From: Pseudomonadales bacterium
GTDB taxonomy: Bacteria; Pseudomonadota; Gammaproteobacteria; Pseudomonadales; GM7GCV1
Direction: 5' to 3'
Assembly: GCA_965221105.1 (NCBI GenBank)
Contig: OZ244871.1
Location: 511,648-575,647, forward strand
Length of the DNA: 64,000 bases
Shown: one piece after another, positions 1 through 64,000 of the stretch
Position numbering within the stretch: position 1 is the stretch's first letter
Layout of the letters: each line of letters starts with the position of its first letter
The notes under the pieces: generated by a model
Told to the model about the DNA's origin: nothing
The model's input: the letters and a program-made list of their open reading frames with translations, nothing else
The model's database searches: none
Program-made: the position numbers and the translations under genes

Positions 1-9
1 AGTCTCGCT

Positions 10-2331
10 ATGTACAGGATCAGAAAGATGCTGACGAACGTTCGCATAATTACTGGGTGGTTCGCTGCGCCCGACTGGACTCTCTCTCCCCAACCTAGAC
101 AGGGCGCAGCCAGGAAGTGGCTGCTTGCAGGACTTGCGGCAGTTGTTGCGTCTGGTTTAATTGACGCAAGTGCCCTGGCGCAGTCGCAAAGTGACGTATC
201 CGGCGGGCTCGCCATTGAAGAGATCATCGTCACGGCCAGCAAGCGCGAGGAAAACCTGCAGGATGTGTCTGTTTCCATCACCGCCTTCAGCAGCGATGAC
301 ATCAGCGCACTGGGGTTTGACAACGGTCTGGACATCAGCGACCAGGTACCCAACTTCACCGTGCAGTCCCTGTTCGGGCCTTCGGGGCCACCATTTTTGA
401 ATATTCGGGGCGTTTCAACTGTCGCCTTTACCGTAGTCAACGAGACAGCAGCCGCTACCTATGTCGATGACGTGTATCAGGGCAGTATTTCTGCGGTCAC
501 CGGGCAGCTGTTCGATGTCGAGCGCGTTGAAGTGCTTCGCGGCCCCCAAGGGACAATCTTTGGCCGCAACACGACCGCCGGGCTCGTTCACTATGTGTCG
601 CGCAAGCCGACGGAAGCGCTCGATGGCTATGTGTCACTGCAGCTGGGCGAGAACGAGCAGGTCATTGTTGAAACGGCGGTGAGCAACACGCTGACCGAAG
701 GGGTCCGTGGACGAATCGCCTACAAACAGCACCGCGACGATGGTCTCCAGAAGAACACCAACCCGGCGTTCAACAACGCGAGAGCCGGCGTCACCGATGT
801 GCGCTCGGCCCGAGGCACACTGCAGTTCGATATCGGCGATGCCTGGATGGCGGAAGTCAGCACACACTGGGCGGAGTCCGACTCGACCTTGCCGGGCTAT
901 CGTTTCGCAGGGCTGTTCGACGAAACCCTGACGCCCGGCGTGCCCTGCAGTGTCAGCGACTTTCTCAATGACCGCTGCTTCAACGGTGCCGGGGGCAGTG
1001 ACTTCGACCCGGACCCCAAAGAGACCTATTCGGTATTTGATGGCAGTGACAACACCTATGATGCTTACGGCGGCTACCTAAGGTTCACTGGCGACCTCGG
1101 CTTCGCCAACTTTCTATCGACCACCGCCTATGAAACGTTCGATAGTCTGACTGTTCAGGACTACAATATCATTGAAATGGCATCGGTTCGTCGCACCGCT
1201 CCATTTGATATTGAACACGAACAAGTCACGCAGGAATTCCGCCTTGACGGCAGCACCGACTCGTTTGACTGGCTAGCTGGCTTCTTCTACTACAGCGATA
1301 AAAAAGCTATCGGCTTGGATTTTGTCTTCGCCCCAGATTCACCTGCTTCCCTGGGCTACAGAACCGCAACAGAAACCGATTCCTACGCATTGTTTGGAGA
1401 AATTGACTTCGGTCTCACTGACGACTTACGACTCATAGCCGGCGGCAGGGTAACTCAGGAAGATCGGGAGTTAACTCGATATGATGGCGGTGGCGGTGGC
1501 GAATTTGAACCAATAGACGAATTTGATCTTATCGACGATGTCGACGAAACAGAGTTCACTTGGAGGTTTGCTGCTGAGTATCAGTCAGTAGATGATCAAC
1601 TGTACTACGCTCAAATTTCCAAAGGGTTCAAAAGTGGCTCCTATAATTCTTCGATAAACCCTACCCTTCAAGGTGTCCTAAACACCGGTCCGGCTGATTC
1701 AGAAACCGTCATCAACTACGAACTCGGTGCTAAAACCGAGTGGCTGAACAGCCGGCTGCGTCTGAATGCCGCTGTCTTCTATCAGGACTTCAACGATATA
1801 CAACAGACGATCTCCACTGATGAACTGAGTCAGGTGTTCAGTAACGCAGGCACTGTCACGATGCACGGCATTGAGCTGGATCTTGCCTATCTACCCACCG
1901 AATGGATGCAAATCAGCTTTGGCGCCGCGACACTTGAATCTGATATCGATTCCAATTCTGATCTTCTTGATGGTAAAGAGCTGGGTGCCCCGGATTACAA
2001 TCTCAATGGCGTCGTCCGCATCTTCCAGGATCTGGGTTCTCATGGGCGCCTGACGTATCAACTCGATGGTCGCTATCAGGATGATACCTTCCTGTTTCCC
2101 GACAATAACCCCTATGAGTTCCAGGAGGCCTATGGCATCTGGAATGCACGATTAATCTGGAATTCGGCTAACGAAATTTATTCCATCACAGGATTTGTCG
2201 AAAATGCCGGGGATGAGGAGTATGTCACTTATGCCCTGCAGTCAACGCCAGCGAACATCAACTCGTTCGGGTTCAGAACCAACGGCCTGCCGCGGCTGTG
2301 GGGTGTGAAGCTGGCGATGACATTGCAGTAG
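10..2331 (+). CDS. TonB-dependent outer-membrane receptor (no N-terminal signalling domain)
   Basis: 773-aa ORF. Signal-like N-terminus (LAGLAAVVASGLIDASALA), plug motif EEIIVTASKREENLQDVSVSITAF, barrel C-terminus PRLWGVKLAMTLQ. Collinear paralogue of 25223..28045. Confidence 0.9.
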   Translation: MYRIRKMLTNVRIITGWFAAPDWTLSPQPRQGAARKWLLAGLAAVVASGLIDASALAQSQSDVSGGLAIEEIIVTASKREENLQDVSVSITAFSSDDISALGFDNGLDISDQVPNFTVQSLFGPSGPPFLNIRGVSTVAFTVVNETAAATYVDDVYQGSISAVTGQLFDVERVEVLRGPQGTIFGRNTTAGLVHYVSRKPTEALDGYVSLQLGENEQVIVETAVSNTLTEGVRGRIAYKQHRDDGLQKNTNPAFNNARAGVTDVRSARGTLQFDIGDAWMAEVSTHWAESDSTLPGYRFAGLFDETLTPGVPCSVSDFLNDRCFNGAGGSDFDPDPKETYSVFDGSDNTYDAYGGYLRFTGDLGFANFLSTTAYETFDSLTVQDYNIIEMASVRRTAPFDIEHEQVTQEFRLDGSTDSFDWLAGFFYYSDKKAIGLDFVFAPDSPASLGYRTATETDSYALFGEIDFGLTDDLRLIAGGRVTQEDRELTRYDGGGGGEFEPIDEFDLIDDVDETEFTWRFAAEYQSVDDQLYYAQISKGFKSGSYNSSINPTLQGVLNTGPADSETVINYELGAKTEWLNSRLRLNAAVFYQDFNDIQQTISTDELSQVFSNAGTVTMHGIELDLAYLPTEWMQISFGAATLESDIDSNSDLLDGKELGAPDYNLNGVVRIFQDLGSHGRLTYQLDGRYQDDTFLFPDNNPYEFQEAYGIWNARLIWNSANEIYSITGFVENAGDEEYVTYALQSTPANINSFGFRTNGLPRLWGVKLAMTLQ

Positions 2332-2342
2332 ATTAGGGGGCT

Positions 2343-3204
2343 GTGAACGGAGAAAAGGACAACAAGCCTAAGAGCATACTTGTGACCGGCGCGTCATCAG
2401 GTATCGCCAGGGATATTGCGCAATACCTTCACAAGAAGGGGTACAAGGTAATCGCCGCAGCCCGTCGCTTGAATAGAATGGCTCCGCTGAAAGTTCAAGG
2501 CATTTATACCGTGAAGATGGATGGGGCAATTCTGCATCGATTGACACGGCGCTGGCAGACATTCGTAGTCATGTTGGAGAGATTGATGTCCCTGTCAATA
2601 CCGCTGGCGTGATGTCTATGGTGCCAGCAGAACTTGCGGATATGGATGAAATCAAGCACCTCTTCAACATCAACTTGTTCAGCGTCATCAAATTGACCCA
2701 GAAATACTTGCCCCATAGGCGCGCACAGGGCTGGGCCGCGCATTGAATGTCGCTTCCACCGGTGGCATCAGAGCCGTGCCTTTTAACAACGTCTATGCGT
2801 CTTAAAAGTTTGCCCTCGAAGGGTGGACGCGCTGCCTGAAACAGGAAGGCAGATAATATGGTATTGAGGTCGCTGTCATTCGCCCCGGCCCCATCAAAAG
2901 CGACATTTTTGAGGGAAGCTTCGTCAGCGAAAAGGAGTATGCCTGGACGGGACCCTGCAAGGAGGATTTTACCCGCGTGATGAATACGTCAAGCGAACTG
3001 ATGAGTGAGAATAGCCTAGAGCGGGTGTGTATTTCAGAGATTGTGTACGAAGCCATTACCTCTGATTCACTCAAGGTTGGCTATATCGGACCGCAAGAAC
3101 TCGAAGATAGCATACAACACGAGATCCAGAGCCTGACGGACGACGAGCGTGACCGCCGGGCCGCTGAACGCTGGGACTTGTGCGGCATCAAAGAATCAAT
3201 CTAG
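2343..3204 (+). pseudogene. Short-chain dehydrogenase/reductase (SDR), decayed
   Basis: Starts with the Rossmann motif SILVTGASSGIA. Conserved SDR blocks (GEIDVPVNTAGV; LNVASTGGIRAVPFNNVYAS; IEVAVIRPGPIKSDIF) can only be followed by shifting frame near ~2520 and ~2735. Two in-frame TAA codons: 2803..2805 inside the catalytic YxxxK (VYAS*KFALEG) and 2854..2856 (QEGR*YGIEV). Confidence 0.8.
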
Positions 3205-4559
3205 TGCTCCGTCAAGCTGACATTGCCGGATCAGCGCCGAACTACCCAAAGCCCGGCTATGCCTGGTTTGTTGTTGCCGTATTAATGATCGCCTACCTGC
3301 TGGCGTTAGTCGATCGAATTATTCTCACGTTGCTGGTTGCCCCGATTCAGGAAGATATGGGGCTCAGCGATACCCAAATAAGCCTGCTGCACGGCATGGC
3401 TTTTGCGTTGTTCTACACCTTGCTCGGCTTTCCTCTCGGCCGACTGGTCGATCGGTTGAATCGTGTCAATATCATTGCCTGGGGCGTCGCTGTCTGGAGT
3501 TTGATGACGGCATTGTGCGGTGTTGCGAAGAATTTCACTCATTTATTTTTAGCTCGTATCGGTGTAGGTGTTGGCGAAGCAGCGTTAAGTCCAGCTGCCT
3601 ATTCGCTGATATCTGATTATTTTCCGCCTGACAAGCGATCGCGAGCCTTGAGCGTTTATGTTGCTGGCTCTCAGCTGGGCATTGGTATTTCTTTCCTGCT
3701 TGGCGGCCTCCTCATCAGTGCGGTCAGCATATTGCCCGATCTCGATTTGCCGATACTGGGCAAAATACACTCATGGCAACTGGTGTTCTTTATTGTTGGC
3801 CTTCCTGGCTTGCTTTTTCTCCTCATCCTCAAGCTGGTGAAAGAGCCTGCGCGCCAGGGCAAGCTCGATAAAGCACAGCAAAACGCTGGCATTCCTTTAA
3901 GGGAGCTCGGCCAGTTTTTGACATTGAACAAGAGAACATTCATATCGATTTTTCTAAGCATCGGTTTTACCAATGCGACTCTTCAGGCACAGTTCCTATG
4001 GCTGCCGACCTTCCTTTATCGAACCTATGGCATGGAAGCGACCGATAGTGCTGGGATCATCGGTGCGATTTTCGCCATAGGAGGCGTCTCCGGAACTATC
4101 TTCGCTGGCTGGTTAGCCGATTACTGGCAAAGCCGGGACAAAGGTATCGCCATTGTCATGTTGATTTTTGGCACGTGCGCTTTGGCCATTCTCCCAACAG
4201 CGCTTGCGCCGCTGATGCCGATAGCCACATGGGTGTTCATCGCTTTGGTGCCTGCGATCATTTGTTATTGTATTCCAACAGGTCTTGCAGTTTCGGCAAT
4301 TCAGCAGGTGGTGCCGAATGAATTGCGGGGTCAGATATCAGCGCTCTATCTGTTCACCATTAACGTTATCGGACTTACTATCGGCCCGACCGGTGTCGCT
4401 CTGCTCACCGACTATTACTTTCAAGACAGTGCGGATTTACGTTATTCGCTGGCAATCAGCACCACATGCTTTGCCCTGGGGGCGGCATTAGCCGCACTCT
4501 ATGGGATTCAAGGCTATCGACACAGCCTAGAGCGAGCCAAGCAGTGGCACAGAGGCTGA
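3180..4559 (+). CDS. MFS transporter (partner of the upstream TBDR)
   Basis: 459-aa ORF with many hydrophobic helices. MFS loop motif GFPLGRLVDRLNRVNII. N-terminal block LVDRIILTLLVAPIQEDMGLSDTQISLL resembles the MFS at 28179..29432. Exact start uncertain (GTG 3180 or later). Confidence 0.85.
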   Translation: MRHQRINLVLRQADIAGSAPNYPKPGYAWFVVAVLMIAYLLALVDRIILTLLVAPIQEDMGLSDTQISLLHGMAFALFYTLLGFPLGRLVDRLNRVNIIAWGVAVWSLMTALCGVAKNFTHLFLARIGVGVGEAALSPAAYSLISDYFPPDKRSRALSVYVAGSQLGIGISFLLGGLLISAVSILPDLDLPILGKIHSWQLVFFIVGLPGLLFLLILKLVKEPARQGKLDKAQQNAGIPLRELGQFLTLNKRTFISIFLSIGFTNATLQAQFLWLPTFLYRTYGMEATDSAGIIGAIFAIGGVSGTIFAGWLADYWQSRDKGIAIVMLIFGTCALAILPTALAPLMPIATWVFIALVPAIICYCIPTGLAVSAIQQVVPNELRGQISALYLFTINVIGLTIGPTGVALLTDYYFQDSADLRYSLAISTTCFALGAALAALYGIQGYRHSLERAKQWHRG

Positions 4560-4616
4560 TCTGCGATGGCGTTGGTGGTGCGAGAGCTTGAAAAGCAATA
4601 CAGCACCGACCAAAAT

Positions 4617-4679
4617 ATTATTAACATCAGGATGCATATTAACATTAGTAATGTTAATATGCATCCTGATGTTAATAAT
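4617..4679. repeat. 63-bp perfect palindrome (31-nt arms, 1-nt centre); putative operator and/or hairpin
   Basis: attattaacatcaggatgcatattaacatta g taatgttaatatgcatcctgatgttaataat. The arms are exact reverse complements. AT-rich, 58 nt after the MFS stop and 11-20 nt before candidate ATGs (4690/4699) of the next gene. Confidence 0.95.
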
Positions 4680-4689
4680 GAACTGTGAA

Positions 4690-5676
4690 ATGCTGGCAAT
4701 GCATATCGCCACCGAGCTCCAGAGCTATCTCGAAGACACGCTCCACGAACCCGCAAGGGTTTCTGCGCTCCACGGCGCACCCAGCCTCCCTTCGTTTCTT
4801 TCTCGGATGTACAGCTTGCTTGAAGGTCAGGTAGCCGGACGGCGATGTATCTTCCTCGCGACCACAGACAGCACTTTCACACCGTCCGGGATTGCCAAGC
4901 ATGTCGCCCTGGTCCGCCCCACTGTTGACGCGATCATCGTCTTCGTCGCTCCGTGGCTGAGCGCACACAACCGCTCGCGCCTCATCGGACAAGGAATTCC
5001 GTTCGTGGTGCCCGGCAAACAACTCTATATCCCTGACCTCGCGATGGACTTGCGTGAACGCTTCGGCACGCCGAAGCCGAGGCGCTCAGCCGGACTCTCG
5101 CCGGCGGCTCAAGCGCTATTGTTTCATCGTCTCCTGCGGCTCAACAAGACCGCAACAACCCCATCCCTCGCGGCGGCACAGCTGCACTACTCCGCGATGT
5201 CGATCAGCCGTGCGTTCGATGACCTGGTCGTTGCCGGACTTGCCCATACCGAACGACACGGTAGGGAGCGACGCATCCGGTTCGAGGCCGAAGGAAGGCA
5301 ACTGTTCGATGCCGCCCACGACCTGCTGCGCAGCCCGGTGCGCACCGAGAAGTTCATTCTGGACGTTCACGCTGCTCCGCCGTTGAAACTTGCAGGTGAG
5401 AGCGCGCTTGCCGAGTTGTCCAACCTATCCCCGCCCCCGCTGCCGACATTGGCGGTCGCGGCCAATGAATGGAGGATTTTCGCCCAGACCCATGAACTCG
5501 TAGAAACCGGCCGAGATCAGGCTTCCCACATCGTGGAAACCTGGTCATATGACCCAGAAGCCTTATCTACGGAACAGACCGTGGATCCGCTCTCGCTCTA
5601 CGCGCAGTTCCACGATCACCGCGATGAGCGCGTGTCCATGGCTGCGGAACGATTATTGGACGAACTGCCGTGGTAA
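4690..5676 (+). CDS. wHTH (MarR-like) domain protein, AbiEi-like putative antitoxin/regulator
   Basis: The ORF track starts at 4588, but its first ~34 codons merely translate the palindrome, so ATG 4690 or 4699 is more plausible. Central HTH-like segment LSPAAQALLFHRLLRLNKTATTPSLAAAQLHYSAMSISRAFDDLVVAGLAHTERHGRERRIRF. Its stop overlaps the GTG start of the next gene (GTGGTAA). Confidence 0.6.
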   Translation: MLAMHIATELQSYLEDTLHEPARVSALHGAPSLPSFLSRMYSLLEGQVAGRRCIFLATTDSTFTPSGIAKHVALVRPTVDAIIVFVAPWLSAHNRSRLIGQGIPFVVPGKQLYIPDLAMDLRERFGTPKPRRSAGLSPAAQALLFHRLLRLNKTATTPSLAAAQLHYSAMSISRAFDDLVVAGLAHTERHGRERRIRFEAEGRQLFDAAHDLLRSPVRTEKFILDVHAAPPLKLAGESALAELSNLSPPPLPTLAVAANEWRIFAQTHELVETGRDQASHIVETWSYDPEALSTEQTVDPLSLYAQFHDHRDERVSMAAERLLDELPW

Positions 5677-6440
5677 CCGGAATCGGCAAGTTTCGCGAAT
5701 ACTTCGCAGCCCACGAAGATCAATACGCAATCATCGGCGGTAGCGCTTGCGATCTGCTGTTCGACGCTGCCGGCCTCGATTTCAGGGCGACCAAGGACAT
5801 CGACATGGTGCTCTGCGTCGAGGTCGTGGATGTTGAATTCGGACGGGCCTTCCGCGCATTTCTGGAAGCGGGCGGATACCAAGCCCGCGAACGGAGTGAC
5901 GGGCGCAGGGAATTCTATCGCTTCCATCGTCCGACCGACCCAAACTTCCCCTCAATGATCGAACTCTTTGCGCGGTGGCCGGTGGACCTTGATCTGCCTG
6001 AAAATGAAATCTACACGCGGATGCCGGTAGACCAGGACATAGTCAGCCTCTCGGCGATCCTGCTGGACGAAGACTATTTCAAGGCACTCCGGACCGCCAA
6101 ACGCCAGCTCGACGGCGTCACGATCATCGACGAGACCCTACTCATACCCTTCAAGGCCCGTGCGGTTCTCGATCTCACCACTCGCTCCGAAGAGGGCGCA
6201 AACGTCAATCGAAAAGACATCAGGAAACATCGCAACGATGTCTTCCGGCTGGCACAGCTTCTGCCTGAGGATGCAAAGATCGCACTGCCGGATCCCGTCC
6301 GCAGGGATCTTCGCACCTTCGTCGACCTGGTTCAGGCGGACCAGACTCTTGACCCCAGTGCGTTTGACATTGCATTTACTCGGGACGAGGCAGCCGAATT
6401 TCTCCGCACGGTGTACCAGCTGACGGAGAAGCACAGGTGA
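5670..6440 (+). CDS. Nucleotidyltransferase-fold protein, AbiEii/AbiGii-like putative toxin
   Basis: 256 aa. NTase motifs IIGGSACDLL and RATKDIDMVLCVE. Later block FKARAVLDL...RKDIRKHRNDVFRL is as in AbiEii-type proteins. Translationally coupled to 4690..5676. Confidence 0.65.
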   Translation: MVTGIGKFREYFAAHEDQYAIIGGSACDLLFDAAGLDFRATKDIDMVLCVEVVDVEFGRAFRAFLEAGGYQARERSDGRREFYRFHRPTDPNFPSMIELFARWPVDLDLPENEIYTRMPVDQDIVSLSAILLDEDYFKALRTAKRQLDGVTIIDETLLIPFKARAVLDLTTRSEEGANVNRKDIRKHRNDVFRLAQLLPEDAKIALPDPVRRDLRTFVDLVQADQTLDPSAFDIAFTRDEAAEFLRTVYQLTEKHR

Positions 6441-6562
6441 CTCTCACAGGCACCCAGAGGATGGCACTCTCATGCCAGCAGCACTCTGACGACTCTGGCT
6501 TGGGCAGCCCCAGAGGGCCCGAGACCATGTTCAATGATGCGACGGACGAGAAGTGATCGACC

Positions 6563-6857
6563 GTGGACGGTCAATCCTGCATTCTTATGGTTGTTCACTC
6601 GGAGCAGGCCCGGATAATTGGAGGTGCAATCCATCTCAATAGCCCAGAGCCCCGAATGAACAACCTGTTGAAAGATCACACTCGAGTATCCCAGCGTACC
6701 GGCAGCACCTGTGAGTTGTGTGTCTCCGTATGCCACTTCCCACCTGGTACCAGTACATGGAATATGATCGAGCACCGCATGTTCAGCCATGTCACCCAGA
6801 ACTGGCGAGGCAGGTCCCTGGTGAGCCATGAGGTCATCGTCAACCTGATCGGTATGC
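6563..6857 (+). mobile_element. ISAzo13-family DDE transposase, C-terminal fragment
   Basis: VCHFPPGTSTWNMIEHRMFSHVTQNWRGRSLVSHEVIVNLIG matches the conserved C-terminal block of ISAzo13-type transposases. No N-terminal part. The reading frame runs directly into a P450 remnant. Confidence 0.6.
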
Positions 6858-7432
6858 TGATGAACACTGAGGTCAATGGAGAACACCTCAGTGATGAGGA
6901 AGTGCGCTCTTTTCTGGTCAACATTGTCAGTGCCGGACTCGATACCACAAGCCGCCAGACCGCGATTCTGGTCACTCAACTGCTGGAACATCCGGAGCAG
7001 CTTGAACTGCTCCGGCAGCAACCGGAATTGCTCGATCAGGCAATATGGGAGTCGCTGCGCTGCTACCCCACAACGGGTACCTTTCCCCGTGTCGCCCGAT
7101 CCGACACGGAAGTCGTGGGCATCGAGATACCGAAGGGCTCAAGAATATTTATCGCGATCTCTGCGGCAAACCACGACCCCAGCCGCTGGGAAAATCCGCT
7201 GGTCTTTGATATCACGCGCGAAAAGCAGCCAATCATGTCGTTTAACATGGGGTCGCACTCCTGCCTTGGTCAGAATCTTGCCCTGGCAGAAATCAGCATT
7301 GCGCTGCAGGGCCTGCTGGACAAACTGCCAAATCTCCGCAAGGACGAAGATCGCTGGCACAGCCTCAGGTGGTCCGGCTACTATTTCCGCTCTCCCACCC
7401 AGCTTCCCGTGAAGTGGGACATTCCGTCATGA
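6858..7432 (+). pseudogene. Cytochrome P450, C-terminal half only
   Basis: I-helix-like VSAGLDTTS, ExxR (ESLR), heme loop FNMGSHSCLGQNLA. The N-terminal ~200 aa are replaced by the IS fragment. Confidence 0.8.
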
Positions 7433-7940
7433 GAATCTCTCAAAAGCTCCTGCCAACGGGCTTGGAGTTATCCAGTGGGCAGGGATGAATTGGCGACTGA
7501 AATCGTCGTCGCCAGATAGACCATCACTCTCGTCGGAACCAATCTGGAGAAAGCCCGTAACCAGATGGCTCTCGCAGGCACAGGCATCGCCTGAATGGCG
7601 GGTCGGGCAGCCTCCGCTGCTCTCCTCTTCGCCGGTGAGGCAGCGTATTGCACCTTCCCTGTGCTGGACACTCACCGCTTCAGCAAAGCCGATCAGCCCA
7701 GTCAGTGGACGCACGATTGACAGCCGCATCAGGAACCTGTGTCGCACACTCAATCGTACCGACTGCAGAGCAGACCTGACCCGGTCACTCCATGGGGCGG
7801 GCTGCACACCGGAATAGAGTTTTTTGGCATGGATACGCTTTTGCCGTTATTATGGGGATGTCACGCAGGGGAGAGCTTGTGAAGCAACCATACTTCTAAA
7901 ATCGCCGTACGTGACATCGGTATTGAATCGGAGGCACACA

Positions 7941-8573
7941 ATGACAGAACTATTCGACATTATCATTCGTTGGCTACACCTGGTATTCGGTATTACCTGG
8001 ATCGGTATGCTTTATTACTTCAACTTTGTGCAGGGTGGATACTTCAAGCAGGCTACCCCTGAGGGTCTGGCGGATGCCAAGGCGAAACTGGCTCCGAGTG
8101 CACTCTGGTGGTTCCGCTGGGGCGCGATGCTCACCTTCCTCACCGGCCTTCTTCTGCTTGAATTTGTGTGGCGCAACAACTTTTTCAACGATTTCATCGT
8201 CGTCGGCGCGCTTATGGGCACACTGATGTTCCTGAATGTCTGGCTGGTTATCTGGCCAAATCAGAAGATCGCTTTGGGCATGGTCGAGGGTGATGGGCCA
8301 GCCGCAGCAGGGAAGGCGCTGCTCGCATCTCGCACCAACACCCTGTTCTCCGGCCCTATGGCCTTTGGCATGCTGGCTGGGGCTCACTATCCAGGTCAGG
8401 GCTACGGCACTGGTGTGGGCGGGGCAGATTTGTGGATTGCCATTGCCGTTGTTGCCGTCCTGGAGGTCAATGCACTGGCGGGCAAACAGGGGCCTCTCAC
8501 CACAGTAAAGGGTGTGATCTGCAGCAGCTTTGCGCTCACTGCGGCAATGATCGCTCTACTGGTTCTGCTTTAA
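7941..8573 (+). CDS. Integral membrane protein, PuuD N-terminal-domain-like (urate hydroxylase family membrane module)
   Basis: ATG 7941 is preceded by ggagg (7931..7935). WLHLVFGITWIGMLYYFNFVQGGYF motif and several TM segments. Confidence 0.65.
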   Translation: MTELFDIIIRWLHLVFGITWIGMLYYFNFVQGGYFKQATPEGLADAKAKLAPSALWWFRWGAMLTFLTGLLLLEFVWRNNFFNDFIVVGALMGTLMFLNVWLVIWPNQKIALGMVEGDGPAAAGKALLASRTNTLFSGPMAFGMLAGAHYPGQGYGTGVGGADLWIAIAVVAVLEVNALAGKQGPLTTVKGVICSSFALTAAMIALLVLL

Positions 8574-8594
8574 GCAGGAGCTCGTCGACGGATG

Positions 8595-8620
8595 GGAGGT
8601 GGCATGGCCACCTCCTTCTG
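8595..8620 (+). terminator. Candidate rho-independent terminator
   Basis: ggaggtggc-atg-gccacctcc is a perfect 9-bp stem, followed by ttctgt, 22 nt after the stop at 8573. Confidence 0.45.
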
Positions 8621-8690
8621 TCCGGGATATCCGATCCGGAATTTCACACACCTGGTAAGTACACATCGACCATGTTCGACAAAATCGAAT

Positions 8691-8942
8691 TCATAAAACG
8701 TAACTACTCGCACCCTTCTCCTGCTTGATCATGTCGGCGGCGGTGCCGTTGAGGGCGATCTGGATGGCGGTCAGCGGGTTGTAGCCCTGGTTGGCCATGG
8801 ACTGGAGATAGCTGGAGATTCGGCAGTGCGGGCAGGTCGTGATCTCGGCCTCGACCGTCAACTCGCGGGTCTCGGCGCTCATCGCGCCGTCCGCACACAG
8901 CGCCTCGAAGCGCGCTGTGTGCGCGTCGAACTCCGAGCACAA
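8691..8942 (-). pseudogene. Carboxymuconolactone decarboxylase / AhpD-like family, 5'-truncated or frameshifted
   Basis: ARFEALCADGAMSAETRELTVEAEITTCPHCRISSY fits the CMD-family core (K/ETRELxxxA...CxxC). The frame opens without an ATG (only TTG 8942). An ATG at 9036 lies in another frame. Confidence 0.45.
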
Positions 8943-9109
8943 CGACGCCGTGTTGACCGTCGCCTTGGAACCACACTATGCGGTGCCCATGACCCTGTGT
9001 GATCATGAAACGCACACACCAGAGAACCTCTTTCATATGGAGTCAAGGGTGGGGGTGAGTAGTTACCATAAAACCTTTCTGTGACCCAGGCTTTATGGGG
9101 CCTATCTGA

Positions 9110-9484
9110 TTATCCTTCAGTACCGGTGGAGACAAAAATCCATTCAAATATTTCGATCCGGATTTTACCTCGGCGACCGCCCGCAACGGCTGGTATTGTC
9201 ACGGCAGTCCCTTTATTGGCATGCACAGCTGTTGGGAGAATGTCTTTTCTCATGGAGGGCAGGATCTGAAGCCGGAGACCTATTGTGTCGATGTGCACGA
9301 AATTATTGATGCCGGCCCGGATACACTCATAGTGCTGGCACACTACACTGGCGATTCAGTGCGCTCGGGCGGACACCACAGAATCCAGGTGGCCCATGTC
9401 TGGACCTTCAAAAACGGGCGCATCAAGGAATTTCGGCAATACACTGACACCTACCATATGCAGCACTTTGACGAGATCGCGTAA
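9110..9484 (+). pseudogene. SnoaL-like / NTF2-fold protein, N-terminally truncated
   Basis: C-terminal signature RIQVAHVWTFKNGRIKEFRQYTDT. The frame is open from the stop at 9107 but has no start codon before ATG 9221, so the usual N-terminal helix is missing. Confidence 0.5.
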
Positions 9485-9507
9485 TTGTATGGTCTGGATG
9501 TGCTCCC

Positions 9508-10293
9508 CTATCCAGGCAACTTGAGCTGCCTGGATACTCTGCCACCCGGACTGCCATCGGAAAGCCAGGTCTGTTCAACCAGCGACACCTGCTCCGCGCC
9601 AAACAGTATCAGGCTGGTCGCACGGGTTCCGAATACATTGCCGTGAAGCTGCACCGGCGGAATGAATATTGACGATAAAACATGCTCAAGTTCCTGGGGA
9701 ATACCGGTTTTTGGAAGTTCCCGCAGGTCGGTCCGGGATGTGTCTCGCATCAACTCAATCAACCGGTCAATATCGATCCGGGATGCATTCTGAAGATAGT
9801 GCTCAATCATCTGGCTGCCGCGTGACATCTTCGGCCACTGCTGATCTTGGGGACCATTACTGATACTGGTCACACCATCATCCAACAGGCGCGGCTCCGA
9901 TTGCAGTGTGCCGCAACTGTAGAGTACTCCAGGGAGGCCAAACAGCAGATTGAACGGATTGTAGTCATCACACTTCTCGGTCAGTCGCCCAGCCAGTTCC
10001 GCCAATGCTTCGGGCCTGGTATGCAGTGCTTCAGTAACCAGTGCACCCCGGCTTCTGCTTTGACCGAGCGCTGCCTGTCCCGAACGGATATTGGTCACGG
10101 CGGCGACAACACCGGTATTGGCGTTGAATCCCAGCCAGGTGCCTCCGGCCTGCATATCCCGCCCGGCGACAATGGGGGAATTTTTCCACCGTTTCAGGGT
10201 GTCAGAGGGTCTGTGAAAAAACTCGTCGCGATTCGCGGCGACAATTAGCGGGTAATCCGTGCGAAGATTGCTCGCAATGAATAGAATACACAT
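9508..10293 (-). CDS. NRDE-family protein (TANGO2/DUF833-like)
   Basis: MCILFIASNLRTDYPLIVAANRDEF carries the eponymous NRDE motif, then GGTWLGFN. 261 aa. Confidence 0.85.
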   Translation of the reverse strand: MCILFIASNLRTDYPLIVAANRDEFFHRPSDTLKRWKNSPIVAGRDMQAGGTWLGFNANTGVVAAVTNIRSGQAALGQSRSRGALVTEALHTRPEALAELAGRLTEKCDDYNPFNLLFGLPGVLYSCGTLQSEPRLLDDGVTSISNGPQDQQWPKMSRGSQMIEHYLQNASRIDIDRLIELMRDTSRTDLRELPKTGIPQELEHVLSSIFIPPVQLHGNVFGTRATSLILFGAEQVSLVEQTWLSDGSPGGRVSRQLKLPG

Positions 10294-10456
10294 TCCGGTG
10301 GACTATGCGGAGACGGGTTCCGGTCTGCAAGACATCTGAATTTCCACTGCTGCCTGTTGCGGACCTGCAGTGTACAGGTGATACCGCGGCGTGTCCCTGA
10401 CATAAGTGCACTCTCACCTGTACCGATTTTGTGACCCTACCCATGAAGCAACTTGT
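10220..10456. repeat. Direct repeat copy A (237 bp): NRDE 5' end, intergenic region and first codons of the MBL gene
   Basis: Aligns base-for-base with 11585..11821 with about 11 mismatches by eye. Its MBL start reads MKQLVFTEF* (10443..10472), a dead stub. Confidence 0.9.
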
Positions 10457-10673
10457 GTTCACGGAATTTTGAAACCATAGATGGATAAAAAGGAGGTGAC
10501 TACTCACCCCCCTTGTCGTCATAGGAAGGCGATTCTATGATGTCGTAGTTACGGAACACTCTATTAAATTGCACAGTGGCGGCGGTAGGGTACTCAGTAC
10601 CGAACTGCTGGAAATGTGATAGTACGAGAAAAATCAACAGGTGAGCTCGATCCGCCTCTCGAAGTTCATTAGG

Positions 10674-11000
10674 TTAGCGGACAATTACCTGCGTGATCCG
10701 TGCCATGGCCGCGATGATCGCATCAGGGGCTCTTTCGATAAATGTGGCACGACGTTGCTCGAAGTCAACGGATTTGATCTGGTACGCCAGGGTCGCCCCT
10801 TGAGTCTCTGTCCCCTCAAGTACCACTTCCAACCGTATATTTCGCGCGGTACGTGTAATCGGGGCCACGACTGCGAATTTCGTATGTTCGTTAAATGCCT
10901 TTCTCGAAATCACATACGCTGGCCTGCGCTTTGTGATTTCCTTACCCACGCTTGGCTCAAAATCCAGCCAGATGATATCTCCGCGATCAGGAATGTACAT
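10674..11000 (-). CDS. mazF: Type II toxin, PemK/MazF-family endoribonuclease
   Basis: 108 aa. MYIPDRGDIIWLDFEPSVGKEITKRRPAYVIS...VVAPITRTARN is typical of MazF/PemK. TAATG overlap with the upstream antitoxin. Confidence 0.9.
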   Translation of the reverse strand: MYIPDRGDIIWLDFEPSVGKEITKRRPAYVISRKAFNEHTKFAVVAPITRTARNIRLEVVLEGTETQGATLAYQIKSVDFEQRRATFIERAPDAIIAAMARITQVIVR

Positions 11001-11251
11001 TAAAGCTCTGTACCAACGCTCGGTGCATCAATCCATTCGCGGTCTTCGTTAGTGGTTGCAAGATTTTCTTTGGGGCTACCCGCCAGCAACTCTTCCAGTG
11101 TTAATTCACTTTCAACTGGAGTCAGAACGACTGTGCCTTCCACTACCCGGGCATCGAGTGCATCCCCGATCTCCAGTCCAGCCTCCTGCAGGATGGCAGC
11201 TGGGATGATGGTGCCCGCCGAGTTGCCCCATTTACGTAGATTTGTGTGCAT
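11000..11251 (-). CDS. mazE: Type II antitoxin, AbrB/MazE/SpoVT family
   Basis: 83 aa. LRKWGNSAGTIIPAAILQEAGLEIGDAL is the swapped-hairpin AbrB motif. Confidence 0.9.
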   Translation of the reverse strand: MHTNLRKWGNSAGTIIPAAILQEAGLEIGDALDARVVEGTVVLTPVESELTLEELLAGSPKENLATTNEDREWIDAPSVGTEL

Positions 11252-11269
11252 GATGTCACTTCCTGAAAT

Positions 11270-11282
11270 TAGACATTGTCTA
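11270..11282. promoter_or_regulatory. Putative MazE operator (6-1-6 palindrome)
   Basis: tagaca-t-tgtcta, 19 nt upstream of the mazE ATG and embedded in an AT-rich promoter-like stretch (tatagac). Confidence 0.4.
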
Positions 11283-11584
11283 TACTACCACAAAGTTATA
11301 TGGTGTCTCACACGGAATATCTGCACATACTGGCGATATTTACCGCGAATTGCCTGCAGTTTCGACTGGGTATATACATCAGGACGACACTGCGGTTTCG
11401 AGACTCCGCGCTGAAATGCGCGCCAAGCTTATCCGGGGTTGCCAAGACTCCCCCTGTCCTGGATTACCCAGCGGAATCTGGTCGATGCACTGGTGGGCAG
11501 CAGGGATATCGAAGGCGATATTGCCGCGCCCGGCCGGGGATTTCTATCAGCTTGTTCGTGATAACACCGGCGCACAGGATCAAG

Positions 11585-11821
11585 AACTCGTCGCGATTCG
11601 CGGCGACAATCAGTGGGTAATCCGTGCGAAGATTGCGCACAATGAATAGAATACACATTCCGGTGGACTATGCGGAGACGGACTCCGGTCTGCAAGGCAT
11701 CTGAATTTCCACTGCTGCCTGTTGCGGACCGGCAGTGTACAGATGATGCCGCGGCGTGTCCCTGACATAAGTGCACTCTCACCTGTACCGATTTTGTGAC
11801 CTTACCCATGAAGCAACTTGT
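11585..11821. repeat. Direct repeat copy B (237 bp); carries a dead NRDE 5' stub and the live MBL start
   Basis: See copy A. On the minus strand 11585..11658 encodes MCILFIVRNLRTDYPLIVAANRDEF and then diverges (truncated duplicate of the NRDE gene). Confidence 0.9.
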
Positions 11822-12455
11822 TGTCCCTGTCACCAACTTCCAGCAGAACTGTACCTTTGTACTCTGCGAGCATACCGATACAGCAGCCATTATCGATCCG
11901 GGCGGAGATACAGACAAACTCCTGACCATTGTCGCCAAACACCAGCTCAACGTCGACAGGATTCTGCTGACTCATGGGCATCTGGATCATGCCGGCGGGG
12001 CAGCTATTCTCAAGGAGCGCCTGAGTGTTCCTATTATCGGCCCACACAAGGACGACGCCTTCTGGCTCGATCAGCTGCCACAGCAGTCTTCAATGTTGGG
12101 TCTCATGCCCCCTATTGAGAGCTTTACCCCGGATCAATGGCTTGAAGATGGGCACACTGTCACTGTGGGAACTATCGAATTCGAGGTCATTCACTGCCCC
12201 GGCCATACCCCGGGGCATGTGGTCTACTTTAATCGCAAGGCGAACTGGGCTCAGGTTGGTGATGTCCTTTTTGCAGGATCCATTGGTCGCACAGATTTCC
12301 CCAGAGGTAATCTTGAAGATCTGACCGACTCCATTCGAGGCAAGCTTTTCCCCCTTGGAGACAACGTCACATTCATTCCCGGTCACGGTCCCTCTTCTAC
12401 CTTCGGCCAGGAACGACGCCACAACCCTTTTGTTGCCGACCATCGGTACGGCTGA
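11808..12455 (+). CDS. MBL-fold metallo-hydrolase (glyoxalase II-like)
   Basis: MKQLVVPVTNFQQNCTF...LLTHGHLDHAGG (HxHxDH motif)...HCPGHTPGH. The track start 11796 is possible, but ATG 11808 fits family N-termini. Confidence 0.85.
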   Translation: MKQLVVPVTNFQQNCTFVLCEHTDTAAIIDPGGDTDKLLTIVAKHQLNVDRILLTHGHLDHAGGAAILKERLSVPIIGPHKDDAFWLDQLPQQSSMLGLMPPIESFTPDQWLEDGHTVTVGTIEFEVIHCPGHTPGHVVYFNRKANWAQVGDVLFAGSIGRTDFPRGNLEDLTDSIRGKLFPLGDNVTFIPGHGPSSTFGQERRHNPFVADHRYG

Positions 12456-12570
12456 ACACCTCACAGATCAAATATCAGAGGCCTGGGGCCGGGGTCTATT
12501 ATCAGAGGTGAGAAAGTGCGCTGAACGCACGTACACCGAGCACTCCGGGAAGACCTGTATGCGCGCCTGC

Positions 12571-12747
12571 TCATTGTCGCTGGTACTGTGAGACGGTCTC
12601 ATCCAACTCCACCCAGTCCTGTTTCGTCTCACACCAGCCATGCAGTTGGGGCTTAAACCAGGATGTGTCATCAAGAGTGCCGTTTTTCAGGATGACCACT
12701 GTCGCCACCTCCATGTCCAGTCGCCCCAATCCCGGAGGCCACACTAT
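12571..12747 (-). pseudogene. GFA-family (glutathione-dependent formaldehyde-activating/CENP-V-like) C-terminal remnant
   Basis: VVILKNGTLDDTSWFKPQLHGWCETKQDWVELDETVSQY matches the GFA C-terminal signature (GTLDD..W..P..H.W...K..W). The frame is closed by a stop at 12748..12750, and the zinc-binding Cys region is not recoverable in one frame. Confidence 0.5.
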
Positions 12748-13089
12748 TCACTGCGGCATTGATATCCGCAGTGTCTTGATGTCGGCATGCCACAGATCGA
12801 ACGACCGCGTGTGACGGGCGGTTGTGCGACAGGAGCGCGTGCAGATTGAGCATCCTGTCTCGGTTGAACCCGATTTCATCCGCGTGGCCGATGGGCAGCT
12901 CAATCTTGAACCACAGGACCGGGTCCATCGCCTGATCACATGCGGGCTGTCCGTTTTGGATAGAGCGGCCCGATCCTGAGCACACCCTGCTCCAGCGGCC
13001 TGTGCCCTCTCAACAGGCAGGGTGTTGGGGTGTTGACAGAAGCCGTCCTCGTTGTTCGCACGGGTGCGCCGCGGCAGGCGTGCGTCCGG

Positions 13090-13745
13090 CTACTGGATGG
13101 TGCCGTCGGTCTCGCCCCCTTCGCTGACCCGCGCGCAGCCCTTGCCGCCCATGAACAGGAAGTAGGCACTGCCTGCCGTTGCATACCCACGTCCACGAGG
13201 CTGGTAGATGACCGGTACCACCAGCTCTCCGGGGCCTTGATTGGGGTTGCTGGCGTTGCGGTTGCTCCAGATGTGGGCACCAGCCTTCGGCCGCACCTCG
13301 ACGATGTTCTCGCCAAGCTCACCGCCGGCGAAGGTAAGGGAATCTCTCCCGCCAAGCACATTCTGCCAAGCATTTGCGTTCACTTCCGGCGTGCGCCACT
13401 CCCAATCGGTGAACTCGCCACCAGTGCGGTATTCATTACGTGTGCTCAGAAATTTGACAGTCGTGAAACTCTGCCGCGTTACGTTGGGATTACTAGACGA
13501 CAGGATGACCTTGAAGCGGCCCAGCGTGGCGGAATCGCCGCAGCCATCCACGACTTGCGAAACCGATGCAAGCGTGACTGTGCAGGTGCTGGTGGTGCAT
13601 TGAGGAGGGGGAGGTGGGAGTTGCGCCTGCGCGGTACCTGCAAGCAGCAGGAAGCAGAGCATCGCGGCCGCGGTCGCCGCGAGGGCTGTCAGTCTAGCGG
13701 GGGGGGGGGGGGGGGTACATCACACTGAACTTTCAAGCTGAACAT
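13090..13745 (-). CDS. Secreted hypothetical protein, phase-variable candidate (currently frame-OFF)
   Basis: ATG 13745 sits 7 nt after AGGAGG (minus strand gcAGGAGGatcaacgATG) and is followed by MFSLKVQCDV and a C17 tract. With 17 C the frame stops after PPPPPPLD. With 18 (or 15) C it continues ARLTALAATAAAMLCFLLLAGTAQA|QLPPPPPQC into the 190-aa ORF 13090..13662, which has a signal-peptide look. Confidence 0.6.
13699..13715. repeat. Homopolymeric G17 (C17 on the coding strand)
   Basis: Counted directly: ...tctagc g(17) tacatc... Confidence 0.97.
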
Positions 13746-13944
13746 CGTTGATCCTCCTGCTGATGTCCTGTGAACATCGAGCCAATTACCAGCCAAAAGG
13801 TATAACACAGATTGGGCGGAATGCCAATACTTACTTGGCCTTGCCCAATATGAAGTGAGTCTGAAGGGAGGGCTTGTTTCTAACATGAAATGAGTCTGAA
13901 CTTTCGGGTATTGCCCCCATGAGAGCGGCACTCTGAGCGCTCTC

Positions 13945-14682
13945 ATGACCCTGACTGACCTGACCACCATCGAACACCTGGAGCGATGTCTGGATGGCTC
14001 CGAAACCTGCACCTACGAACTCCCCGGCACCACGGACGAACGCTCCAGCTGGATCCAGACAACCCTGGTGCAGTTCCGCTACACCAGCCTGGGCACAAGC
14101 GACAGAGGCGTCGTGGTCCGCTCCCTGCTGAAGGTCAGCGGCTCCTCCCGACACCAACTGACCCGGCTGATCCGGCAATACGTGACACCCGGCCGGTGCA
14201 CTCGCCGACAGCGCACCACGCGGGGGTTCTCCAGACGCTCTACCCAGGCGGATGTCCTGCTGCTTGCCGAGCTGGACAGGCTGCACGACACGCCCTGCGG
14301 CGCTGTCATCAAGAAGGAGTGCGAACGTGCCCTGGCACAGGGGGATGACCGTTGTGAGCGCCTGGCCGCGATCTCAGTGAGCCATATCGACACTCTGCGC
14401 ACATCCACCACTGACCAGCGCCAGCGCCGCCAGTTCACCACACCGCACTCGAAACCCGCACCCATTGGCGAACGCCGCAGGGCATCCCGGGGGTCTCTGC
14501 GAGTGGATAGGGTGCACCAGGGCTCCCGGTGCCACAACGATCAGGGAGCGTCCACCGAAGCGGATTCCGGAACAGTGGGATGCTCTCGGCGAAATGCGTG
14601 CGGTGGTGCAAATACTTCAGTGTCGATCAAAACCGCACAAGTTGGAGGCCTCCAGGAAGGAGCGGGTCATGCCACTAACTGA
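13945..14682 (+). mobile_element. DDE (rve-type) transposase/integrase, N-terminal fragment only
   Basis: LTDLTTIEHLERCLDGS...WIQTTLVQFRYTSLG...LLKVSGSSRHQLTRLIRQY...LLAELDRLHDTPCG...ISVSHIDTLR...IGERRRA...LRVDRVHQG is collinear with the N-terminal HTH region of transposases usually annotated 'integrase catalytic region'. Similarity stops at ~14530, just where the DDE core should start. IS family not determined. Confidence 0.6.
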
Positions 14683-14771
14683 ACCCAGTGTTGAGTATTG
14701 AATTACTCCTGACGAGCTTTCAGAACAATTGTATCCTCATTACCGATCTCACTGTACACCGGAGAAGAGTC

Positions 14772-15686
14772 ATGTCCAGACCATTTCGATATCGTGCGCG
14801 TATTATCATTTTTCTTGCAGTGCTGACGCTCTGGTCGGGCGTCTGGGCTGAACCTCCTCGAATCGCTGTAGTATCAGCGTATCCTCCAGAACGGGCTGCT
14901 TTCGTGTCAGAGCTTGAGGATAGTGAAACAACCCTTATAGCCGGCCAGACCTTTCACACCGGCACACTGGGAGGAAAAGATGTTGTCCTTTTCCTTTCTG
15001 GCATTTCCATGGTCAATGCAGCGATGAGTGTCCAGCGTGCCATTGATCATTTCAATCTCGAAGGCATCGTGTTCTCAGGCATAGCGGGGGGTGTCAATCC
15101 AGATCTTGGAATCGGCACTGTCGTGGTGGCGGAACAATGGGGGAAGTATCTCCTTTCAGTGTACGCACGTGAAATCGAGCAGGATTTCTCAACTCCAGAC
15201 ATTCCACTTTTTGAGTACCCCTTTCCAGGCTATGGAATGATGTACCCCATTCAAACAGATGTTGTCACGGCCGATTCGGATGAACCGGAATATCGATTTT
15301 GGTTTCCGGTCGATGAAGGGTATCTTGATACTGCACGGACAGTTGCAGAGAACATAACCCTGACCGCCTGTGATGACACAAACAACTGCGTCAGCCAGAG
15401 GCCAGCAGTTCTGGTCGGGGGCAATGGTGTCTCCGGTGCAGCGTTCGTTGACAATGCGGATTTTCGTATCCATGTGTTCGAGACCTTTGAAGCCCAGGTA
15501 CTTGACATGGAAAGCGCAGCCGTCGCCCACGTCGCCTATGCCAATGATCTTCCGTTTATTGCATTCCGGAGTTTGTCCGACCTTGCTGGAGGCAATGACG
15601 CAGAAAATGAGCTGCCCACCTTTTTCCGTCTTGCGACTCAAAACTCTTCTGCTGTGGTCCTGGCATTCCTTGAGGCACTGGAATAA
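14772..15686 (+). CDS. Secreted nucleoside phosphorylase/nucleosidase family protein (PNP_UDP_1, MTA/SAH-nucleosidase-like)
   Basis: ATG 14772 after ggagaag. Signal peptide IIIFLAVLTLWSGVWA. Blocks IAVVSAYPPE, FLSGISMVNAAMSVQRAI, FSGIAGGV, MESAAVAHVA, FRSLSDLAGG. Confidence 0.75.
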   Translation: MSRPFRYRARIIIFLAVLTLWSGVWAEPPRIAVVSAYPPERAAFVSELEDSETTLIAGQTFHTGTLGGKDVVLFLSGISMVNAAMSVQRAIDHFNLEGIVFSGIAGGVNPDLGIGTVVVAEQWGKYLLSVYAREIEQDFSTPDIPLFEYPFPGYGMMYPIQTDVVTADSDEPEYRFWFPVDEGYLDTARTVAENITLTACDDTNNCVSQRPAVLVGGNGVSGAAFVDNADFRIHVFETFEAQVLDMESAAVAHVAYANDLPFIAFRSLSDLAGGNDAENELPTFFRLATQNSSAVVLAFLEALE

Positions 15687-16093
15687 CGGTATTGCTGATC
15701 CTGTTATGGGAAGACCGATATGGGATCAGTTGTGCCCTATCCACAGGTACAGGCGAAGACATCATGAATTTCTGAGATCCTGAGCTCCTGACCCCAGAGA
15801 TCATATATGTCGTGCACCACTTCCCCGATTGTGCTTTCGATCTATGGCTCTGCACAGTCCGGTTCCGGGGAAGACCCTGCCGTCTCGCCAATGATCGCAC
15901 TCGCGCAGGTATCCTGACATCCACAAGATGGTCCCTCTTCCCACGTTTGTGCATTGAAGATACAAAGCCCGCCTCAGTACGAATCATGCACAGGACACTG
16001 CGATTCGGATTGATGCCTTGTCTGAAGGCACGATGCGGACACAGTGACTCACGAGCGCCCTATGCGATAAGTCACAGGCCGCGGATGTACCTG

Positions 16094-16125
16094 GTGCAGG
16101 GCCGGAATCGAACCCCTGACACGAG
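16094..16125 (-). other. tRNA 3'-end-like fragment (T-loop GGTTCGATTCC), not an intact tRNA
   Basis: Minus strand reads ...gtcaggGGTTCGATTCCggccctgcac. The T-stem does not pair (agggg vs ccggc) and no D-arm or acceptor partner is found upstream. Possibly an old att-site remnant at the accessory/core junction. Confidence 0.3.
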
Positions 16126-16202
16126 GGTTTTCGATTCCTCGCTACTCGCTCCGTTGGAAGAGCTGTATTATGGCACCTGTGCAATGTGAACATATTGGCA
16201 TG

Positions 16203-16653
16203 ATGCATATTTTCGACACTCAGAGTTTCAACCTGAACCTCCCGGGTACCCGGGAGCTTTCAAGGTACCTTGCTGCTGCGCTGTGCGGGGCAACCGAGCC
16301 TGGTCATAGCCGCATGGAGTAATACCGAACATGGAATCATCGAACTCATTCACCGATCACAGGAAACAACCGATTTTATGTGTGTCGGCCCCGGTGCGTT
16401 CACCGACAGCAGTGCGGCACTCCCAGATACACTGGCTGGAGTTGGGATTCTCTTCATTGAAGTCCGCATCTCCAGCCTGCACCAGCGTGAACCATTCTGG
16501 CACACAGGCTATATTTCAGATATCGCTGCAGCGGTCATCTGCGGGTGCGGAACCAACGGCTACACCTATGCATTGGATCACGCGATTCGTGCACCAGAGG
16601 CCATCTTGCAGGAGCTGAACCGTGGCCTGGCTGGAACTGCGGCTGAATATTGA
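16203..16653 (+). pseudogene. aroQ: Type II 3-dehydroquinate dehydratase, decayed
   Basis: MHIFDTQSFNLNLPGTRE (cf. NGPNLNLLGTREP), then a +1 frameshift near 16260 into ...AAWSNTEHGIIELIHRS...VGPGAFTDSSAALPDTL...FIEVRISSLHQREPFWHTGYISD...VICGCGTNGY. The conserved His of the (F/Y)THTS motif is Asp, and about 7 residues are missing between the YG and QSN blocks. Confidence 0.65.
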
Positions 16654-17506
16654 CAGCGAACACGCAGAGTACCTGGAAGATTCTCTCATCGCTACGGGGG
16701 CCAGCGCAGTAACCTATACGGATGCTGGCAACCAGTCCATTTTTGAGCTCGCGCCTTCCACTGCCCCGCCCTGGTCGCAAGTTGCACTGACTGCGCTGTA
16801 CCAGGAAGATACTGATACTGATGAGGTCTTGGCCTGTCTGGAAGCCTCTTATACTCACTCTCTGCCAACCATTCAATGGAGCACGCTGGAAGACAGGGTC
16901 TGGGAGCGCGAGTGGCTGGAGCATCATGAGCCTGCACTTTTTGGCAATTGCTTCTGGGTATACCATGAGCAGATCGAAGGCGACGTGCCGACACTTCTGC
17001 TGGACCCAGGTCTGGCCTTCGGGACGGGCAGTCACCCAACCACCGCTCTGTGCCTGGAGTGGATAGCCCAGCACAACTGGCAGAATAAAACCGCTGTCGA
17101 CTACGGCTGCGGCTCGGGCATACTCGGTATAGCGACTGCCCTGCTCGGCTGTAACCACGTACAGTGCATCGACACTGATCCCCAGGCTATTACAGCAACT
17201 CTCGACAACTTCTCAAAAAACCGGCTCGAGCCAAATTGCTTTGAGGTATGCCTGGCCGGAGAGGAAGCGGAATATCCTGCAGACATCCTTCTTGCCAATA
17301 TTCTTGCCGGTCCATTACTCCAACTGGGCGCACAGCTTGCCTCACGAATTAAACCCGGTGGACAGATCTGTCTGTCAGGTATCCTGCACAGCCAGAGAGG
17401 AGAGATTTTGGATACCTATGCAGCCTGGTTCGACGACATCAAGGTCGGCGGTCAAGATGAGTGGCTCAGAGTGACAGGCCGCAGGATGGATACAGATGGC
17501 ATTTGA
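16622..17506 (+). CDS. prmA: Ribosomal protein L11 methyltransferase
   Basis: MAWLELRLNIDSEHAEYLEDSLIATGASAVTYTD; SAM motif VDYGCGSGILGIA; 294 aa. Confidence 0.92.
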   Translation: MAWLELRLNIDSEHAEYLEDSLIATGASAVTYTDAGNQSIFELAPSTAPPWSQVALTALYQEDTDTDEVLACLEASYTHSLPTIQWSTLEDRVWEREWLEHHEPALFGNCFWVYHEQIEGDVPTLLLDPGLAFGTGSHPTTALCLEWIAQHNWQNKTAVDYGCGSGILGIATALLGCNHVQCIDTDPQAITATLDNFSKNRLEPNCFEVCLAGEEAEYPADILLANILAGPLLQLGAQLASRIKPGGQICLSGILHSQRGEILDTYAAWFDDIKVGGQDEWLRVTGRRMDTDGI

Positions 17507-18830
17507 ATCCGACCAAAACAGCCGCTTTCAGTCTGAATTCAGTTCGGTGACCCAATGCCCCCATTGCCACACTGCATTCCACATTGGACGCGCCCATCTG
17601 GACGCTGCAGGCAGCATGGTCAGATGCGGAGGGTGCCTGCGCGTTTTCAACGCCAGGAAGCACTTTCTGGTCGAGCAGAAACATCTATTTGAGGATGCGG
17701 CCAGTTCACAGGGGCACGACACTACTGTGCCGGAAGAAGTTGATCCTCTCGACCTGGACCTGTTCGGAGCCCTGATCCCGGACGATAACGAGCCCGTCAT
17801 TTTGGGCGACTTTGATCACGAGAGCGGCCAGTCAATTCCCCGCTCGGCTATTCTCAGCGACCCGGTCGAGAAGTTTAAGCAGGAAGACTATGTGTCGGTC
17901 GATGCCGAAGTAGTTCTGCGTGCATGTCCCGAGGACAGGTTCGATGCACGCGCCGGTGCCGGCACAGGCGGGCGGCAGCACCCGGAACTGCACGCAGAAC
18001 ATTCACCAAGAGACGCATTGGACTTCCATCCGCCGAGTGAAAGCGCTTCGACCGAAGCGGATACACACAGTACTGCCGGAAAGGACACCGGTGTATCAGG
18101 GAAAGATTCATCTGAGCCATATGCTGGTGCAGCCAACACAGGCGAGGATGCAGAAGCGAGGGTTGGAGATGTTTCCGCGGACTCTTTTGAGGAGCCTCGG
18201 CACAGTGCTGAACAGGAATCTTTTGGTGCTGGCGACTGTCTTCCCGAGCACCCCCTGTACCCAGCGGAATTCATGGACGGTGCGCCATCAGCTCGCAGTG
18301 AGCGTGCAGAGACCCTGTCACCTGCTCATTCTTTTGAACACAGGCATCTGACTGGCACCCGAATCCGGTCAAAACTCTGGTGGACCGCACTGTTCCTGGT
18401 CAGCCTGGCCCTGCCCGTACAAAGCCTGTACGTGCAACCACAGACACTTCTCGCGCTTTCCTGGTTTCGTGAAGCGGGCACGGTGCTCTGTCCCTATCTC
18501 GGCTGTCCTGCACCTGTATTTGTTGAACCTGAATTCATCCGAATCAGCGGAGTGATGGAACCCCACACCGAATATCAGGACGGGCTGATCGCAACAATTG
18601 ACCTACGTAATACTGCCGGATCTGAACAACCCTTTCCATCCATTGCCGTTGTGTTCCGCAACCATGCCGGACACATCACAGCTTCGAGAATATTTGAGCC
18701 AGAGGACTACCTGCGGGGCGATGCACGCGCATACACGCAGATGCCACGCAACAGGAATGTACAGATCCAATTGGAACTCATTGACCCGGGACAGCAATCC
18801 ACGAGCTACGAATGGCGTGTCAGTCCCTGA
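17496..18830 (+). CDS. MJ0042-type zinc-ribbon / DUF3426 domain protein
   Basis: CPHCHTAFHIGRAHLDAAGSMVRCGGCLRVFNA zinc ribbon, an acidic low-complexity linker, one TM segment (LWWTALFLVSLALPV), then a C-terminal DUF3426-like domain. Conserved position between prmA and fis. Confidence 0.8.
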   Translation: MAFESDQNSRFQSEFSSVTQCPHCHTAFHIGRAHLDAAGSMVRCGGCLRVFNARKHFLVEQKHLFEDAASSQGHDTTVPEEVDPLDLDLFGALIPDDNEPVILGDFDHESGQSIPRSAILSDPVEKFKQEDYVSVDAEVVLRACPEDRFDARAGAGTGGRQHPELHAEHSPRDALDFHPPSESASTEADTHSTAGKDTGVSGKDSSEPYAGAANTGEDAEARVGDVSADSFEEPRHSAEQESFGAGDCLPEHPLYPAEFMDGAPSARSERAETLSPAHSFEHRHLTGTRIRSKLWWTALFLVSLALPVQSLYVQPQTLLALSWFREAGTVLCPYLGCPAPVFVEPEFIRISGVMEPHTEYQDGLIATIDLRNTAGSEQPFPSIAVVFRNHAGHITASRIFEPEDYLRGDARAYTQMPRNRNVQIQLELIDPGQQSTSYEWRVSP

Positions 18831-19150
18831 CTTCGTCGAAGCACGATGCACTAATTGCACAATTTTTGATCAACGTACTTTGCATGGATCAGTTCCATGG
18901 GTATGATACTCCGCCTTGTTCTGGAGCGACTTTTCGACTCAACATGAGTGCGCTTTGGCAGGTATGACGCAACAGATTATCAGCTGTCTCAACAGGGGTG
19001 TTTGCCAAGAACTCGGGTTAGCTGAAAAACAGAAGCCCGTGCTCAGTCACCTGAACCTGCTCTACAGATATCGCAGGGGACAGAGGAGGTTGATGCTGGC
19101 ACCAAGCATCAATTGATCCGGGAACGCCTCGCAGAAATCAAGCAACTTTC

Positions 19151-19459
19151 ATGGGAAGAACACGCAACATGAGCGCAGCATCAACGAAAACCCGCACATC
19201 CAAAGGTAAGAAGACCCGGAATTTCAAAAAAGCTGCTTCCCTTGGCGATGCCGTCGCCATAGCCGTTGAAGATTATTTTCGTCATCTCGAAGAAGAGCAC
19301 ACCACCGATCTCTACCGACTCGTTCAGCGTGAGGTCGAAGTACCGCTTTTGCGGGCCGTGATGGAGCGGGCTCACAACAACCAGTCGCTCGCCTCACAGA
19401 TACTTGGCCTCAATCGCGGCACTCTGAGAAAAAAACTCATGGAACATAATCTGATTTAA
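19151..19459 (+). CDS. fis: DNA-binding protein Fis
   Basis: C-terminal HTH NNQSLASQILGLNRGTLRKKLMEHNLI and central DLYRLVQREVEVPLLRAVME. The start could be ATG 19170. Confidence 0.9.
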   Translation: MGRTRNMSAASTKTRTSKGKKTRNFKKAASLGDAVAIAVEDYFRHLEEEHTTDLYRLVQREVEVPLLRAVMERAHNNQSLASQILGLNRGTLRKKLMEHNLI

Positions 19460-19474
19460 AATCTGTCCCGCTCA

Positions 19475-21043
19475 ATGCCCACACACCTGAAAACAATCAA
19501 GCGAGCACTGATTAGCGCATCCGACAAGACCGGCATTCTGGAGTTTGCCCGGGAACTTGGCCGCCGGGATGTAGAGATTCTCTCGACAGGAGGCACCTAC
19601 CGCCTCCTAAAAGAAAACCAGATTCCTGTTACCGAGGTATCGAGCTACACCGGTTTTCCTGAGATGATGGATGGCCGCGTCAAAACTCTCCACCCCAAGA
19701 TCTACGGCGGCATTCTGGGCCGCAGGGGAACCGACGACAGGGTTATGGCAGAGCACGGCATTCAAGGTATCGACCTCGTGGTGGTCAACCTCTACCCCTT
19801 TCAGGAAACCGTGGCCAATCCTGACTGTACCCTGGAGGACGCCATCGACAATATTGATATCGGTGGGCCGACGATGGTGCGGGCTGCAGCCAAAAATCAT
19901 GCCGATGTTGCCATAGTGGTAAACACTGCTGACTATCAGCCCCTGTTGGAGGAAATGCGCGAGTATCAGGGGCTGAGTCAGGAAACCCGGTTTGATCTGG
20001 CCATCAAGGCATTCGAGCACACTGCTGCATACGATGCGGCTATTGCCAATCATTTTGGCACCATGGTCCCTGGGGGACGTGACCAATTTCCGCGCACCTG
20101 CAACATCCAGTTCATCAAGGTGGAGGACATGCGCTATGGCGAGAACCCACACCAGGAGAGCGCTTTTTACATTGATCGCCATGTGACCGGACACTGCATT
20201 GCAACAGCTCACCAGCTCCAGGGCAAAGCATTGTCCTTTAATAACATCGCTGATGCAGACACTGCACTGGAGACTGTTCGCCAATTTGACGAGCCCGCCT
20301 GCGTCATCGTCAAACACGCCAATCCTTGTGGTGTATCGATCTCCTCAAGTCTCAAGGAGTCTTACGAACGTGCATTCACGACTGATCCTGAGTCTGCTTT
20401 CGGCGGCGTCCTCGCCTTCAACATCGAGCTGGACGCTCAGACGGCCAAGGCGATTGTGAACACACAGTTTGCTGAGTTGATCATCGCCCCAAAAATTTCT
20501 GCGGAAGCGGTAGAGGTTGTCTCGGAGAAAAAGAATCTTCGTGTGCTGGAATGCGGAGAACTTGAGGAAATGGCACCTGACATGCAGTACAGACAGGTGA
20601 CCGGCGGCATGCTGCTGCAGGACCGGGATATGGGAGCGGTGACACCCGCAGACCTGAAAATCATGACTCAACGCACCCCTACCGAAAAGGAAATTGCCGA
20701 TCTGCTGTTCACCTGGAAAGTCGCAAAAATGGTGAAATCCAACGCCATTGTCTACGGCAAAAATGGCCAAACCATTGGTGTAGGCGCTGGCCAGATGAGC
20801 CGGATCAACTCGGCCCGCATCGCAGCTATCAAGGCTGAGCATGCGAAGCTTTCAATCCATGGTTCATGCATGGCCTCAGATGCCTTTTTCCCGTTCCGCG
20901 ACGGTATTGACTATGCTGCTGAAGTTGGTGTCAGCTGTGTTATCCAGCCCGGGGGCTCAATGCGTGACGAGGAAACCATAGCCGCAGCCGACGAACACAA
21001 CATGGCTATGGTGTTTACCGGAATGCGGCATTTCCGTCATTAG
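19475..21043 (+). CDS. purH: Bifunctional AICAR transformylase / IMP cyclohydrolase
   Basis: [19 protein letters not shown]...GGTYRLL...[20 protein letters not shown]...; 522 aa, full length. Confidence 0.97.
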
Positions 21044-21061
21044 AGCACTGAAGTAAAAACG

Positions 21062-22351
21062 ATGAACGTACTGGTAATAGGATCGGGCGGCCGGGAACAT
21101 GCTCTCGCATGGAAAGCAGCTCAATCCAGCGGAGTTGAAACAGTCTATGTCGCTCCTGGAAACGCCGGCACCTCCGCTGAAACCAAGCTGAAAAACGTCG
21201 AACTGAACGTCGACGAGTTTGAAAAGCTGGCAGACTTTGCCGAGGCGAATTCTGTAGCCCTGACCATTGTGGGTCCAGAGGCACCACTCGTTGATGGCAT
21301 TGTGGATTACTTTAGCGAACGCACACTGGCCTGCTTTGGACCCTCCAAAGGTGCTGCACAACTCGAGGGATCCAAAGCGTTCACCAAGGACTTTCTCGCC
21401 AGGCACAATATCCCGACAGCCGCGTACCGGAATTTTTCTGAAGTCGAGCCCGCCCTGGCCTATGTGCGAGAATGTGGTGCCCCCCTGGTCATCAAGGCAG
21501 ATGGGCTCGCCGCTGGCAAGGGTGTCATCATTGCCGAAACACTGGAAGAAGCCAATAAAACCGTGCGCGATATGCTATCTGGAAGTGCCTTCGGCAACGC
21601 CGGGCACCGGGTGGTTATTGAGGAATTCCTTGATGGCGAGGAAGCCAGCTTTATCGTGGTAACGGACGGTTCGTCAGCCATTCCCATGGCGAGCAGCCAG
21701 GATCACAAGAGGATTGGCGAGGGTGACACCGGCCCCAACACTGGAGGTATGGGCGCATATTCTCCCGCACCTGTTGTCACAGAAAACGTGCACCAGCGAG
21801 TCATGGAGGACATCATCATCCCAACGATTGAGGGCATGGCGTCCGAGGGAAATCCATACGTCGGCTTCCTGTATGCTGGGCTCATGGTCACGGCAAAGGG
21901 TACGCCAAAAGTCATTGAATACAACTGCCGGTTTGGCGATCCGGAAACTCAACCCATCATGATGAGGCTTCGATCCGGCCTTGTTGAACTCTGTCTGGCC
22001 ACACTCAACGGGACGCTCAGCAGTCAGAACGCAGACTGGGATCCCCGCCCTGCCCTGGGTGTGGTGCTGGCCGCAGACGGTTATCCTGGCAGCTACCCCA
22101 GAGGTGATCTGATCAACGGTCTGGATGACCTGCCCGACACCGACGCAAAAGTTTTCCACGCGGGAACCCGACACACCGAACGGGGTGTTGTAACCAACGG
22201 GGGGCGGGTCCTCTGCGCGACGGCACTGGGTGGCTCAGTATCCGAAGCGCACAATAACGCCTATGCCTTGGCCGACAAGATACACTGGCCCGGTGTCTAC
22301 AGACGCAATGATATCGGTTTCAGGGCATTCGGCCGTGAGTCCAATCGGTAA
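21062..22351 (+). CDS. purD: Phosphoribosylamine-glycine ligase
   Basis: MNVLVIGSGGREHALAWK...LVIKADGLAAGKGV...EYNCRFGDPETQ; 429 aa. Confidence 0.97.
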   Translation: MNVLVIGSGGREHALAWKAAQSSGVETVYVAPGNAGTSAETKLKNVELNVDEFEKLADFAEANSVALTIVGPEAPLVDGIVDYFSERTLACFGPSKGAAQLEGSKAFTKDFLARHNIPTAAYRNFSEVEPALAYVRECGAPLVIKADGLAAGKGVIIAETLEEANKTVRDMLSGSAFGNAGHRVVIEEFLDGEEASFIVVTDGSSAIPMASSQDHKRIGEGDTGPNTGGMGAYSPAPVVTENVHQRVMEDIIIPTIEGMASEGNPYVGFLYAGLMVTAKGTPKVIEYNCRFGDPETQPIMMRLRSGLVELCLATLNGTLSSQNADWDPRPALGVVLAADGYPGSYPRGDLINGLDDLPDTDAKVFHAGTRHTERGVVTNGGRVLCATALGGSVSEAHNNAYALADKIHWPGVYRRNDIGFRAFGRESNR

Positions 22352-22384
22352 ACCCTGCAGGTGATTTGGGTTACTATAGGTGCC

Positions 22385-23032
22385 ATGGATGCCAGACGAC
22401 TGGGACATTTGGACAGGTTGCTCGATTCGGCAGAAGCAGCATTGCGTACGCTTGCGGCAAAACCGAGAGCGAACCGCACCGCGCCTCTGCTCCATGAGCC
22501 GAATCTGCAGGATGAGCTGAGTGCCGAAGAAAAGAAAGTTTCGGCCAGTCTGATGCGCGTGAACCACACTGGCGAAGTCTGTGCCCAGGCTCTCTATCAG
22601 GGACAGGCACTGACCGCCCGGTTGTCAGACGTCAGGAGTGAAATGGAGCAGGCAGCGGTAGAAGAGATTGATCACCTGGCCTGGTGTGCCGAGAGATTGG
22701 ATCAGCTTGATGACCATCCCAGCTACCTGAACCCGCTGTTCTATGCACTGTCATTCGGAATAGGCGCAACCGCTGGACTGATCGGTGACAGAGTCAGTCT
22801 GGGGTTTGTTGCTGCCACTGAAGAGCGGGTGTGCAGACATCTGCGCGACCACCAGAAACGCCTGCCGGAAAAGGATGCACGCAGTCGTGCCATCGTCGAA
22901 CAAATGCTTGAGGACGAGGAACGTCACGGGCAGGCTGCCCTGGATGCCGCCGGCATCGAATTCCCGGAGCCGGCAAAGAGGTTTATGACGCTGGTGTCCA
23001 AGGTGATGACCGAAACCAGTTCGCGTTTCTAG
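22385..23032 (+). CDS. coq7: Demethoxyubiquinone hydroxylase (COQ7 family di-iron monooxygenase)
   Basis: [21 protein letters not shown]...EEIDHLAWC...[11 protein letters not shown]...MLEDEERHG shows the repeated ExxH di-iron motifs. ATG 22385 preferred over the track start 22361. Confidence 0.88.
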
Positions 23033-23051
23033 CCCAAGGTACGCTCAACAA

Positions 23052-23531
23052 CTATGCGGCTTCAATCTCATAGCTGTGACTGATTTCCACGCCCGCTGCC
23101 TCGAGCATAATCGAAGCTGAACAGTATTTCTCCGCGGACAACCTGACAGCCCGCTTCACCTGCGATTCCTTTATTTCAGTGCCCTTTATCCGGAAGTGCA
23201 AATGGATACAGGTAAACACCGCAGGAACGGCATCTGCCCGTTCAGCGGAGACATCGCAGACGCAGTCTCGTACATCCTGACGACCCTTACGCAACATTGA
23301 CATCACGTCAAAGGACGAACACCCGGCGACACCCAACAGCAGGAGTTCCATGGGTCGGACTCCCAGGTTTTCGCCACCTTGATCAGGTGGCCCGTCAATC
23401 ATGAATTCGTGGCCGGTGCCGCTTGCGGCTTTAAATGCGGCACCTCCCTGCCAGGTTACAGTTCCGTTCACAATTTCAATCCCGAAAAAAATGGGATACA
23501 GAGAGTAGCAGAAAGCCGGAGATTCGGGCAC
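23052..23531 (-). CDS. OsmC/Ohr-family peroxiredoxin-like protein
   Basis: GVRPMELLLLGVAGCSSFDVMSMLRK...AEKYCSASIML with the two conserved Cys. The true start is probably downstream of 23531. Confidence 0.8.
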   Translation of the reverse strand: MPESPAFCYSLYPIFFGIEIVNGTVTWQGGAAFKAASGTGHEFMIDGPPDQGGENLGVRPMELLLLGVAGCSSFDVMSMLRKGRQDVRDCVCDVSAERADAVPAVFTCIHLHFRIKGTEIKESQVKRAVRLSAEKYCSASIMLEAAGVEISHSYEIEAA

Positions 23532-23613
23532 TCTCTCCTCTCAAGCCTCACATCCCATTGGGTTCGTTCCCACACATTGCCGTGCCCTGCGGCATGTGTG
23601 CTAGAATGCACCC

Positions 23614-23865
23614 ATGTCTCCAGAGACTCGAATAGCAGTTCTTGAGGAACGTATGAAGACCGTGCAGGCAGAAGCCAAGGCAATGCAGGCTGAATATAAG
23701 ACCGACATAGCGCGTCTCGCCGAAGAGTCCGCGAAACGGGACGCGAAATGGGATGTTGAGGCAGCCAAGCGTGATGCCGAGACAGCCAAGCGGGAAACCC
23801 GCTTGCTGCTTGCGATTGCAGCCATGCTCGCGGTCGGGTTCACGGCACTGGGCTTTTTCACCTGA
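23614..23865 (+). CDS. Small coiled-coil protein with C-terminal membrane anchor (hypothetical)
   Basis: 83 aa. Heptad-like, repetitive AKRDAKWDVEAAKRDAETAKRE, then LLLAIAAMLAVGFTALGFF. The antisense ORF 23601..23861 is a mirror artefact. Confidence 0.4.
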   Translation: MSPETRIAVLEERMKTVQAEAKAMQAEYKTDIARLAEESAKRDAKWDVEAAKRDAETAKRETRLLLAIAAMLAVGFTALGFFT

Positions 23866-24096
23866 TCACACTTTGAGGTCGTTTAGGCATCGCTGCCAAC
23901 TCGCATGGACGAAGGCAACATGCTCAGAAGCCATCATCAATCGTAAGATTGAGCGCGATAAAAAGAGAGGCAATGATGAGGTGGATTCAGGAAACACCGA
24001 AACGCGCTGTAACATCTTGTGTGACATCCAGCCACGCAAATTATGCGGGAAAAATATAACTAAAACGTGCACTTATGACGAAATGTTTTAATCCCC

Positions 24097-24324
24097 CTAC
24101 CGTAACCAGAGGTTACGCGCACGGGCACCAGACATGGGGCTTCGCTGTGCCCGGATAGACCAGGAGGTGGGCAGGGCGCATACTGGATGGCAGCGACTGT
24201 CCACAGGATGACGTAGAACCAGAAGTGTTTGCCAAGATGAAGGACCGCGCACCACTCACCGGTGCGGGCAGCCCCTTCTTCTCCGGGCGCGAAGTGGAAA
24301 TCAATCAATTCCGCGAGAGCGCGG
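24097..24324. repeat. Direct repeat copy 1 (228 bp): 5' end of an AAA/P-loop ATPase gene
   Basis: Aligns with 32041..32268 with about 13 mismatches by eye; the last ~110 bp are identical. The + strand encodes ...FAKMKDRAPLTGAGSPFFSGREVEINQFRESA. Confidence 0.9.
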
Positions 24325-24563
24325 AGCGTGCCCAGGACGGCGGCGACGTGCCCGTGGGGCAGGGAGCGGACAATGTTGAAGGCCTCATCCCGCCCTATCA
24401 TGGGTTCATCCTTGAGCACCCGACGCAGGGCATCGATCTTGGCCTTGGGCCACTTGGAGAGATTGGCCAGGGTGCGTTTCTTGACCTGTCCGTCCTCGCG
24501 CCAGCCTTCACGCAGGAGGATGGCAGGTGGGGAGGAGCGGTTGGGGACTGTGTCCATGTACAT
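24325..24563 (-). mobile_element. IS1634-family transposase, N-terminal ~80 codons only
   Basis: MYMDTVPNRSSPPAILLREGWREDGQVKKRTLANLSKWPKAKIDALRRVLKDE...FNIVRSLPHGHVAAVLGTLR. Similarity ends abruptly at the junction with repeat copy 1. Confidence 0.65.
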
Positions 24564-25012
24564 GGGAATGGCAACGCATGCAATAAAAGCAACACAAATA
24601 TTATCAATTACATGGGAACAATAATCAGTCTCACATACACAGAATCCCCATGCGAATCAACCACTTGACGCGACATTGAGCGAAAATTTTGGGGGAAGTT
24701 CATATATGACCCGCCCCGGTGTGCACGAGCACTTTTCGATCTGGAAGAGACGGGCTGCTACCATATATCCGACCTGTCAATGGGGCTCTCTGCGCCCCTC
24801 GCCCTGATGGAGAGTCGCATCGGTGTGTCCTGATCAGACTATCGACCTCGACAGTGAACACCCTCAGGTGTCCCCATCGGGTCTGTGAACTGCTCAGGTT
24901 CTCACTCCGGCGGTGTGCCTTGTCTGCCATCACGATTCAGTACTCTCACGCACCCCTGGTGGGTTCAATTCATCTGTGTTGTCTGAGTGTCACCCCCTTC
25001 ATACGGGGTGTC

Positions 25013-25150
25013 CTAAAGCCCAAGGTCCTCGCGGATGGAGGGCGCGAGGATCGCCAGTATCTGTCGATCAACAAAATTGACGACACAGACAACCATTAGC
25101 ATGCCGAGCACATACCGGGTGTAGCCGAGGGAATATGGCGGTGCTTTCAT
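25013..25150 (-). pseudogene. MFS transporter 5' fragment (duplicate of the start of 28179..29432)
   Basis: MKAPPYSLGYTRYVLGMLMVVCVVNFVDRQILAILAPSIREDLGL*. About 137 bp are homologous to 29335..29470; it ends at a stop where the full copy continues SDTQIG. Confidence 0.85.
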
Positions 25151-25222
25151 GCTTTCAGGATTTTTGCCCTCGGACTGTCCAAAAATTGGGGAGCACCTCA
25201 CATCATGAGGATCCAACAACAA

Positions 25223-28045
25223 TTAGAGACGAGCACTGACCCTGACACCCCAAGCGCGAGGCAGACCCGACGTCCTGAAGCCAAAGCCGCTCGCACCGGC
25301 CGGAGTAGACTGTAGTGCATAGTTGACGTATTCCTCGTCCCCAGCGTTCTCAACAAACCCTTGGACAGAGTAGCGTTCGGAAGGCGAGTCCCAAGTCAGG
25401 CGCACATTCGCCACACTATATGCTTCCTGCACTTCATAAGGATTGTTGTCCGCAGCGAGGAAGGTATCATCTTGATAGGAGCCATCCAACTGGGCTGTGA
25501 GGCGTCCCCGATCGCCTAGGTCGTGGAAGTAACGAATAGCGTAGTTTGCCATCCGCGCGGGCGTAGCGAGTTCTCCACCATCCAATTCTTCAGCGATAGA
25601 TTTCAGTTCCGAGTCCAAGGTGCCCAGACCAAACACGAACTCCCAGGAATCATGGGGCACATACGTCAGTTCTAGCTCAAGCCCGTATATGTCGGCACTA
25701 CCCGCGTTGAAGTAAACATTCGTGCTACCCACGACGGAACCAGGGTCAGGAATCGTCACCTGTGCCTGCAGGTCTTCAAAGTCCTGGTAGAACACAGCGA
25801 GGTTGGCGCGCAGCCGATTATCAAACCATTCTGTTTTTCCACCTAGTTCATAGGAGGTTACCTGCTCTGAATCGGCAGGGCCCGTGGCGGCTACAGTGGT
25901 TGAGCCGCTGGCCGAGACAGACCAAGCACCACTCTTATAACCGGTAGACACTTGCGCGTAGTACAGCGCATCGTCAGTTGGCGTCCACTCAAGCGAGCCA
26001 CGCCAAGTGAATTCTGTCTCGTCGATATCACCGATTTGGTCGAAAAAGGCACGCGGGCTGTATGACCCACCCTTGGGGTCTCCGCTGAAATTGCTGCCAC
26101 GGTCATAGCGCGTCATCACACGCTCCTCCTGAGTGATACGCGCACCGACAATACCGCGCAGATTGTCAGTGAGATCAAAATTCAGTTCACCGAATGCCGC
26201 CAGCGATTCGGTTTCAGTCGCCGCATCGTAGGCAATGAAGTTTATCTGATCGCGTCCAAGGTAAATTAACAGGTTAGCGTCTTTTTCGTCGGTGTAGTAA
26301 TAGGCGCCAGCCACCCAACGCAGTCCTTCATCACCGCCGGAGAGGCGCAACTCTTGAGAGAACTGCTCTGACTCAAAAGATTTGATGGTATTCAGGTAGC
26401 CAACAGCTTCCGTATGGGCCTCAAAGTCCTGCCCGACAAGATCGTCGTACTCCTCAAATGCGCTAATGGACACAAAATCTGCCCAACCCAAATCGCCGGT
26501 GAACTTCAGGTAGCCGCCGAATGCATTGTATTCTTGGGGAATACTGTGAAACACTGAGAGGCCCTCGTCTGCTTTGGCGTCAAAAACGGACGCGCCTGCA
26601 CCGTTGAAACAGCGATCATTCAAGAAAGCATCCACACCGCATGCTCTACTCGCATAGACCGACCCTTCTGCGGCATCTCTCGCATCATCTATTTCGGCAG
26701 CAGTCGCTCCCGGCGGCAAAGCAGCTTCTGCCGCATCCTGTGCAGCGGCTACTTCCGCCCGAAAAGCAGAGGTTGGGATCTCATCAGTCGAGAACAACCC
26801 TGAGAAGCGATACATTGAAGCGGTGCCATTGGATTCCGCATGCTTGAGTTTGGCCTCCGCCATCCAGTCGTCGTGTAGGTCAACCTGCAAGGTGGCCCGG
26901 AGAGATTGAACGTCGGTTTTGCCCCATCTCGAGTCATTAAAGTCAGGGTTTAAGTTTTTCTGGTAGCCGTCATCCGTGTTTGATTTGAAGGCAATTCGGC
27001 CTCTCACGTCATCGCTGATTGGCCCGCCCACAGCACCTTCCGCAATTACTTGGCTGTTCTGGCCGACCTGAACAGACGCATAGCCATCAAATTCATCGCT
27101 GGGCTTGCGAGAAACAAAATGGACCAGACCGCCCGTAGTGTTGCGGCCAAACAGCGTGCCCTGCGGCCCGCGCAGCACCTCTATACGCTCGAGGTCGAAA
27201 ATCTGGCCGGTGACTGAGGCGTTCGCACCTTGGTAAACCTCGTCGATATAGGTGCCCACAGAAGGTTCATTGATGAAGCTGAAATCAATACTGGTGATAC
27301 CGCGAATGGTGAGAAACGGAGGTCCTGACGGCCCTAACAGGGAGGTGAACGTAAAGTTGGGCACCTGGGCGGACACATCCAGGCCATTTTCGAAGCCCAA
27401 AGATTCGATCGAATCGCCGCTGAAGGCGGTGACAGAAACGGACACATCCTGCAAGCTTTCTTCGCGCTTGCTGGCGGTGACGATGATCTCTTCAATGGTG
27501 GGCCGGTCGGACACGTCACTTTGCGATTGCGCCAAGGCTTCCGCGCCAAATAAGCCGGACACCAGTCCTGCCAGTGCGGCAAACAGTCGATTCCTGTTTA
27601 CTCCAGTATTATTTGCCCTGTCTTTTTTCATGGCACTCCCCGTATTCGTCAACTGACCATGCGCTGAAATACTCAGCACGGTTGCGTCGCTGAACGTCGA
27701 GGTCAACCCGGTACCCGCAAGCAGGATATCCACACCCTGTTGCAGCGTGTGCCTCCCTGTCAAGGCATTGGCGGACTTGTCGCGGACCACATCGTCCGGG
27801 AAAACCAGCGTCAGGTCAGCCTGTTCAGCAAACTCCATGAGTGCACTGTGAACTGGCTGCCGCGGAACATTGAAGTCGAACTCCGCCTCCGCCGCGCTCG
27901 CCCGCACAGCAAAGGCAAAACCCAAAATCAGCAAGGCTAGGCTTGCAGCCCACCTGCCGGCAGCGCGTCCTGTTTGCACTCGCTTAACTGACGAGTCAGG
28001 ACGACTTTTCCCTGAGAACCAGTAAAAAAAATATTTCCCCTCCAT
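25223..28045 (-). CDS. TonB-dependent transducer (FecA/FpvA-type, with N-terminal STN signalling domain)
   Basis: 940 aa. Signal peptide, then STN domain FDFNVPRQPVHSALMEFAEQADLTLVFPDDVVRDKSANALTGRHTLQQGVDILLAGTGL, plug IEEIIVTASKREESLQDVSVSVTAF, barrel end LPRAWGVRVSARL. Collinear with the TBDR at 10..2331. Confidence 0.92.
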   Translation of the reverse strand: MEGKYFFYWFSGKSRPDSSVKRVQTGRAAGRWAASLALLILGFAFAVRASAAEAEFDFNVPRQPVHSALMEFAEQADLTLVFPDDVVRDKSANALTGRHTLQQGVDILLAGTGLTSTFSDATVLSISAHGQLTNTGSAMKKDRANNTGVNRNRLFAALAGLVSGLFGAEALAQSQSDVSDRPTIEEIIVTASKREESLQDVSVSVTAFSGDSIESLGFENGLDVSAQVPNFTFTSLLGPSGPPFLTIRGITSIDFSFINEPSVGTYIDEVYQGANASVTGQIFDLERIEVLRGPQGTLFGRNTTGGLVHFVSRKPSDEFDGYASVQVGQNSQVIAEGAVGGPISDDVRGRIAFKSNTDDGYQKNLNPDFNDSRWGKTDVQSLRATLQVDLHDDWMAEAKLKHAESNGTASMYRFSGLFSTDEIPTSAFRAEVAAAQDAAEAALPPGATAAEIDDARDAAEGSVYASRACGVDAFLNDRCFNGAGASVFDAKADEGLSVFHSIPQEYNAFGGYLKFTGDLGWADFVSISAFEEYDDLVGQDFEAHTEAVGYLNTIKSFESEQFSQELRLSGGDEGLRWVAGAYYYTDEKDANLLIYLGRDQINFIAYDAATETESLAAFGELNFDLTDNLRGIVGARITQEERVMTRYDRGSNFSGDPKGGSYSPRAFFDQIGDIDETEFTWRGSLEWTPTDDALYYAQVSTGYKSGAWSVSASGSTTVAATGPADSEQVTSYELGGKTEWFDNRLRANLAVFYQDFEDLQAQVTIPDPGSVVGSTNVYFNAGSADIYGLELELTYVPHDSWEFVFGLGTLDSELKSIAEELDGGELATPARMANYAIRYFHDLGDRGRLTAQLDGSYQDDTFLAADNNPYEVQEAYSVANVRLTWDSPSERYSVQGFVENAGDEEYVNYALQSTPAGASGFGFRTSGLPRAWGVRVSARL

Positions 28046-28178
28046 TGTGAGTCGGCCTGATTCGCTTAATCAGATAATGCCACTGTCATTTCCTGATCTC
28101 TTCGCGCGCGCCCGGCCCCCTCGCGTGCAGCGGCACAGTCCGCTTGCCAGCCACCAAACCGGGCACATGATACTTCAG

Positions 28179-29432
28179 CTATTTTCCCACCCGGTCGGCT
28201 ACGGCACGGAGGTCGTCCTTCAGGGTGCGCGACGCGCGGAAGTAGAAGTAAAAACTGGCCAGGTAGACGAGATTGCAGAGCAGCAGTGACCAGCGCAGGG
28301 ACTCGACATCGCTTATCTGCGAGCTTGCCTGCAGAACATCGCTCAAAACTCCGACAGTCGTCGGGCCGAATACCAAGCCGATAATACTGGTGATGAACAA
28401 GAGCAACGCCGACGCCCCGGCGCGCATCGAGAGCGGTGCCATGGTCTGGGTCATCGCCAAGGTCGGTCCGATGCTCAGATTTGATAGAAAGGTCGGAAGC
28501 ATGTAGACGATCAAGACCATCCAGAGGGCATCCACGAGGAACATAGCAGCACTGACTGGCACCGAAATCAGCAAAGCCCAGGCTGGCAACAGCATGTACC
28601 AACGAACATCCCGCGCCCCTAGTTTGTCGCCGATGAAACCGGAGAGCAGGGTGCCGGCGCCGCCGAACAGGCCGATGATCAGCCCGAGCGCCGTCCCAAC
28701 TTCACCAGTACTCATGTCGTGTGTGCGCATGAGAAAAGATGGCATCCACGCGATTAAACCGTAGCCCACGAAACTCTGGGTGCCGGAACCTAGGGCAATA
28801 CAGCGAAAGGTCTTGAAACCCCACATGGTACGGATCACGTCGATGAACGGAACGTGATGGGCTGCAGATGGACGCTTCTCCGAATAACCGCGCGGTGGTT
28901 CGCTGACGGTCAGTTTCAGAATCACAGCGAGGATGATGCCGGGCACGCCAACGACGAAAAACGCGTTGCGCCAGCCAAAAAACTCGTTGATCCAACCGCC
29001 TGCGAGATTGCCGAGCAGGATACCGATGGAGACGCCGAGGGCGTAGATGCCGAGCGCGGTGGCACGTTTATCCGGTGCGAAATAGTCGGCGATGAGGGAG
29101 TGCGAAGGTGGCGAACCTCCAGCCTCGCCAATACCAACACCGATGCGCGCAATCAGGAGATGTAGGAAGTTCTGGGCGAATCCGGAGAGCGCGGTCATCA
29201 GGGACCAGATGCCAAGGCAGATCGAGATAATGTTGACCCGGGAATACCGGTCTGCGAGTCGTGCAATGGGTATCCCTAAGGTCGCGTAGAAGATGCCGAA
29301 GGCAACGCCGGAGAGGGTGCCGATCTGGGTATCCGAAAGCCCCAGATCCTCGCGGATGGAGGGTGCGAGGATCGCCAGTATCTGCCGGTCAATGAAATTG
29401 AATACATAGACGACCATCAGTATGCCGAGCAC
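28179..29432 (-). CDS. MFS transporter
   Basis: 417 aa, 12-TM-like. FNFIDRQILAILAPSIREDLGLSDTQIGTLSG...IARLADRYSRVNII. The ATG present in the truncated duplicate is CTG here, so the start is GTG 29432 or unclear. Confidence 0.85.
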   Translation of the reverse strand: MLGILMVVYVFNFIDRQILAILAPSIREDLGLSDTQIGTLSGVAFGIFYATLGIPIARLADRYSRVNIISICLGIWSLMTALSGFAQNFLHLLIARIGVGIGEAGGSPPSHSLIADYFAPDKRATALGIYALGVSIGILLGNLAGGWINEFFGWRNAFFVVGVPGIILAVILKLTVSEPPRGYSEKRPSAAHHVPFIDVIRTMWGFKTFRCIALGSGTQSFVGYGLIAWMPSFLMRTHDMSTGEVGTALGLIIGLFGGAGTLLSGFIGDKLGARDVRWYMLLPAWALLISVPVSAAMFLVDALWMVLIVYMLPTFLSNLSIGPTLAMTQTMAPLSMRAGASALLLFITSIIGLVFGPTTVGVLSDVLQASSQISDVESLRWSLLLCNLVYLASFYFYFRASRTLKDDLRAVADRVGK

Positions 29433-29511
29433 ATACCGCGTGTAACCGAGGGAATAGGGTGGTGCTTTCAGGTGACTCGCCCCATGTCGACAGAGAGCTG
29501 CACGTCCCCGG

Positions 29512-30023
29512 TCAGGTGGTGCCCGGGAGCTGCTGCAATGTCATCGCAAACTTCACGCCCCACAGGCGCGGCCTGGTTACGCCCATATTGTGTTTTCCCT
29601 GTCTTTTGTCATGTCACCCCCCTATTCATCAACTGTTCATTCGCTGAAATGTTCTGCACGTTTACGCTGCTGAACATCGGGGTCAACCCGGTACCCGCAA
29701 GCAGGATGTCTGCGCCCTGCTGCAGCGTATGCCTCCCCGTCAAGGCGTTGGCGGACTTGTCGCGAACCACATCGTCCGGGAACACCAGCGTCAGGTCGGA
29801 CTGTTCAGCAAAATCCATGAGCGCACTGCGAACCGGCTGCCGCGGAACATCGAATTCGAACTCCGTGTCCGCTGCGCTCGCCGACGCAGCAAAGCCAAAA
29901 CCCAAAATCAGCAAGGCTAGGCTTCCAGCCCGCCTGCAGGCAGCGAGTCTTCTTTGCACTCGCTTAGCTGACGATTGAGAACAGCTTTTCCCTGAGGACA
30001 GGTGAAAAGGCTTCCTCCCCCAT
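29512..30023 (-). pseudogene. Internally deleted TonB-dependent transducer (signal + STN domain joined to the last ~15 codons)
   Basis: 29585..30051 is ~85-88% identical by eye to 27598..28073 (STN: FEFDVPRQPVRSALMDFAEQSDLTLVFPDDVVRDKSANALTGRHTLQQGADILLAGTGL). There is a 2-nt length difference after the ATG (frameshift). 29533..29575 encodes RPRLWGVKFAMTLQ, the TBDR C-terminus (cf. PRLWGVKLAMTLQ at 2290..2331). Confidence 0.85.
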
Positions 30024-30047
30024 TGTGGGGAGGCCTGATTCTTTCGA

Positions 30048-31136
30048 TCAGAGACTGCTGAGGAGCACGCGACTCTCGCCATCGAACTCATGTGCGATAT
30101 CGAAGTTAACGTGCAGCGACGAGAGCAGTGCTTCAACATCGCCAACCCGAAAGCGGCCGGAGAGGGCGCGGGTTTTCAGCGATTCGTTGAGGAAAACAAA
30201 TTCGACTGTCGTATATCGCTCGACCTCCTTGAGCGCTTGTTCGAGCGGCTCCGAGCGAAAGACGAGGCGACCATCGCGCCAAGATAGCTTGAGCGCGATC
30301 TCGTCGTTCGAAACCAATTTTTTGACTGGCTCGGCGGTGCCCAAGCTCACCAACTCACCCACCGCAACAATGTTGTCGGCATCCTTGTCGCCCAATTTCC
30401 CAAGCAAGGGTGGCAAGGCCAAGTTGTCCATTTCATTGCTGTCGCTGGCACGCGGCGACGGCGCCATGGTTGTGTGCTTGCCAATGGCCACCTTGCCTTC
30501 GGTCACCAGGAGCTCGACATGGTGATCATCGGCCATTGCCACCACGAATTCCGTGCCAACCGCTTGAATGACTTGATTGCCGGCGAGCACGGATAATGGC
30601 CTGCTACGGTCTTCGGCGACCCGCACGAGAATCTCGCCTTGTGCCAGACGCAGCAATCGTTGATCTGGTGTGAAAGTGACCCCGAGTTGGCTGTTGGTGT
30701 TCAACACCACTTCGCTGCTATCGGGAAGCAGCAGGGTCTTCTGCTCGCCGATCGCGGTTGCGTACTCGGCTGATGTCGTTGGCGGCGCTTTATCGCCACC
30801 GGAAGTCGGCAGAATAAGTCCGACGGCTATCAGAACCGCCAAGGCGCCAGCCGCAGCGAGACCTTGGACCCACGGCCGATAGCCAAAGCCGCGCTTGACC
30901 CGATCATGCTCAGACCCGCGCGGAAACAGCTCGGCCAGCCGTGCAAGCGTATCGACCCTATCCCAGACCGAGGCGACTTCCATGAAGGATTCCCGATGTT
31001 CGACGCTCTCGTCCAGCCAGGCGCCAAGAGCCGCCTCGTCGCGTTCACTCAATTCCCCCTCATCCAATTTAAGCACCCAGCGGCTCGCGGCTTCGAGCGA
31101 TTCGTCATCGTGCGAGATCGACACGACGTTGTTCAT
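30048..31136 (-). CDS. fecR: FecR-family anti-sigma factor / transmembrane sensor
   Basis: AASRWVLKLDEGELSERDEAALGAWLDESVEHRESFMEVASVWD, a single TM (LAAAGALAVLIAVGLIL) and a periplasmic FecR domain. ATGA overlap with the sigma factor gene. Confidence 0.9.
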   Translation of the reverse strand: MNNVVSISHDDESLEAASRWVLKLDEGELSERDEAALGAWLDESVEHRESFMEVASVWDRVDTLARLAELFPRGSEHDRVKRGFGYRPWVQGLAAAGALAVLIAVGLILPTSGGDKAPPTTSAEYATAIGEQKTLLLPDSSEVVLNTNSQLGVTFTPDQRLLRLAQGEILVRVAEDRSRPLSVLAGNQVIQAVGTEFVVAMADDHHVELLVTEGKVAIGKHTTMAPSPRASDSNEMDNLALPPLLGKLGDKDADNIVAVGELVSLGTAEPVKKLVSNDEIALKLSWRDGRLVFRSEPLEQALKEVERYTTVEFVFLNESLKTRALSGRFRVGDVEALLSSLHVNFDIAHEFDGESRVLLSSL

Positions 31137-31720
31137 ACATCCTCTCTTCGTCGTCCCATAGACGAATGACGCTTCGTATTCCCTGAAGCCCGTCCCACAG
31201 CCAGCTGCCGACGCTTGCGCATGAACTGCACGCAGCGCTTGGTGCCGTTGGTGATATGGGTCTCAACAGTGGCTTGAGCGAGCCCCATCTCTGCCATGAT
31301 TTCCCGCAGCGTGTAGCCGTAGACCTTTTTCAGGACGAAGGCGCGGCGACCCTGTCTTGGCAGGGAGCGCACCGCCTCGCAAAAAAGCGCAAACTCCTCG
31401 TCAGAGGTGACCTGCGCATAGGTGGGATCCGACTCCGAGGGCACCAGCATCTCTTCGCGCGGCAATTCGTCCATGTCGGCACCGGCGGTCAAGCGCGACT
31501 CCGAACGCTTCACGTGGTCAATGGCGAGGTTGCGCGCCGTGCGGAACAGATAGGAACGCGGCTCACGGATGACCTTCTGATCATCTACGCGGCATATGCG
31601 GACATAGGTTTCCTGGACGATATCCTCAACATCTTTCGGCGGGACAATGCGCATCACCAACCGGGCGAGCTGCCCGCGCAGCTCAAGGTATGCGTCGATC
31701 AAACGATACGATCCAGCCAC
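31133..31720 (-). CDS. fecI: ECF sigma-70 factor (FecI-like)
   Basis: Region 2 DVEDIVQETYVRI...YLFRTARNLAIDHVKR. Region 4 RRAFVLKKVYGYTLREIMAEMGLAQATVETHI. Confidence 0.9.
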   Translation of the reverse strand: MAGSYRLIDAYLELRGQLARLVMRIVPPKDVEDIVQETYVRICRVDDQKVIREPRSYLFRTARNLAIDHVKRSESRLTAGADMDELPREEMLVPSESDPTYAQVTSDEEFALFCEAVRSLPRQGRRAFVLKKVYGYTLREIMAEMGLAQATVETHITNGTKRCVQFMRKRRQLAVGRASGNTKRHSSMGRRREDV

Positions 31721-32040
31721 AAGCCCGAACTTCTCACGAAACTATCGAGAGCGCCAGATACATATGCTGTAACTCTTTGACATATAAATCTAAAGAAGCA
31801 CGGCATAGATTTCCCCCCACTGGCGCACACTGTACCTTGACGAAGCCGGTGTACGCAACCTTCGGCGTTGTCCAACGCGACACGATGTTCAATGGAGAGG
31901 AGTGAATCTACGACGAATCGAGGTCGATTTCAGCGACGGCGCGACGCTGCTCGACGAAATACGGACCTAAGGCCCGAGCGCTGAGATCGGCAGAACAATC
32001 ACGCCGTCAGCGCGCTGGTAGCCATAGCCGCTGCCAACCA

Positions 32041-32268
32041 CTACCGTAAGCAGAGATTACGCGCACGGGTGCCAGACATGGGGCTTCGCTGTGCCCAGAT
32101 AGACCAGGAGGTAGGCAGAGCGCACGCTGGATAGTAGCGACTGTCCACAGGATGACGCAGAACCAGAAGTGTTCGCCAAGATGAAGGACCGCGCACCACT
32201 CACCGGTGCGGGCAGCCCCTTCTTCTCCGGGCGCGAAGTGGAAATCAATCAATTCCGCGAGAGCGCGG
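32041..32268. repeat. Direct repeat copy 2 (228 bp)
   Basis: See 24097..24324. Confidence 0.9.
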
Positions 32269-32477
32269 GGCAACTCGCCAAAGGCTTCCGCGCCAACAAC
32301 ACGCTGGTCTTTGAAGGGCCTCCGGGCTGCGGTAAGACCGCATTGCTTGACCAGATCACCGCTGATGTGAACGCCTACCCCGCTGACAGTGCACCGAATG
32401 GAGCGACTCGAAGGATGATCAGGCACGGTGGATTATCGGTAAGTCATCATGAAAAAAGCCTCAGCACCGACTTTTGA
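32169..32477 (+). pseudogene. P-loop ATPase (AAA-like) N-terminal fragment
   Basis: FFSGREVEINQFRESAGQLAKGFRANNTLVFEGPPGCGKTALLDQI (Walker A GPPGCGKT). It degenerates after ~70 codons and stops at 32477. Confidence 0.6.
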
Positions 32478-32839
32478 ATGTTCCTGCTCCAGCGGGCACC
32501 ATCCATTGTGGATTTGACGCGTATTACCCGTGCTGTCAACTCGCCGTTTCCAGGGGCAAGCTCCCATGCTTCCCCGTCAAGGTCTGTGGCTTCGATAGGT
32601 GCATCTTCGACATTTTGACCCTTCTTTCCAAACCGGCTTCTGATGTGGTGCCAATATGGAAACCAGTACAGACATATGCGAATGCCCAGACCACTCGCAA
32701 GAAACATGGCAAGAAAACCATGTACAGGCATGTCTGGAAACACGGAAATTGGCACCGCCTCGTTTTTCCGTTCTGCCTGAACCTGAGTATCCTGAAATAC
32801 TGGTAAGATTGATTCATTGCAATCTGGAAGGACGACACA

Positions 32840-33667
32840 ATGAAATCGGGCTGTGCTTCTTTTTTCTTGAGCCTGTCGGCACTCCTGCCGATATTGATTC
32901 TGAGTGCGGCAAGCGCCGCTGTGTTTGCCCGGCCTGGAATCGATTCCATAGTCACCCGTCCGGGTGGCACCATTCTCTTCAATCGGTACTGCGCGAACGA
33001 GGAGTACTATCAGGTGCACGCCTACGCAATTCTGGAATCCCACGACAGCGCAGCCAGAGCTTTGATGCAAATATCGACTGGTTACTTCCGACTGGAGAAT
33101 TCAGCCGTGCAAATCGGCTTCGATCCCCTTGAATTCGATTTTGACCTCGGCCCCGAATGGGCCGATTCCGAGTTGTCCATGCAGATTATGGCAACGACAG
33201 GTGAGCAGGAATTTGTAACGTTGGCGTTTGCTGCCTATCTCGATTCTGAATTCGGTCGGGAACCGATTCGGCGACCCTTCATCACCGATGCCAGAGGACG
33301 GCTGAATTGGCGGAATTTTGTTGAGCCAGAACTGGTGGAAACCAAGGCTGACCAAGGCTCTAACGTCGCCGAGTATGCCTACTTCGATGCCAGCGAACTG
33401 GTGATCAACAATTCGGGCGAGACGATCTGGTTCAGCCTGCGCCTGACCCGTGACCGCAGTGATGCGGAAATCCTGTTGACGGGGCCGGCATTCCGGATTC
33501 CCAATGGAATTTGGAATATGGACCTGTCCGAACCGCGTGTCCTTGGTCTGCTGCAATCCCTGAATCCGTTTCAGAAAGGTGGAATGATCGACGCGCTCAA
33601 CAGAGGAATGAGGTATCGCGACTGTCTGCAGGAGCGCAAGGAGGCCAGACTGCAATTCCATAACTGA
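32840..33667 (+). CDS. Secreted hypothetical protein
   Basis: 275 aa. Clear signal peptide MKSGCASFFLSLSALLPILILSAASAAVFA. No recognisable motif. Lower-GC region. Confidence 0.55.
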   Translation: MKSGCASFFLSLSALLPILILSAASAAVFARPGIDSIVTRPGGTILFNRYCANEEYYQVHAYAILESHDSAARALMQISTGYFRLENSAVQIGFDPLEFDFDLGPEWADSELSMQIMATTGEQEFVTLAFAAYLDSEFGREPIRRPFITDARGRLNWRNFVEPELVETKADQGSNVAEYAYFDASELVINNSGETIWFSLRLTRDRSDAEILLTGPAFRIPNGIWNMDLSEPRVLGLLQSLNPFQKGGMIDALNRGMRYRDCLQERKEARLQFHN

Positions 33668-34526
33668 CGCTTGTGAATGTCACGCCAGACCTCGACACAC
33701 TGTAGGGGAAGGCTGACACAGGCATCGTCGCACAGTACCTTGAGAAAGCCAGTGGCTTGTATCAAGTCTCAGCCCGCATTTGGATGGACTTGAGCGGCTG
33801 ACGCTGAGGAGTGCCACTGCAAGGGCACGAACGCGCCCCTTCGCTGCGTATCGGTTCGATCTGACCGTATCCTGCTCGAAACGCCCCGCTTCAAGCAAGG
33901 TCTCCGGAGCGAGAGCATCCTGCCCTCGGCCACATCACGACGATGACCTGAGTCCCGCTGAGCCACTGCTGGCTGTTGGGCACCGGTCTGTGCGTGCGCA
34001 GCGGTAGAAACCAGGACCCGCTCCTGCGCATGAGTTTCCGTTGTGAGTCCCGGCAGTAGCGGCAGGGCGAGCAACGTCGCGGCAAGCACGGTTCGCAATG
34101 GCTGGGCGATGGAAGAACTGCCCGCACGGATGCCATTGGCATTCCGAACAGCGTCGTCGGGAATACCGGGTTGCGTCGTCTTGCAGGGGCCATGCAATAG
34201 AACGGCTGCCCTGAGCAGCCAATCTGGACCCTCATGGAAGTGTGCACAGGATGGCCGGGCTGAACGGGGCCGTCAGGCCATTGATGTGCCTGTTCAGACT
34301 CCCTTCTCGGGCAACCTCCCGCTTCGACAGACCACATTTCTGCAGCAGCACTTTTATCTGACCCACCACAACCTACCCTGCATCAAACGTTCAGGCGATA
34401 CATCCATTGGGCCACTTCAGTACTGCAATTGCCATAGTCAAACTCATAGTGTTTTGTGCACACACGCTCTGGTCCGAAACCGCCCTGCGGTCAAAAAAGC
34501 TTCAATGGCTGATGGCTCAAGTGAAT

Positions 34527-34976
34527 TTACTGACTGCCAGACTGAACCTCGTTAAACGGCACGTTCTTATCAACGCGAATATCCCCAGGAAGCTCCAGGA
34601 CCTGTTCGGCAACAATAGTACGCAAAATCTCATCGGTCCCTCCAGCAACTCATAATGCCCGGAGAAAAAAGATATGTCTGCTGGAAAAAGGCTGACATGA
34701 TCGCTGTCTCTTCATCAACACAGGTACCTGTCTGAGCCATCAAATCCAGCGCATAGGCACGTTCTCCTGGCACATCGCCGTTCAGTCCCGCGTCCACAAA
34801 GCAGGCGTATTGCGAAATCCGGTGTTGGGTGATGCCCAGGGTGATCCCCGGATTGCTCGTGCTTCCTCATTCACGTCCAAAAGTTGCCGCAAAAGCCAGG
34901 CCAGGGGCGGGCGACACCCGAATTGGCTCCACCTGAATGTGAGTACAGTGAATGTAGTATAGTGTGTCATATTCAT
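34527..34976 (-). pseudogene. Acyl-CoA dehydrogenase, decayed C-terminal part
   Basis: 34530..34649 encodes VAGGTDEILRTIVAEQVLELPGDIRVDKNVPFNEVQSG, the FadE-type ACAD C-terminus. It is preceded by an in-frame TGA where W is expected (AL*VAGGT). Upstream pieces are scattered over other frames. Confidence 0.55.
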
Positions 34977-35002
34977 AGGTTCAGCACGGATGTCTCACGT
35001 GT

Positions 35003-38000
35003 GTGCCTGATTCACCAGCCGAGTGGGAGATACCAGTCATCAATCATCACCTGATTCGCACATCAATTCTGTTGGGATGTGTGTTGCTCGGCACCCAGGC
35101 CGTGTTGGCCCAGCAGGCCGCGCCAAGGCAGATGTTGGAATCCGATCCGGTTGAGCAACAAACTCTGGAAGCTGGGGCCACCGAGGACCTCGCCGACAGG
35201 GCCTTGCCCGCTGAGGAGATCGTGGTCACCGGCTCCCGTATCCGGCGAACCACCTTCAGCAGCACGTCACCCATTACGGTCATCACCAGTGAACGGTCGG
35301 CCCTCGCGGGATTGCTTGACACAGCGGACATCCTGCACTCTTCAACTATCGCCTCCGGGCAGCAAATCGACGATTCCTTTTCTGGATTCGTGACCGACGG
35401 CGGCCCCGGTGCCAATACCCTGTCGCTGCGCGGCTTGGGTGCGCAGCGAACGCTGATTCTCGTAAACGGCAAACGTTGGGGATCTTCCGGTGTTCGGGGC
35501 TCGACCAACTCTGTGGACCTCACCGCCATCCCCTCGTCTATCATTTCCCGCATTGAAATCCTTAAAGACGGCGCCTCATCCGTGTATGGCGCCGATGCAG
35601 TGGCCGGGGTGGTCAACGTGATCACCAAAACCCGCCAGGATGGCCTGCAAGTTAATGCAGTCGGGGCCGTCCCTGGCGAAAACGGTGGTGAAGGGTACGG
35701 CATTGATGTCGTCTACGGTCAGATTGGAGGCGATTGGTCATTCCATGTTGCTGCAGACTACCTCACGCAGCTGGAGTTGCGGCAATCACAGAGGGATTGG
35801 TCCTCCTGCAACCGGCGCCCGCGGCTGACCGACCAGGATGGCAATGGCACGATCGACAACCGCGACCCGGCCACTGGTGAACAGCTGTGCTTTGGCCTGC
35901 CGCACGGTTTTGTAGTTTCGCCGTTCGGCCGGGTGCGCTACGACCCCGAACTTGGGCCAGGTGCCGATCCCGGTGTGCCGTCTTTCGACTCCCTGTTGAA
36001 CGGCGTGCTGGGCATTCCATGGTTTACACGGCAGCCTTCTGGCCCCTTGGACAACGAGGGTGCCTTTTACCGGGACACGCGCAGTCCTCATGTGACGCAG
36101 ATATTTTCGGAATCGGACCGATTCTCCATCACCGCCTACGCAGACAAGGACCTGACGCTCTTCGGGAGTGCCTCCAGCGCCTTCCTGGAGTTCTACTACA
36201 ATCAGCGCACCTCCCGCACCAACGGCGGGTACCGGCAGCTGTTTGAGCCGGTTCCCGCGAGCAATCCGACCAATCCCTTTGGGGATTATGGGCCAGTGCC
36301 CGCTGCCTTCAGTCGAGGGGGCTTCGCCGCTCAGCCGGTGCTGATCAGCTACAACCTTCAGGATCCGAACTTTCATGTGGACGTATGGAGATACAACCTG
36401 TTCGGAGGGGTGGAGGGAGAACTTACCAGCAACTGGTCATACAACACCCACTTCGGCTATAGCTACTCGAAGGGAAGCTACGAAGAGGACAACTGGCTGA
36501 ACGACCGTCTGGTCGCATCGCTGGACGCTACGCTGGACAAGAATGGCAACCTGGTGTGTCGACAATTGGACCTCTACCCAGGCTGCATCGCAGCCAACAT
36601 GTTCACGAGCGAGGCACTGCTCGAAGGCACCTTGCCAGCGGAATACGTCGCCTACATCTCCAAGATCATACGGGGCGAGACCGTCTACCAGGGCTGGCAA
36701 GCCTCCGGCTACGTTACGGGGACGCTGTTTTCGCTATGGGGCGACGAAGCGGTGCGCACGGTCATTGGGGGCGAGGTGCGCCGCGAGGAGATCGACGACC
36801 AGCCCGACTTGGAGTCGCAAAACGACAACGTCTGGAATTCGACCTCAGCCCTGATAACCTCCGGCAGGGATACGGCGCGTGAAGTGTTCCTTGAAGTGGA
36901 GTTGCCCCTGCTGCCGTCCAACACGCCCCTGGCCGAAGAGGTTCTGCTCAATGTCTCCAGCCGCTTTACCGACTACGACTCATACGGGAGCGACTGGACT
37001 GAACGCGTGCAACTCAGTTGGCAGTTCAATCCCGTGCTGCGGGTCAGAGGCACCTACGGCACGTCGTTTCGCCCACCGGACCTGTTCGAGCAGTTTCTGG
37101 GCAACGAGACCGGATTTGTGAGCTACCTTGTCGATCCCTGCGTCCAATACGGCACCGACTATAATCCGGGCGATCCGATTCACGACAATTGCGCCAGCCT
37201 GGGCCTGCAGCCGGACCACGGCAGTGAAGGCGGCCCAGGCGCACGTTCCATCACCGGTGGGAACCGGGATTTACAGGCGGAGACATCGGAGGCCTGGACC
37301 GCTGGCCTGGTCATCTCACCGGAACAGATGGGTGTTTCCATAGCGCTGAACTTCTTCGAAATCGAGCTCAGAAACACGGTTGCCAGTCCGGGAGCAGGCT
37401 ATGTGCTGTGGCAATGCCTCAACTCCGTCGGTCTCAGCCACCCCTTCTGCGATCGCGTCGCACCACGCGACGCGGATGGGTTTCTGACCGATGTAAATGC
37501 GTCCCTGTTGAACGTCGGTGTACAACGCACCAGGGGGCTGGACATCAATGTTCTGTACGAGCAGGCCTTCCCCCGTTTCGATCTGACGGTGGATTTCTCG
37601 ACCACACGTCTCGACGAGCAGTACCTGGAATTGCTCGGGGAGGAATACGAATTGGCTGGCCGATGGGGTCTCCCCGAGTGGTCGGCGGAACTCGATATCT
37701 ACCTGGACTGGCGCGACTGGCGTTTCCTCTGGAGCCTTGGTTATGTCGGCCCCAGCCGGGAGGAGCGCATATTTGACCCCGGCACGACCAACGTGGACCG
37801 CATTCACAGAACACCGTCCAAGGACTACCATACCCTGTCGGCCCGGTACACCAGTGCCAACGATTGGCAGGTCATAGCCAGCGTGCGCAATCTGTTTGAC
37901 TCCGACCCACCCATAGTGTCCGATGGTCAGGGATCCAATTCTGCCTACCGAATCTTCAACACGATACCAGGAGCTGGCTACGACCTGCTCGGCCGCACCT

Positions 38001-38029
38001 TCGTTCTGCAGATTTCAAAGGGGTTCTGA
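35003..38029 (+). CDS. TonB-dependent receptor (large, 1008 aa)
   Basis: Signal LLGCVLLGTQAVLAQQ. Plug EEIVVTGSRIRR...NTLSLRGLGAQRTLILVNGKRW...IEILKDGASSVYGADAVAGVVNVITK. Terminal ...FVLQISKGF. Confidence 0.92.
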   Translation: MPDSPAEWEIPVINHHLIRTSILLGCVLLGTQAVLAQQAAPRQMLESDPVEQQTLEAGATEDLADRALPAEEIVVTGSRIRRTTFSSTSPITVITSERSALAGLLDTADILHSSTIASGQQIDDSFSGFVTDGGPGANTLSLRGLGAQRTLILVNGKRWGSSGVRGSTNSVDLTAIPSSIISRIEILKDGASSVYGADAVAGVVNVITKTRQDGLQVNAVGAVPGENGGEGYGIDVVYGQIGGDWSFHVAADYLTQLELRQSQRDWSSCNRRPRLTDQDGNGTIDNRDPATGEQLCFGLPHGFVVSPFGRVRYDPELGPGADPGVPSFDSLLNGVLGIPWFTRQPSGPLDNEGAFYRDTRSPHVTQIFSESDRFSITAYADKDLTLFGSASSAFLEFYYNQRTSRTNGGYRQLFEPVPASNPTNPFGDYGPVPAAFSRGGFAAQPVLISYNLQDPNFHVDVWRYNLFGGVEGELTSNWSYNTHFGYSYSKGSYEEDNWLNDRLVASLDATLDKNGNLVCRQLDLYPGCIAANMFTSEALLEGTLPAEYVAYISKIIRGETVYQGWQASGYVTGTLFSLWGDEAVRTVIGGEVRREEIDDQPDLESQNDNVWNSTSALITSGRDTAREVFLEVELPLLPSNTPLAEEVLLNVSSRFTDYDSYGSDWTERVQLSWQFNPVLRVRGTYGTSFRPPDLFEQFLGNETGFVSYLVDPCVQYGTDYNPGDPIHDNCASLGLQPDHGSEGGPGARSITGGNRDLQAETSEAWTAGLVISPEQMGVSIALNFFEIELRNTVASPGAGYVLWQCLNSVGLSHPFCDRVAPRDADGFLTDVNASLLNVGVQRTRGLDINVLYEQAFPRFDLTVDFSTTRLDEQYLELLGEEYELAGRWGLPEWSAELDIYLDWRDWRFLWSLGYVGPSREERIFDPGTTNVDRIHRTPSKDYHTLSARYTSANDWQVIASVRNLFDSDPPIVSDGQGSNSAYRIFNTIPGAGYDLLGRTFVLQISKGF

Positions 38030-38032
38030 TCC

Positions 38033-39991
38033 GTGCGCACAGGAACGCGCTTGCGGAACGCCATGCAGCATGGTGCCGTGACGCTGGCACTGATTTCGGG
38101 GTGGGCTCAGGCCATCACCCAGGAGGACATCAGGATTCCGCTTCAAGCCTGGGTTCACGATCCGGTCATTGCCAGCGTCGGTGTCAGCCCAGATGGCCAG
38201 CGCCTGGCGGCATTAACACTTCAGAATGTCAACGAGGCAGCGCAGGTGACCCTGTGGAGTACACATCAACTCCATGCCGAACCGGTTCGCTTCGCACCCA
38301 AAGACGCCAAAGCACTTTCCGTAGTTTGGCTCAGCAACACTGCGCTGGCAGTCGTGGGGCGCCAGAAGTTCGATTTCCGAACCGGCGGCAGACCTACCCG
38401 CTGGTTTCGGGACCTGATCTACATCTACGCCCTCGGACCAGATAACCAGGTAGTGCGCGAACTTCGGCTACTCGACAAGGAGGAAATCATTGGTTTCAGC
38501 ATCCAAAACCTTTTGAAGCTGGAAGCGGACAAGGTGCTGCTGCGGGTTACATCACGGGAGTTCATCACGGACCTGTATGAGCTTGACCTGAACACCTTCC
38601 GAACACGACGCGTTCATCGAGGATCGCCCAAAGCCGCTGCAATCACCAATTTCCGTGGTGAGGTCATGGCCAAAACGGAGTTTGAAGGCGGCGGTGATCG
38701 CGGGCCTCACATCCGATATTTTTACCGGCACCCGGAGACGGGTCAGTGGGAGCACCACCACAGCGTGTATGCCAAGGAACGGGAAGGCTTGACCCCGGTA
38801 GCCCAAGACCCGGACGGCCGAACACTGTACATGCTGGACAACACCGGCCGGGAGAACCGCGTGCTGCGCACGTACGACCTTGCGACCCGTGAACTCAGTG
38901 AACCGATTTTTGGCGAACCGGGGCTCGAGGTGATTGACGTCATGCAAAGTCAGCTGCTGGACTCTTATGGCGAAGTTATTGGCTTCGTCTACGCCGACGA
39001 CCAGTTGCGGCGCACATGGGTGCATCCGCAGTGGAAACGCCTGTACGAGATGTTGGAGAGCACGTTGCCGTCCGGACAGATGCATCTGATTATTTCAAGG
39101 TCCGATGACGGACATCAGCAGGTGGTTCACTCTACCGGCGACCGGGAGGCCGGCAGCTATTACCTGCTGAGCAACCACAGGGAACTGATACCCCTGGGGC
39201 GCGCCTACCCGCATCTCGACCCGAACAAACTGAGCGACATGCGCTATGTGGAATACCCCGCTCGGGACGGGTTGACCATTCCAGCTTATCTGACCCTGCC
39301 GCGCTATGGCGAAGCGCCGTACGCTGCGGTGGTGCTGCCCCACGGCGGCCCTTGGGCACGGGACTACTGGGGTTGGGATGCCTGGGTACAGTTTCTGGCG
39401 AACCGCGGCTATGCCGTCCTGCAGCCGAACTACCGAGGCTCCCAGGGTTTCGGGCAAAAGCTCTGGCGGGCCGGTGACCGCGAATGGGGCCAGAAAATGC
39501 AGGACGATAAGGATGACGGCGCGGCGTGGTTGGTTGATCAGGGTATTGCGCATGCGGACCGCATTGCACTCTTCGGCTATTCCTACGGCGGATACGCAGC
39601 CATGGCCGCAGCAGTGCGCCCAAACTCGCCTTTTCAGTGTGCCATTGCCGGCGCTGGCCTGTCCGAGCTGAGAACTTTCGACAAGATTATCTTTAAAGAT
39701 CCATATAACCGTGAATACCAACATCCTGCCGTGGCCGGGCTGTCACCCCTGGATCACGCGAACTCCGCCAGTATTCCCATCTACCTGTTTCACGGTGACC
39801 GGGATCAGCGGGTGCCTGTGGAGCAGTCCCGCAAGTTCCAGCGAGCCCTGCGCCGGGCCGGTAAGACGGTGGAGTACAACGAGATTCCTGACCTCTGGCA
39901 CAGCACCCCCTGGTGGCCCACGCACCGCATGAATCTGTTCGAAAACCTGGAAGACTATCTGGCCAGCCGCTGTGGGCCAGGGGGGTTATGA
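38033..39991 (+). CDS. S9-family serine peptidase (prolyl oligopeptidase / dipeptidyl aminopeptidase-like)
   Basis: N-terminal beta-propeller-like region. Catalytic domain VVLPHGGPWARDYWGWD...RIALFGYSYGGYAAM (GxSxGG)...FHGDRDQRVP...H. GTG start 3 nt after the TBDR stop. Confidence 0.88.
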   Translation: MRTGTRLRNAMQHGAVTLALISGWAQAITQEDIRIPLQAWVHDPVIASVGVSPDGQRLAALTLQNVNEAAQVTLWSTHQLHAEPVRFAPKDAKALSVVWLSNTALAVVGRQKFDFRTGGRPTRWFRDLIYIYALGPDNQVVRELRLLDKEEIIGFSIQNLLKLEADKVLLRVTSREFITDLYELDLNTFRTRRVHRGSPKAAAITNFRGEVMAKTEFEGGGDRGPHIRYFYRHPETGQWEHHHSVYAKEREGLTPVAQDPDGRTLYMLDNTGRENRVLRTYDLATRELSEPIFGEPGLEVIDVMQSQLLDSYGEVIGFVYADDQLRRTWVHPQWKRLYEMLESTLPSGQMHLIISRSDDGHQQVVHSTGDREAGSYYLLSNHRELIPLGRAYPHLDPNKLSDMRYVEYPARDGLTIPAYLTLPRYGEAPYAAVVLPHGGPWARDYWGWDAWVQFLANRGYAVLQPNYRGSQGFGQKLWRAGDREWGQKMQDDKDDGAAWLVDQGIAHADRIALFGYSYGGYAAMAAAVRPNSPFQCAIAGAGLSELRTFDKIIFKDPYNREYQHPAVAGLSPLDHANSASIPIYLFHGDRDQRVPVEQSRKFQRALRRAGKTVEYNEIPDLWHSTPWWPTHRMNLFENLEDYLASRCGPGGL

Positions 39992-40318
39992 GGCCGCGCC
40001 GGGCGAGCGATGGCTCGGAATTGATCACGTACACCCTGCACAAAGGCACAAATCGACGCTTTGATACGGGCACAGGGTTCACTCCGATCAACACATACGA
40101 GCGGTCGCCAATCGCACATGCTTCTGCGGTGCTGGATGTCTGACTGAAAGCGCCCCGTCGTCGCACGTCTCATTCCACATTCGACAATGCTCTTGCAAAA
40201 CCCCGCCAAGCCCCTTAGGCTTCGCCTCGTTCAACGTATCATGTCGGGCGCGATTCGGAGATAGAACTGTGCCCGTCTCTGCGTGAGTTGTTGTGGTCGG
40301 CCGATTGGCGACTGCGTC

Positions 40319-42667
40319 ATGAGGTACCCTAATGTGACCGATACGTTCATATCCCGGTTTTTCGAACTGATTGTGCATAGAGCGCTGTCTGCACTTCTTG
40401 CAGTGATGCTGTGCGTCGCCGCTCTTGCGGCCGGGCTCCAGCATCTCACCACTGCGGGCGTGGGCATCCGAACCCAGTTTCAGGAAGACGATCCCCATCT
40501 GCTCAGGCTGGAAGAATTCGAAGCGACCTACGCCGTGTCCGACAGCGCACTCATCGTTGTCGCGCCGCCCGGCGATAGTGTGTTCACTCGTGATGCGCTG
40601 GTTGCTGTCGAGCGGTTGACCGACGCGCTGTGGCACGCACCCTACGTTGTACGTGTGGACTCGTTAACGAATCACATGCATATCGAAGGAACCGAGGACA
40701 GCCTGATCATCGGACCGCTCGTCGAAGATGCTGCCTCGCTTGACGGCGCCATGATCGACGAGACTCGATCAATCGCACTCACCAGTTGGAACACGGCTGG
40801 CCGCCTGGTTTCACGCGATGGTCGCCTCGCTGGCCTGATCGTCAGCCTCGCCCTCCCCGAGTCAGAGGAAGATCGGGAACAGGCGGAGGCTGAGGTCGTC
40901 GAGGCCTTCTACGATATTGTTGATGCACAAGGCACGGCACACCCCGAATTTTCCTACTATGCATACGGCGAGATGCTTCTTGCTGAAGACATTCGAAATG
41001 CGGTGGATGAGGACATGTCCATTCTCGCGCCGACTGCCTTCGCGACAATGATGCTGGTTGCCATCCTCGTGTTGCGCTCATTCTGGGGTGTCGTGGGAAT
41101 CCTGTTCATGATTGTTTCGGTGATGCTGTCAAGCTTCGGGTTCGCAGGCTGGTCGGGGCTGAAGTTCTATGCCTCGAGCGGTGCCGCCATATTCGTCCTC
41201 ATGGCAATCGCCATCGCCCACTCGGTCCACCTGATCCACGGCGTGATCAATGGAATGTGTGAGGGAATGGACCGCACTTCTGCAACGCTTCATTCGCTGA
41301 GAACACATGCCCGTCCGATTTTCCTTACATCACTGACGACGGCGATCGGCTTCCTGAGCTTGAACTTTTCGGAAATGCCTCCATTCCGAGTCATGGGAAA
41401 CATCGTCGCGTTCGGGTCCATGATCGCGTTTGCCTATTCGGTCACGCTCCTGCCTGCCTTGATGTCGATAGTCCCCATGAAAATACCTTCGAGGGCTCCC
41501 GCACAGCAGGAAGGGAACGCTGTTTTTTCCGAGCGTCTGGGGCATTTCGTGATTTCCCATAGTGTCAAGCTGCTTTGGATTTTTGTGGCCCTGGCGATTG
41601 TGAGCGCATTTGGAATCGCCCGAATCGAGCTGGACGACAACAATGCCAAGATACTCAATCAGAGCTACCAGCTTCGCCAATCCGCCGACTTCATCGACGA
41701 GCACTTCTCGGGACTGGATTCATTGGAGTACTCGCTGGATTCAGGACAGGAAAACGGGATCATTGACGTCGAATATATACGTCAGGTTGAGTCGTTCGCG
41801 AACTGGCTCCGCCAGCAACCCGAAGTCAACCATGTTTCCTCGATTGCCGATGTTCTGAAACACCTGAACGAGACCCTGAGCGACGAAGCGGACGGCTCTG
41901 AGCGCCTGCCCGAGGATCCTGATCAGATCGCTCAGTACCTGCTTCTGTACGAACTCTCCCTTCCTGTCGGGCTTGACCTGAACAATCTCATAAGCTTTGA
42001 TCGCTCGGCCAGTCGCTTGACGGTGTCAATACAAGGGCTCTCGGCGAGGCAGCAGATCGAGTTTGATGAACGTGCTTCGACCTGGCTTCGGGAAAACGCC
42101 CCCAATATCCAGACTGGCGCAACAGGTGTCATCATGGTCGGCGCTTATGCAGTGATCAGAAATATCACGAACATGCTGATCGGAACCATGGTGGCCATGT
42201 CCATCGTCTCCCTGCTGCTGGTCTTCGTATTCAGGAGTGTGCGCTTGGGACTGCTCAGCCTCGTTCCCAATTTCCTGCCGGCAATCATGTCGATGGCTAT
42301 CTGGGGCTATGTGGTCGGACACGTTAGCGTCGCGGCTTCTATCGTGACAGCAATCGCGTTTGGCATCGTCGTCGATGACACCATTCACCTGATGTCGAAA
42401 TACCTGAGAGCCCGTGCTGAGGGCAATTCACCCCCTGAGGCAATCCTGCCGACATTCAGGCTCGTGGGAAGACCGTTGCTTACGACAACCTTGATTTTTG
42501 CGCTGGGCTTCCTCGTTTTTGGCGCATCAGGACTTGTGGCTAATCAAACGCTCGGCATACTGGTCGGCATGACGGTCGTCATCGCGCTCGTGGCGGATTT
42601 CCTTCTCTTTCCGCCGCTCCTGCTCGCTCTTGACAGGAACGAAAAAAATGCTGAGGCCAGGGTTTAA
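40319..42667 (+). CDS. RND-superfamily exporter, MMPL/HpnN-like (COG1033 type)
   Basis: About 780 aa with two 6-TM bundles separated by large periplasmic domains. ATG 40319 (MRYPNVTDTFISRFFELIV). No AcrB-type motifs; the architecture is that of MMPL lipid exporters. Confidence 0.8.
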   Translation: MRYPNVTDTFISRFFELIVHRALSALLAVMLCVAALAAGLQHLTTAGVGIRTQFQEDDPHLLRLEEFEATYAVSDSALIVVAPPGDSVFTRDALVAVERLTDALWHAPYVVRVDSLTNHMHIEGTEDSLIIGPLVEDAASLDGAMIDETRSIALTSWNTAGRLVSRDGRLAGLIVSLALPESEEDREQAEAEVVEAFYDIVDAQGTAHPEFSYYAYGEMLLAEDIRNAVDEDMSILAPTAFATMMLVAILVLRSFWGVVGILFMIVSVMLSSFGFAGWSGLKFYASSGAAIFVLMAIAIAHSVHLIHGVINGMCEGMDRTSATLHSLRTHARPIFLTSLTTAIGFLSLNFSEMPPFRVMGNIVAFGSMIAFAYSVTLLPALMSIVPMKIPSRAPAQQEGNAVFSERLGHFVISHSVKLLWIFVALAIVSAFGIARIELDDNNAKILNQSYQLRQSADFIDEHFSGLDSLEYSLDSGQENGIIDVEYIRQVESFANWLRQQPEVNHVSSIADVLKHLNETLSDEADGSERLPEDPDQIAQYLLLYELSLPVGLDLNNLISFDRSASRLTVSIQGLSARQQIEFDERASTWLRENAPNIQTGATGVIMVGAYAVIRNITNMLIGTMVAMSIVSLLLVFVFRSVRLGLLSLVPNFLPAIMSMAIWGYVVGHVSVAASIVTAIAFGIVVDDTIHLMSKYLRARAEGNSPPEAILPTFRLVGRPLLTTTLIFALGFLVFGASGLVANQTLGILVGMTVVIALVADFLLFPPLLLALDRNEKNAEARV

Positions 42668-42684
42668 CTGAAGTGGGAATAGTG

Positions 42685-43494
42685 ATGCAAACAGCGAGTG
42701 TTCGGAGTGTGAGTCTGTGGATACTGGTAGGTGGCCTGCTGCTGGCCCCTCTGGCTGCGGCGGTGGATGCCGAGCCGAGTGCCGAGGAGAAGGGGCTGGC
42801 CATTGCCCGCGAGATGAAGGCGCGTGACAGCGGCTGGGGCGACAGCACAGCGACCATGGAGATGCTGCTCTACGGACGCAGCGGCACACCGGCACTCAGG
42901 GAAATGCGGATTCTGACCCTGGAAGTGGAGGACGACGGTGACAAGTCGCTGATCATCTTTGACACCCCTCGTGATGTCCGGGGGACGGCCTTTCTCAGCT
43001 TTACCCACATCGATAAGCCCGACGACCAATGGCTCTACCTGCCGGCCCTGAAGCGGGTCAAGCGTATCTCCTCAAAAAACAAGACCGGGTCCTTTATGGG
43101 CAGTGAATTCGCCTATGAAGACCTCAACTCGTTCGAGGTGGAGCGCTACCGGTATCTGTGGCTGCGGGATGAGGCCTGTGGGGAGCTGGTGTGTTACCTG
43201 GTCGAGATGACGCCGCTCGACAGCTATTCCGGGTACAGCAAGCAGCTGTTCTGGATTGACCAGGAGCACTACAGGATCCAGCGGGTGGATTATTATGATC
43301 GCAGGGACACGCTGGCAAAAACTCTGGAACTGAGCGAGTACACCCAATACCTGGATGTGTGGAGGGCACTCACCCAGTCCATACTCAATCACCGCAACAA
43401 GCGGAAATCAGTGATCCAGATGAGGGACTATGAGTTCAGAACCGGCCTGACGGAGGCGGATTTTACCTCGAACAGCCTCAGGCGCGCCCGCTAG
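42685..43494 (+). CDS. LolA-like outer-membrane lipoprotein-sorting protein
   Basis: Signal peptide, then RILTLEVEDDGDKSLIIFDTPRDVRGTAFL...DDQWLYLPALKRVKRISS...SFMGSEFAYEDL, the typical LolA_like family block that accompanies COG1033 exporters. Confidence 0.8.
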   Translation: MQTASVRSVSLWILVGGLLLAPLAAAVDAEPSAEEKGLAIAREMKARDSGWGDSTATMEMLLYGRSGTPALREMRILTLEVEDDGDKSLIIFDTPRDVRGTAFLSFTHIDKPDDQWLYLPALKRVKRISSKNKTGSFMGSEFAYEDLNSFEVERYRYLWLRDEACGELVCYLVEMTPLDSYSGYSKQLFWIDQEHYRIQRVDYYDRRDTLAKTLELSEYTQYLDVWRALTQSILNHRNKRKSVIQMRDYEFRTGLTEADFTSNSLRRAR

Positions 43495-43501
43495 CTGCGC
43501 C

Positions 43502-44719
43502 ATGGTGTGTCCGGGCCGGGTCTGGTGCACTCTGGGCATACTCCTGGTGCCTGCTGGCCTGATGTCAGGGTCGGCCCATGCCGAACTGCTGGGGTACGTC
43601 GGCGGCCAGGTTCGCTGGTTTCCCAGTGACGGGCTGGATCCCCGCCAGGTGGAGACCCAGATCTCCACAGTGCTGGCCCCTGAGTGGTTTACCCACTGGA
43701 ATGACGGCGATGACAGCGTCACTGTCAGCCTGTTCTACCGATACGATGCAGATGACGAGAAGCGCTCCCGTGGTGATGTCCGCGAGCTGTACTGGCAGCA
43801 TGTGGGTCATCAGTGGGAGCTGACCATGGGGATCAAGCAGATGTTCTGGGGGGTGACCGAGTCCCAGCACCTGGTAGACATCATCAATCAGATTGACCTG
43901 GTGGAAGCCGTGGACGGCGAGGAGAAGCTTGGGCAGACCGTGGTGCATCTCGCGCTGCTGCGAGACTGGGGGACACTTGACCTGCTGCTGCTCCCCGGCT
44001 TTCGCGAACGGACATTTCCCGGGACAGCGGGTCGTCTGCGCACGCACCCGGTCACTGTTGAGGCGGCGCGGTATGAGAGTGCCTCGGGCGATGATCATGT
44101 CGACCTTGCCGCCCGCTGGAGTCATGACATCGGGGCCTGGAGTCTGGGTGTCTCGGCATTTACCGGCACCTCCAGAGACCCGCTGATCAGGCTCTCTGCC
44201 CGGGATGGTGCGGCGATTCTGCAGCCGCTCTATCCCCAGATCCACCAGTTCGGACTCGAGCTCCAGTATCTCTCGGGTGACTGGTTCTGGAAGGCTGAAG
44301 GTAGTGCGCGTGACTACCAGGACGATGCGCTGGGCGGCGATGATTTCGGGGCTATGACCGCGGGGTTTGAATACACCCATGTCGCCCTGTTCGACACCAG
44401 TTGGGATCTGGGCCTGCTGGCGGAGTACTCGGCGGATACCCGGGAGACCTCGGAGGGTGCCCTGCTGCAGAACGACCTGTTTGCCGGCCTCAGGCTCAGT
44501 TTCAATGACCTTGGCAGTTCGGAGATCCTGCTGGGTGGCATTCAGGATCTGGACCGCTCCGGATCACGGTCGGTGTTTGTCGAAGCCAGCACCCGTTTTG
44601 GCAACGCCACCCGCGTCACCATCGATCTCTTCCACTTCAGTGCCGATGCAGAGGCGGATGCGCTCCATGCGTTCAGCCGGGACAGCTATCTGGAGATCAG
44701 CCTGAACTACCACTTTTGA
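43502..44719 (+). CDS. Putative outer-membrane beta-barrel protein (hypothetical)
   Basis: Signal peptide LGILLVPAGLMSGSAHA, alternating-residue strands, terminal ...LEISLNYHF (aromatic C-terminus). Third gene of the exporter trio. Confidence 0.6.
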   Translation: MVCPGRVWCTLGILLVPAGLMSGSAHAELLGYVGGQVRWFPSDGLDPRQVETQISTVLAPEWFTHWNDGDDSVTVSLFYRYDADDEKRSRGDVRELYWQHVGHQWELTMGIKQMFWGVTESQHLVDIINQIDLVEAVDGEEKLGQTVVHLALLRDWGTLDLLLLPGFRERTFPGTAGRLRTHPVTVEAARYESASGDDHVDLAARWSHDIGAWSLGVSAFTGTSRDPLIRLSARDGAAILQPLYPQIHQFGLELQYLSGDWFWKAEGSARDYQDDALGGDDFGAMTAGFEYTHVALFDTSWDLGLLAEYSADTRETSEGALLQNDLFAGLRLSFNDLGSSEILLGGIQDLDRSGSRSVFVEASTRFGNATRVTIDLFHFSADAEADALHAFSRDSYLEISLNYHF

Positions 44720-44879
44720 CCGCCACAGCCTCTGTCACCAACCCGCACCTGACGCACCGATGGTGCCCTTTCTGCTAGCGTTCGCCTTTCGCATGAACCG
44801 GAGGAAAAGCCTTTAGTCAGAAGGCCTTAGGGTCCGTCGTGCCCCTCGCCGCCGCGCGGCTCGAACGGGAGCCGCGACC

Positions 44880-45355
44880 ATGAGCGACAAGACCAAATCC
44901 ACATTCGCCCCACGCGTCCGCGCCATGCCGGTACTGTCGATGATGATGCGCATGGCCGAGCTTTGGGGATACCGCGTCCACAACCCGTACAAGAACGCCA
45001 AGCGATACAGGATGGAGCCGAAGGAGCGTTTCCTCACCGTCGAGGAAATGGTGCGGCTCAACGCCGTGATCGACGCGATCCCGCGCTACGGCCCCGATTG
45101 CTCGTATCTCTTTCCCGCCCGCCGGCGCGGACCATCGACAACATCGCCTCGCAATGGAACCGCATCCGCGACGAGGCTGGATTGTCCGGGCTGCGGCTTC
45201 ACGACCTTCGCCACTCCTTGGCATCCACTGCCGCCATGAACGGCTTGGACATGGTGGCTATCGCCAAGCTGCTCGGTCACGCGCTGGTCGAGACGACGGA
45301 GCGGTGCGTCTCTCTGTCCGACCAGTCGGCCACTGACGCCGCTCACTGTGATTGA
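44880..45355 (+). pseudogene. Tyrosine recombinase (phage-type integrase) remnant
   Basis: AELWGYRVHNPYKNAKRYRMEPKERFLTVEEMVRL (frame 1), then after a frameshift near 45130 ...WNRIRDEAGLSGLRLHDLRHSLASTAAMNGLDMVAIAKLLGH..TTER. The N-terminus and part of the catalytic domain are missing, and the catalytic Tyr context is degraded (RCVSL). Confidence 0.75.
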
Positions 45356-46407
45356 GGAGGATTGAAAATGTCCTCCAGCGTTTCAGCGCTGAGCAGAGCG
45401 TGCAGCCAGTGATCCAGTTGCGTGGCAGAGGCGATGCGCACCGCTTCGATGCACTGCTCGGAGAGATCGCCATATTTGAGACGCGCCAGTTGCAGGAAGG
45501 TCTCAGCTTTGCCCCTGGCTTCACCTTCAGCCATCCCAGCAGCCTTGCCTCTGGCTTCACCTCTGGCTTCACCTCTGGCTTCACCTCTGGCTTCACCCTC
45601 AGCCATCCCATCAGCTTTGCCCTGTTCGAACCAGGTTTCAGCAAGTGTGCCCATGAGAGCCTCCCATCGTTCCGGTTTCGCCTGACGCAGCGCAGCCTCA
45701 AGCATGGTCTGCGTAATCTTCTGATCACCTACTATATAGTGCAGAGTTGCCGATTCCAAGTCCGATCCATCGACAAGCGGGGCGATGATATCGGCCAGTT
45801 CCTCGTGCCCAATCCTGTCTCGCCGCGAGATATGCAGCACATGAAACACTGACCGGACTTCAGGGCGGGACGACATCTGCTCCAGGCTCATCTGACCAAT
45901 ATCACGCAGGACATAGGCCATGGAACGGCTGAATGGACGTATCTCCTCATCATCCTCGATCAGATCAAACAGGGAGCGCGGAACAGTCCAATTCATGGCG
46001 CCATGGTAGAAGACAATCGGAATGATCGCTGGCAATCGGCTCTTGAGGTCTGGATGCTCATCGGCATAGCGTTTCCAGATATTGATCATATACCCGGCAA
46101 GCTGGAGCGGGGTTTTCTGGTCCGGTTCGCTTTTGTGTTCAAGCAATGCGTAAATGAGCAGCGGAGTGCCACCATCCAGTGTCACCTCGAACAGTCGGTC
46201 GGCCTGGCTCCCGCGCAGGGCCTCATCAACAAAGCTGCCATCGATCAATCGCGGATCCTGCGCAGCAAGACGCGTGGCAATCGGCTCTGGCAGATGATCG
46301 CGCAAGACCTGTCCTGCCCGCTCAGGATTGGTCAGCAGGGTGCGGAACAGCGCATCGTGCCGCGTGGTCGGCAGGCCAGTTGGTCTTTTCGGTGTGTCTT
46401 CACTCAT
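45343..46407 (-). CDS. Rpn-family recombination-promoting nuclease / putative transposase (PD-(D/E)XK, YhgA-like)
   Basis: HDALFRTLLTNPERAGQVLRDHLP...ADRLFEVTLDGGTPLLIYALLEHKS...IIPIVFYHG. ATG 46407 preferred over the long track start 46653. The C-terminal region contains a GEAR x4 repeat. Confidence 0.8.
   Translation of the reverse strand: MSEDTPKRPTGLPTTRHDALFRTLLTNPERAGQVLRDHLPEPIATRLAAQDPRLIDGSFVDEALRGSQADRLFEVTLDGGTPLLIYALLEHKSEPDQKTPLQLAGYMINIWKRYADEHPDLKSRLPAIIPIVFYHGAMNWTVPRSLFDLIEDDEEIRPFSRSMAYVLRDIGQMSLEQMSSRPEVRSVFHVLHISRRDRIGHEELADIIAPLVDGSDLESATLHYIVGDQKITQTMLEAALRQAKPERWEALMGTLAETWFEQGKADGMAEGEARGEARGEARGEARGKAAGMAEGEARGKAETFLQLARLKYGDLSEQCIEAVRIASATQLDHWLHALLSAETLEDIFNPPQSQ
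45548..45595. repeat. 12-bp tandem repeat x4 (cctctggcttca)
   Basis: Four exact units, counted directly. Encodes (GEAR)4 inside the Rpn-like ORF. Confidence 0.95.
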
Positions 46408-46676
46408 AAGTACATCTCTGTCACTGCGCTCGTGTCCGGTCCCGAAGGTGTCGTACAGCCCGCCATCGCTGGGAGGCGATGATTGACACCCATCATCAAC
46501 TGGGATGGAATCGGTCGCCCGGCGGCCAGATGCGCTACTGGGCTCGCTCGGCGCGGCACGGGGTGCTTGGTGGCATCGGCTTTGGGTCAGTGACCTTTCA
46601 TTTGACGACCTGCCGGGTCTCGCCCCCGCGGATGTGCTGGCTCCTCGCCCCAAGTGGTGTTACAAGCCAGCCACAC

Positions 46677-47453
46677 TCAATACCCCAGAACACCGTAATC
46701 CCCGTCGACGATAAGGCGAATGGAGGTCCAGAGGCCCAGCAGTGCGAACAGCACCCAGGGCGAATTCAGCGCCCAGATATAGATGAGCATCTCACGTGCG
46801 CTGAGCCGGGCCTGTCGGTTCGCCACGAAGAAGCTGACCCAGTACACCGATGTCGCGTACGTCAACTGCCAGAACAGCATCGTTCCGACGATACCCACAA
46901 TCACCGCGGGCAACAGCTCGAACGTGAAAGCGGCATACAGGATCAAAGTTGGAACCGGAGTCAGGAAGCCATTGGCAATGTCCACGTTGAAACCGTAGGT
47001 GCGGCGGTCCGCGTAGGAACCATCGATTTGGGAATATGTCGCCCAGACCTCGGCCCAGACCATCGAGGACAATATTCGTCGAAGTGGAACCCTCGTGGTC
47101 AGGAATTCAACGGCCGCTGGCCGACCTGTTTCGAGCTGGCGGGCGCGCCAGTAATCGGCGCGTCGCTCGATGAGGTCACGCCTCAAGAACAGGCACATCT
47201 CCCAATAGCAGATCACCAGATTAATCGAAAAGAACAGGATCAGGAGGGCATGAACGATGCCGAAGTTTCCAAGGACCCAGTAGCGTGCACCGATTCCCGC
47301 CAATGTCAGGACCGCGATGATCAGGACTGTGAAGAGCCAGGCCGAAATTGTCGGCCTGGTCTCTCGTGCGTCGGATTCAGGATACGCGGAATCGGCACGG
47401 CGTTCGGTCATGTGCCCCAATCCGGGTGACACATAAATCGTTTTCCCCTGCAC
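46677..47453 (-). CDS. 4-TM membrane protein, EBP/EXPERA-like (possible sterol delta8-delta7 isomerase)
   Basis: Hydrophobic segments and spacing resemble emopamil-binding protein: VWATYSQIDGSYADRRTYGFNVDIANGFLTPVP vs human EBP [33 protein letters not shown]. The EBP His/Glu catalytic positions are not obviously conserved. Alternative start ATG 47411. Confidence 0.4.
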   Translation of the reverse strand: MQGKTIYVSPGLGHMTERRADSAYPESDARETRPTISAWLFTVLIIAVLTLAGIGARYWVLGNFGIVHALLILFFSINLVICYWEMCLFLRRDLIERRADYWRARQLETGRPAAVEFLTTRVPLRRILSSMVWAEVWATYSQIDGSYADRRTYGFNVDIANGFLTPVPTLILYAAFTFELLPAVIVGIVGTMLFWQLTYATSVYWVSFFVANRQARLSAREMLIYIWALNSPWVLFALLGLWTSIRLIVDGDYGVLGY

Positions 47454-47536
47454 TTCAAGTCGCCGTCAAGCTGGGTGTATATCAAGCACCCACACCACGC
47501 CCTCCGTCCGAACCGCCGCATTTCTGTGCGCATGAT

Positions 47537-47695
47537 CAGCCAGTGGGCACCGCAATACCAGACTCGCCGCTGTCCTTGGATAAGGCGGAACAGATAGACC
47601 AGCAGCACGAGGCGCACATCGTGGACGATGTGCTGGAACCAGTGTCGGAGCACGATCTTCGCCTCGTCAATCAGGGCAATTGGGGTGCAGGCCAC
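47537..47695 (-). pseudogene. Relic of a second COG2907-type FAD oxidoreductase (C-terminal ~53 codons)
   Basis: IALIDEAKIVLRHWFQHIVHDVRLVLLVYLFRLIQGQRRVWYCGAHWLI parallels NSRIDESKIVKRWWFQHVVHDVRHVALLVHLFRFIQGKRRSWHCGAHTLI of 51265..52638. No upstream part. Confidence 0.7.
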
Positions 47696-47886
47696 CTGGC
47701 CCGATGGGGAGCACGTATCGCTTGGTCCTGGGTTGTTGAGTCCTCCATGCCTATACTCACCCCGCAGATGTGGCTTGGGCTTGGGCTGGGGAGCGGAACA
47801 CACACATGTTCCTGGGTCCTGAGCTGCAGCGTGACACACATCCTGCAGAATGTGCGACCCATGCCTTTCAATCACAATCCAGCAGT

Positions 47887-48408
47887 CTAACCAGGCACCC
47901 TTCCCGCTTCCTCCCCCGATTCCAGAGGCACTCCCGCCTCCACATATGCCTTCACGGCTTCCACATCGGCGGTAATGCCTTTAACGGCTGCTGGACGGAG
48001 AAAGGGCGTGATCAGCTTACCCATCAAACTGATGGGTTCTATCCGGACCAGCATGTCGAGCTGGGCTTCATCACCGCTTTCACTGGGCGTCACAGTGAAG
48101 GTTGTATGCCAACGGGCTCCTGCCTCTTCGGTCACAAGACGAACCATCCTGCCATCCTCGAAGCCAGTCACCTCGCTTTCGGTCGCCGAGAGGCCAAAGA
48201 CCTGAGCAAACAATGCCTGTGCGCCGCTGAAGTGCCGCGTCTCGCGAAATCGCGCCCCGACCCCAGTTTCGTTGTCGGTGAGAAACTCCACCGTGTCAAT
48301 CTCCGGAATCGCCAAGCCGTAGTTGCGGCCATTGGCGACGACATCGAATACGGCCTGCGCTGTTGCAGCGACAGTCCGGCTAATTGTGACTGGCTTCAAT
48401 GTGATCAA
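47887..48408 (-). CDS. SRPBCC (START/Bet v1-like) lipid-binding-fold protein
   Basis: 173 aa. ITISRTVAATAQAVFDVVANGRNY...GARFRETR...WHTTFTVTPSE is the typical polyketide-cyclase/SRPBCC pattern. Confidence 0.7.
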   Translation of the reverse strand: MITLKPVTISRTVAATAQAVFDVVANGRNYGLAIPEIDTVEFLTDNETGVGARFRETRHFSGAQALFAQVFGLSATESEVTGFEDGRMVRLVTEEAGARWHTTFTVTPSESGDEAQLDMLVRIEPISLMGKLITPFLRPAAVKGITADVEAVKAYVEAGVPLESGEEAGRVPG

Positions 48409-48717
48409 CCTCCTTTTTTCGTAGTCGTGTCTTGGCTGAAGACGCTGTGGGTGCCCACGATGGACGCCGTCGGTGTCATGATCACGCTCCAGTGCTGCGC
48501 CGAATTATGCGAGCTGCTGCTGGGCCTGACCGCCGAAGGCGAGTTCACAATCCGGGCGATCCGCCGGGCAACGCTTCGGGCTGCATCCCCAACCACTCGA
48601 CGGCGACACAATGAAGCGCAGCGCCACGCTTTCTTCTCCAGGCTGGCCAGCAATAGCAACGCCGCTGCACCCCAACGCCAACCATGTACGCACTTGGTCG
48701 GAATTGCTGAAAAAAAG

Positions 48718-50820
48718 TCATGCTCCCCCCGCAGTGACTGGACAGGTGGCAGCCTCCGAAGGAGTGAATTCGGCGGGTGCGCAGGGCGGGCGGGCGGGCG
48801 GTGAATTCAGCTCATGCCTTTTCTCTGCAATCCGGAGCTTCATCTTACTGTTCGGCGACATTGTCGGAAAGGGGTTAATCCGAAGCTGGTAGTCAGTGGG
48901 TGCCAGCTCGAAGCGGAAATAGTGGACGAGCATCAGCAGACTGATTGCCAGATGGAGCTCGACCCACCGGGAACCCAGGCACTTGTGGGTGCCCAGGCCG
49001 AAGGGGGCGTAGCTCGAACTCTTCCAGTCGGTACTCCCGTCGCTCTCTGCACCATCCGAAGCTTTTTCCGTCTGGTGACGTTCGATATCGAAGGCAAAGG
49101 GATCGGGAAAGACATCCTCCATGTAGTGCGTGGCCGTCTGGACAAGGTGTATCTTCGAGCCCACCCGTATCTCGTAGCCCTCGACCACGCAGGTGTTCAT
49201 CACCGTTCTGATCTGTATGGGGATGATCGGGTAGAGACGCTGGGATTCCATCATGAAACGGTAGGTGAGATCGATTGCCGATCTGCTCAGCGCATCCGCC
49301 TCGGGATCGCCATCTGCAAAGACCCTGTCGGCCTCCTCTTGGATCTGCCTGTACAGATCGGGCTGACGCAGAAGGTTGTAGAGCGCAAAGCTCAGCGCAT
49401 TGCCCATGTAGAGGCTGACGATCAGCGGAGAAATCAGGGAGAAGGCAAGATCCGTCTCGGGCAGAAACTGCGAATCAGCTGCGTGCAGGCTCATTATGTC
49501 GTCCACGATGTCGCGGGGGCACCCCACGCGCTGGGCCGGCATATGTGCAACCTGAATGCGGTGTACCAGATCGGCGATCATCTTCTTGCGCCGGTTCATG
49601 CTTGGAGTTTTCAGCATGAACTTCGGGAGCGCCCGCTGAACATGTGTGACCAGTGAACGCTCCTTGAAATTGAGTACGTCTCGGAATTCCTTCTGGGTGT
49701 CGATGCCGACCGAAAGCTGCGAAAATTGCGCATTCATGAAATCCTGGCACGCCTCAACGGCAGGGAGCACATCGCCAGCCTTCCATGTCACAATATGGTT
49801 GTGGGCGTGGTAATACACCTCATCGAGACGGTCGGCCAGCGCGCCGCGCGAGTAGACTGCCTGAATAGCCTTGCGCATGCGGAAGTGATCGGCACCATCC
49901 ATTGAGGGCAGAATGCGCGATGCCCCATAGACCTGCTCGAATCCCGTGAGGTAGTCCTTCGATCGAACATAGATGCGGCCGATTCGATGCAGCCATTCAT
50001 TGGCCCCGGGGCCACACAGAACGAGCATGCCCCCCTTGACAAAGGGTACGTTGAGGTTGAAGACGGGGCCGTGCTTGCGAGCGAGGTCGGCAAAGACAGC
50101 GGGAACGTTGCCGGTTCGTAACTCTGGGCTGAAGAGCAGGTCGCGCAGGGGAACTGATGGAATCGGTTTCGTGCTCAGGGCACGACGAAAACGCGGCTGG
50201 GAGATGCTCTTGGCGGTCGCCTCGCCGATGGAACGACCGATGATATCCAGTTTGCAGATAAAGTCGACGCGCTGGTTGATCTCCTTGTCCAAAGGGAAGA
50301 TGAGCTGAAGGACGTTGCACGAATTGGCGAGCGCGACCAAAATTGCGTCCTTCGGATGGGGAATTTCGTCCGCAAGCAGAATCTTGGCGACCCGCGCCTT
50401 GATGAACTCGCTCGGTATGTCTTCGGGTGTTGAGTATGCGTCCACTTGCCATGTGCCCGAGGCGAGAGACCAGAATCCCCCATTGTGGTGGATCAGGATT
50501 CCTTTCTCCCTGAGGCTATCCAGGGTGTCTACCATGACCGCTTCAGAGCGCGGCGAAAGGTATTCGATCCAGTATTGGATGTTTCGCTTCTGTGGCTCAT
50601 CGCTGATTACTTTCAGCATGGAGTCCAGATGTGGATCTTCTGTCGCAGTCGGGTCGGTAACGAAGACATGCTCCAGATCCATGTCAATGCGACCCGATAA
50701 TGCCAATTCTGCAAGGCAGGCACCTGCGACGGCACAGTTCAGGTTCCAACCGGGAACCTGATGGAAGTAGCCGCTCTCATCGTTGAGGAGCAGCAGGACC
50801 AATTCATGCGGCAAATTCAT
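48718..50820 (-). CDS. GPP34/GOLPH3-domain - cytochrome P450 fusion protein
   Basis: 700 aa. Residues 1-~215 are GPP34-like (ELVLLLLNDESGYF...LNCAVAGACLAELALSGRIDMD...DSLREKGIL...AILVALANSCNVL). Residues ~230-680 are a P450 (ExxR: ESQR; PERF-like DPFAFDIERH; heme loop FGLGTHKCLGSRWVELHL). Confidence 0.88.
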   Translation of the reverse strand: MNLPHELVLLLLNDESGYFHQVPGWNLNCAVAGACLAELALSGRIDMDLEHVFVTDPTATEDPHLDSMLKVISDEPQKRNIQYWIEYLSPRSEAVMVDTLDSLREKGILIHHNGGFWSLASGTWQVDAYSTPEDIPSEFIKARVAKILLADEIPHPKDAILVALANSCNVLQLIFPLDKEINQRVDFICKLDIIGRSIGEATAKSISQPRFRRALSTKPIPSVPLRDLLFSPELRTGNVPAVFADLARKHGPVFNLNVPFVKGGMLVLCGPGANEWLHRIGRIYVRSKDYLTGFEQVYGASRILPSMDGADHFRMRKAIQAVYSRGALADRLDEVYYHAHNHIVTWKAGDVLPAVEACQDFMNAQFSQLSVGIDTQKEFRDVLNFKERSLVTHVQRALPKFMLKTPSMNRRKKMIADLVHRIQVAHMPAQRVGCPRDIVDDIMSLHAADSQFLPETDLAFSLISPLIVSLYMGNALSFALYNLLRQPDLYRQIQEEADRVFADGDPEADALSRSAIDLTYRFMMESQRLYPIIPIQIRTVMNTCVVEGYEIRVGSKIHLVQTATHYMEDVFPDPFAFDIERHQTEKASDGAESDGSTDWKSSSYAPFGLGTHKCLGSRWVELHLAISLLMLVHYFRFELAPTDYQLRINPFPTMSPNSKMKLRIAEKRHELNSPPARPPCAPAEFTPSEAATCPVTAGGA

Positions 50821-51041
50821 GGCATGCCCCCAACCACTGACTGGCTTACAATTCGTGCTCCCTTGGTTCTGCGTTCATATGGGTCAGTGCGGCTATGATG
50901 CCGCGAAAGAACCGGCAATGTCGTCCAGCCGAAGCGGATGAAAGGCGCCTCCAGCTTCTCAAGGGCAGACAGTACTTCTTCCTGCGATAGACCGCGTTTC
51001 TGCCTGAACACCCCACTCCGAGTGCCAATGTCCCCAGCCAT
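50817..51041 (-). CDS. Small hypothetical protein translationally coupled to the GPP34-P450 gene
   Basis: GGAGG then a 6-nt spacer then ATG (51041). The stop overlaps the P450 start as ATGA. An AT-rich promoter-like tract lies just upstream (51050..51130). No recognisable motif (MAGDIGTRSGVFRQKRGLSQEEVLSALEKLEAP...). Confidence 0.4.
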   Translation of the reverse strand: MAGDIGTRSGVFRQKRGLSQEEVLSALEKLEAPFIRFGWTTLPVLSRHHSRTDPYERRTKGARIVSQSVVGGMP

Positions 51042-51264
51042 ACACATCCTCCAAGTAATAATCGTAATCGCGCAAGTTTATGAATTCAATAAAAATATAT
51101 TCGAATCGGGAACTGAATGAAACTCGACTCACAGCTGTCCACTCACTGAGGCACCCACAGCCACTGGATTCGAGACGAGAAAGTATGCGAAACACCTGGT
51201 GTTCTACGCGTCGACATGCAGGTCTGTCGCACAGATCGGAGCACAGGGCCCTGAAGCCGGATGC

Positions 51265-52638
51265 TCACCCGGTTCGAGAACGCGCTCGCCTGAAGCGCCT
51301 GCCGTACATCATGCGTCCGTAGAAGTTAAACCATTTCCTGGCTTCTTCGTCGTCGAACGGATAGTCTGCACCGAGTTGCCGCGCCGTGACCAGTCCGGTG
51401 ACGAAACAGGTCTCCTGGCTATTGATGAGCGTATGGGCACCGCAATGCCAGCTTCGCCGCTTGCCCTGAATAAAGCGAAAAAGGTGTACGAGCAGCGCAA
51501 CGTGCCTCACGTCATGGACGACATGCTGAAACCACCAGCGCTTGACGATTTTACTTTCATCGATACGGCTGTTTGCATTGTAGGTCACCAGACAGGGCTT
51601 GTCCGAACGTTTTGCCCAAGGCTGCTGGTTATGCATGATGTACGTGATTTCGTAATTGTCAGGCCGTGCGGCGTATTGCTCAATGTGGTTGCTGCGGGTG
51701 TCGTTTGGCTCTGCCTCGTTGTCCGGCAGCACGGATGCATCCGAGTGGACGATGGCGTGATTATGCAGCTCGCTCTCGTAACGAATCGACGACAAGAGCC
51801 AGGTCTCGAAGAGACTCGGGGCCTCCAATGCCATCAGGGTTTGATTGGCATTGCAGGCGAAAACTGCATCGTCGAAAATTTCCGTGTCGCCGTTCTCGTC
51901 AACGACGGCTACTTCCGTCTCGCGGCGGATGACCTTCCGCACCGGCCGGGCCAGGTAGATCTTGTCGCGAAAAGATTCCGTCAGCTTGTTGTAGATATTG
52001 CGCGTACCGCCATCCCATGTCCGCATCGGTGTCGCATTGACGATGTCGAAGAAATCCAGGTACCGGGCAAAGAGCGATGCCGGCATGTCAAACACATTGG
52101 TCGCCATCAGAAAGTTGACGAACATGGGCTTGAGCACCTTGTACCTGAAATCTCCGGAAAATCGGCCCAAATTCAGCACCATGCCCATGCTGAGGTAATT
52201 AAAGGGATTGAGGGCATTGAGGAATCTTGACCGGGTGCGGGTGAGCGCGCCGAACCATTTCAGGCGTTTCAGCAGTTTCTGGAATCTATCGATTTCCACC
52301 CGCAACTCCCGACTGATTTCGGTATCGAGATCATGAGCATAGATTTCACCACGGTATTTCACGCTGTAGCTAAATCGTGTATCGACGAGTTCGACGCCGA
52401 GTTGCCGCATCACCAGCAGGATATGCGTATAGACTGAGGGGATGCACGCGGTGACTGATATATCGAAGGGGATTGATGAGCCGTCGTCCTGCGGCATGTC
52501 AGCGGTGACGGCGTTACCACCGACCTGAGGCTGGGCTTCATACAGTCGGAAATCGAACTTGTCCGGATTGTGCTGCAGAGCCCAGGCAACTCCGAGTCCA
52601 GAGACTCCTCCTCCGATGATTGCTATCCTTCTTGGCAT
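51265..52638 (-). CDS. FAD/NAD(P)-binding oxidoreductase, COG2907 / amine-oxidase-like
   Basis: RIAIIGGGVSGLGVAWAL...YEAQPQVGGNA dinucleotide fold. C-terminal WWFQHVVHD...CGAHTLINSQETCFVTGLVTARQLG. ATG 52638 or GTG 52647. Confidence 0.85.
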   Translation of the reverse strand: MPRRIAIIGGGVSGLGVAWALQHNPDKFDFRLYEAQPQVGGNAVTADMPQDDGSSIPFDISVTACIPSVYTHILLVMRQLGVELVDTRFSYSVKYRGEIYAHDLDTEISRELRVEIDRFQKLLKRLKWFGALTRTRSRFLNALNPFNYLSMGMVLNLGRFSGDFRYKVLKPMFVNFLMATNVFDMPASLFARYLDFFDIVNATPMRTWDGGTRNIYNKLTESFRDKIYLARPVRKVIRRETEVAVVDENGDTEIFDDAVFACNANQTLMALEAPSLFETWLLSSIRYESELHNHAIVHSDASVLPDNEAEPNDTRSNHIEQYAARPDNYEITYIMHNQQPWAKRSDKPCLVTYNANSRIDESKIVKRWWFQHVVHDVRHVALLVHLFRFIQGKRRSWHCGAHTLINSQETCFVTGLVTARQLGADYPFDDEEARKWFNFYGRMMYGRRFRRARSRTG

Positions 52639-53355
52639 CTTCGCCACCCTGCGAGAAATAGGGCGCGCACTGTACCAGTTTTAACGGACAGTTTGAACAC
52701 TCACTCACGCACCCATACCCACAGGTACTCAGCCATATGCGGCGATACTGGGTCAACGCTCTCGGGGCAGGCTGATCGCCGGACTGCTCGAAGAACTCAA
52801 CCAGACCGGCACGGTCTTCTCTGGAGTCAGACTGCGCGTGTCCTGCGAGCTGCCCTGGACCGAATGCACAACTCCGGGGGGAACCGTGCATACACTCTGC
52901 TCGGGGTCAGGACCTTTGAACTCGGAACGAAGCGCTGAACCGCCCGCCCTCGGAAATGAAGCTGTTCATTGAACAGCTTCCATTGCACCATTGAAAACGG
53001 GAATCAGGAGGCACATCGTCTTCGGGTGAGCCTGTTGCGCCCCGCTGTGAATGCCTCCAAAGGATATACCCCTGTCTTTCACCGGCAAGATGGAAGCCGG
53101 GGCCGTCAACTTCAGGATGGTCAGCGCGGGGATGATCCGGAATACGAAAGCATGGTCACGCGGCACTTCCGGGTCTCACGCCAGTGCAGGTTTCTGAATG
53201 CCAACTTCCCTGATGCACAGATCGCAGGGTCCGATGTTGTGTGGCCTCTGACCTCTGATGAAGATGAAGAAGTCAATGGGGTTCGGGCACCCCGGCCTGC
53301 GCGCCCAGGCACAAGGAGCCCAAGTGCAAGCCCGGCCATATTCTGTCCATCCATG

Positions 53356-53919
53356 TCACAACTTCGCAGGTTTTCTGATCGAACGCAGCACATGCCGGCC
53401 GTAGACGCGCAAGCTGCGGAGCAGGGTCCTGTAATCAAGCGTACTGAACAAGGTATCGGCCAGCCCGAACGGCAGCATGGAGGGTACTGAGCCACGGACG
53501 TACTCGAGTATCCAGGCTTGATCCACCATGCGATAACCCTTGGCTACACCTTTCGGCAAATACACCACATCGCCCTTGCCGAACACCTGTCGTTGCGTAT
53601 CGCCCTGATTGAAATACCAGAACTCGCCATCCAGAATGTACGTGTAATCCTCTGCAAAATGATAGCGCCCGGTGTGACCGCCGCCGCCGATGGGGGTTCC
53701 GAAAAAGACCAGGTATTCCCACAGCGAAGCGTACAGGATGGTGAGTTGTCCCATGGTGCCGCCAGCGTTGGAGAAGACCCATTCAGGTTGAGTATCAATC
53801 CGGCCCGGGTAGCGCTCGACCAAATCTTGGGTTATTGCCGCCATCATCTGTTCCAATGGCGCGTCGAGATGCCGCTGGGCAATCTCGCGCAAAACCTCCG
53901 GTTCGAATACATATTTCAT
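53356..53919 (-). CDS. ERG2 / sigma-1-receptor family protein (C-8 sterol isomerase-like), lacking the N-terminal TM anchor
   Basis: Collinear with human sigma-1 receptor from residue ~35: WVFSNAGGTMGQLTILYASLWEYLVFFGTPIGGGGHTGRYHFAEDYTYILDGEF / LEYVRGSVPSMLPFGLADTLFSTLDYRTLLRSLRVYGRHV (cf. [53 protein letters not shown] / [40 protein letters not shown]). Confidence 0.85.
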   Translation of the reverse strand: MKYVFEPEVLREIAQRHLDAPLEQMMAAITQDLVERYPGRIDTQPEWVFSNAGGTMGQLTILYASLWEYLVFFGTPIGGGGHTGRYHFAEDYTYILDGEFWYFNQGDTQRQVFGKGDVVYLPKGVAKGYRMVDQAWILEYVRGSVPSMLPFGLADTLFSTLDYRTLLRSLRVYGRHVLRSIRKPAKL

Positions 53920-54980
53920 TGGGTGACTGAAGCGTCCGGTTTGCGGGCCAGAAAGAAAAACATCGGCGTAAAAATCCCGGACTCACCTCCGATCACCAGC
54001 GCGTCCCCCCCTCTATTGAGCAGGGTGCTGATGTCCCTGGCACCTTTCGGAAACACACGCAATGCCTCACCCACCCTCAACACCAGGTTCGTCAAGGCGC
54101 GACCAACCGGCGTGCGCGGGATACTTCTGAAGCTGATATCACGGCCTTGCAGGGCTCGTTGCCAGGGTGTTTCCGGATCGGAATCCACAGCGCGGTCATG
54201 AGCGTCGACAAGTTCAAACCCCGCCTCTTGCAACGCGTGGGACACTTCCGTAGTCAGAGAAATCTCAGGCAGTCCGTTGCCGACCATGATGTCGTTCTTG
54301 ATACGCTGATGTTCCTCGTCGTCCTGGTCGAATCTTTCGGTAACGCACCAGTCATACCCGGCGAAACAGCCACCCGGACGCAGCACGCGCAAGATCTCCC
54401 GGAACGCTGCGGTCTTATCGGGAGCGTGCGGCATGGATTCGATCGCGATGGCTGCGTCAAAACGATTATCCGCTTCAGGAATGTGCATGTAATCGCCCTG
54501 AATGAAGTGGCATAAAGACTGAACATCACGGGTGTGATGTCTGGCGCGCTCAAGCTGGTATCCGTTGTTGTTGAGGCCAACGAAACTGGCCCCGGAGTAG
54601 CGTGCCAGGTTGCCCGTCGGTCCACCGACTCCACAGCCCGCGTCCAGCACCTCCATACCCGGCTTCAGCCCCATCCGGTCGGAAAGGTAGTGCTGGTGCC
54701 TGAGCAGCGATGCCTGTAAGGTCTCTCCCCGCCGTCGCGGAGCAAAGTGGAATGACTGGCCCCAACCGTATTCGTAAAAATCGGTTGCCAGATCGTAGTA
54801 GTTGTTGACCAGAGCGCGATAGCGCTCTTTCCTGCTGTCGAGGCCGCCATCGTAGATCTCATTGTATTCATCAACCACAGACTTGACATCATCTGGAGCG
54901 ATGTCTGCGAGAAACTCGGACTTCGAATTTTCATTTCGCACTGATTTCACCATATCCATATTATAGTTGCCCTTTTCCAA
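53916..54980 (-). CDS. Sterol C-24 methyltransferase (ERG6/SMT family)
   Basis: YYDLATDFYEYGWGQSFHF (SMT signature, cf. yeast YYNLVTDFYEYGWGSSFHF), SAM motif VLDAGCGVGGP, GLNNNGYQ, IESMPHAP, and the sterol-MT C-terminal domain ending GIFTPMFFFLARKPD (cf. LFTPMMLFVARKPE). ATGA overlap with the ERG2-like gene. Confidence 0.9.
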   Translation of the reverse strand: MEKGNYNMDMVKSVRNENSKSEFLADIAPDDVKSVVDEYNEIYDGGLDSRKERYRALVNNYYDLATDFYEYGWGQSFHFAPRRRGETLQASLLRHQHYLSDRMGLKPGMEVLDAGCGVGGPTGNLARYSGASFVGLNNNGYQLERARHHTRDVQSLCHFIQGDYMHIPEADNRFDAAIAIESMPHAPDKTAAFREILRVLRPGGCFAGYDWCVTERFDQDDEEHQRIKNDIMVGNGLPEISLTTEVSHALQEAGFELVDAHDRAVDSDPETPWQRALQGRDISFRSIPRTPVGRALTNLVLRVGEALRVFPKGARDISTLLNRGGDALVIGGESGIFTPMFFFLARKPDASVTQ

Positions 54981-55450
54981 TGATGACCTGTTTCTTATTG
55001 ATTTGCCAATTTATTCATTCAGTGGCCTCTTTCAAAAGTCAAAAGCCTCTGTGTGCCGACAGTCGTTCGAACCCGGCCCGCTGTTCGCATCACAAAATGG
55101 GCAGTATTCGCGTGCAGGTGCACCCATGCGAACTGCTGCTCATCCGCTTCGCGCGTCGGGCAAACCTCATCCTCGCTCAGCCAGCACCCGCTGCTAATCC
55201 TTCCCTCCAACCCGTCCATACCACCGCTAAAACACACAGCTGCTTTTAAGGCCAGCACAGACTGACGGACATCTCAGCGACCCGCCATCAGGACCTGTCA
55301 ATCGTTCTGTTTTGTGTCGCCGCTGTGTGTAACACTCTCAACCGACGCTGTTCCGGGGTGTTCCTGTCAGTTTCACGACGATTGCGGTTGACCACCCGGA
55401 ACCAATCTTTTACGGTGTGTGGCGACTGAGATTCGACTTCACCCGTGCGC

Positions 55451-55726
55451 ATGACCACAGAGACAGGGAGCGACAGGCCGATTGACTTCGAGCAGCACCT
55501 CGCGGAGCTTGAGCAGATTGTCGCTGAGATGGAGCGGGGCGAGATGACGCTGGAGCACTCGCTGTGTGCCTATGAGGCTGGCATTGCGCTCACCCGCAAG
55601 TGTCAGGCGGCACTTGATGCTGCGCAGCAGCGCATTGCGGTGCTGACCGAGGGTGCGGGTGTCTCTGGTGCGCCGCCTCTGGGTGATGCTGGTGACGGAC
55701 GGGCCCGGTGCCTGGACGATGCATGA
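55451..55726 (+). CDS. xseB: Exodeoxyribonuclease VII small subunit
   Basis: FEQHLAELEQIVAEMERGEMTLEHSLCAYEAGIALTRKCQAALDAAQQRI. ATGA overlap with ispA. Confidence 0.9.
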   Translation: MTTETGSDRPIDFEQHLAELEQIVAEMERGEMTLEHSLCAYEAGIALTRKCQAALDAAQQRIAVLTEGAGVSGAPPLGDAGDGRARCLDDA

Positions 55727-56628
55727 GTGCTCCTGCTGATCTGGCGTCCTTTCGAGGCCTGGTGGCGCAGCGTGTGGACCAGCGTCTGGACGGGGTGCTG
55801 GCGGACATTGAGTCGCCGGCCGTGCAGCCTCTGGTTGAGGCCATGCGCTATGCGCTGGTGGGTGGTGGCAAGCGGGTGCGCCCGACGCTCTGTGTGGCCA
55901 GTGCGCTGCTGTTTGATGACGCGGCGCTGGACAGTGCGGCGACCCTGGCGGCGGCGGCCTCGGTTGAGATGATCCACGCCTATTCGCTCATTCACGATGA
56001 TCTGCCGGCCATGGACGACGACGCGCTGCGCCGGGGGCGGCCGACCACGCATATTGCGTTTGATGAGGCCACGGCCATTCTGGCGGGGGATGCGCTCCAG
56101 GCGCTGGCTTTTGAGACCCTGGCATCGGCCCCGGGCATGGAGGATGCCTCCAGGAGTGCGGCGGTTGTGCTCCTGTCCCGGGCGAGTGGTGCCTGCGGCA
56201 TGGTGGGGGGCCAGATGATTGACCTTGAGGTGGTGGGTACCCAGCCTGATCTGGATGCGCTCAACACCATGCATGGGCTCAAGACCGGGGAGTTGATCCG
56301 TGCCAGTGTGCTGCTGGGTGCCCACTCGGCGGGCTGTTCGGACGCGGCGGCGCTTGACCGGCTGGGGCGGTTTGCTGCCCAGATTGGGCTGGCCTTCCAG
56401 ATCCAGGATGACATTCTTGACGCGACGGGCAGCACTGAGGTGCTCGGCAAGACCCGGTGCGCGGATGCGGCCCGTGGCAAACCGACCTATGTGTCGCTCC
56501 TGGGTGTGGCGGGAGCCCGCGCCCGGCTGGAGCAGGCGCACGCCGAGGCGGTGTCTGCCCTGGAGCCATTCCGCACGGCCACCCTGTTGGTGCACCTGGC
56601 CGAGTACATCGTGGCCAGAACGCACTAG
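55723..56628 (+). CDS. ispA: Farnesyl diphosphate synthase
   Basis: First DDxx[21 protein letters not shown], second [12 protein letters not shown] 55723. Confidence 0.93.
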
Positions 56629-56645
56629 TCTCCGCTGCCCCGATC

Positions 56646-58595
56646 ATGCCCAGGACCTTTACCGCGATCCCCGAGTGTGCACCGGCGACACCGCTGCTGG
56701 ATCAGATTGATCTGCCCGAGCACCTGCGTGCTCTGGAGGAGGGCCAGCTCGGTCAGCTGGCCGACGAGCTGCGCGAGTATCTGGTGTATGTTGTCGGGCA
56801 GGTGGGGGGGCACTTTGGTGCCGGGCTGGGTGTGGTTGAGCTGACGATTGCCCTGCATTACATCTTTGACACGCCCCACGACCGGCTGGTCTGGGATGTG
56901 GGGCACCAGACCTACCCCCACAAGATTCTCACCGGTCGCAGGGACCGGATTACGACCCTGCGCCAGAAGGGTGGTCTGTCCGGTTTTCCCAAGCGCTCTG
57001 AAAGTGCCTTTGACACCTTTGGCGTGGGCCACAGCAGCACCTCGATCAGCGCGGCGCTTGGCATGGCGCTGGCCGCCCGGCAGACGGGCACGGATCGCAA
57101 GCATGTGGCGGTGATCGGCGATGGGGCCATGACGGCGGGCATGGCCTTTGAGGCACTCAACCATGCGGCCCACACCGGGGCGGACATGCTGGTCGTGCTC
57201 AATGACAACCAGATGTCGATTTCGGAGAATGTCGGCGGTCTGTCCACCTACTTCTCAAAGATCTGGGCGAGCAAGTTCTACAACTCTATCCGCCGCGAGG
57301 GGCAGAAGGTGCTGTCCCGGGTGCCGTCCGCCTCGGAGTTTGTCCGGCGCACCGGGGAGCATATCAAGGGCCTGGTCTCGCCGGGCATGCTGTTTGAGGA
57401 GATTGGCTACAACTATATCGGCCCCATTGATGGTCACAACCTGCCGTGGCTGGTTGAGACCCTGCGCAACATCAGGGCCCTGTCCGAGCCGGTGCTGCTG
57501 CATGTCATTACCCAGAAGGGGCGTGGGTTTGATGTCGCTGAAGAGGATCCCATCGCATACCACGCCATCGGGCGGATTGCCTCGGCCCAGGAGTCACCCC
57601 CGGCCCAGTCCCCACCCCCGCCCCCTGCGGGGCCCAAGTACCAGGATATTTTTGGTCGCTGGCTGTGCGATATGGCGGCCCGGGACGAGGCGCTGGTCGG
57701 GATCACGCCCGCCATGCGGGAGGGGTCTGGCATGGTGGCGTTCTCCCGCGAGTTTCCGGAGCGCTACCACGATGTGGGCATTGCCGAGCAGCATGCGGTC
57801 ACCCTGGGTGCGGGCCTGGCCTGTGAGGGTCTCAAGCCGGTGGTGGCCATCTACTCGACCTTTCTGCAGCGCGGCTATGACCAGCTGATCCATGATGTGG
57901 CCCTGCAGAACCTGGACGTCACCTTTGCGCTGGACCGCGCCGGTCCGGTTGGGGAGGATGGGGCCACGCATGCCGGGTCGTTCGACATCAGCTATCTGCG
58001 CTGTATTCCCAACATGCTGGTGCTGACGCCATCGGACGAAAACGAAACCCGCCAGGCACTCTATACGGCCTACCAGCACAGGGGGCCTGCGGCTGTTCGG
58101 TATCCGCGGGGTTCGGGGCCAGATCATCCGGTGGAGGCTGAGATGACGGCCTGGCCGCTGGGCCGGGGCTGTGTCCGCCGGTCTGGCGAGGCGCTGGCCC
58201 TGCTGGCCTTTGGCCCGGTGCTGGAGGGCTGTCTCAGGGCGGCCGAACAGCTCAATGCCACCGTGGTGGACATGCGCTTTGCCAAGCCGCTGGACGAGGA
58301 TCTGATCCGGTCCATGGCCGAGCGCCACGAGACCCTGGTGACGGTGGAGGAGAATGTTGTGGCGGGTGGTGCCGGGTCGGCGGTTCTGGAGTGTGCGAGC
58401 CGGGCGGGCATTCGCACGCCCATCCTCACCCTGGGGCTCCCTGACCGGTTCCAGGAGCATGGGTCGAGGGGCGACCTGCTGGATCAGGCCGGGCTCACGG
58501 CCCGGGCCATTGTGGACCGGTTCGCCCGGCACTCGCGGCAGCTCCGGAGCGGGTCCGGACGGGTCGGCGGGTCTGGTGCGGGACAGTCTGGCTGA
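56646..58595 (+). CDS. dxs: 1-deoxy-D-xylulose-5-phosphate synthase
   Basis: [13 protein letters not shown]...[46 protein letters not shown]...[18 protein letters not shown] 56646; the track's upstream extension is not plausible. Confidence 0.95.
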
Positions 58596-58899
58596 CATGA
58601 GGCCTGTGAATGACTGGACATGGGTGGATGAATGACTACTATGTGCACTGCCCCGGAGGGGGCGAACTGACACAGCACCTGACCACCGACTGCGGTGTGG
58701 CACTGTGCTGCCGAACCTGTCCAATCTCCACGAGAGGGAACCATGTCTGAATCAATGCCTGCTGTAGTACCGCCCCTGTTGGGCGCATGTGGTCGATTGA
58801 CACTGTCTGGCGGGACAACCAGAAAAGTATTGACTGGCTTGTTGCGAATATGGTGGAGTTCTGTTGTACCCTTCAGAAAGAACACGCAGACCAACACAG

Positions 58900-60036
58900 A
58901 TGAGATACCAGGATACTAAGGTGAGCAGACATTCTTCCCCAGCTGCCGACTCTCAGGCGAATCCAGTACTCGTTACCGGCTCCGCCGGACACGTTGGCGC
59001 AAATCTCGTGCGTCGGCTGCTCGACGAAGGCATCCGGGTACGTGTTCTGCTGCGACAGGAGGACAATAACCAGGCATTGGAAGGCCTTGACGTCGAGCGC
59101 GTATGGGCTGATATCAGATATCTCGACGCGACCCGGCGCGCACTCGAAGGCTGTCAGGGGGTCTATCATGTCGCAGCCAAGATTTCGACGATCGACGGCA
59201 ATAATGCCCATCGCCGGGAAATCTACGAGTGCAATGTGATCGGAACCCGCAACGTGCTGCAAGCTGCGCGCGAGGCCGAAGCCGGGCGGGTCGTGGTGAC
59301 GGGTTCCTTCAGCGCGGTGGGCTACGATCTCGATGATCCGTCGGCACCGAGCGATGAGACGATGCAGTTCTATCCCATGGAGCGCACCATGCCCTACGAA
59401 CGCAGCAAGACACTCGTCGAGCACGAGTGTCTGCACGCTGCTGCCATGGGTCAGGATGTCGTCATCGCGACCTGCTGCGCTGTGGTGGGCGGCGCCGACT
59501 ATCTCCCGTCACGCCTCGGCAGAACCATGTGCGATTATACCAACGGTAAGTTGCGCGCCTATGTGGACGGCGGCTTTGAATTCGTCGCCGCGCGCGATAT
59601 CGTGGAAGGCCACCTGCTCTGCATGGAAAAAGGCCGCTCCGGCGAAAAATACATATTCAGTTCCGAGTACAAGACCATTTCCGATATCATTGACCTGTAC
59701 GAGGAGGTTTCGGGAGTTCCCCGTCCAAATCGGCGAGTCCCCGCCAACCTGATGTACCTGTTTTCTGAAGTGGCGAGTTCCTATTTGAGCCGCTTTCACC
59801 CGAATTTTCCGCAACGTTTTACACCTGGTGCCATCCGCCTCCTTAAAAAACGCCGGCACGCCAATCTTGCCAAGGCGAAAAGCGAACTTGGCTACCAGCC
59901 AACAAGCATTCGTGATGCCGTGCATGACGCCTACGCTTTTCATTATTACCAGCGCAGGGCTATCAGCAATCCGGACGCGAAACTTCCACGCCAACCAGTG
60001 GAAGAGGAGGCACCGCAAGACGAGATTCTGGTGTAG
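58900..60036 (+). CDS. Extended SDR, NAD(P)-dependent (3beta-HSD/decarboxylase-like; SdmB-like candidate)
   Basis: VLVTGSAGHVGANLVRRLL (GxxGxxG), YERSK (YxxxK), immediately upstream of a Rieske oxygenase. Confidence 0.75.
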   Translation: MRYQDTKVSRHSSPAADSQANPVLVTGSAGHVGANLVRRLLDEGIRVRVLLRQEDNNQALEGLDVERVWADIRYLDATRRALEGCQGVYHVAAKISTIDGNNAHRREIYECNVIGTRNVLQAAREAEAGRVVVTGSFSAVGYDLDDPSAPSDETMQFYPMERTMPYERSKTLVEHECLHAAAMGQDVVIATCCAVVGGADYLPSRLGRTMCDYTNGKLRAYVDGGFEFVAARDIVEGHLLCMEKGRSGEKYIFSSEYKTISDIIDLYEEVSGVPRPNRRVPANLMYLFSEVASSYLSRFHPNFPQRFTPGAIRLLKKRRHANLAKAKSELGYQPTSIRDAVHDAYAFHYYQRRAISNPDAKLPRQPVEEEAPQDEILV

Positions 60037-60082
60037 AATAAGGATGCGTAGGACTTATATTCATAGCAGGAGATAGTGTGTC

Positions 60083-61180
60083 ATGAACACGGCAGTAAAT
60101 GCGCCTCCCGATTTCGCAGAGGCACGCAATCTGCGCCAGAAGGCGCGGGCGGCGGGTATGAATCCCAACTACTGGTACGCAGTGGAAGAAGTTCGCAATG
60201 TGAAACCGGGTTCGGTTGTCGAGGTCGTTTTCTGGAAGCGATCAATTGCACTGTTCCGCACGGATGAAGGCGAGTTCCATGCAATGGAGAATCGCTGCGC
60301 CCATCGCCAGCTCAAGTTGTCGCTCGGACAGGTGGAGGGCTGCCGTTTGGTCTGCGCCTATCACGGCTGGAGGTATGATGAACACGGCCGCGTGGACAGC
60401 ATTCCAGACGTGTTTGGACGAGAGAACATTCCTGATATTTCGATCAGGAGTTATCCGGTGCAAGTTCGCTACGGCCTCGTCTGGCTGTTTCCCGGCGATC
60501 CCGAACTCGCTCAGCAGAGCCAGATTCCGGAAATTCCGGAGATAGAGGGGCCGGACCGCTGGGCCTGCGTACCGATCAGTTTTACCTGTTCAGCTCATCA
60601 TTCGATGATTATTGACAACGTCAGCGACTTCTCCCACGCCTACCTGCACCGTAAATACAAACCTTTCGACACTGCAGATCTGCCTCACTTCGAAACCAAA
60701 GGGGACGATGTTCATCTCGCCTACAATACGCAGGTCGGGTACGGGCGCATTTCGAGATTGTTTGTGGATCACGACCGTCTCAACACCAACTTCATCAAGC
60801 TGTGCTACCAGTACCCCTATCAGTGGTCCAATACCGACGACGAAATCAAGCACTGGCTTTTCGTGCTGCCCATCGACGAGCGCACGACCCGAACATTCTT
60901 TCTGTTCTACTTCAAGTCACTGAAAATCCCCTTGCTGCCGGTGCGCTTTCCGCGTGTCGCAATGACCGCGGTGATGAAGCTCTCGAACCGGTGGCTGATT
61001 GGCCCACTGCTCGATCAGGATCGGGTCGCCGTCGAAGCAGAGCAATTGGGATACGAGCAACATTGGGATGCTCAGGCCATCGAACTCAATCCGGTAGTCA
61101 GCGCGTTCCAGCGCGTGACCGTTCGCAAGTGGCAAGAGTACCTGGCCCAGGACGCGAAGACAGAGCATGCTGTCGCCTGA
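60083..61180 (+). CDS. Rieske [2Fe-2S] non-heme-iron oxygenase (SdmA-like candidate)
   Basis: aggag RBS. Rieske motif CAHRQLKLSLG...CAYHGWRY. Mononuclear Fe motif NVSDFSHAYLH. Confidence 0.85.
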   Translation: MNTAVNAPPDFAEARNLRQKARAAGMNPNYWYAVEEVRNVKPGSVVEVVFWKRSIALFRTDEGEFHAMENRCAHRQLKLSLGQVEGCRLVCAYHGWRYDEHGRVDSIPDVFGRENIPDISIRSYPVQVRYGLVWLFPGDPELAQQSQIPEIPEIEGPDRWACVPISFTCSAHHSMIIDNVSDFSHAYLHRKYKPFDTADLPHFETKGDDVHLAYNTQVGYGRISRLFVDHDRLNTNFIKLCYQYPYQWSNTDDEIKHWLFVLPIDERTTRTFFLFYFKSLKIPLLPVRFPRVAMTAVMKLSNRWLIGPLLDQDRVAVEAEQLGYEQHWDAQAIELNPVVSAFQRVTVRKWQEYLAQDAKTEHAVA

Positions 61181-62270
61181 CTCCACGCTTGCACCGATGG
61201 TGCTCTCAAGTGAAACCCTGCTCGATGCGGCGGTTATGCTACTGGTATTTATGAGTTTCCTGTTTGTCGGCTCCCTGGTCCTGCCAGGACGGAAGCTTAT
61301 GCTGACCGATGCCAACGGTGAAGTCAGGACGTTCAAGCTGAACGGGCTCTCCCTTTTTCTGCTGGTCTCGGCCTTGGCCGGACTGGCCCAGTACCTGGGC
61401 TGGTTCTCGCTGTCATCGTTGTATTTTCACTTCGCAGCGCTGTTCGTAATGGCCAATGTCTTCGCTTTCGCGTATTCCGGCTGGCTGCAGTGGTGCGGCG
61501 CAGGGAAGCCGGGCACGACGGAGGGATTCTGGCGTGGTTTCTTCATGGGCCGACAACTCAATCCCACCTACCTTGGGGTCGATATGAAGCTGTTCAGCTA
61601 TAGGCCCTCCCTTATCGGCCTGGCACTGCTCAATGCTTCATTCGCAGTTGTGCAATATGAGGCCTATGGCGAGTTGACGCTGGGAATGATGCTCTACCAG
61701 GTTTTTACCTTTATATATATATTCAACTATTTCCAGTTCGAGCAGGGTATGATCCACACATGGGACATTCACAGCGAGCGCTTCGGCTGGATGCTCGTGT
61801 GGGGTGATTACGTGCTCGTGCCCTTCTTTTACTGCCTCGCTGGCTGGTGGCTGGTCGATGCGTCCGGGCCAGCGTTATCGCCCATCGCCGCCGTAGGCAT
61901 CGCGCTGCTGTTCGTCTTCGGTTTCTGGCTTTTCCGGGGATCCAACCAACAAAAACACCGTTTCAGGCAGGATCCAGATACCAGAATCTGGGGCAAACCC
62001 GCCGAGGCTCTCGATGGTCGCCTGCTCGTTTCAGGTTTCTGGGGTATCGGACGGCATCTCAATTACACCGGCGAAATCTGTATTTACCTCTCCTTTGCCC
62101 TGACTACCGGCTTCGTATCCTGGATACCCTTTCTTTTGCCAGCCTGGCTGACGGGATTGCTGGTGCACAGGTCACGCCGCGATGAACGCCGCTGTCGCGC
62201 CAAATATGGTGAACTCTGGGATCGCTACACACAACGGGCACGGTTTGTAATGGCACCATACGTCTATTGA
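61167..62270 (+). CDS. ERG4/ERG24-family sterol reductase (C-14 reductase-like)
   Basis: LLVSGFWGIGRHLNYTGEICIYLSFAL...LLVHRSRRDERRCRAKYGELWDRYTQRARFVMAPYVY (cf. TM7SF2 LLTSGWWGMVRHPNYLGD...LLVHREARDERQC..KYG...IMPYIY). Multi-TM. Overlaps the Rieske gene by 14 nt. Confidence 0.88.
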   Translation: MLSPDSTLAPMVLSSETLLDAAVMLLVFMSFLFVGSLVLPGRKLMLTDANGEVRTFKLNGLSLFLLVSALAGLAQYLGWFSLSSLYFHFAALFVMANVFAFAYSGWLQWCGAGKPGTTEGFWRGFFMGRQLNPTYLGVDMKLFSYRPSLIGLALLNASFAVVQYEAYGELTLGMMLYQVFTFIYIFNYFQFEQGMIHTWDIHSERFGWMLVWGDYVLVPFFYCLAGWWLVDASGPALSPIAAVGIALLFVFGFWLFRGSNQQKHRFRQDPDTRIWGKPAEALDGRLLVSGFWGIGRHLNYTGEICIYLSFALTTGFVSWIPFLLPAWLTGLLVHRSRRDERRCRAKYGELWDRYTQRARFVMAPYVY

Positions 62271-62278
62271 GGAATTTG

Positions 62279-63679
62279 ATGATGTCCTACTCCCATAGCG
62301 CTCTGGAGAGGCACACACCTGGGCTGGCGAACGGAGAGATCCCCGAAATGACTGGGGGCTGGCCCGTACTTGGTCATCTTCTGGAATTCCAGCGCGACCC
62401 GGTCGCGTTGCTGCGCCGCGGCTGGCGCGAGAACGGTGAATTGTTCCAGTTCCGTATTGGTCGGCACAAGTTCGTGGTGTTTGCTGGCCCCGAAGCCCAC
62501 GATGCCTACTTCAAGGCACCGGAAGAGACACTCGACGCCAAGTCGGTGTATCAGTTCACCGTACCGATTTTTGGCCGCGGCGTGGCCTACGACGTCTCAT
62601 CCGAACTGATGGCCGAACAGCTCGGATTTCTGTTCCCCGCGCTTCGGAAATCCGCCATGCGGCGCTACGTCGACATCATGTTCGAGGAACTGGAAAGCTT
62701 CGCCGAGGCACTCGGTCAGGAAGGAGAACTCGACCTGCCCTATGCGATGAACCAACTGACGGTCAATATCGCAAGCCGTTGCTTTATCGGCGAAGAAGTC
62801 CGTAACGAGGTGGATTCTGGTTTCGCCGAGGCGTACCACGATTTGCAGAATGGTATCAATACGCTCGGTTTCTTTTTCCCCAGGTTGCCAATTCCGGCGC
62901 ATCTCACACGCGATCGTGCGCGACGCAAGATTACTGAAATTTTCAGCGGGATCATGCACGAAAGACGACGCACTGGTGCCCGATCCGAGGACTTTATGCA
63001 GACCCTGATGGAAGCACGCTACAAGGACGGACGGATGCTGAGCGACGATGAGATCACGGGAGTGCTGCTGACGACATTGTTTGCGGGCCAGCATACCAGT
63101 GCCGTGCTCGCGACCTGGACCGGCCTGGAATTGCACCGGGATATCCCCTATCTGGATCGGGTCCGCGACGAGATGCTGAAGGCCTATGGCGGTGAAGACG
63201 CTCTGAGCTACGAAGGTCTCAAACACCAGGAAGTGCTGGAAAATGCTGTTCGCGAGTGCGAGCGGCTGCATCCACCGTTGATCATCCTGATCCGCAAAGT
63301 GTTGAGATCACTGACCTATGCGGAGCGCACCGTTCCCGCCGGAGCCATGGCCATAGTGGCTCCGGCACTTTCGCACGTGCTGCCGCATGTATTTGCCGAC
63401 CCTGATAGGTTCAATCCAGACAGATTCGCCCCGCCTGCAAGTGAGGGAAAGCAGCATACCTACACGCTGATTGGCTTCGGTGGCGGCAAACACCGCTGCA
63501 TGGGCGAGAACTTTGCCATTATGCAAGTCAAGGCGATCTGGACCGTCTTACTCGACCGTTTCGATTTCCAGTCAGACCGCCAGGTTCCCGCGCCGAATTA
63601 TGGAAGCTGGGTAACAGGGCCCAGGCCGCCGTGCCGAATTCGCTACAAACGCCGCGCGCAGGTCGGCATTTTTCAGTGA
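62279..63679 (+). CDS. cyp51: Sterol 14-alpha-demethylase (CYP51)
   Basis: Collinear with M. tuberculosis CYP51 as I recall it: GHLLEFQRDPVALL, TVPIFGRGVAYD, I-helix LFAGQHTSA, LHPPLIILIRKV, FGGGKHRCMGENFAIMQVKAIWTVLL, terminal PPCRIRYKRR. gagga RBS 5 nt before ATG 62279. No fused ferredoxin. Confidence 0.9.
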   Translation: MMSYSHSALERHTPGLANGEIPEMTGGWPVLGHLLEFQRDPVALLRRGWRENGELFQFRIGRHKFVVFAGPEAHDAYFKAPEETLDAKSVYQFTVPIFGRGVAYDVSSELMAEQLGFLFPALRKSAMRRYVDIMFEELESFAEALGQEGELDLPYAMNQLTVNIASRCFIGEEVRNEVDSGFAEAYHDLQNGINTLGFFFPRLPIPAHLTRDRARRKITEIFSGIMHERRRTGARSEDFMQTLMEARYKDGRMLSDDEITGVLLTTLFAGQHTSAVLATWTGLELHRDIPYLDRVRDEMLKAYGGEDALSYEGLKHQEVLENAVRECERLHPPLIILIRKVLRSLTYAERTVPAGAMAIVAPALSHVLPHVFADPDRFNPDRFAPPASEGKQHTYTLIGFGGGKHRCMGENFAIMQVKAIWTVLLDRFDFQSDRQVPAPNYGSWVTGPRPPCRIRYKRRAQVGIFQ

Positions 63680-64000
63680 ACGTTTCGGCGCAGCCCCACT
63701 ACGACGTTGCCATCGTCGGTGGGGGTCCGGTGGGGAGCTTCTGCGCGCTTGCCCATGCGCGCAAAGGAGCCAGAGTCGCCCTGCTCGAGGGCAATCCGAA
63801 GGCAGCCAAGAGGTTGGCGGGAGAGTGGCTTCATCCGCCCGCCGTGCGAATGCTGGAAAATTTCGGCCTGAATCTCGTCGGGAGGCCGGGATTTTTCCCC
63901 GGGAAGGGATTCGTAGTATTTCCGGAAGACCGCTCGGAATCCATTCTGCTGCCTTATCCAGCGGATGCCACCGGTCTGGCATTCGAACATTTCACGCTCG
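63676..64000 (+). CDS. FAD-dependent monooxygenase, squalene-epoxidase-like (5' part, runs off the window)
   Basis: Not in the ORF track because it is open-ended. GTG 63676 overlaps the CYP51 stop (GTGA). HYDVAIVGGGPVGSFCALAHARKGARVALLEGN...RLAGEWLHPPAVRMLENFGL (cf. the GELLQPGG motif of squalene monooxygenases). Confidence 0.6.
   Translation, partial: MNVSAQPHYDVAIVGGGPVGSFCALAHARKGARVALLEGNPKAAKRLAGEWLHPPAVRMLENFGLNLVGRPGFFPGKGFVVFPEDRSESILLPYPADATGLAFEHFTL

What the first reader, a model, noticed from the sequence alone, without database searches (positions are those of the whole stretch)
53356..54980. Translationally coupled ERG6-like sterol methyltransferase and anchor-less ERG2/sigma-1-receptor homologue
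SEEN: the SMT ORF is collinear with yeast ERG6 from the YYxLxTDFYEYGWGxSFHF box to the C-terminal FTPMxxFxARKP box. Its stop overlaps (ATGA) the start of a 187-aa ORF that aligns block-for-block with human sigma-1 receptor/ERG2, but starts at the equivalent of residue ~35, so it has no N-terminal transmembrane helix. ESTABLISHED: ERG2 is the fungal C-8 sterol isomerase. Animals and plants use the unrelated EBP. The sigma-1 receptor is the catalytically silent animal ERG2 homologue. INFERENCE: a bacterial ERG2-family member in an operon with an SMT is strong context evidence for a functional isomerase, and is relevant to the evolutionary origin of the sigma-1 receptor fold. Bacterial SMTs also bear on the interpretation of 24-alkyl sterane biomarkers.
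Basis: partly seen in the sequence, partly recalled or inferred. Interest (0 to 1): 0.82.

Follow-up and report, generated by a model that had tools for sequence, protein, structure and literature searches.

The report
Bacterial sterol methyltransferase–ERG2 isomerase gene pair
The two overlapping genes are real and sit in a complete sterol-making gene cluster of an uncultured, probably sponge-associated bacterium, but clusters of this kind, with both gene families, have already been described, so this is a good new example rather than a discovery.

Summary
On the minus strand, a 347/354-aa sterol C-24 methyltransferase (53916-54959/54980) is 38% identical to yeast ERG6 over 335 aa. Its TGA stop overlaps (ATGA) the start of a 187-aa ERG2/sigma-1-receptor-family protein (53356-53919). 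That protein is 39% identical to both yeast ERG2 and human S1R, begins at their residues 28 and 34, and has no transmembrane helix.

The pair is bacterial, not contamination. It lies on a ~2.8 Mb contig, divergent from xseB-ispA-dxs-SdmB-SdmA-ERG24-CYP51-(squalene epoxidase-OSC fusion).

The tightly joined SMT-ERG2 pair recurs in 12 species-level MAGs from five phyla. Absence of the anchor is the rule for bacterial ERG2 homologues (117 of 120).

The most likely function is two consecutive steps, C-24 methylation followed by Δ8→Δ7 isomerisation. The isomerase would be held on the membrane by a strongly amphipathic C-terminal helix.

The SMT keeps all 25 residues conserved in functional SMTs. 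It has Asn at position 249, so it is predicted to add methyl or ethyl groups, not propyl.

The literature already covers bacterial ERG2 and SMT phylogeny, sponge-symbiont steroid clusters containing ERG6 and ERG2, and in-vitro activity of bacterial SMTs. Activity of a bacterial ERG2 is still untested.

Novelty: new member of a known kind. Interest is modest.

The parts
53916..54980 (-). Sterol C-24 methyltransferase (ERG6/SMT family). The longest ORF starts at TTG 54980 (354 aa); the likely start is ATG 54959 (347 aa).
   Evidence: Pfam Sterol_MT_C and Methyltransf_11. 38% identity over 335 aa to yeast ERG6, E 2e-85. All 25 residues conserved in functional SMTs are present; positions 81/83 are Tyr/Tyr and position 249 is Asn (criteria).
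53356..53919 (-). ERG2/sigma-1-receptor-family protein, 187 aa, no transmembrane anchor; putative sterol Δ8→Δ7 isomerase.
   Evidence: Pfam ERG2_Sigma1R 2.5e-63. 39% identity to yeast ERG2 and to human S1R. AlphaFold model pLDDT 86, Foldseek TM 0.91 and rmsd 1.8 Å to S1R 7w2f. No hydrophobic segment. C-terminal helix 163-182 has hydrophobic moment 0.82, and residues 150-187 carry net charge +6.
53916..53919 (-). ATGA stop/start overlap between the SMT and ERG2, with no Shine-Dalgarno-like motif upstream; probable termination-reinitiation coupling.
   Evidence: Sequence read. The junction is equally tight (-4 to +12 nt) in 11 of the 12 related loci; in L026 it is 18 nt and no ERG2 start codon was found.
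54981..55444 (.). Divergent intergenic region between the SMT (minus strand) and xseB (plus strand), with promoter-like hexamers directly upstream of the SMT.
   Evidence: Sequence. Sigma-70-like sites at 55035-55008 and 55009-54980 on the minus strand; 6 sites in the scanned region against 1.4 expected. These are consensus matches only.
51265..52647 (-). FAD-dependent amine-oxidase-like oxidoreductase, 708 bp downstream of ERG2 on the same strand; an uncharacterised candidate sterol-modifying enzyme.
   Evidence: Pfam Amino_oxidase 3.5e-14. Best PDB match LkcE, 2.8e-25. Found next to or near ERG2 in L002, L005, L007, L009, L026, L069, L071, L072, L106, L118, L119 and L129.
48718..50820 (-). 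GPP34 (GOLPH3-like) domain fused to a cytochrome P450, 700 aa; an uncharacterised member of the cluster.
   Evidence: Pfam GPP34 1.2e-34 and p450 1.1e-34. Only distant P450 matches in the PDB. Homologues (37-49% identity) in ERG2 loci L011, L012, L014, L015, L029 and L030.
47887..48408 (-). SRPBCC/Polyketide_cyc2 (START-like lipid-binding fold) protein at the end of the minus-strand gene row.
   Evidence: Pfam Polyketide_cyc2 5.7e-10; gene called in L001.
55445..58595 (+). xseB, ispA (FPP synthase) and dxs: bacterial isoprenoid-precursor genes heading the plus-strand operon.
   Evidence: ORFs. Pfam Exonuc_VII_S, polyprenyl_synt and DXP_synthase_N for the gene calls in L001.
58864..61180 (+). 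SdmB-like (58864-60036) and SdmA-like (60083-61180) bacterial sterol C-4 demethylation enzymes.
   Evidence: NCBIfam SdmB 2.6e-90 and SdmA 1.6e-124 are the best hits, although both fall below the equivalog cut-off.
61167..63679 (+). ERG24-family sterol C-14 reductase (61167-62270) and CYP51 sterol 14α-demethylase (62267-63679).
   Evidence: Pfam ERG4_ERG24. CYP51 matches PDB chain 7jj1 (deposited as Cytochrome P450 51) at 8.2e-104.
63676..64000 (+). Start of a squalene epoxidase-oxidosqualene cyclase fusion gene (1149 aa in the sister contig). It runs off the end of the window.
   Evidence: The translation contains DVAIVGGGPVGS. The L001 gene call carries Pfam SE, SQHop_cyclase_N and SQHop_cyclase_C.

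Best explanation
The two genes are a functional module of a bacterial sterol pathway in an uncultured gammaproteobacterium whose closest relatives are sponge-metagenome sequences.

The plus-strand operon is xseB-ispA-dxs-SdmB-SdmA-ERG24-CYP51-SE/OSC. It would make oxidosqualene, cyclise it, remove the 14-methyl group, reduce Δ14 and demethylate C-4. The product would be a zymosterol-type Δ8,24 sterol.

The SMT then transfers a methyl group from SAM to C-24, giving a fecosterol-type 24-methylene sterol. It is predicted to add one or two carbons, not three.

The ERG2-family protein is a cofactor-free cupin-barrel enzyme with a buried Glu139/Tyr69/Asp91 pocket. It would shift the nuclear double bond from Δ8 to Δ7, giving an episterol-type sterol. 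These are the same two consecutive steps, in the same order, as ERG6 then ERG2 in the yeast pathway.

ERG2 has no transmembrane helix. It probably sits on the cytoplasmic face of the inner membrane through its basic, strongly amphipathic C-terminal helix. The ATGA overlap, with no ribosome-binding site of its own, ties ERG2 translation to SMT translation.

Shown here: gene identities, fold, residues, synteny and conservation of the pair. Inferred: both catalytic activities, membrane association, coupling and pathway order.
For: - Identities and collinearity with verified ERG6, ERG2 and S1R sequences; Pfam matches.
[quoted passage not shown] Position 249 is Asn; the G249N mutant of a propylating SMT made C28 and C29 sterols but no C30.
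- The ERG2 model superposes on S1R with TM 0.91.
- E68, Y69, H82, R85, E139 and D155 are near-invariant across 174 family members. The second pocket Asp is at the yeast-ERG2 position (HFAEDY against yeast HFADDY), not at the S1R D126 position.
- A full sterol cluster surrounds the pair.
- An SMT lies immediately upstream of ERG2 in 12 species-level MAGs from Gammaproteobacteria, Opitutales, Bryobacterales, Acidimicrobiia and Rhodothermales. In 11 of them the junction is -4 to +12 nt (L026: 18 nt, no ERG2 start codon found). One locus (L017) has the pair duplicated in tandem. SMT and ERG2 pairwise identities correlate with r = 0.81.
- In relatives without an SMT, ERG2 still follows OSC or an ERG24-like gene, so it is a sterol-nucleus gene.
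- Enhygromyxa salina makes Δ7 intermediates and cholesterol, and its listed C-8 isomerase candidate is an ERG2 homologue with the same AEDY motif.
- Helix 163-182 has hydrophobic moment 0.82, and residues 150-187 carry net charge +6. It corresponds to the most amphipathic segment of S1R. A TM-deleted S1R still partitions to ER membranes (10.1101/2023.10.06.559866).
Against: - I found no report of a bacterial ERG2 homologue assayed for isomerase activity.
- S1R has the same fold and the same near-invariant residues, yet it is catalytically inactive. Sequence therefore cannot prove catalysis.
- The catalytic residues of ERG2 itself are not established by any structure; there is no ERG2 entry in the PDB.
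- Four of the eleven SMTs that failed in vitro retained all the conserved residues, so 25 of 25 is necessary but not sufficient.
- A 708-bp gap separates ERG2 from the next gene, and no transcript data exist.
- The organism is uncultured and its sterols are unknown.
Confidence: 0.65

Rival explanations
1. The ERG2-like protein is not an enzyme. It would be a sterol-binding or sterol-handling protein, functionally like the sigma-1 receptor, for example presenting substrate to the SMT or passing products to membranes or transporters.
For: S1R has the same fold and the same near-invariant pocket residues but lacks isomerase activity and binds steroids (progesterone and DHEAS complexes are among the PDB hits). 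Tight 1:1 coupling to the SMT would suit a partner protein. No bacterial member has been assayed.
Against: The acidic motif is of the yeast-ERG2 type, not the S1R type. ERG2 homologues also occur without an SMT, directly after OSC or ERG24-like genes in sterol clusters. Cholesterol-producing E. salina needs a Δ8→Δ7 isomerase, and the candidate listed for it is this family.
Confidence: 0.15
2. The ERG2-like protein is an isomerase with a different regiochemistry from fungal ERG2. It might act as Δ8→Δ8(14), or rearrange the Δ24(28)/Δ25 side-chain double bonds created by the SMT.
For: Its most conserved neighbour in the sponge-type clade is the side-chain enzyme SMT. Bacterial SMT products include several double-bond isomers. 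From my own knowledge, not tested here: methanotroph sterols carry Δ8(14), and Lee et al. list ERG2 homologues next to a C-14 reductase in Methylomicrobium.
Against: ERG2 is kept in clusters with no SMT (L007, L009, L010, L031-L037, L069-L072). That argues against a function dependent on the side chain. The pocket residues match those of nucleus-binding family members.
Confidence: 0.12
3. The gene pair is eukaryotic contamination, or a very recent transfer from a fungus or alga.
For: Both families were long regarded as eukaryotic, and identity to the yeast proteins is 38-39%.
Against: The locus is on a ~2.8 Mb contig seen in two assemblies. The flanks are typically bacterial genes, and GC content is even at 55-58% around the locus. 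There are no introns, and the genes overlap as in an operon. The closest relatives are bacterial MAG proteins at 64-82% identity. In a rough NJ tree the window protein sits in a clade with no TM-bearing members, away from the TM-bearing yeast and S1R clades.
Confidence: 0.01
4. The cluster is a decaying relic acquired by horizontal transfer, and the two genes are no longer functional.
For: A transposase lies about 2 kb beyond the end of the minus-strand gene row. The cluster is split over two strands, unlike the single operon of close relatives.
Against: Both ORFs are intact, with all conserved residues. The ERG2 protein is 100% identical between two assemblies whose intergenic DNA differs by 2-4%. 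Kelly et al. report purifying selection on the core steroid genes of such clusters.
Confidence: 0.04

Closest known systems
[quoted passage not shown] 2022, PMC9531527) and the sterol clusters with functional SMTs of Brown et al. 2023 (PMC10070321)
   Same: [quoted passage not shown] The closest metagenomic relative (80% identity) is contig LXNI01004350; LXNI contigs are named Sarcotragus foetidus sponge metagenome.
   Different: Here the SMT-ERG2 pair is inverted and divergent from the rest of the cluster, whereas close relatives have one co-directional operon. Brown et al. did not search for ERG2. The conserved stop/start coupling of the SMT and ERG2 is not mentioned in the texts I could read.
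Saccharomyces cerevisiae ERG6 → ERG2 (zymosterol → fecosterol → episterol)
   Same: Same two protein families, 38% and 39% identical, acting on consecutive steps. The ERG2-type acidic motif is shared (HFAEDY against HFADDY).
   Different: The yeast genes are unlinked, and yeast ERG2 has an N-terminal TM anchor (KD 2.3) that the bacterial protein lacks. The bacterial C-4 demethylation partners are SdmA/SdmB, not ERG25-27.
Sigma-1 receptor (human 5HK1, Xenopus 7W2B and related entries)
   Same: The fold is the same: TM 0.91, rmsd 1.7-1.8 Å, 38-39% identity. The equivalents of Glu172, Tyr103, His116, Arg119 and Asp188 are conserved.
   Different: There is no N-terminal TM helix. S1R Asp126 aligns to Thr93, and the Asp sits two residues earlier, as in yeast ERG2. 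S1R is a non-catalytic receptor or chaperone.
Bacterial C-8 sterol isomerase homologues of Enhygromyxa salina and Calothrix (Lee et al. 2023, PMC10202945) and the bacterial ERG2 clades of Hoshino & Gaucher 2021 (PMC8237579)
   Same: Same family, also anchor-less. 50% identity to E. salina and 48% to Calothrix.
   Different: The myxobacterial ERG2 genes stand alone rather than beside an SMT. Calothrix carries the S1R-type Asp position. The window protein belongs to a separate clade shared by sponge-associated MAGs of several phyla.

Membership tests
Sterol C-24 methyltransferase (ERG6/SMT) | Class I SAM methyltransferase domain followed by the Sterol_MT_C domain | tested here: met
   Pfam Methyltransf_11 2.2e-20 (residues 112-206) and Sterol_MT_C 7.9e-21 (residues 288-348).
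Sterol C-24 methyltransferase (ERG6/SMT) | Region I sterol-binding motif YEYGWGxxFHF and Region II DxGxGxxGP | tested here: met
   DFYEYGWGQSFHF and LDAGCGVGGP align to ERG6 residues 79-91 and 124-133.
Sterol C-24 methyltransferase (ERG6/SMT) | The 25 residues conserved among all SMTs that were functional in vitro (Brown & Welander 2025 preprint) | tested here: met
   25 of 25 are identical when mapped on the ERG6 alignment (list taken).
Sterol C-24 methyltransferase (ERG6/SMT) | SAM-dependent methylation of a Δ24 sterol | not testable with these tools
   This needs a lysate assay with desmosterol, zymosterol or 24-methylenecholesterol.
Propylating (24-isopropyl-forming) bacterial SMTs | Gly at ERG6 position 249 (necessary), plus Phe at position 81 and/or 83 | tested here: not met
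   Position 249 is Asn and positions 81/83 are Tyr/Tyr. The G249N mutant made no C30 sterols.
ERG2_Sigma1R family (PF04622) | Match to the family profile above the gathering score | tested here: met
   213.7 bits against a cut-off of 21, E 2.5e-63.
ERG2_Sigma1R family (PF04622) | Cupin-like β-barrel capped by C-terminal helices, as in S1R crystal structures | tested here: met
   AlphaFold model pLDDT 86.3. Foldseek TM 0.91 and rmsd 1.8 Å to 7w2f and 5hk1; the next-best folds are generic cupins at TM about 0.42.
ERG2_Sigma1R family (PF04622) | Single N-terminal transmembrane anchor (present in eukaryotic ERG2 and S1R) | tested here: not met
   No upstream coding potential and no hydrophobic segment. 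Profile positions 1-20 are unmatched. The anchor is also absent in 117 of 120 closest homologues, so it is a eukaryotic addition rather than a defining feature of the family.
ERG2_Sigma1R family (PF04622) | Conserved pocket residues (equivalents of S1R Glu172, Tyr103, His116, Arg119) | tested here: met
   E139, Y69, H82 and R85 are present, and each is conserved in at least 163 of 174 family sequences.
Fungal-type ERG2 (catalytic C-8 isomerase) as opposed to the S1R type | Second pocket Asp at the yeast D126 position rather than the S1R D126 position | tested here: met
   The window has E90-D91-x-T93, yeast has D125-D126-x-F128, and S1R has E123-I124-x-D126. That this residue decides catalysis is my inference, not established.
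Fungal-type ERG2 (catalytic C-8 isomerase) as opposed to the S1R type | Δ8→Δ7 sterol isomerase activity or rescue of erg2Δ | not testable with these tools
   I found no published assay of any bacterial member.
Sponge-symbiont cluster of steroid genes (CSG, Kelly et al. 2022) | Adjacent ERG24-CYP51-OSC core on one strand | tested here: met
   ERG24 at 61167-62270, CYP51 at 62267-63679, and the SE/OSC fusion from 63676.

The most novel reading that the evidence does not exclude
The SMT-ERG2 pair is a mobile, translationally coupled two-enzyme module that has spread among symbionts of at least five phyla. Its ERG2 is an active, monotopic, TM-less Δ8→Δ7 isomerase and represents the ancestral form of the sigma-1-receptor fold. 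The linked amine-oxidase-like flavoprotein and the GPP34-P450 fusion are new bacterial sterol enzymes that replace the eukaryotic ERG3/ERG5-type steps. Together these would make the bacteria producers of Δ7 or Δ5,7 24-alkyl sterols.
Probability: 0.3. Interest if true: 0.55.

Novelty: new member of a known kind. Interest (0 to 1): 0.3.

Why it matters
The locus adds a complete, long-read-quality example to the published evidence that uncultured, host-associated bacteria carry near-eukaryotic sterol pathways, including side-chain alkylation. That evidence bears on how 24-alkyl steranes are read as eukaryote or sponge biomarkers.

The practical value is as a well-defined test case. It offers a small, soluble-looking, anchor-less ERG2 that could give the first biochemical and structural look at a catalytic member of the sigma-1-receptor fold. 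No ERG2 structure exists in the PDB.

It also offers a conserved SMT-ERG2 junction on which to test translational coupling or a physical complex between the two enzymes. Two recurrent uncharacterised neighbours, the FAD oxidoreductase and the GPP34-P450 fusion, may be missing bacterial sterol-modifying enzymes.

None of this overturns current views.

Tried and rejected
- **Contamination or recent eukaryotic transfer.** Rejected on the flanks, contig size, operon overlap and closest relatives.
- **Hidden N-terminal anchor through a mis-called start or frameshift.** Rejected. The frame opens 21 codons upstream with no other start codon, and the same holds in the related loci whose ERG2 start could be placed.
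- **The anchor-less state as something special.** Rejected. 117 of 120 homologues lack any N-terminal extension, and the 3 extensions that exist are not hydrophobic.
- **Propylating (24-isopropyl) SMT.** Rejected on Asn249 and Tyr81/Tyr83.
- **Looking for ERG2 in Brown et al. 2023.** The 'erg2' matches in the supplement were all ERG24, because ERG2 was not among their queries. I therefore could not link the pair to one of their assayed SMTs. The JGIcombinedJ30088 contig did not appear among the 80 metagenome loci returned.
- **Rfam scan of the window.** No RNA family was found, so no rRNA-based taxonomy is possible.
- **Terminator and promoter scans.** They gave only consensus-level hints.
- **The 708-bp gap after ERG2.** It shows only weak tblastx similarity to two close relatives and no recognisable gene.
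- **The SI of Hoshino & Gaucher.** It holds the ERG2 tree and the 'three uncharacterized genes' that accompany the SMT, but it is not held as text. I could not check whether those genes are the FAD oxidoreductase, the GPP34-P450 fusion and the SRPBCC protein seen here.
- **My NJ tree.** It has no support values and few named eukaryotes. It serves only to show that the window protein is not nested among TM-bearing eukaryotic sequences.
Full report

Yes. The six-frame ORF list shows two ORFs on the minus strand. One runs 53916-54980 (354 aa from a TTG). The other runs 53356-53919 (187 aa from an ATG).

The first ORF matches Pfam Sterol_MT_C (7.9e-21) and Methyltransf_11 (2.2e-20). The second matches ERG2_Sigma1R at 2.5e-63 over profile positions 21-206 of 210.

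I recalled the reference sequences of yeast ERG6, yeast ERG2 and human sigma-1 receptor from memory. An exact-sequence look-up returned them as ERG6 S288C, ERG2_YEAST and SGMR1_HUMAN, so they are verified.

- BLASTP of the SMT against ERG6 gives 38% identity over 335 residues (2e-85).
- The 187-aa protein is 39% identical to yeast ERG2, starting at residue 28.
- It is also 39% identical to human S1R, starting at residue 34.
- PDB sequence search hits only S1R entries, the best being 7w2b at 1.3e-37.

The junction reads GTC ACC CAA TGA AAT ATG, so the SMT stop and the ERG2 start share ATGA.

The SMT most likely starts at the ATG at 54959 (347 aa). One of the two public assemblies calls it that way, and the other uses the TTG.

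**2. The missing anchor is real, but it is the bacterial norm.**

The ERG2 frame opens only 21 codons upstream of the ATG and has no alternative start codon. The protein has no 19-residue window with Kyte-Doolittle hydropathy above 1.29. The N-terminal TM segments of yeast ERG2 and human S1R reach 2.30 and 2.24.

Among the 120 closest database homologues, 117 have no N-terminal extension of 15 residues or more. The three extensions that exist are not hydrophobic.

An AlphaFold model built on 18 homologues (pLDDT 86.3, pTM 0.85) has two N-terminal helices, a β-barrel and two C-terminal helices. It superposes on S1R crystal structures with TM 0.91 and rmsd 1.7-1.8 Å. The next-best matches are generic cupins at TM about 0.42, and there is no ERG2 structure in the PDB.

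The C-terminal helix 163-182 (YRTLLRSLRVYGRHVLRSIR) has the highest hydrophobic moment in the protein (0.82), and residues 150-187 carry net charge +6. It corresponds to the most amphipathic stretch of S1R. I infer peripheral, monotopic binding to the anionic inner membrane. A preprint reports that a TM-deleted S1R still partitions to ER sheets, which makes this plausible.

**3. What surrounds the pair.**

The window is bacterial throughout, with GC content of 51-65% and 55-58% around the locus. An exact-protein look-up places the ERG2 protein on a 2.81 Mb contig of ENA assembly ERZ25070844. A sister contig of 2.77 Mb also exists. The window is 96-98% identical to the former in intergenic DNA, so it probably comes from the latter.

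Divergent from the SMT, on the plus strand, lie these genes:

- xseB, ispA and dxs;
- an SdmB-like 3β-HSD (NCBIfam SdmB 2.6e-90);
- an SdmA-like Rieske oxygenase (SdmA 1.6e-124);
- an ERG24-family reductase;
- CYP51 (8.2e-104 to PDB chain 7jj1, deposited as Cytochrome P450 51);
- the start of a squalene epoxidase-oxidosqualene cyclase fusion, which runs off the window end.

Downstream of ERG2 on the minus strand, after a 708-bp gap, lie these genes:

- an amine-oxidase-like FAD protein (best PDB match LkcE, 2.8e-25);
- a 76-aa ORF;
- a GPP34-P450 fusion;
- an SRPBCC protein.

The finding is therefore one arm of a sterol supercluster of about 16 kb, not an isolated pair.

**4. Relatives elsewhere.**

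A scan of one genome per GTDB species found 151 genomes with an ERG2 relative, and the best 80 loci were fetched. The closest (64-82% identity) are MAGs labelled Gammaproteobacteria, Alphaproteobacteria, Opitutales, Bryobacterales, Acidimicrobiales/Acidimicrobiia and Rhodothermales. These score higher than other gammaproteobacterial lineages (Arenicellales 53-59%, others 49-59%) and higher than Myxococcota (about 50%). This pattern fits the horizontal spread among sponge symbionts reported by Kelly et al..

The best hit in the metagenome collection (80%) is LXNI01004350. LXNI contigs are called Sarcotragus foetidus sponge metagenome by Brown and Welander. From memory, the SB06xx, RHO3 and jk18x/p16x bin names also belong to sponge-microbiome studies; I did not verify this.

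tblastn with the window's cluster proteins shows an SMT immediately upstream of ERG2, on the same strand, in 12 of the 27 loci of this clade: L002, L003, L006, L008, L011, L014, L017, L019, L023, L024, L026 and L027. These come from five phyla.

The stop/start junction is tight in almost all of them:

| Junction | Loci |
|---|---|
| ATGA overlap | window/L001, L002, L003, L024, L027 |
| TGAATG, abutting | L006, L008, L011, L014 |
| 3-12 nt gap | L017, L019, L023 |
| 18 nt gap, expected ATG reads AAG | L026 |

Several relatives have a GGAG-like motif before the ATG. The window has none, so termination-reinitiation coupling is the likely way ERG2 is translated here (inference).

L017 carries the pair twice in tandem. 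Across the 12 loci with a defined pair (the window's sister contig L001 and 11 of the related loci; L026 excluded), SMT and ERG2 pairwise identities correlate with r = 0.81.

In the closest relatives the whole cluster is one co-directional operon, SdmB-SdmA-ERG24-CYP51-OSC-SMT-ERG2. In the window the pair has been inverted as a unit.

Where no SMT is present, ERG2 follows OSC directly (L007, L009, L010). In other lineages it follows an ERG24-like gene, often with the FAD oxidoreductase right after it (L031-L037, L069-L072, L083-L090, L118-L119). ERG2 is therefore tied to sterol-nucleus genes in general, and the SMT link is specific to one clade.

**5. Residue-level tests.**

Brown and Welander (2025 preprint) list 25 residues conserved in every SMT that worked in vitro. 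They also show that Gly249 (ERG6 numbering) is necessary for 24-isopropyl formation and that Phe at position 81 or 83 promotes it.

Mapped through the ERG6 alignment, the window SMT has 25 of 25 conserved residues, Tyr81, Tyr83 and Asn249. Their G249N mutant made C28 and C29 but no C30 sterols. My prediction is therefore methylation, possibly ethylation, but not propylation.

For ERG2, an alignment of 174 family members shows E68, Y69, H82, R85, E139 and D155 (window numbering) to be almost invariant. E139 is the equivalent of S1R Glu172, and Y69 is the equivalent of Tyr103.

A second acidic residue occupies one of two alternative positions, two residues apart on the same β-strand:

| Type | Position of the Asp | Motif | Examples |
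|---|---|---|---|
| Yeast-ERG2 type | window position 91 | [DE]-D-x-X | the window (EDxT), E. salina, yeast |
| S1R type | window position 93 | [DE]-Φ-x-D | human S1R, Calothrix |

Both types occur in bacteria. This favours an ERG2-like rather than an S1R-like pocket. The catalytic residues of ERG2 are not established, so the point is supportive only.

**6. Mechanism proposed.**

In the yeast pathway, ERG6 (zymosterol → fecosterol) is immediately followed by ERG2 (fecosterol → episterol). This is established biochemistry and rests on my own knowledge. The coupled pair thus encodes two consecutive steps downstream of the OSC/CYP51/ERG24/SdmAB block encoded on the other strand.

Support from a cultured organism is indirect. 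[quoted passage not shown]

I put the overall explanation at 0.65. The rivals are:

- a non-catalytic sterol-binding role like that of S1R (0.15);
- an isomerase of different regiochemistry (0.12);
- a decaying relic (0.04);
- contamination (0.01).

**7. Comparison with what is known.**

- Hoshino & Gaucher 2021 built phylogenies of bacterial ERG2 and SMT. They proposed, inconclusively, a myxobacteria-to-eukaryote transfer of both genes. They noted that the SMT is often accompanied by three uncharacterised genes.
- Kelly et al. 2022 described clusters of steroid genes in 115 of 537 Ircinia sponge MAGs from 10 phyla. [quoted passage not shown]
- Lee et al. 2023 tabulated C-8 isomerase homologues across bacterial genomes.
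- Brown et al. 2023 showed in-vitro activity of bacterial SMTs from the same type of cluster, including the fused SMO-OSC. They did not search for ERG2.
- NCBI already names relatives 'ERG2 family protein'.

The family comprises 877 clusters at 50% identity with E ≤ 1e-3. A rough NJ tree places the window protein in a clade with no TM-bearing members, together with other bacterial MAG sequences and Bradyrhizobium. It is apart from the TM-bearing clades that contain yeast ERG2 and S1R. The two TM-bearing representatives that carry names are a yeast and a mollusc.

Three things appear not to be spelled out in the texts I could read: the conserved stop/start coupling of the SMT and ERG2 as a transferable two-gene unit, the family-wide absence of the anchor in bacteria, and the two alternative Asp positions. 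These are refinements, not a new kind of system.

**8. Verdict.**

This is a new, high-quality member of a published class of bacterial sterol clusters. Its interest lies mainly in being a clean experimental entry point to the first catalytic, TM-less member of the sigma-1-receptor fold, and to two recurrent uncharacterised neighbours.

Noticed in passing
window 51265-52647 (-); also L069, L071, L072, L106, L118, L119, L129, L002, L005, L007, L009, L026: An amine-oxidase-like FAD oxidoreductase (best PDB match LkcE, 2.8e-25) recurs immediately next to or near ERG2 in unrelated lineages. Examples are the ERG24-like-ERG2-FAD oxidoreductase trios in Chromatiales cave MAGs and in soil and sediment metagenomes, at about 60% identity. 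It may be an uncharacterised bacterial sterol-nucleus enzyme, such as a substitute desaturase or reductase.
   Followed up: partly
window 48718-50820 (-), with the 76-aa ORF 50817-51047 (-) overlapping its start: A 700-aa fusion of a GPP34/GOLPH3-like domain with a cytochrome P450 that is only distantly related to solved P450s. Homologues (37-49% identity) occur in other ERG2-containing loci (L011, L012, L014, L015, L029, L030). The small upstream ORF has no Pfam match.
   Followed up: partly
ERG2 family alignment; window ERG2 residues 90-93: Across 174 family members the second pocket Asp sits at one of two positions two residues apart. These are the yeast-ERG2 type [DE]-D-x-X and the S1R type [DE]-Φ-x-D. 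A few minor motif variants carry no Asp at either position. Both types are found in bacteria. This could mark a functional split inside the family.
   Followed up: partly
L017 8978-12292 (Bryobacterales MAG): The SMT-ERG2 pair is present twice in tandem (SMT 336 aa + ERG2 187 aa, then SMT 336 aa + ERG2 191 aa). The two genes therefore duplicate as a unit.
   Followed up: partly
window 63676-64000 (+), continuing in L001: Squalene epoxidase and oxidosqualene cyclase are fused into one 1149-aa gene whose start overlaps the CYP51 stop. The same fusion is implied by Brown et al.'s tables, where ERG1 and ERG7 hit one gene.
   Followed up: partly
window 40283-44719 (+): An MMPL-family transporter (794 aa), a LolA_like/DUF1329 protein (273 aa) and a 405-aa protein with no Pfam match form a lipid-export-like trio. 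It lies about 3-4 kb from the minus-strand sterol genes and is separated from them by a YhgA-like transposase (45343-46653, -). A role in sterol export is possible but untested.
   Followed up: no
window 53095-53220 (in the 708-bp gap downstream of ERG2): A stretch of about 125 nt shows weak tblastx similarity (E 5e-5) to the equivalent position downstream of ERG2 in the two closest relatives (L002, L082). No ORF or RNA family was recognised, and the rest of the gap has no match.
   Followed up: partly
window 25223-38029: There are two TonB-dependent receptors (25223-28045 on the minus strand, 35003-38029 on the plus strand), a FecR-like anti-sigma protein (30048-31136), an MFS transporter (28179-29432) and an S9 peptidase (38033-39991). 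These are ordinary gammaproteobacterial uptake genes and confirm the bacterial chromosome context.
   Followed up: no
L026 5388-5412: In this MAG the position of the ERG2 start codon reads AAG instead of ATG (TGAAAGAAGTAC against TGAATGAAGTAC in relatives). This is a sequencing error, a pseudogene or an unusual start.
   Followed up: no
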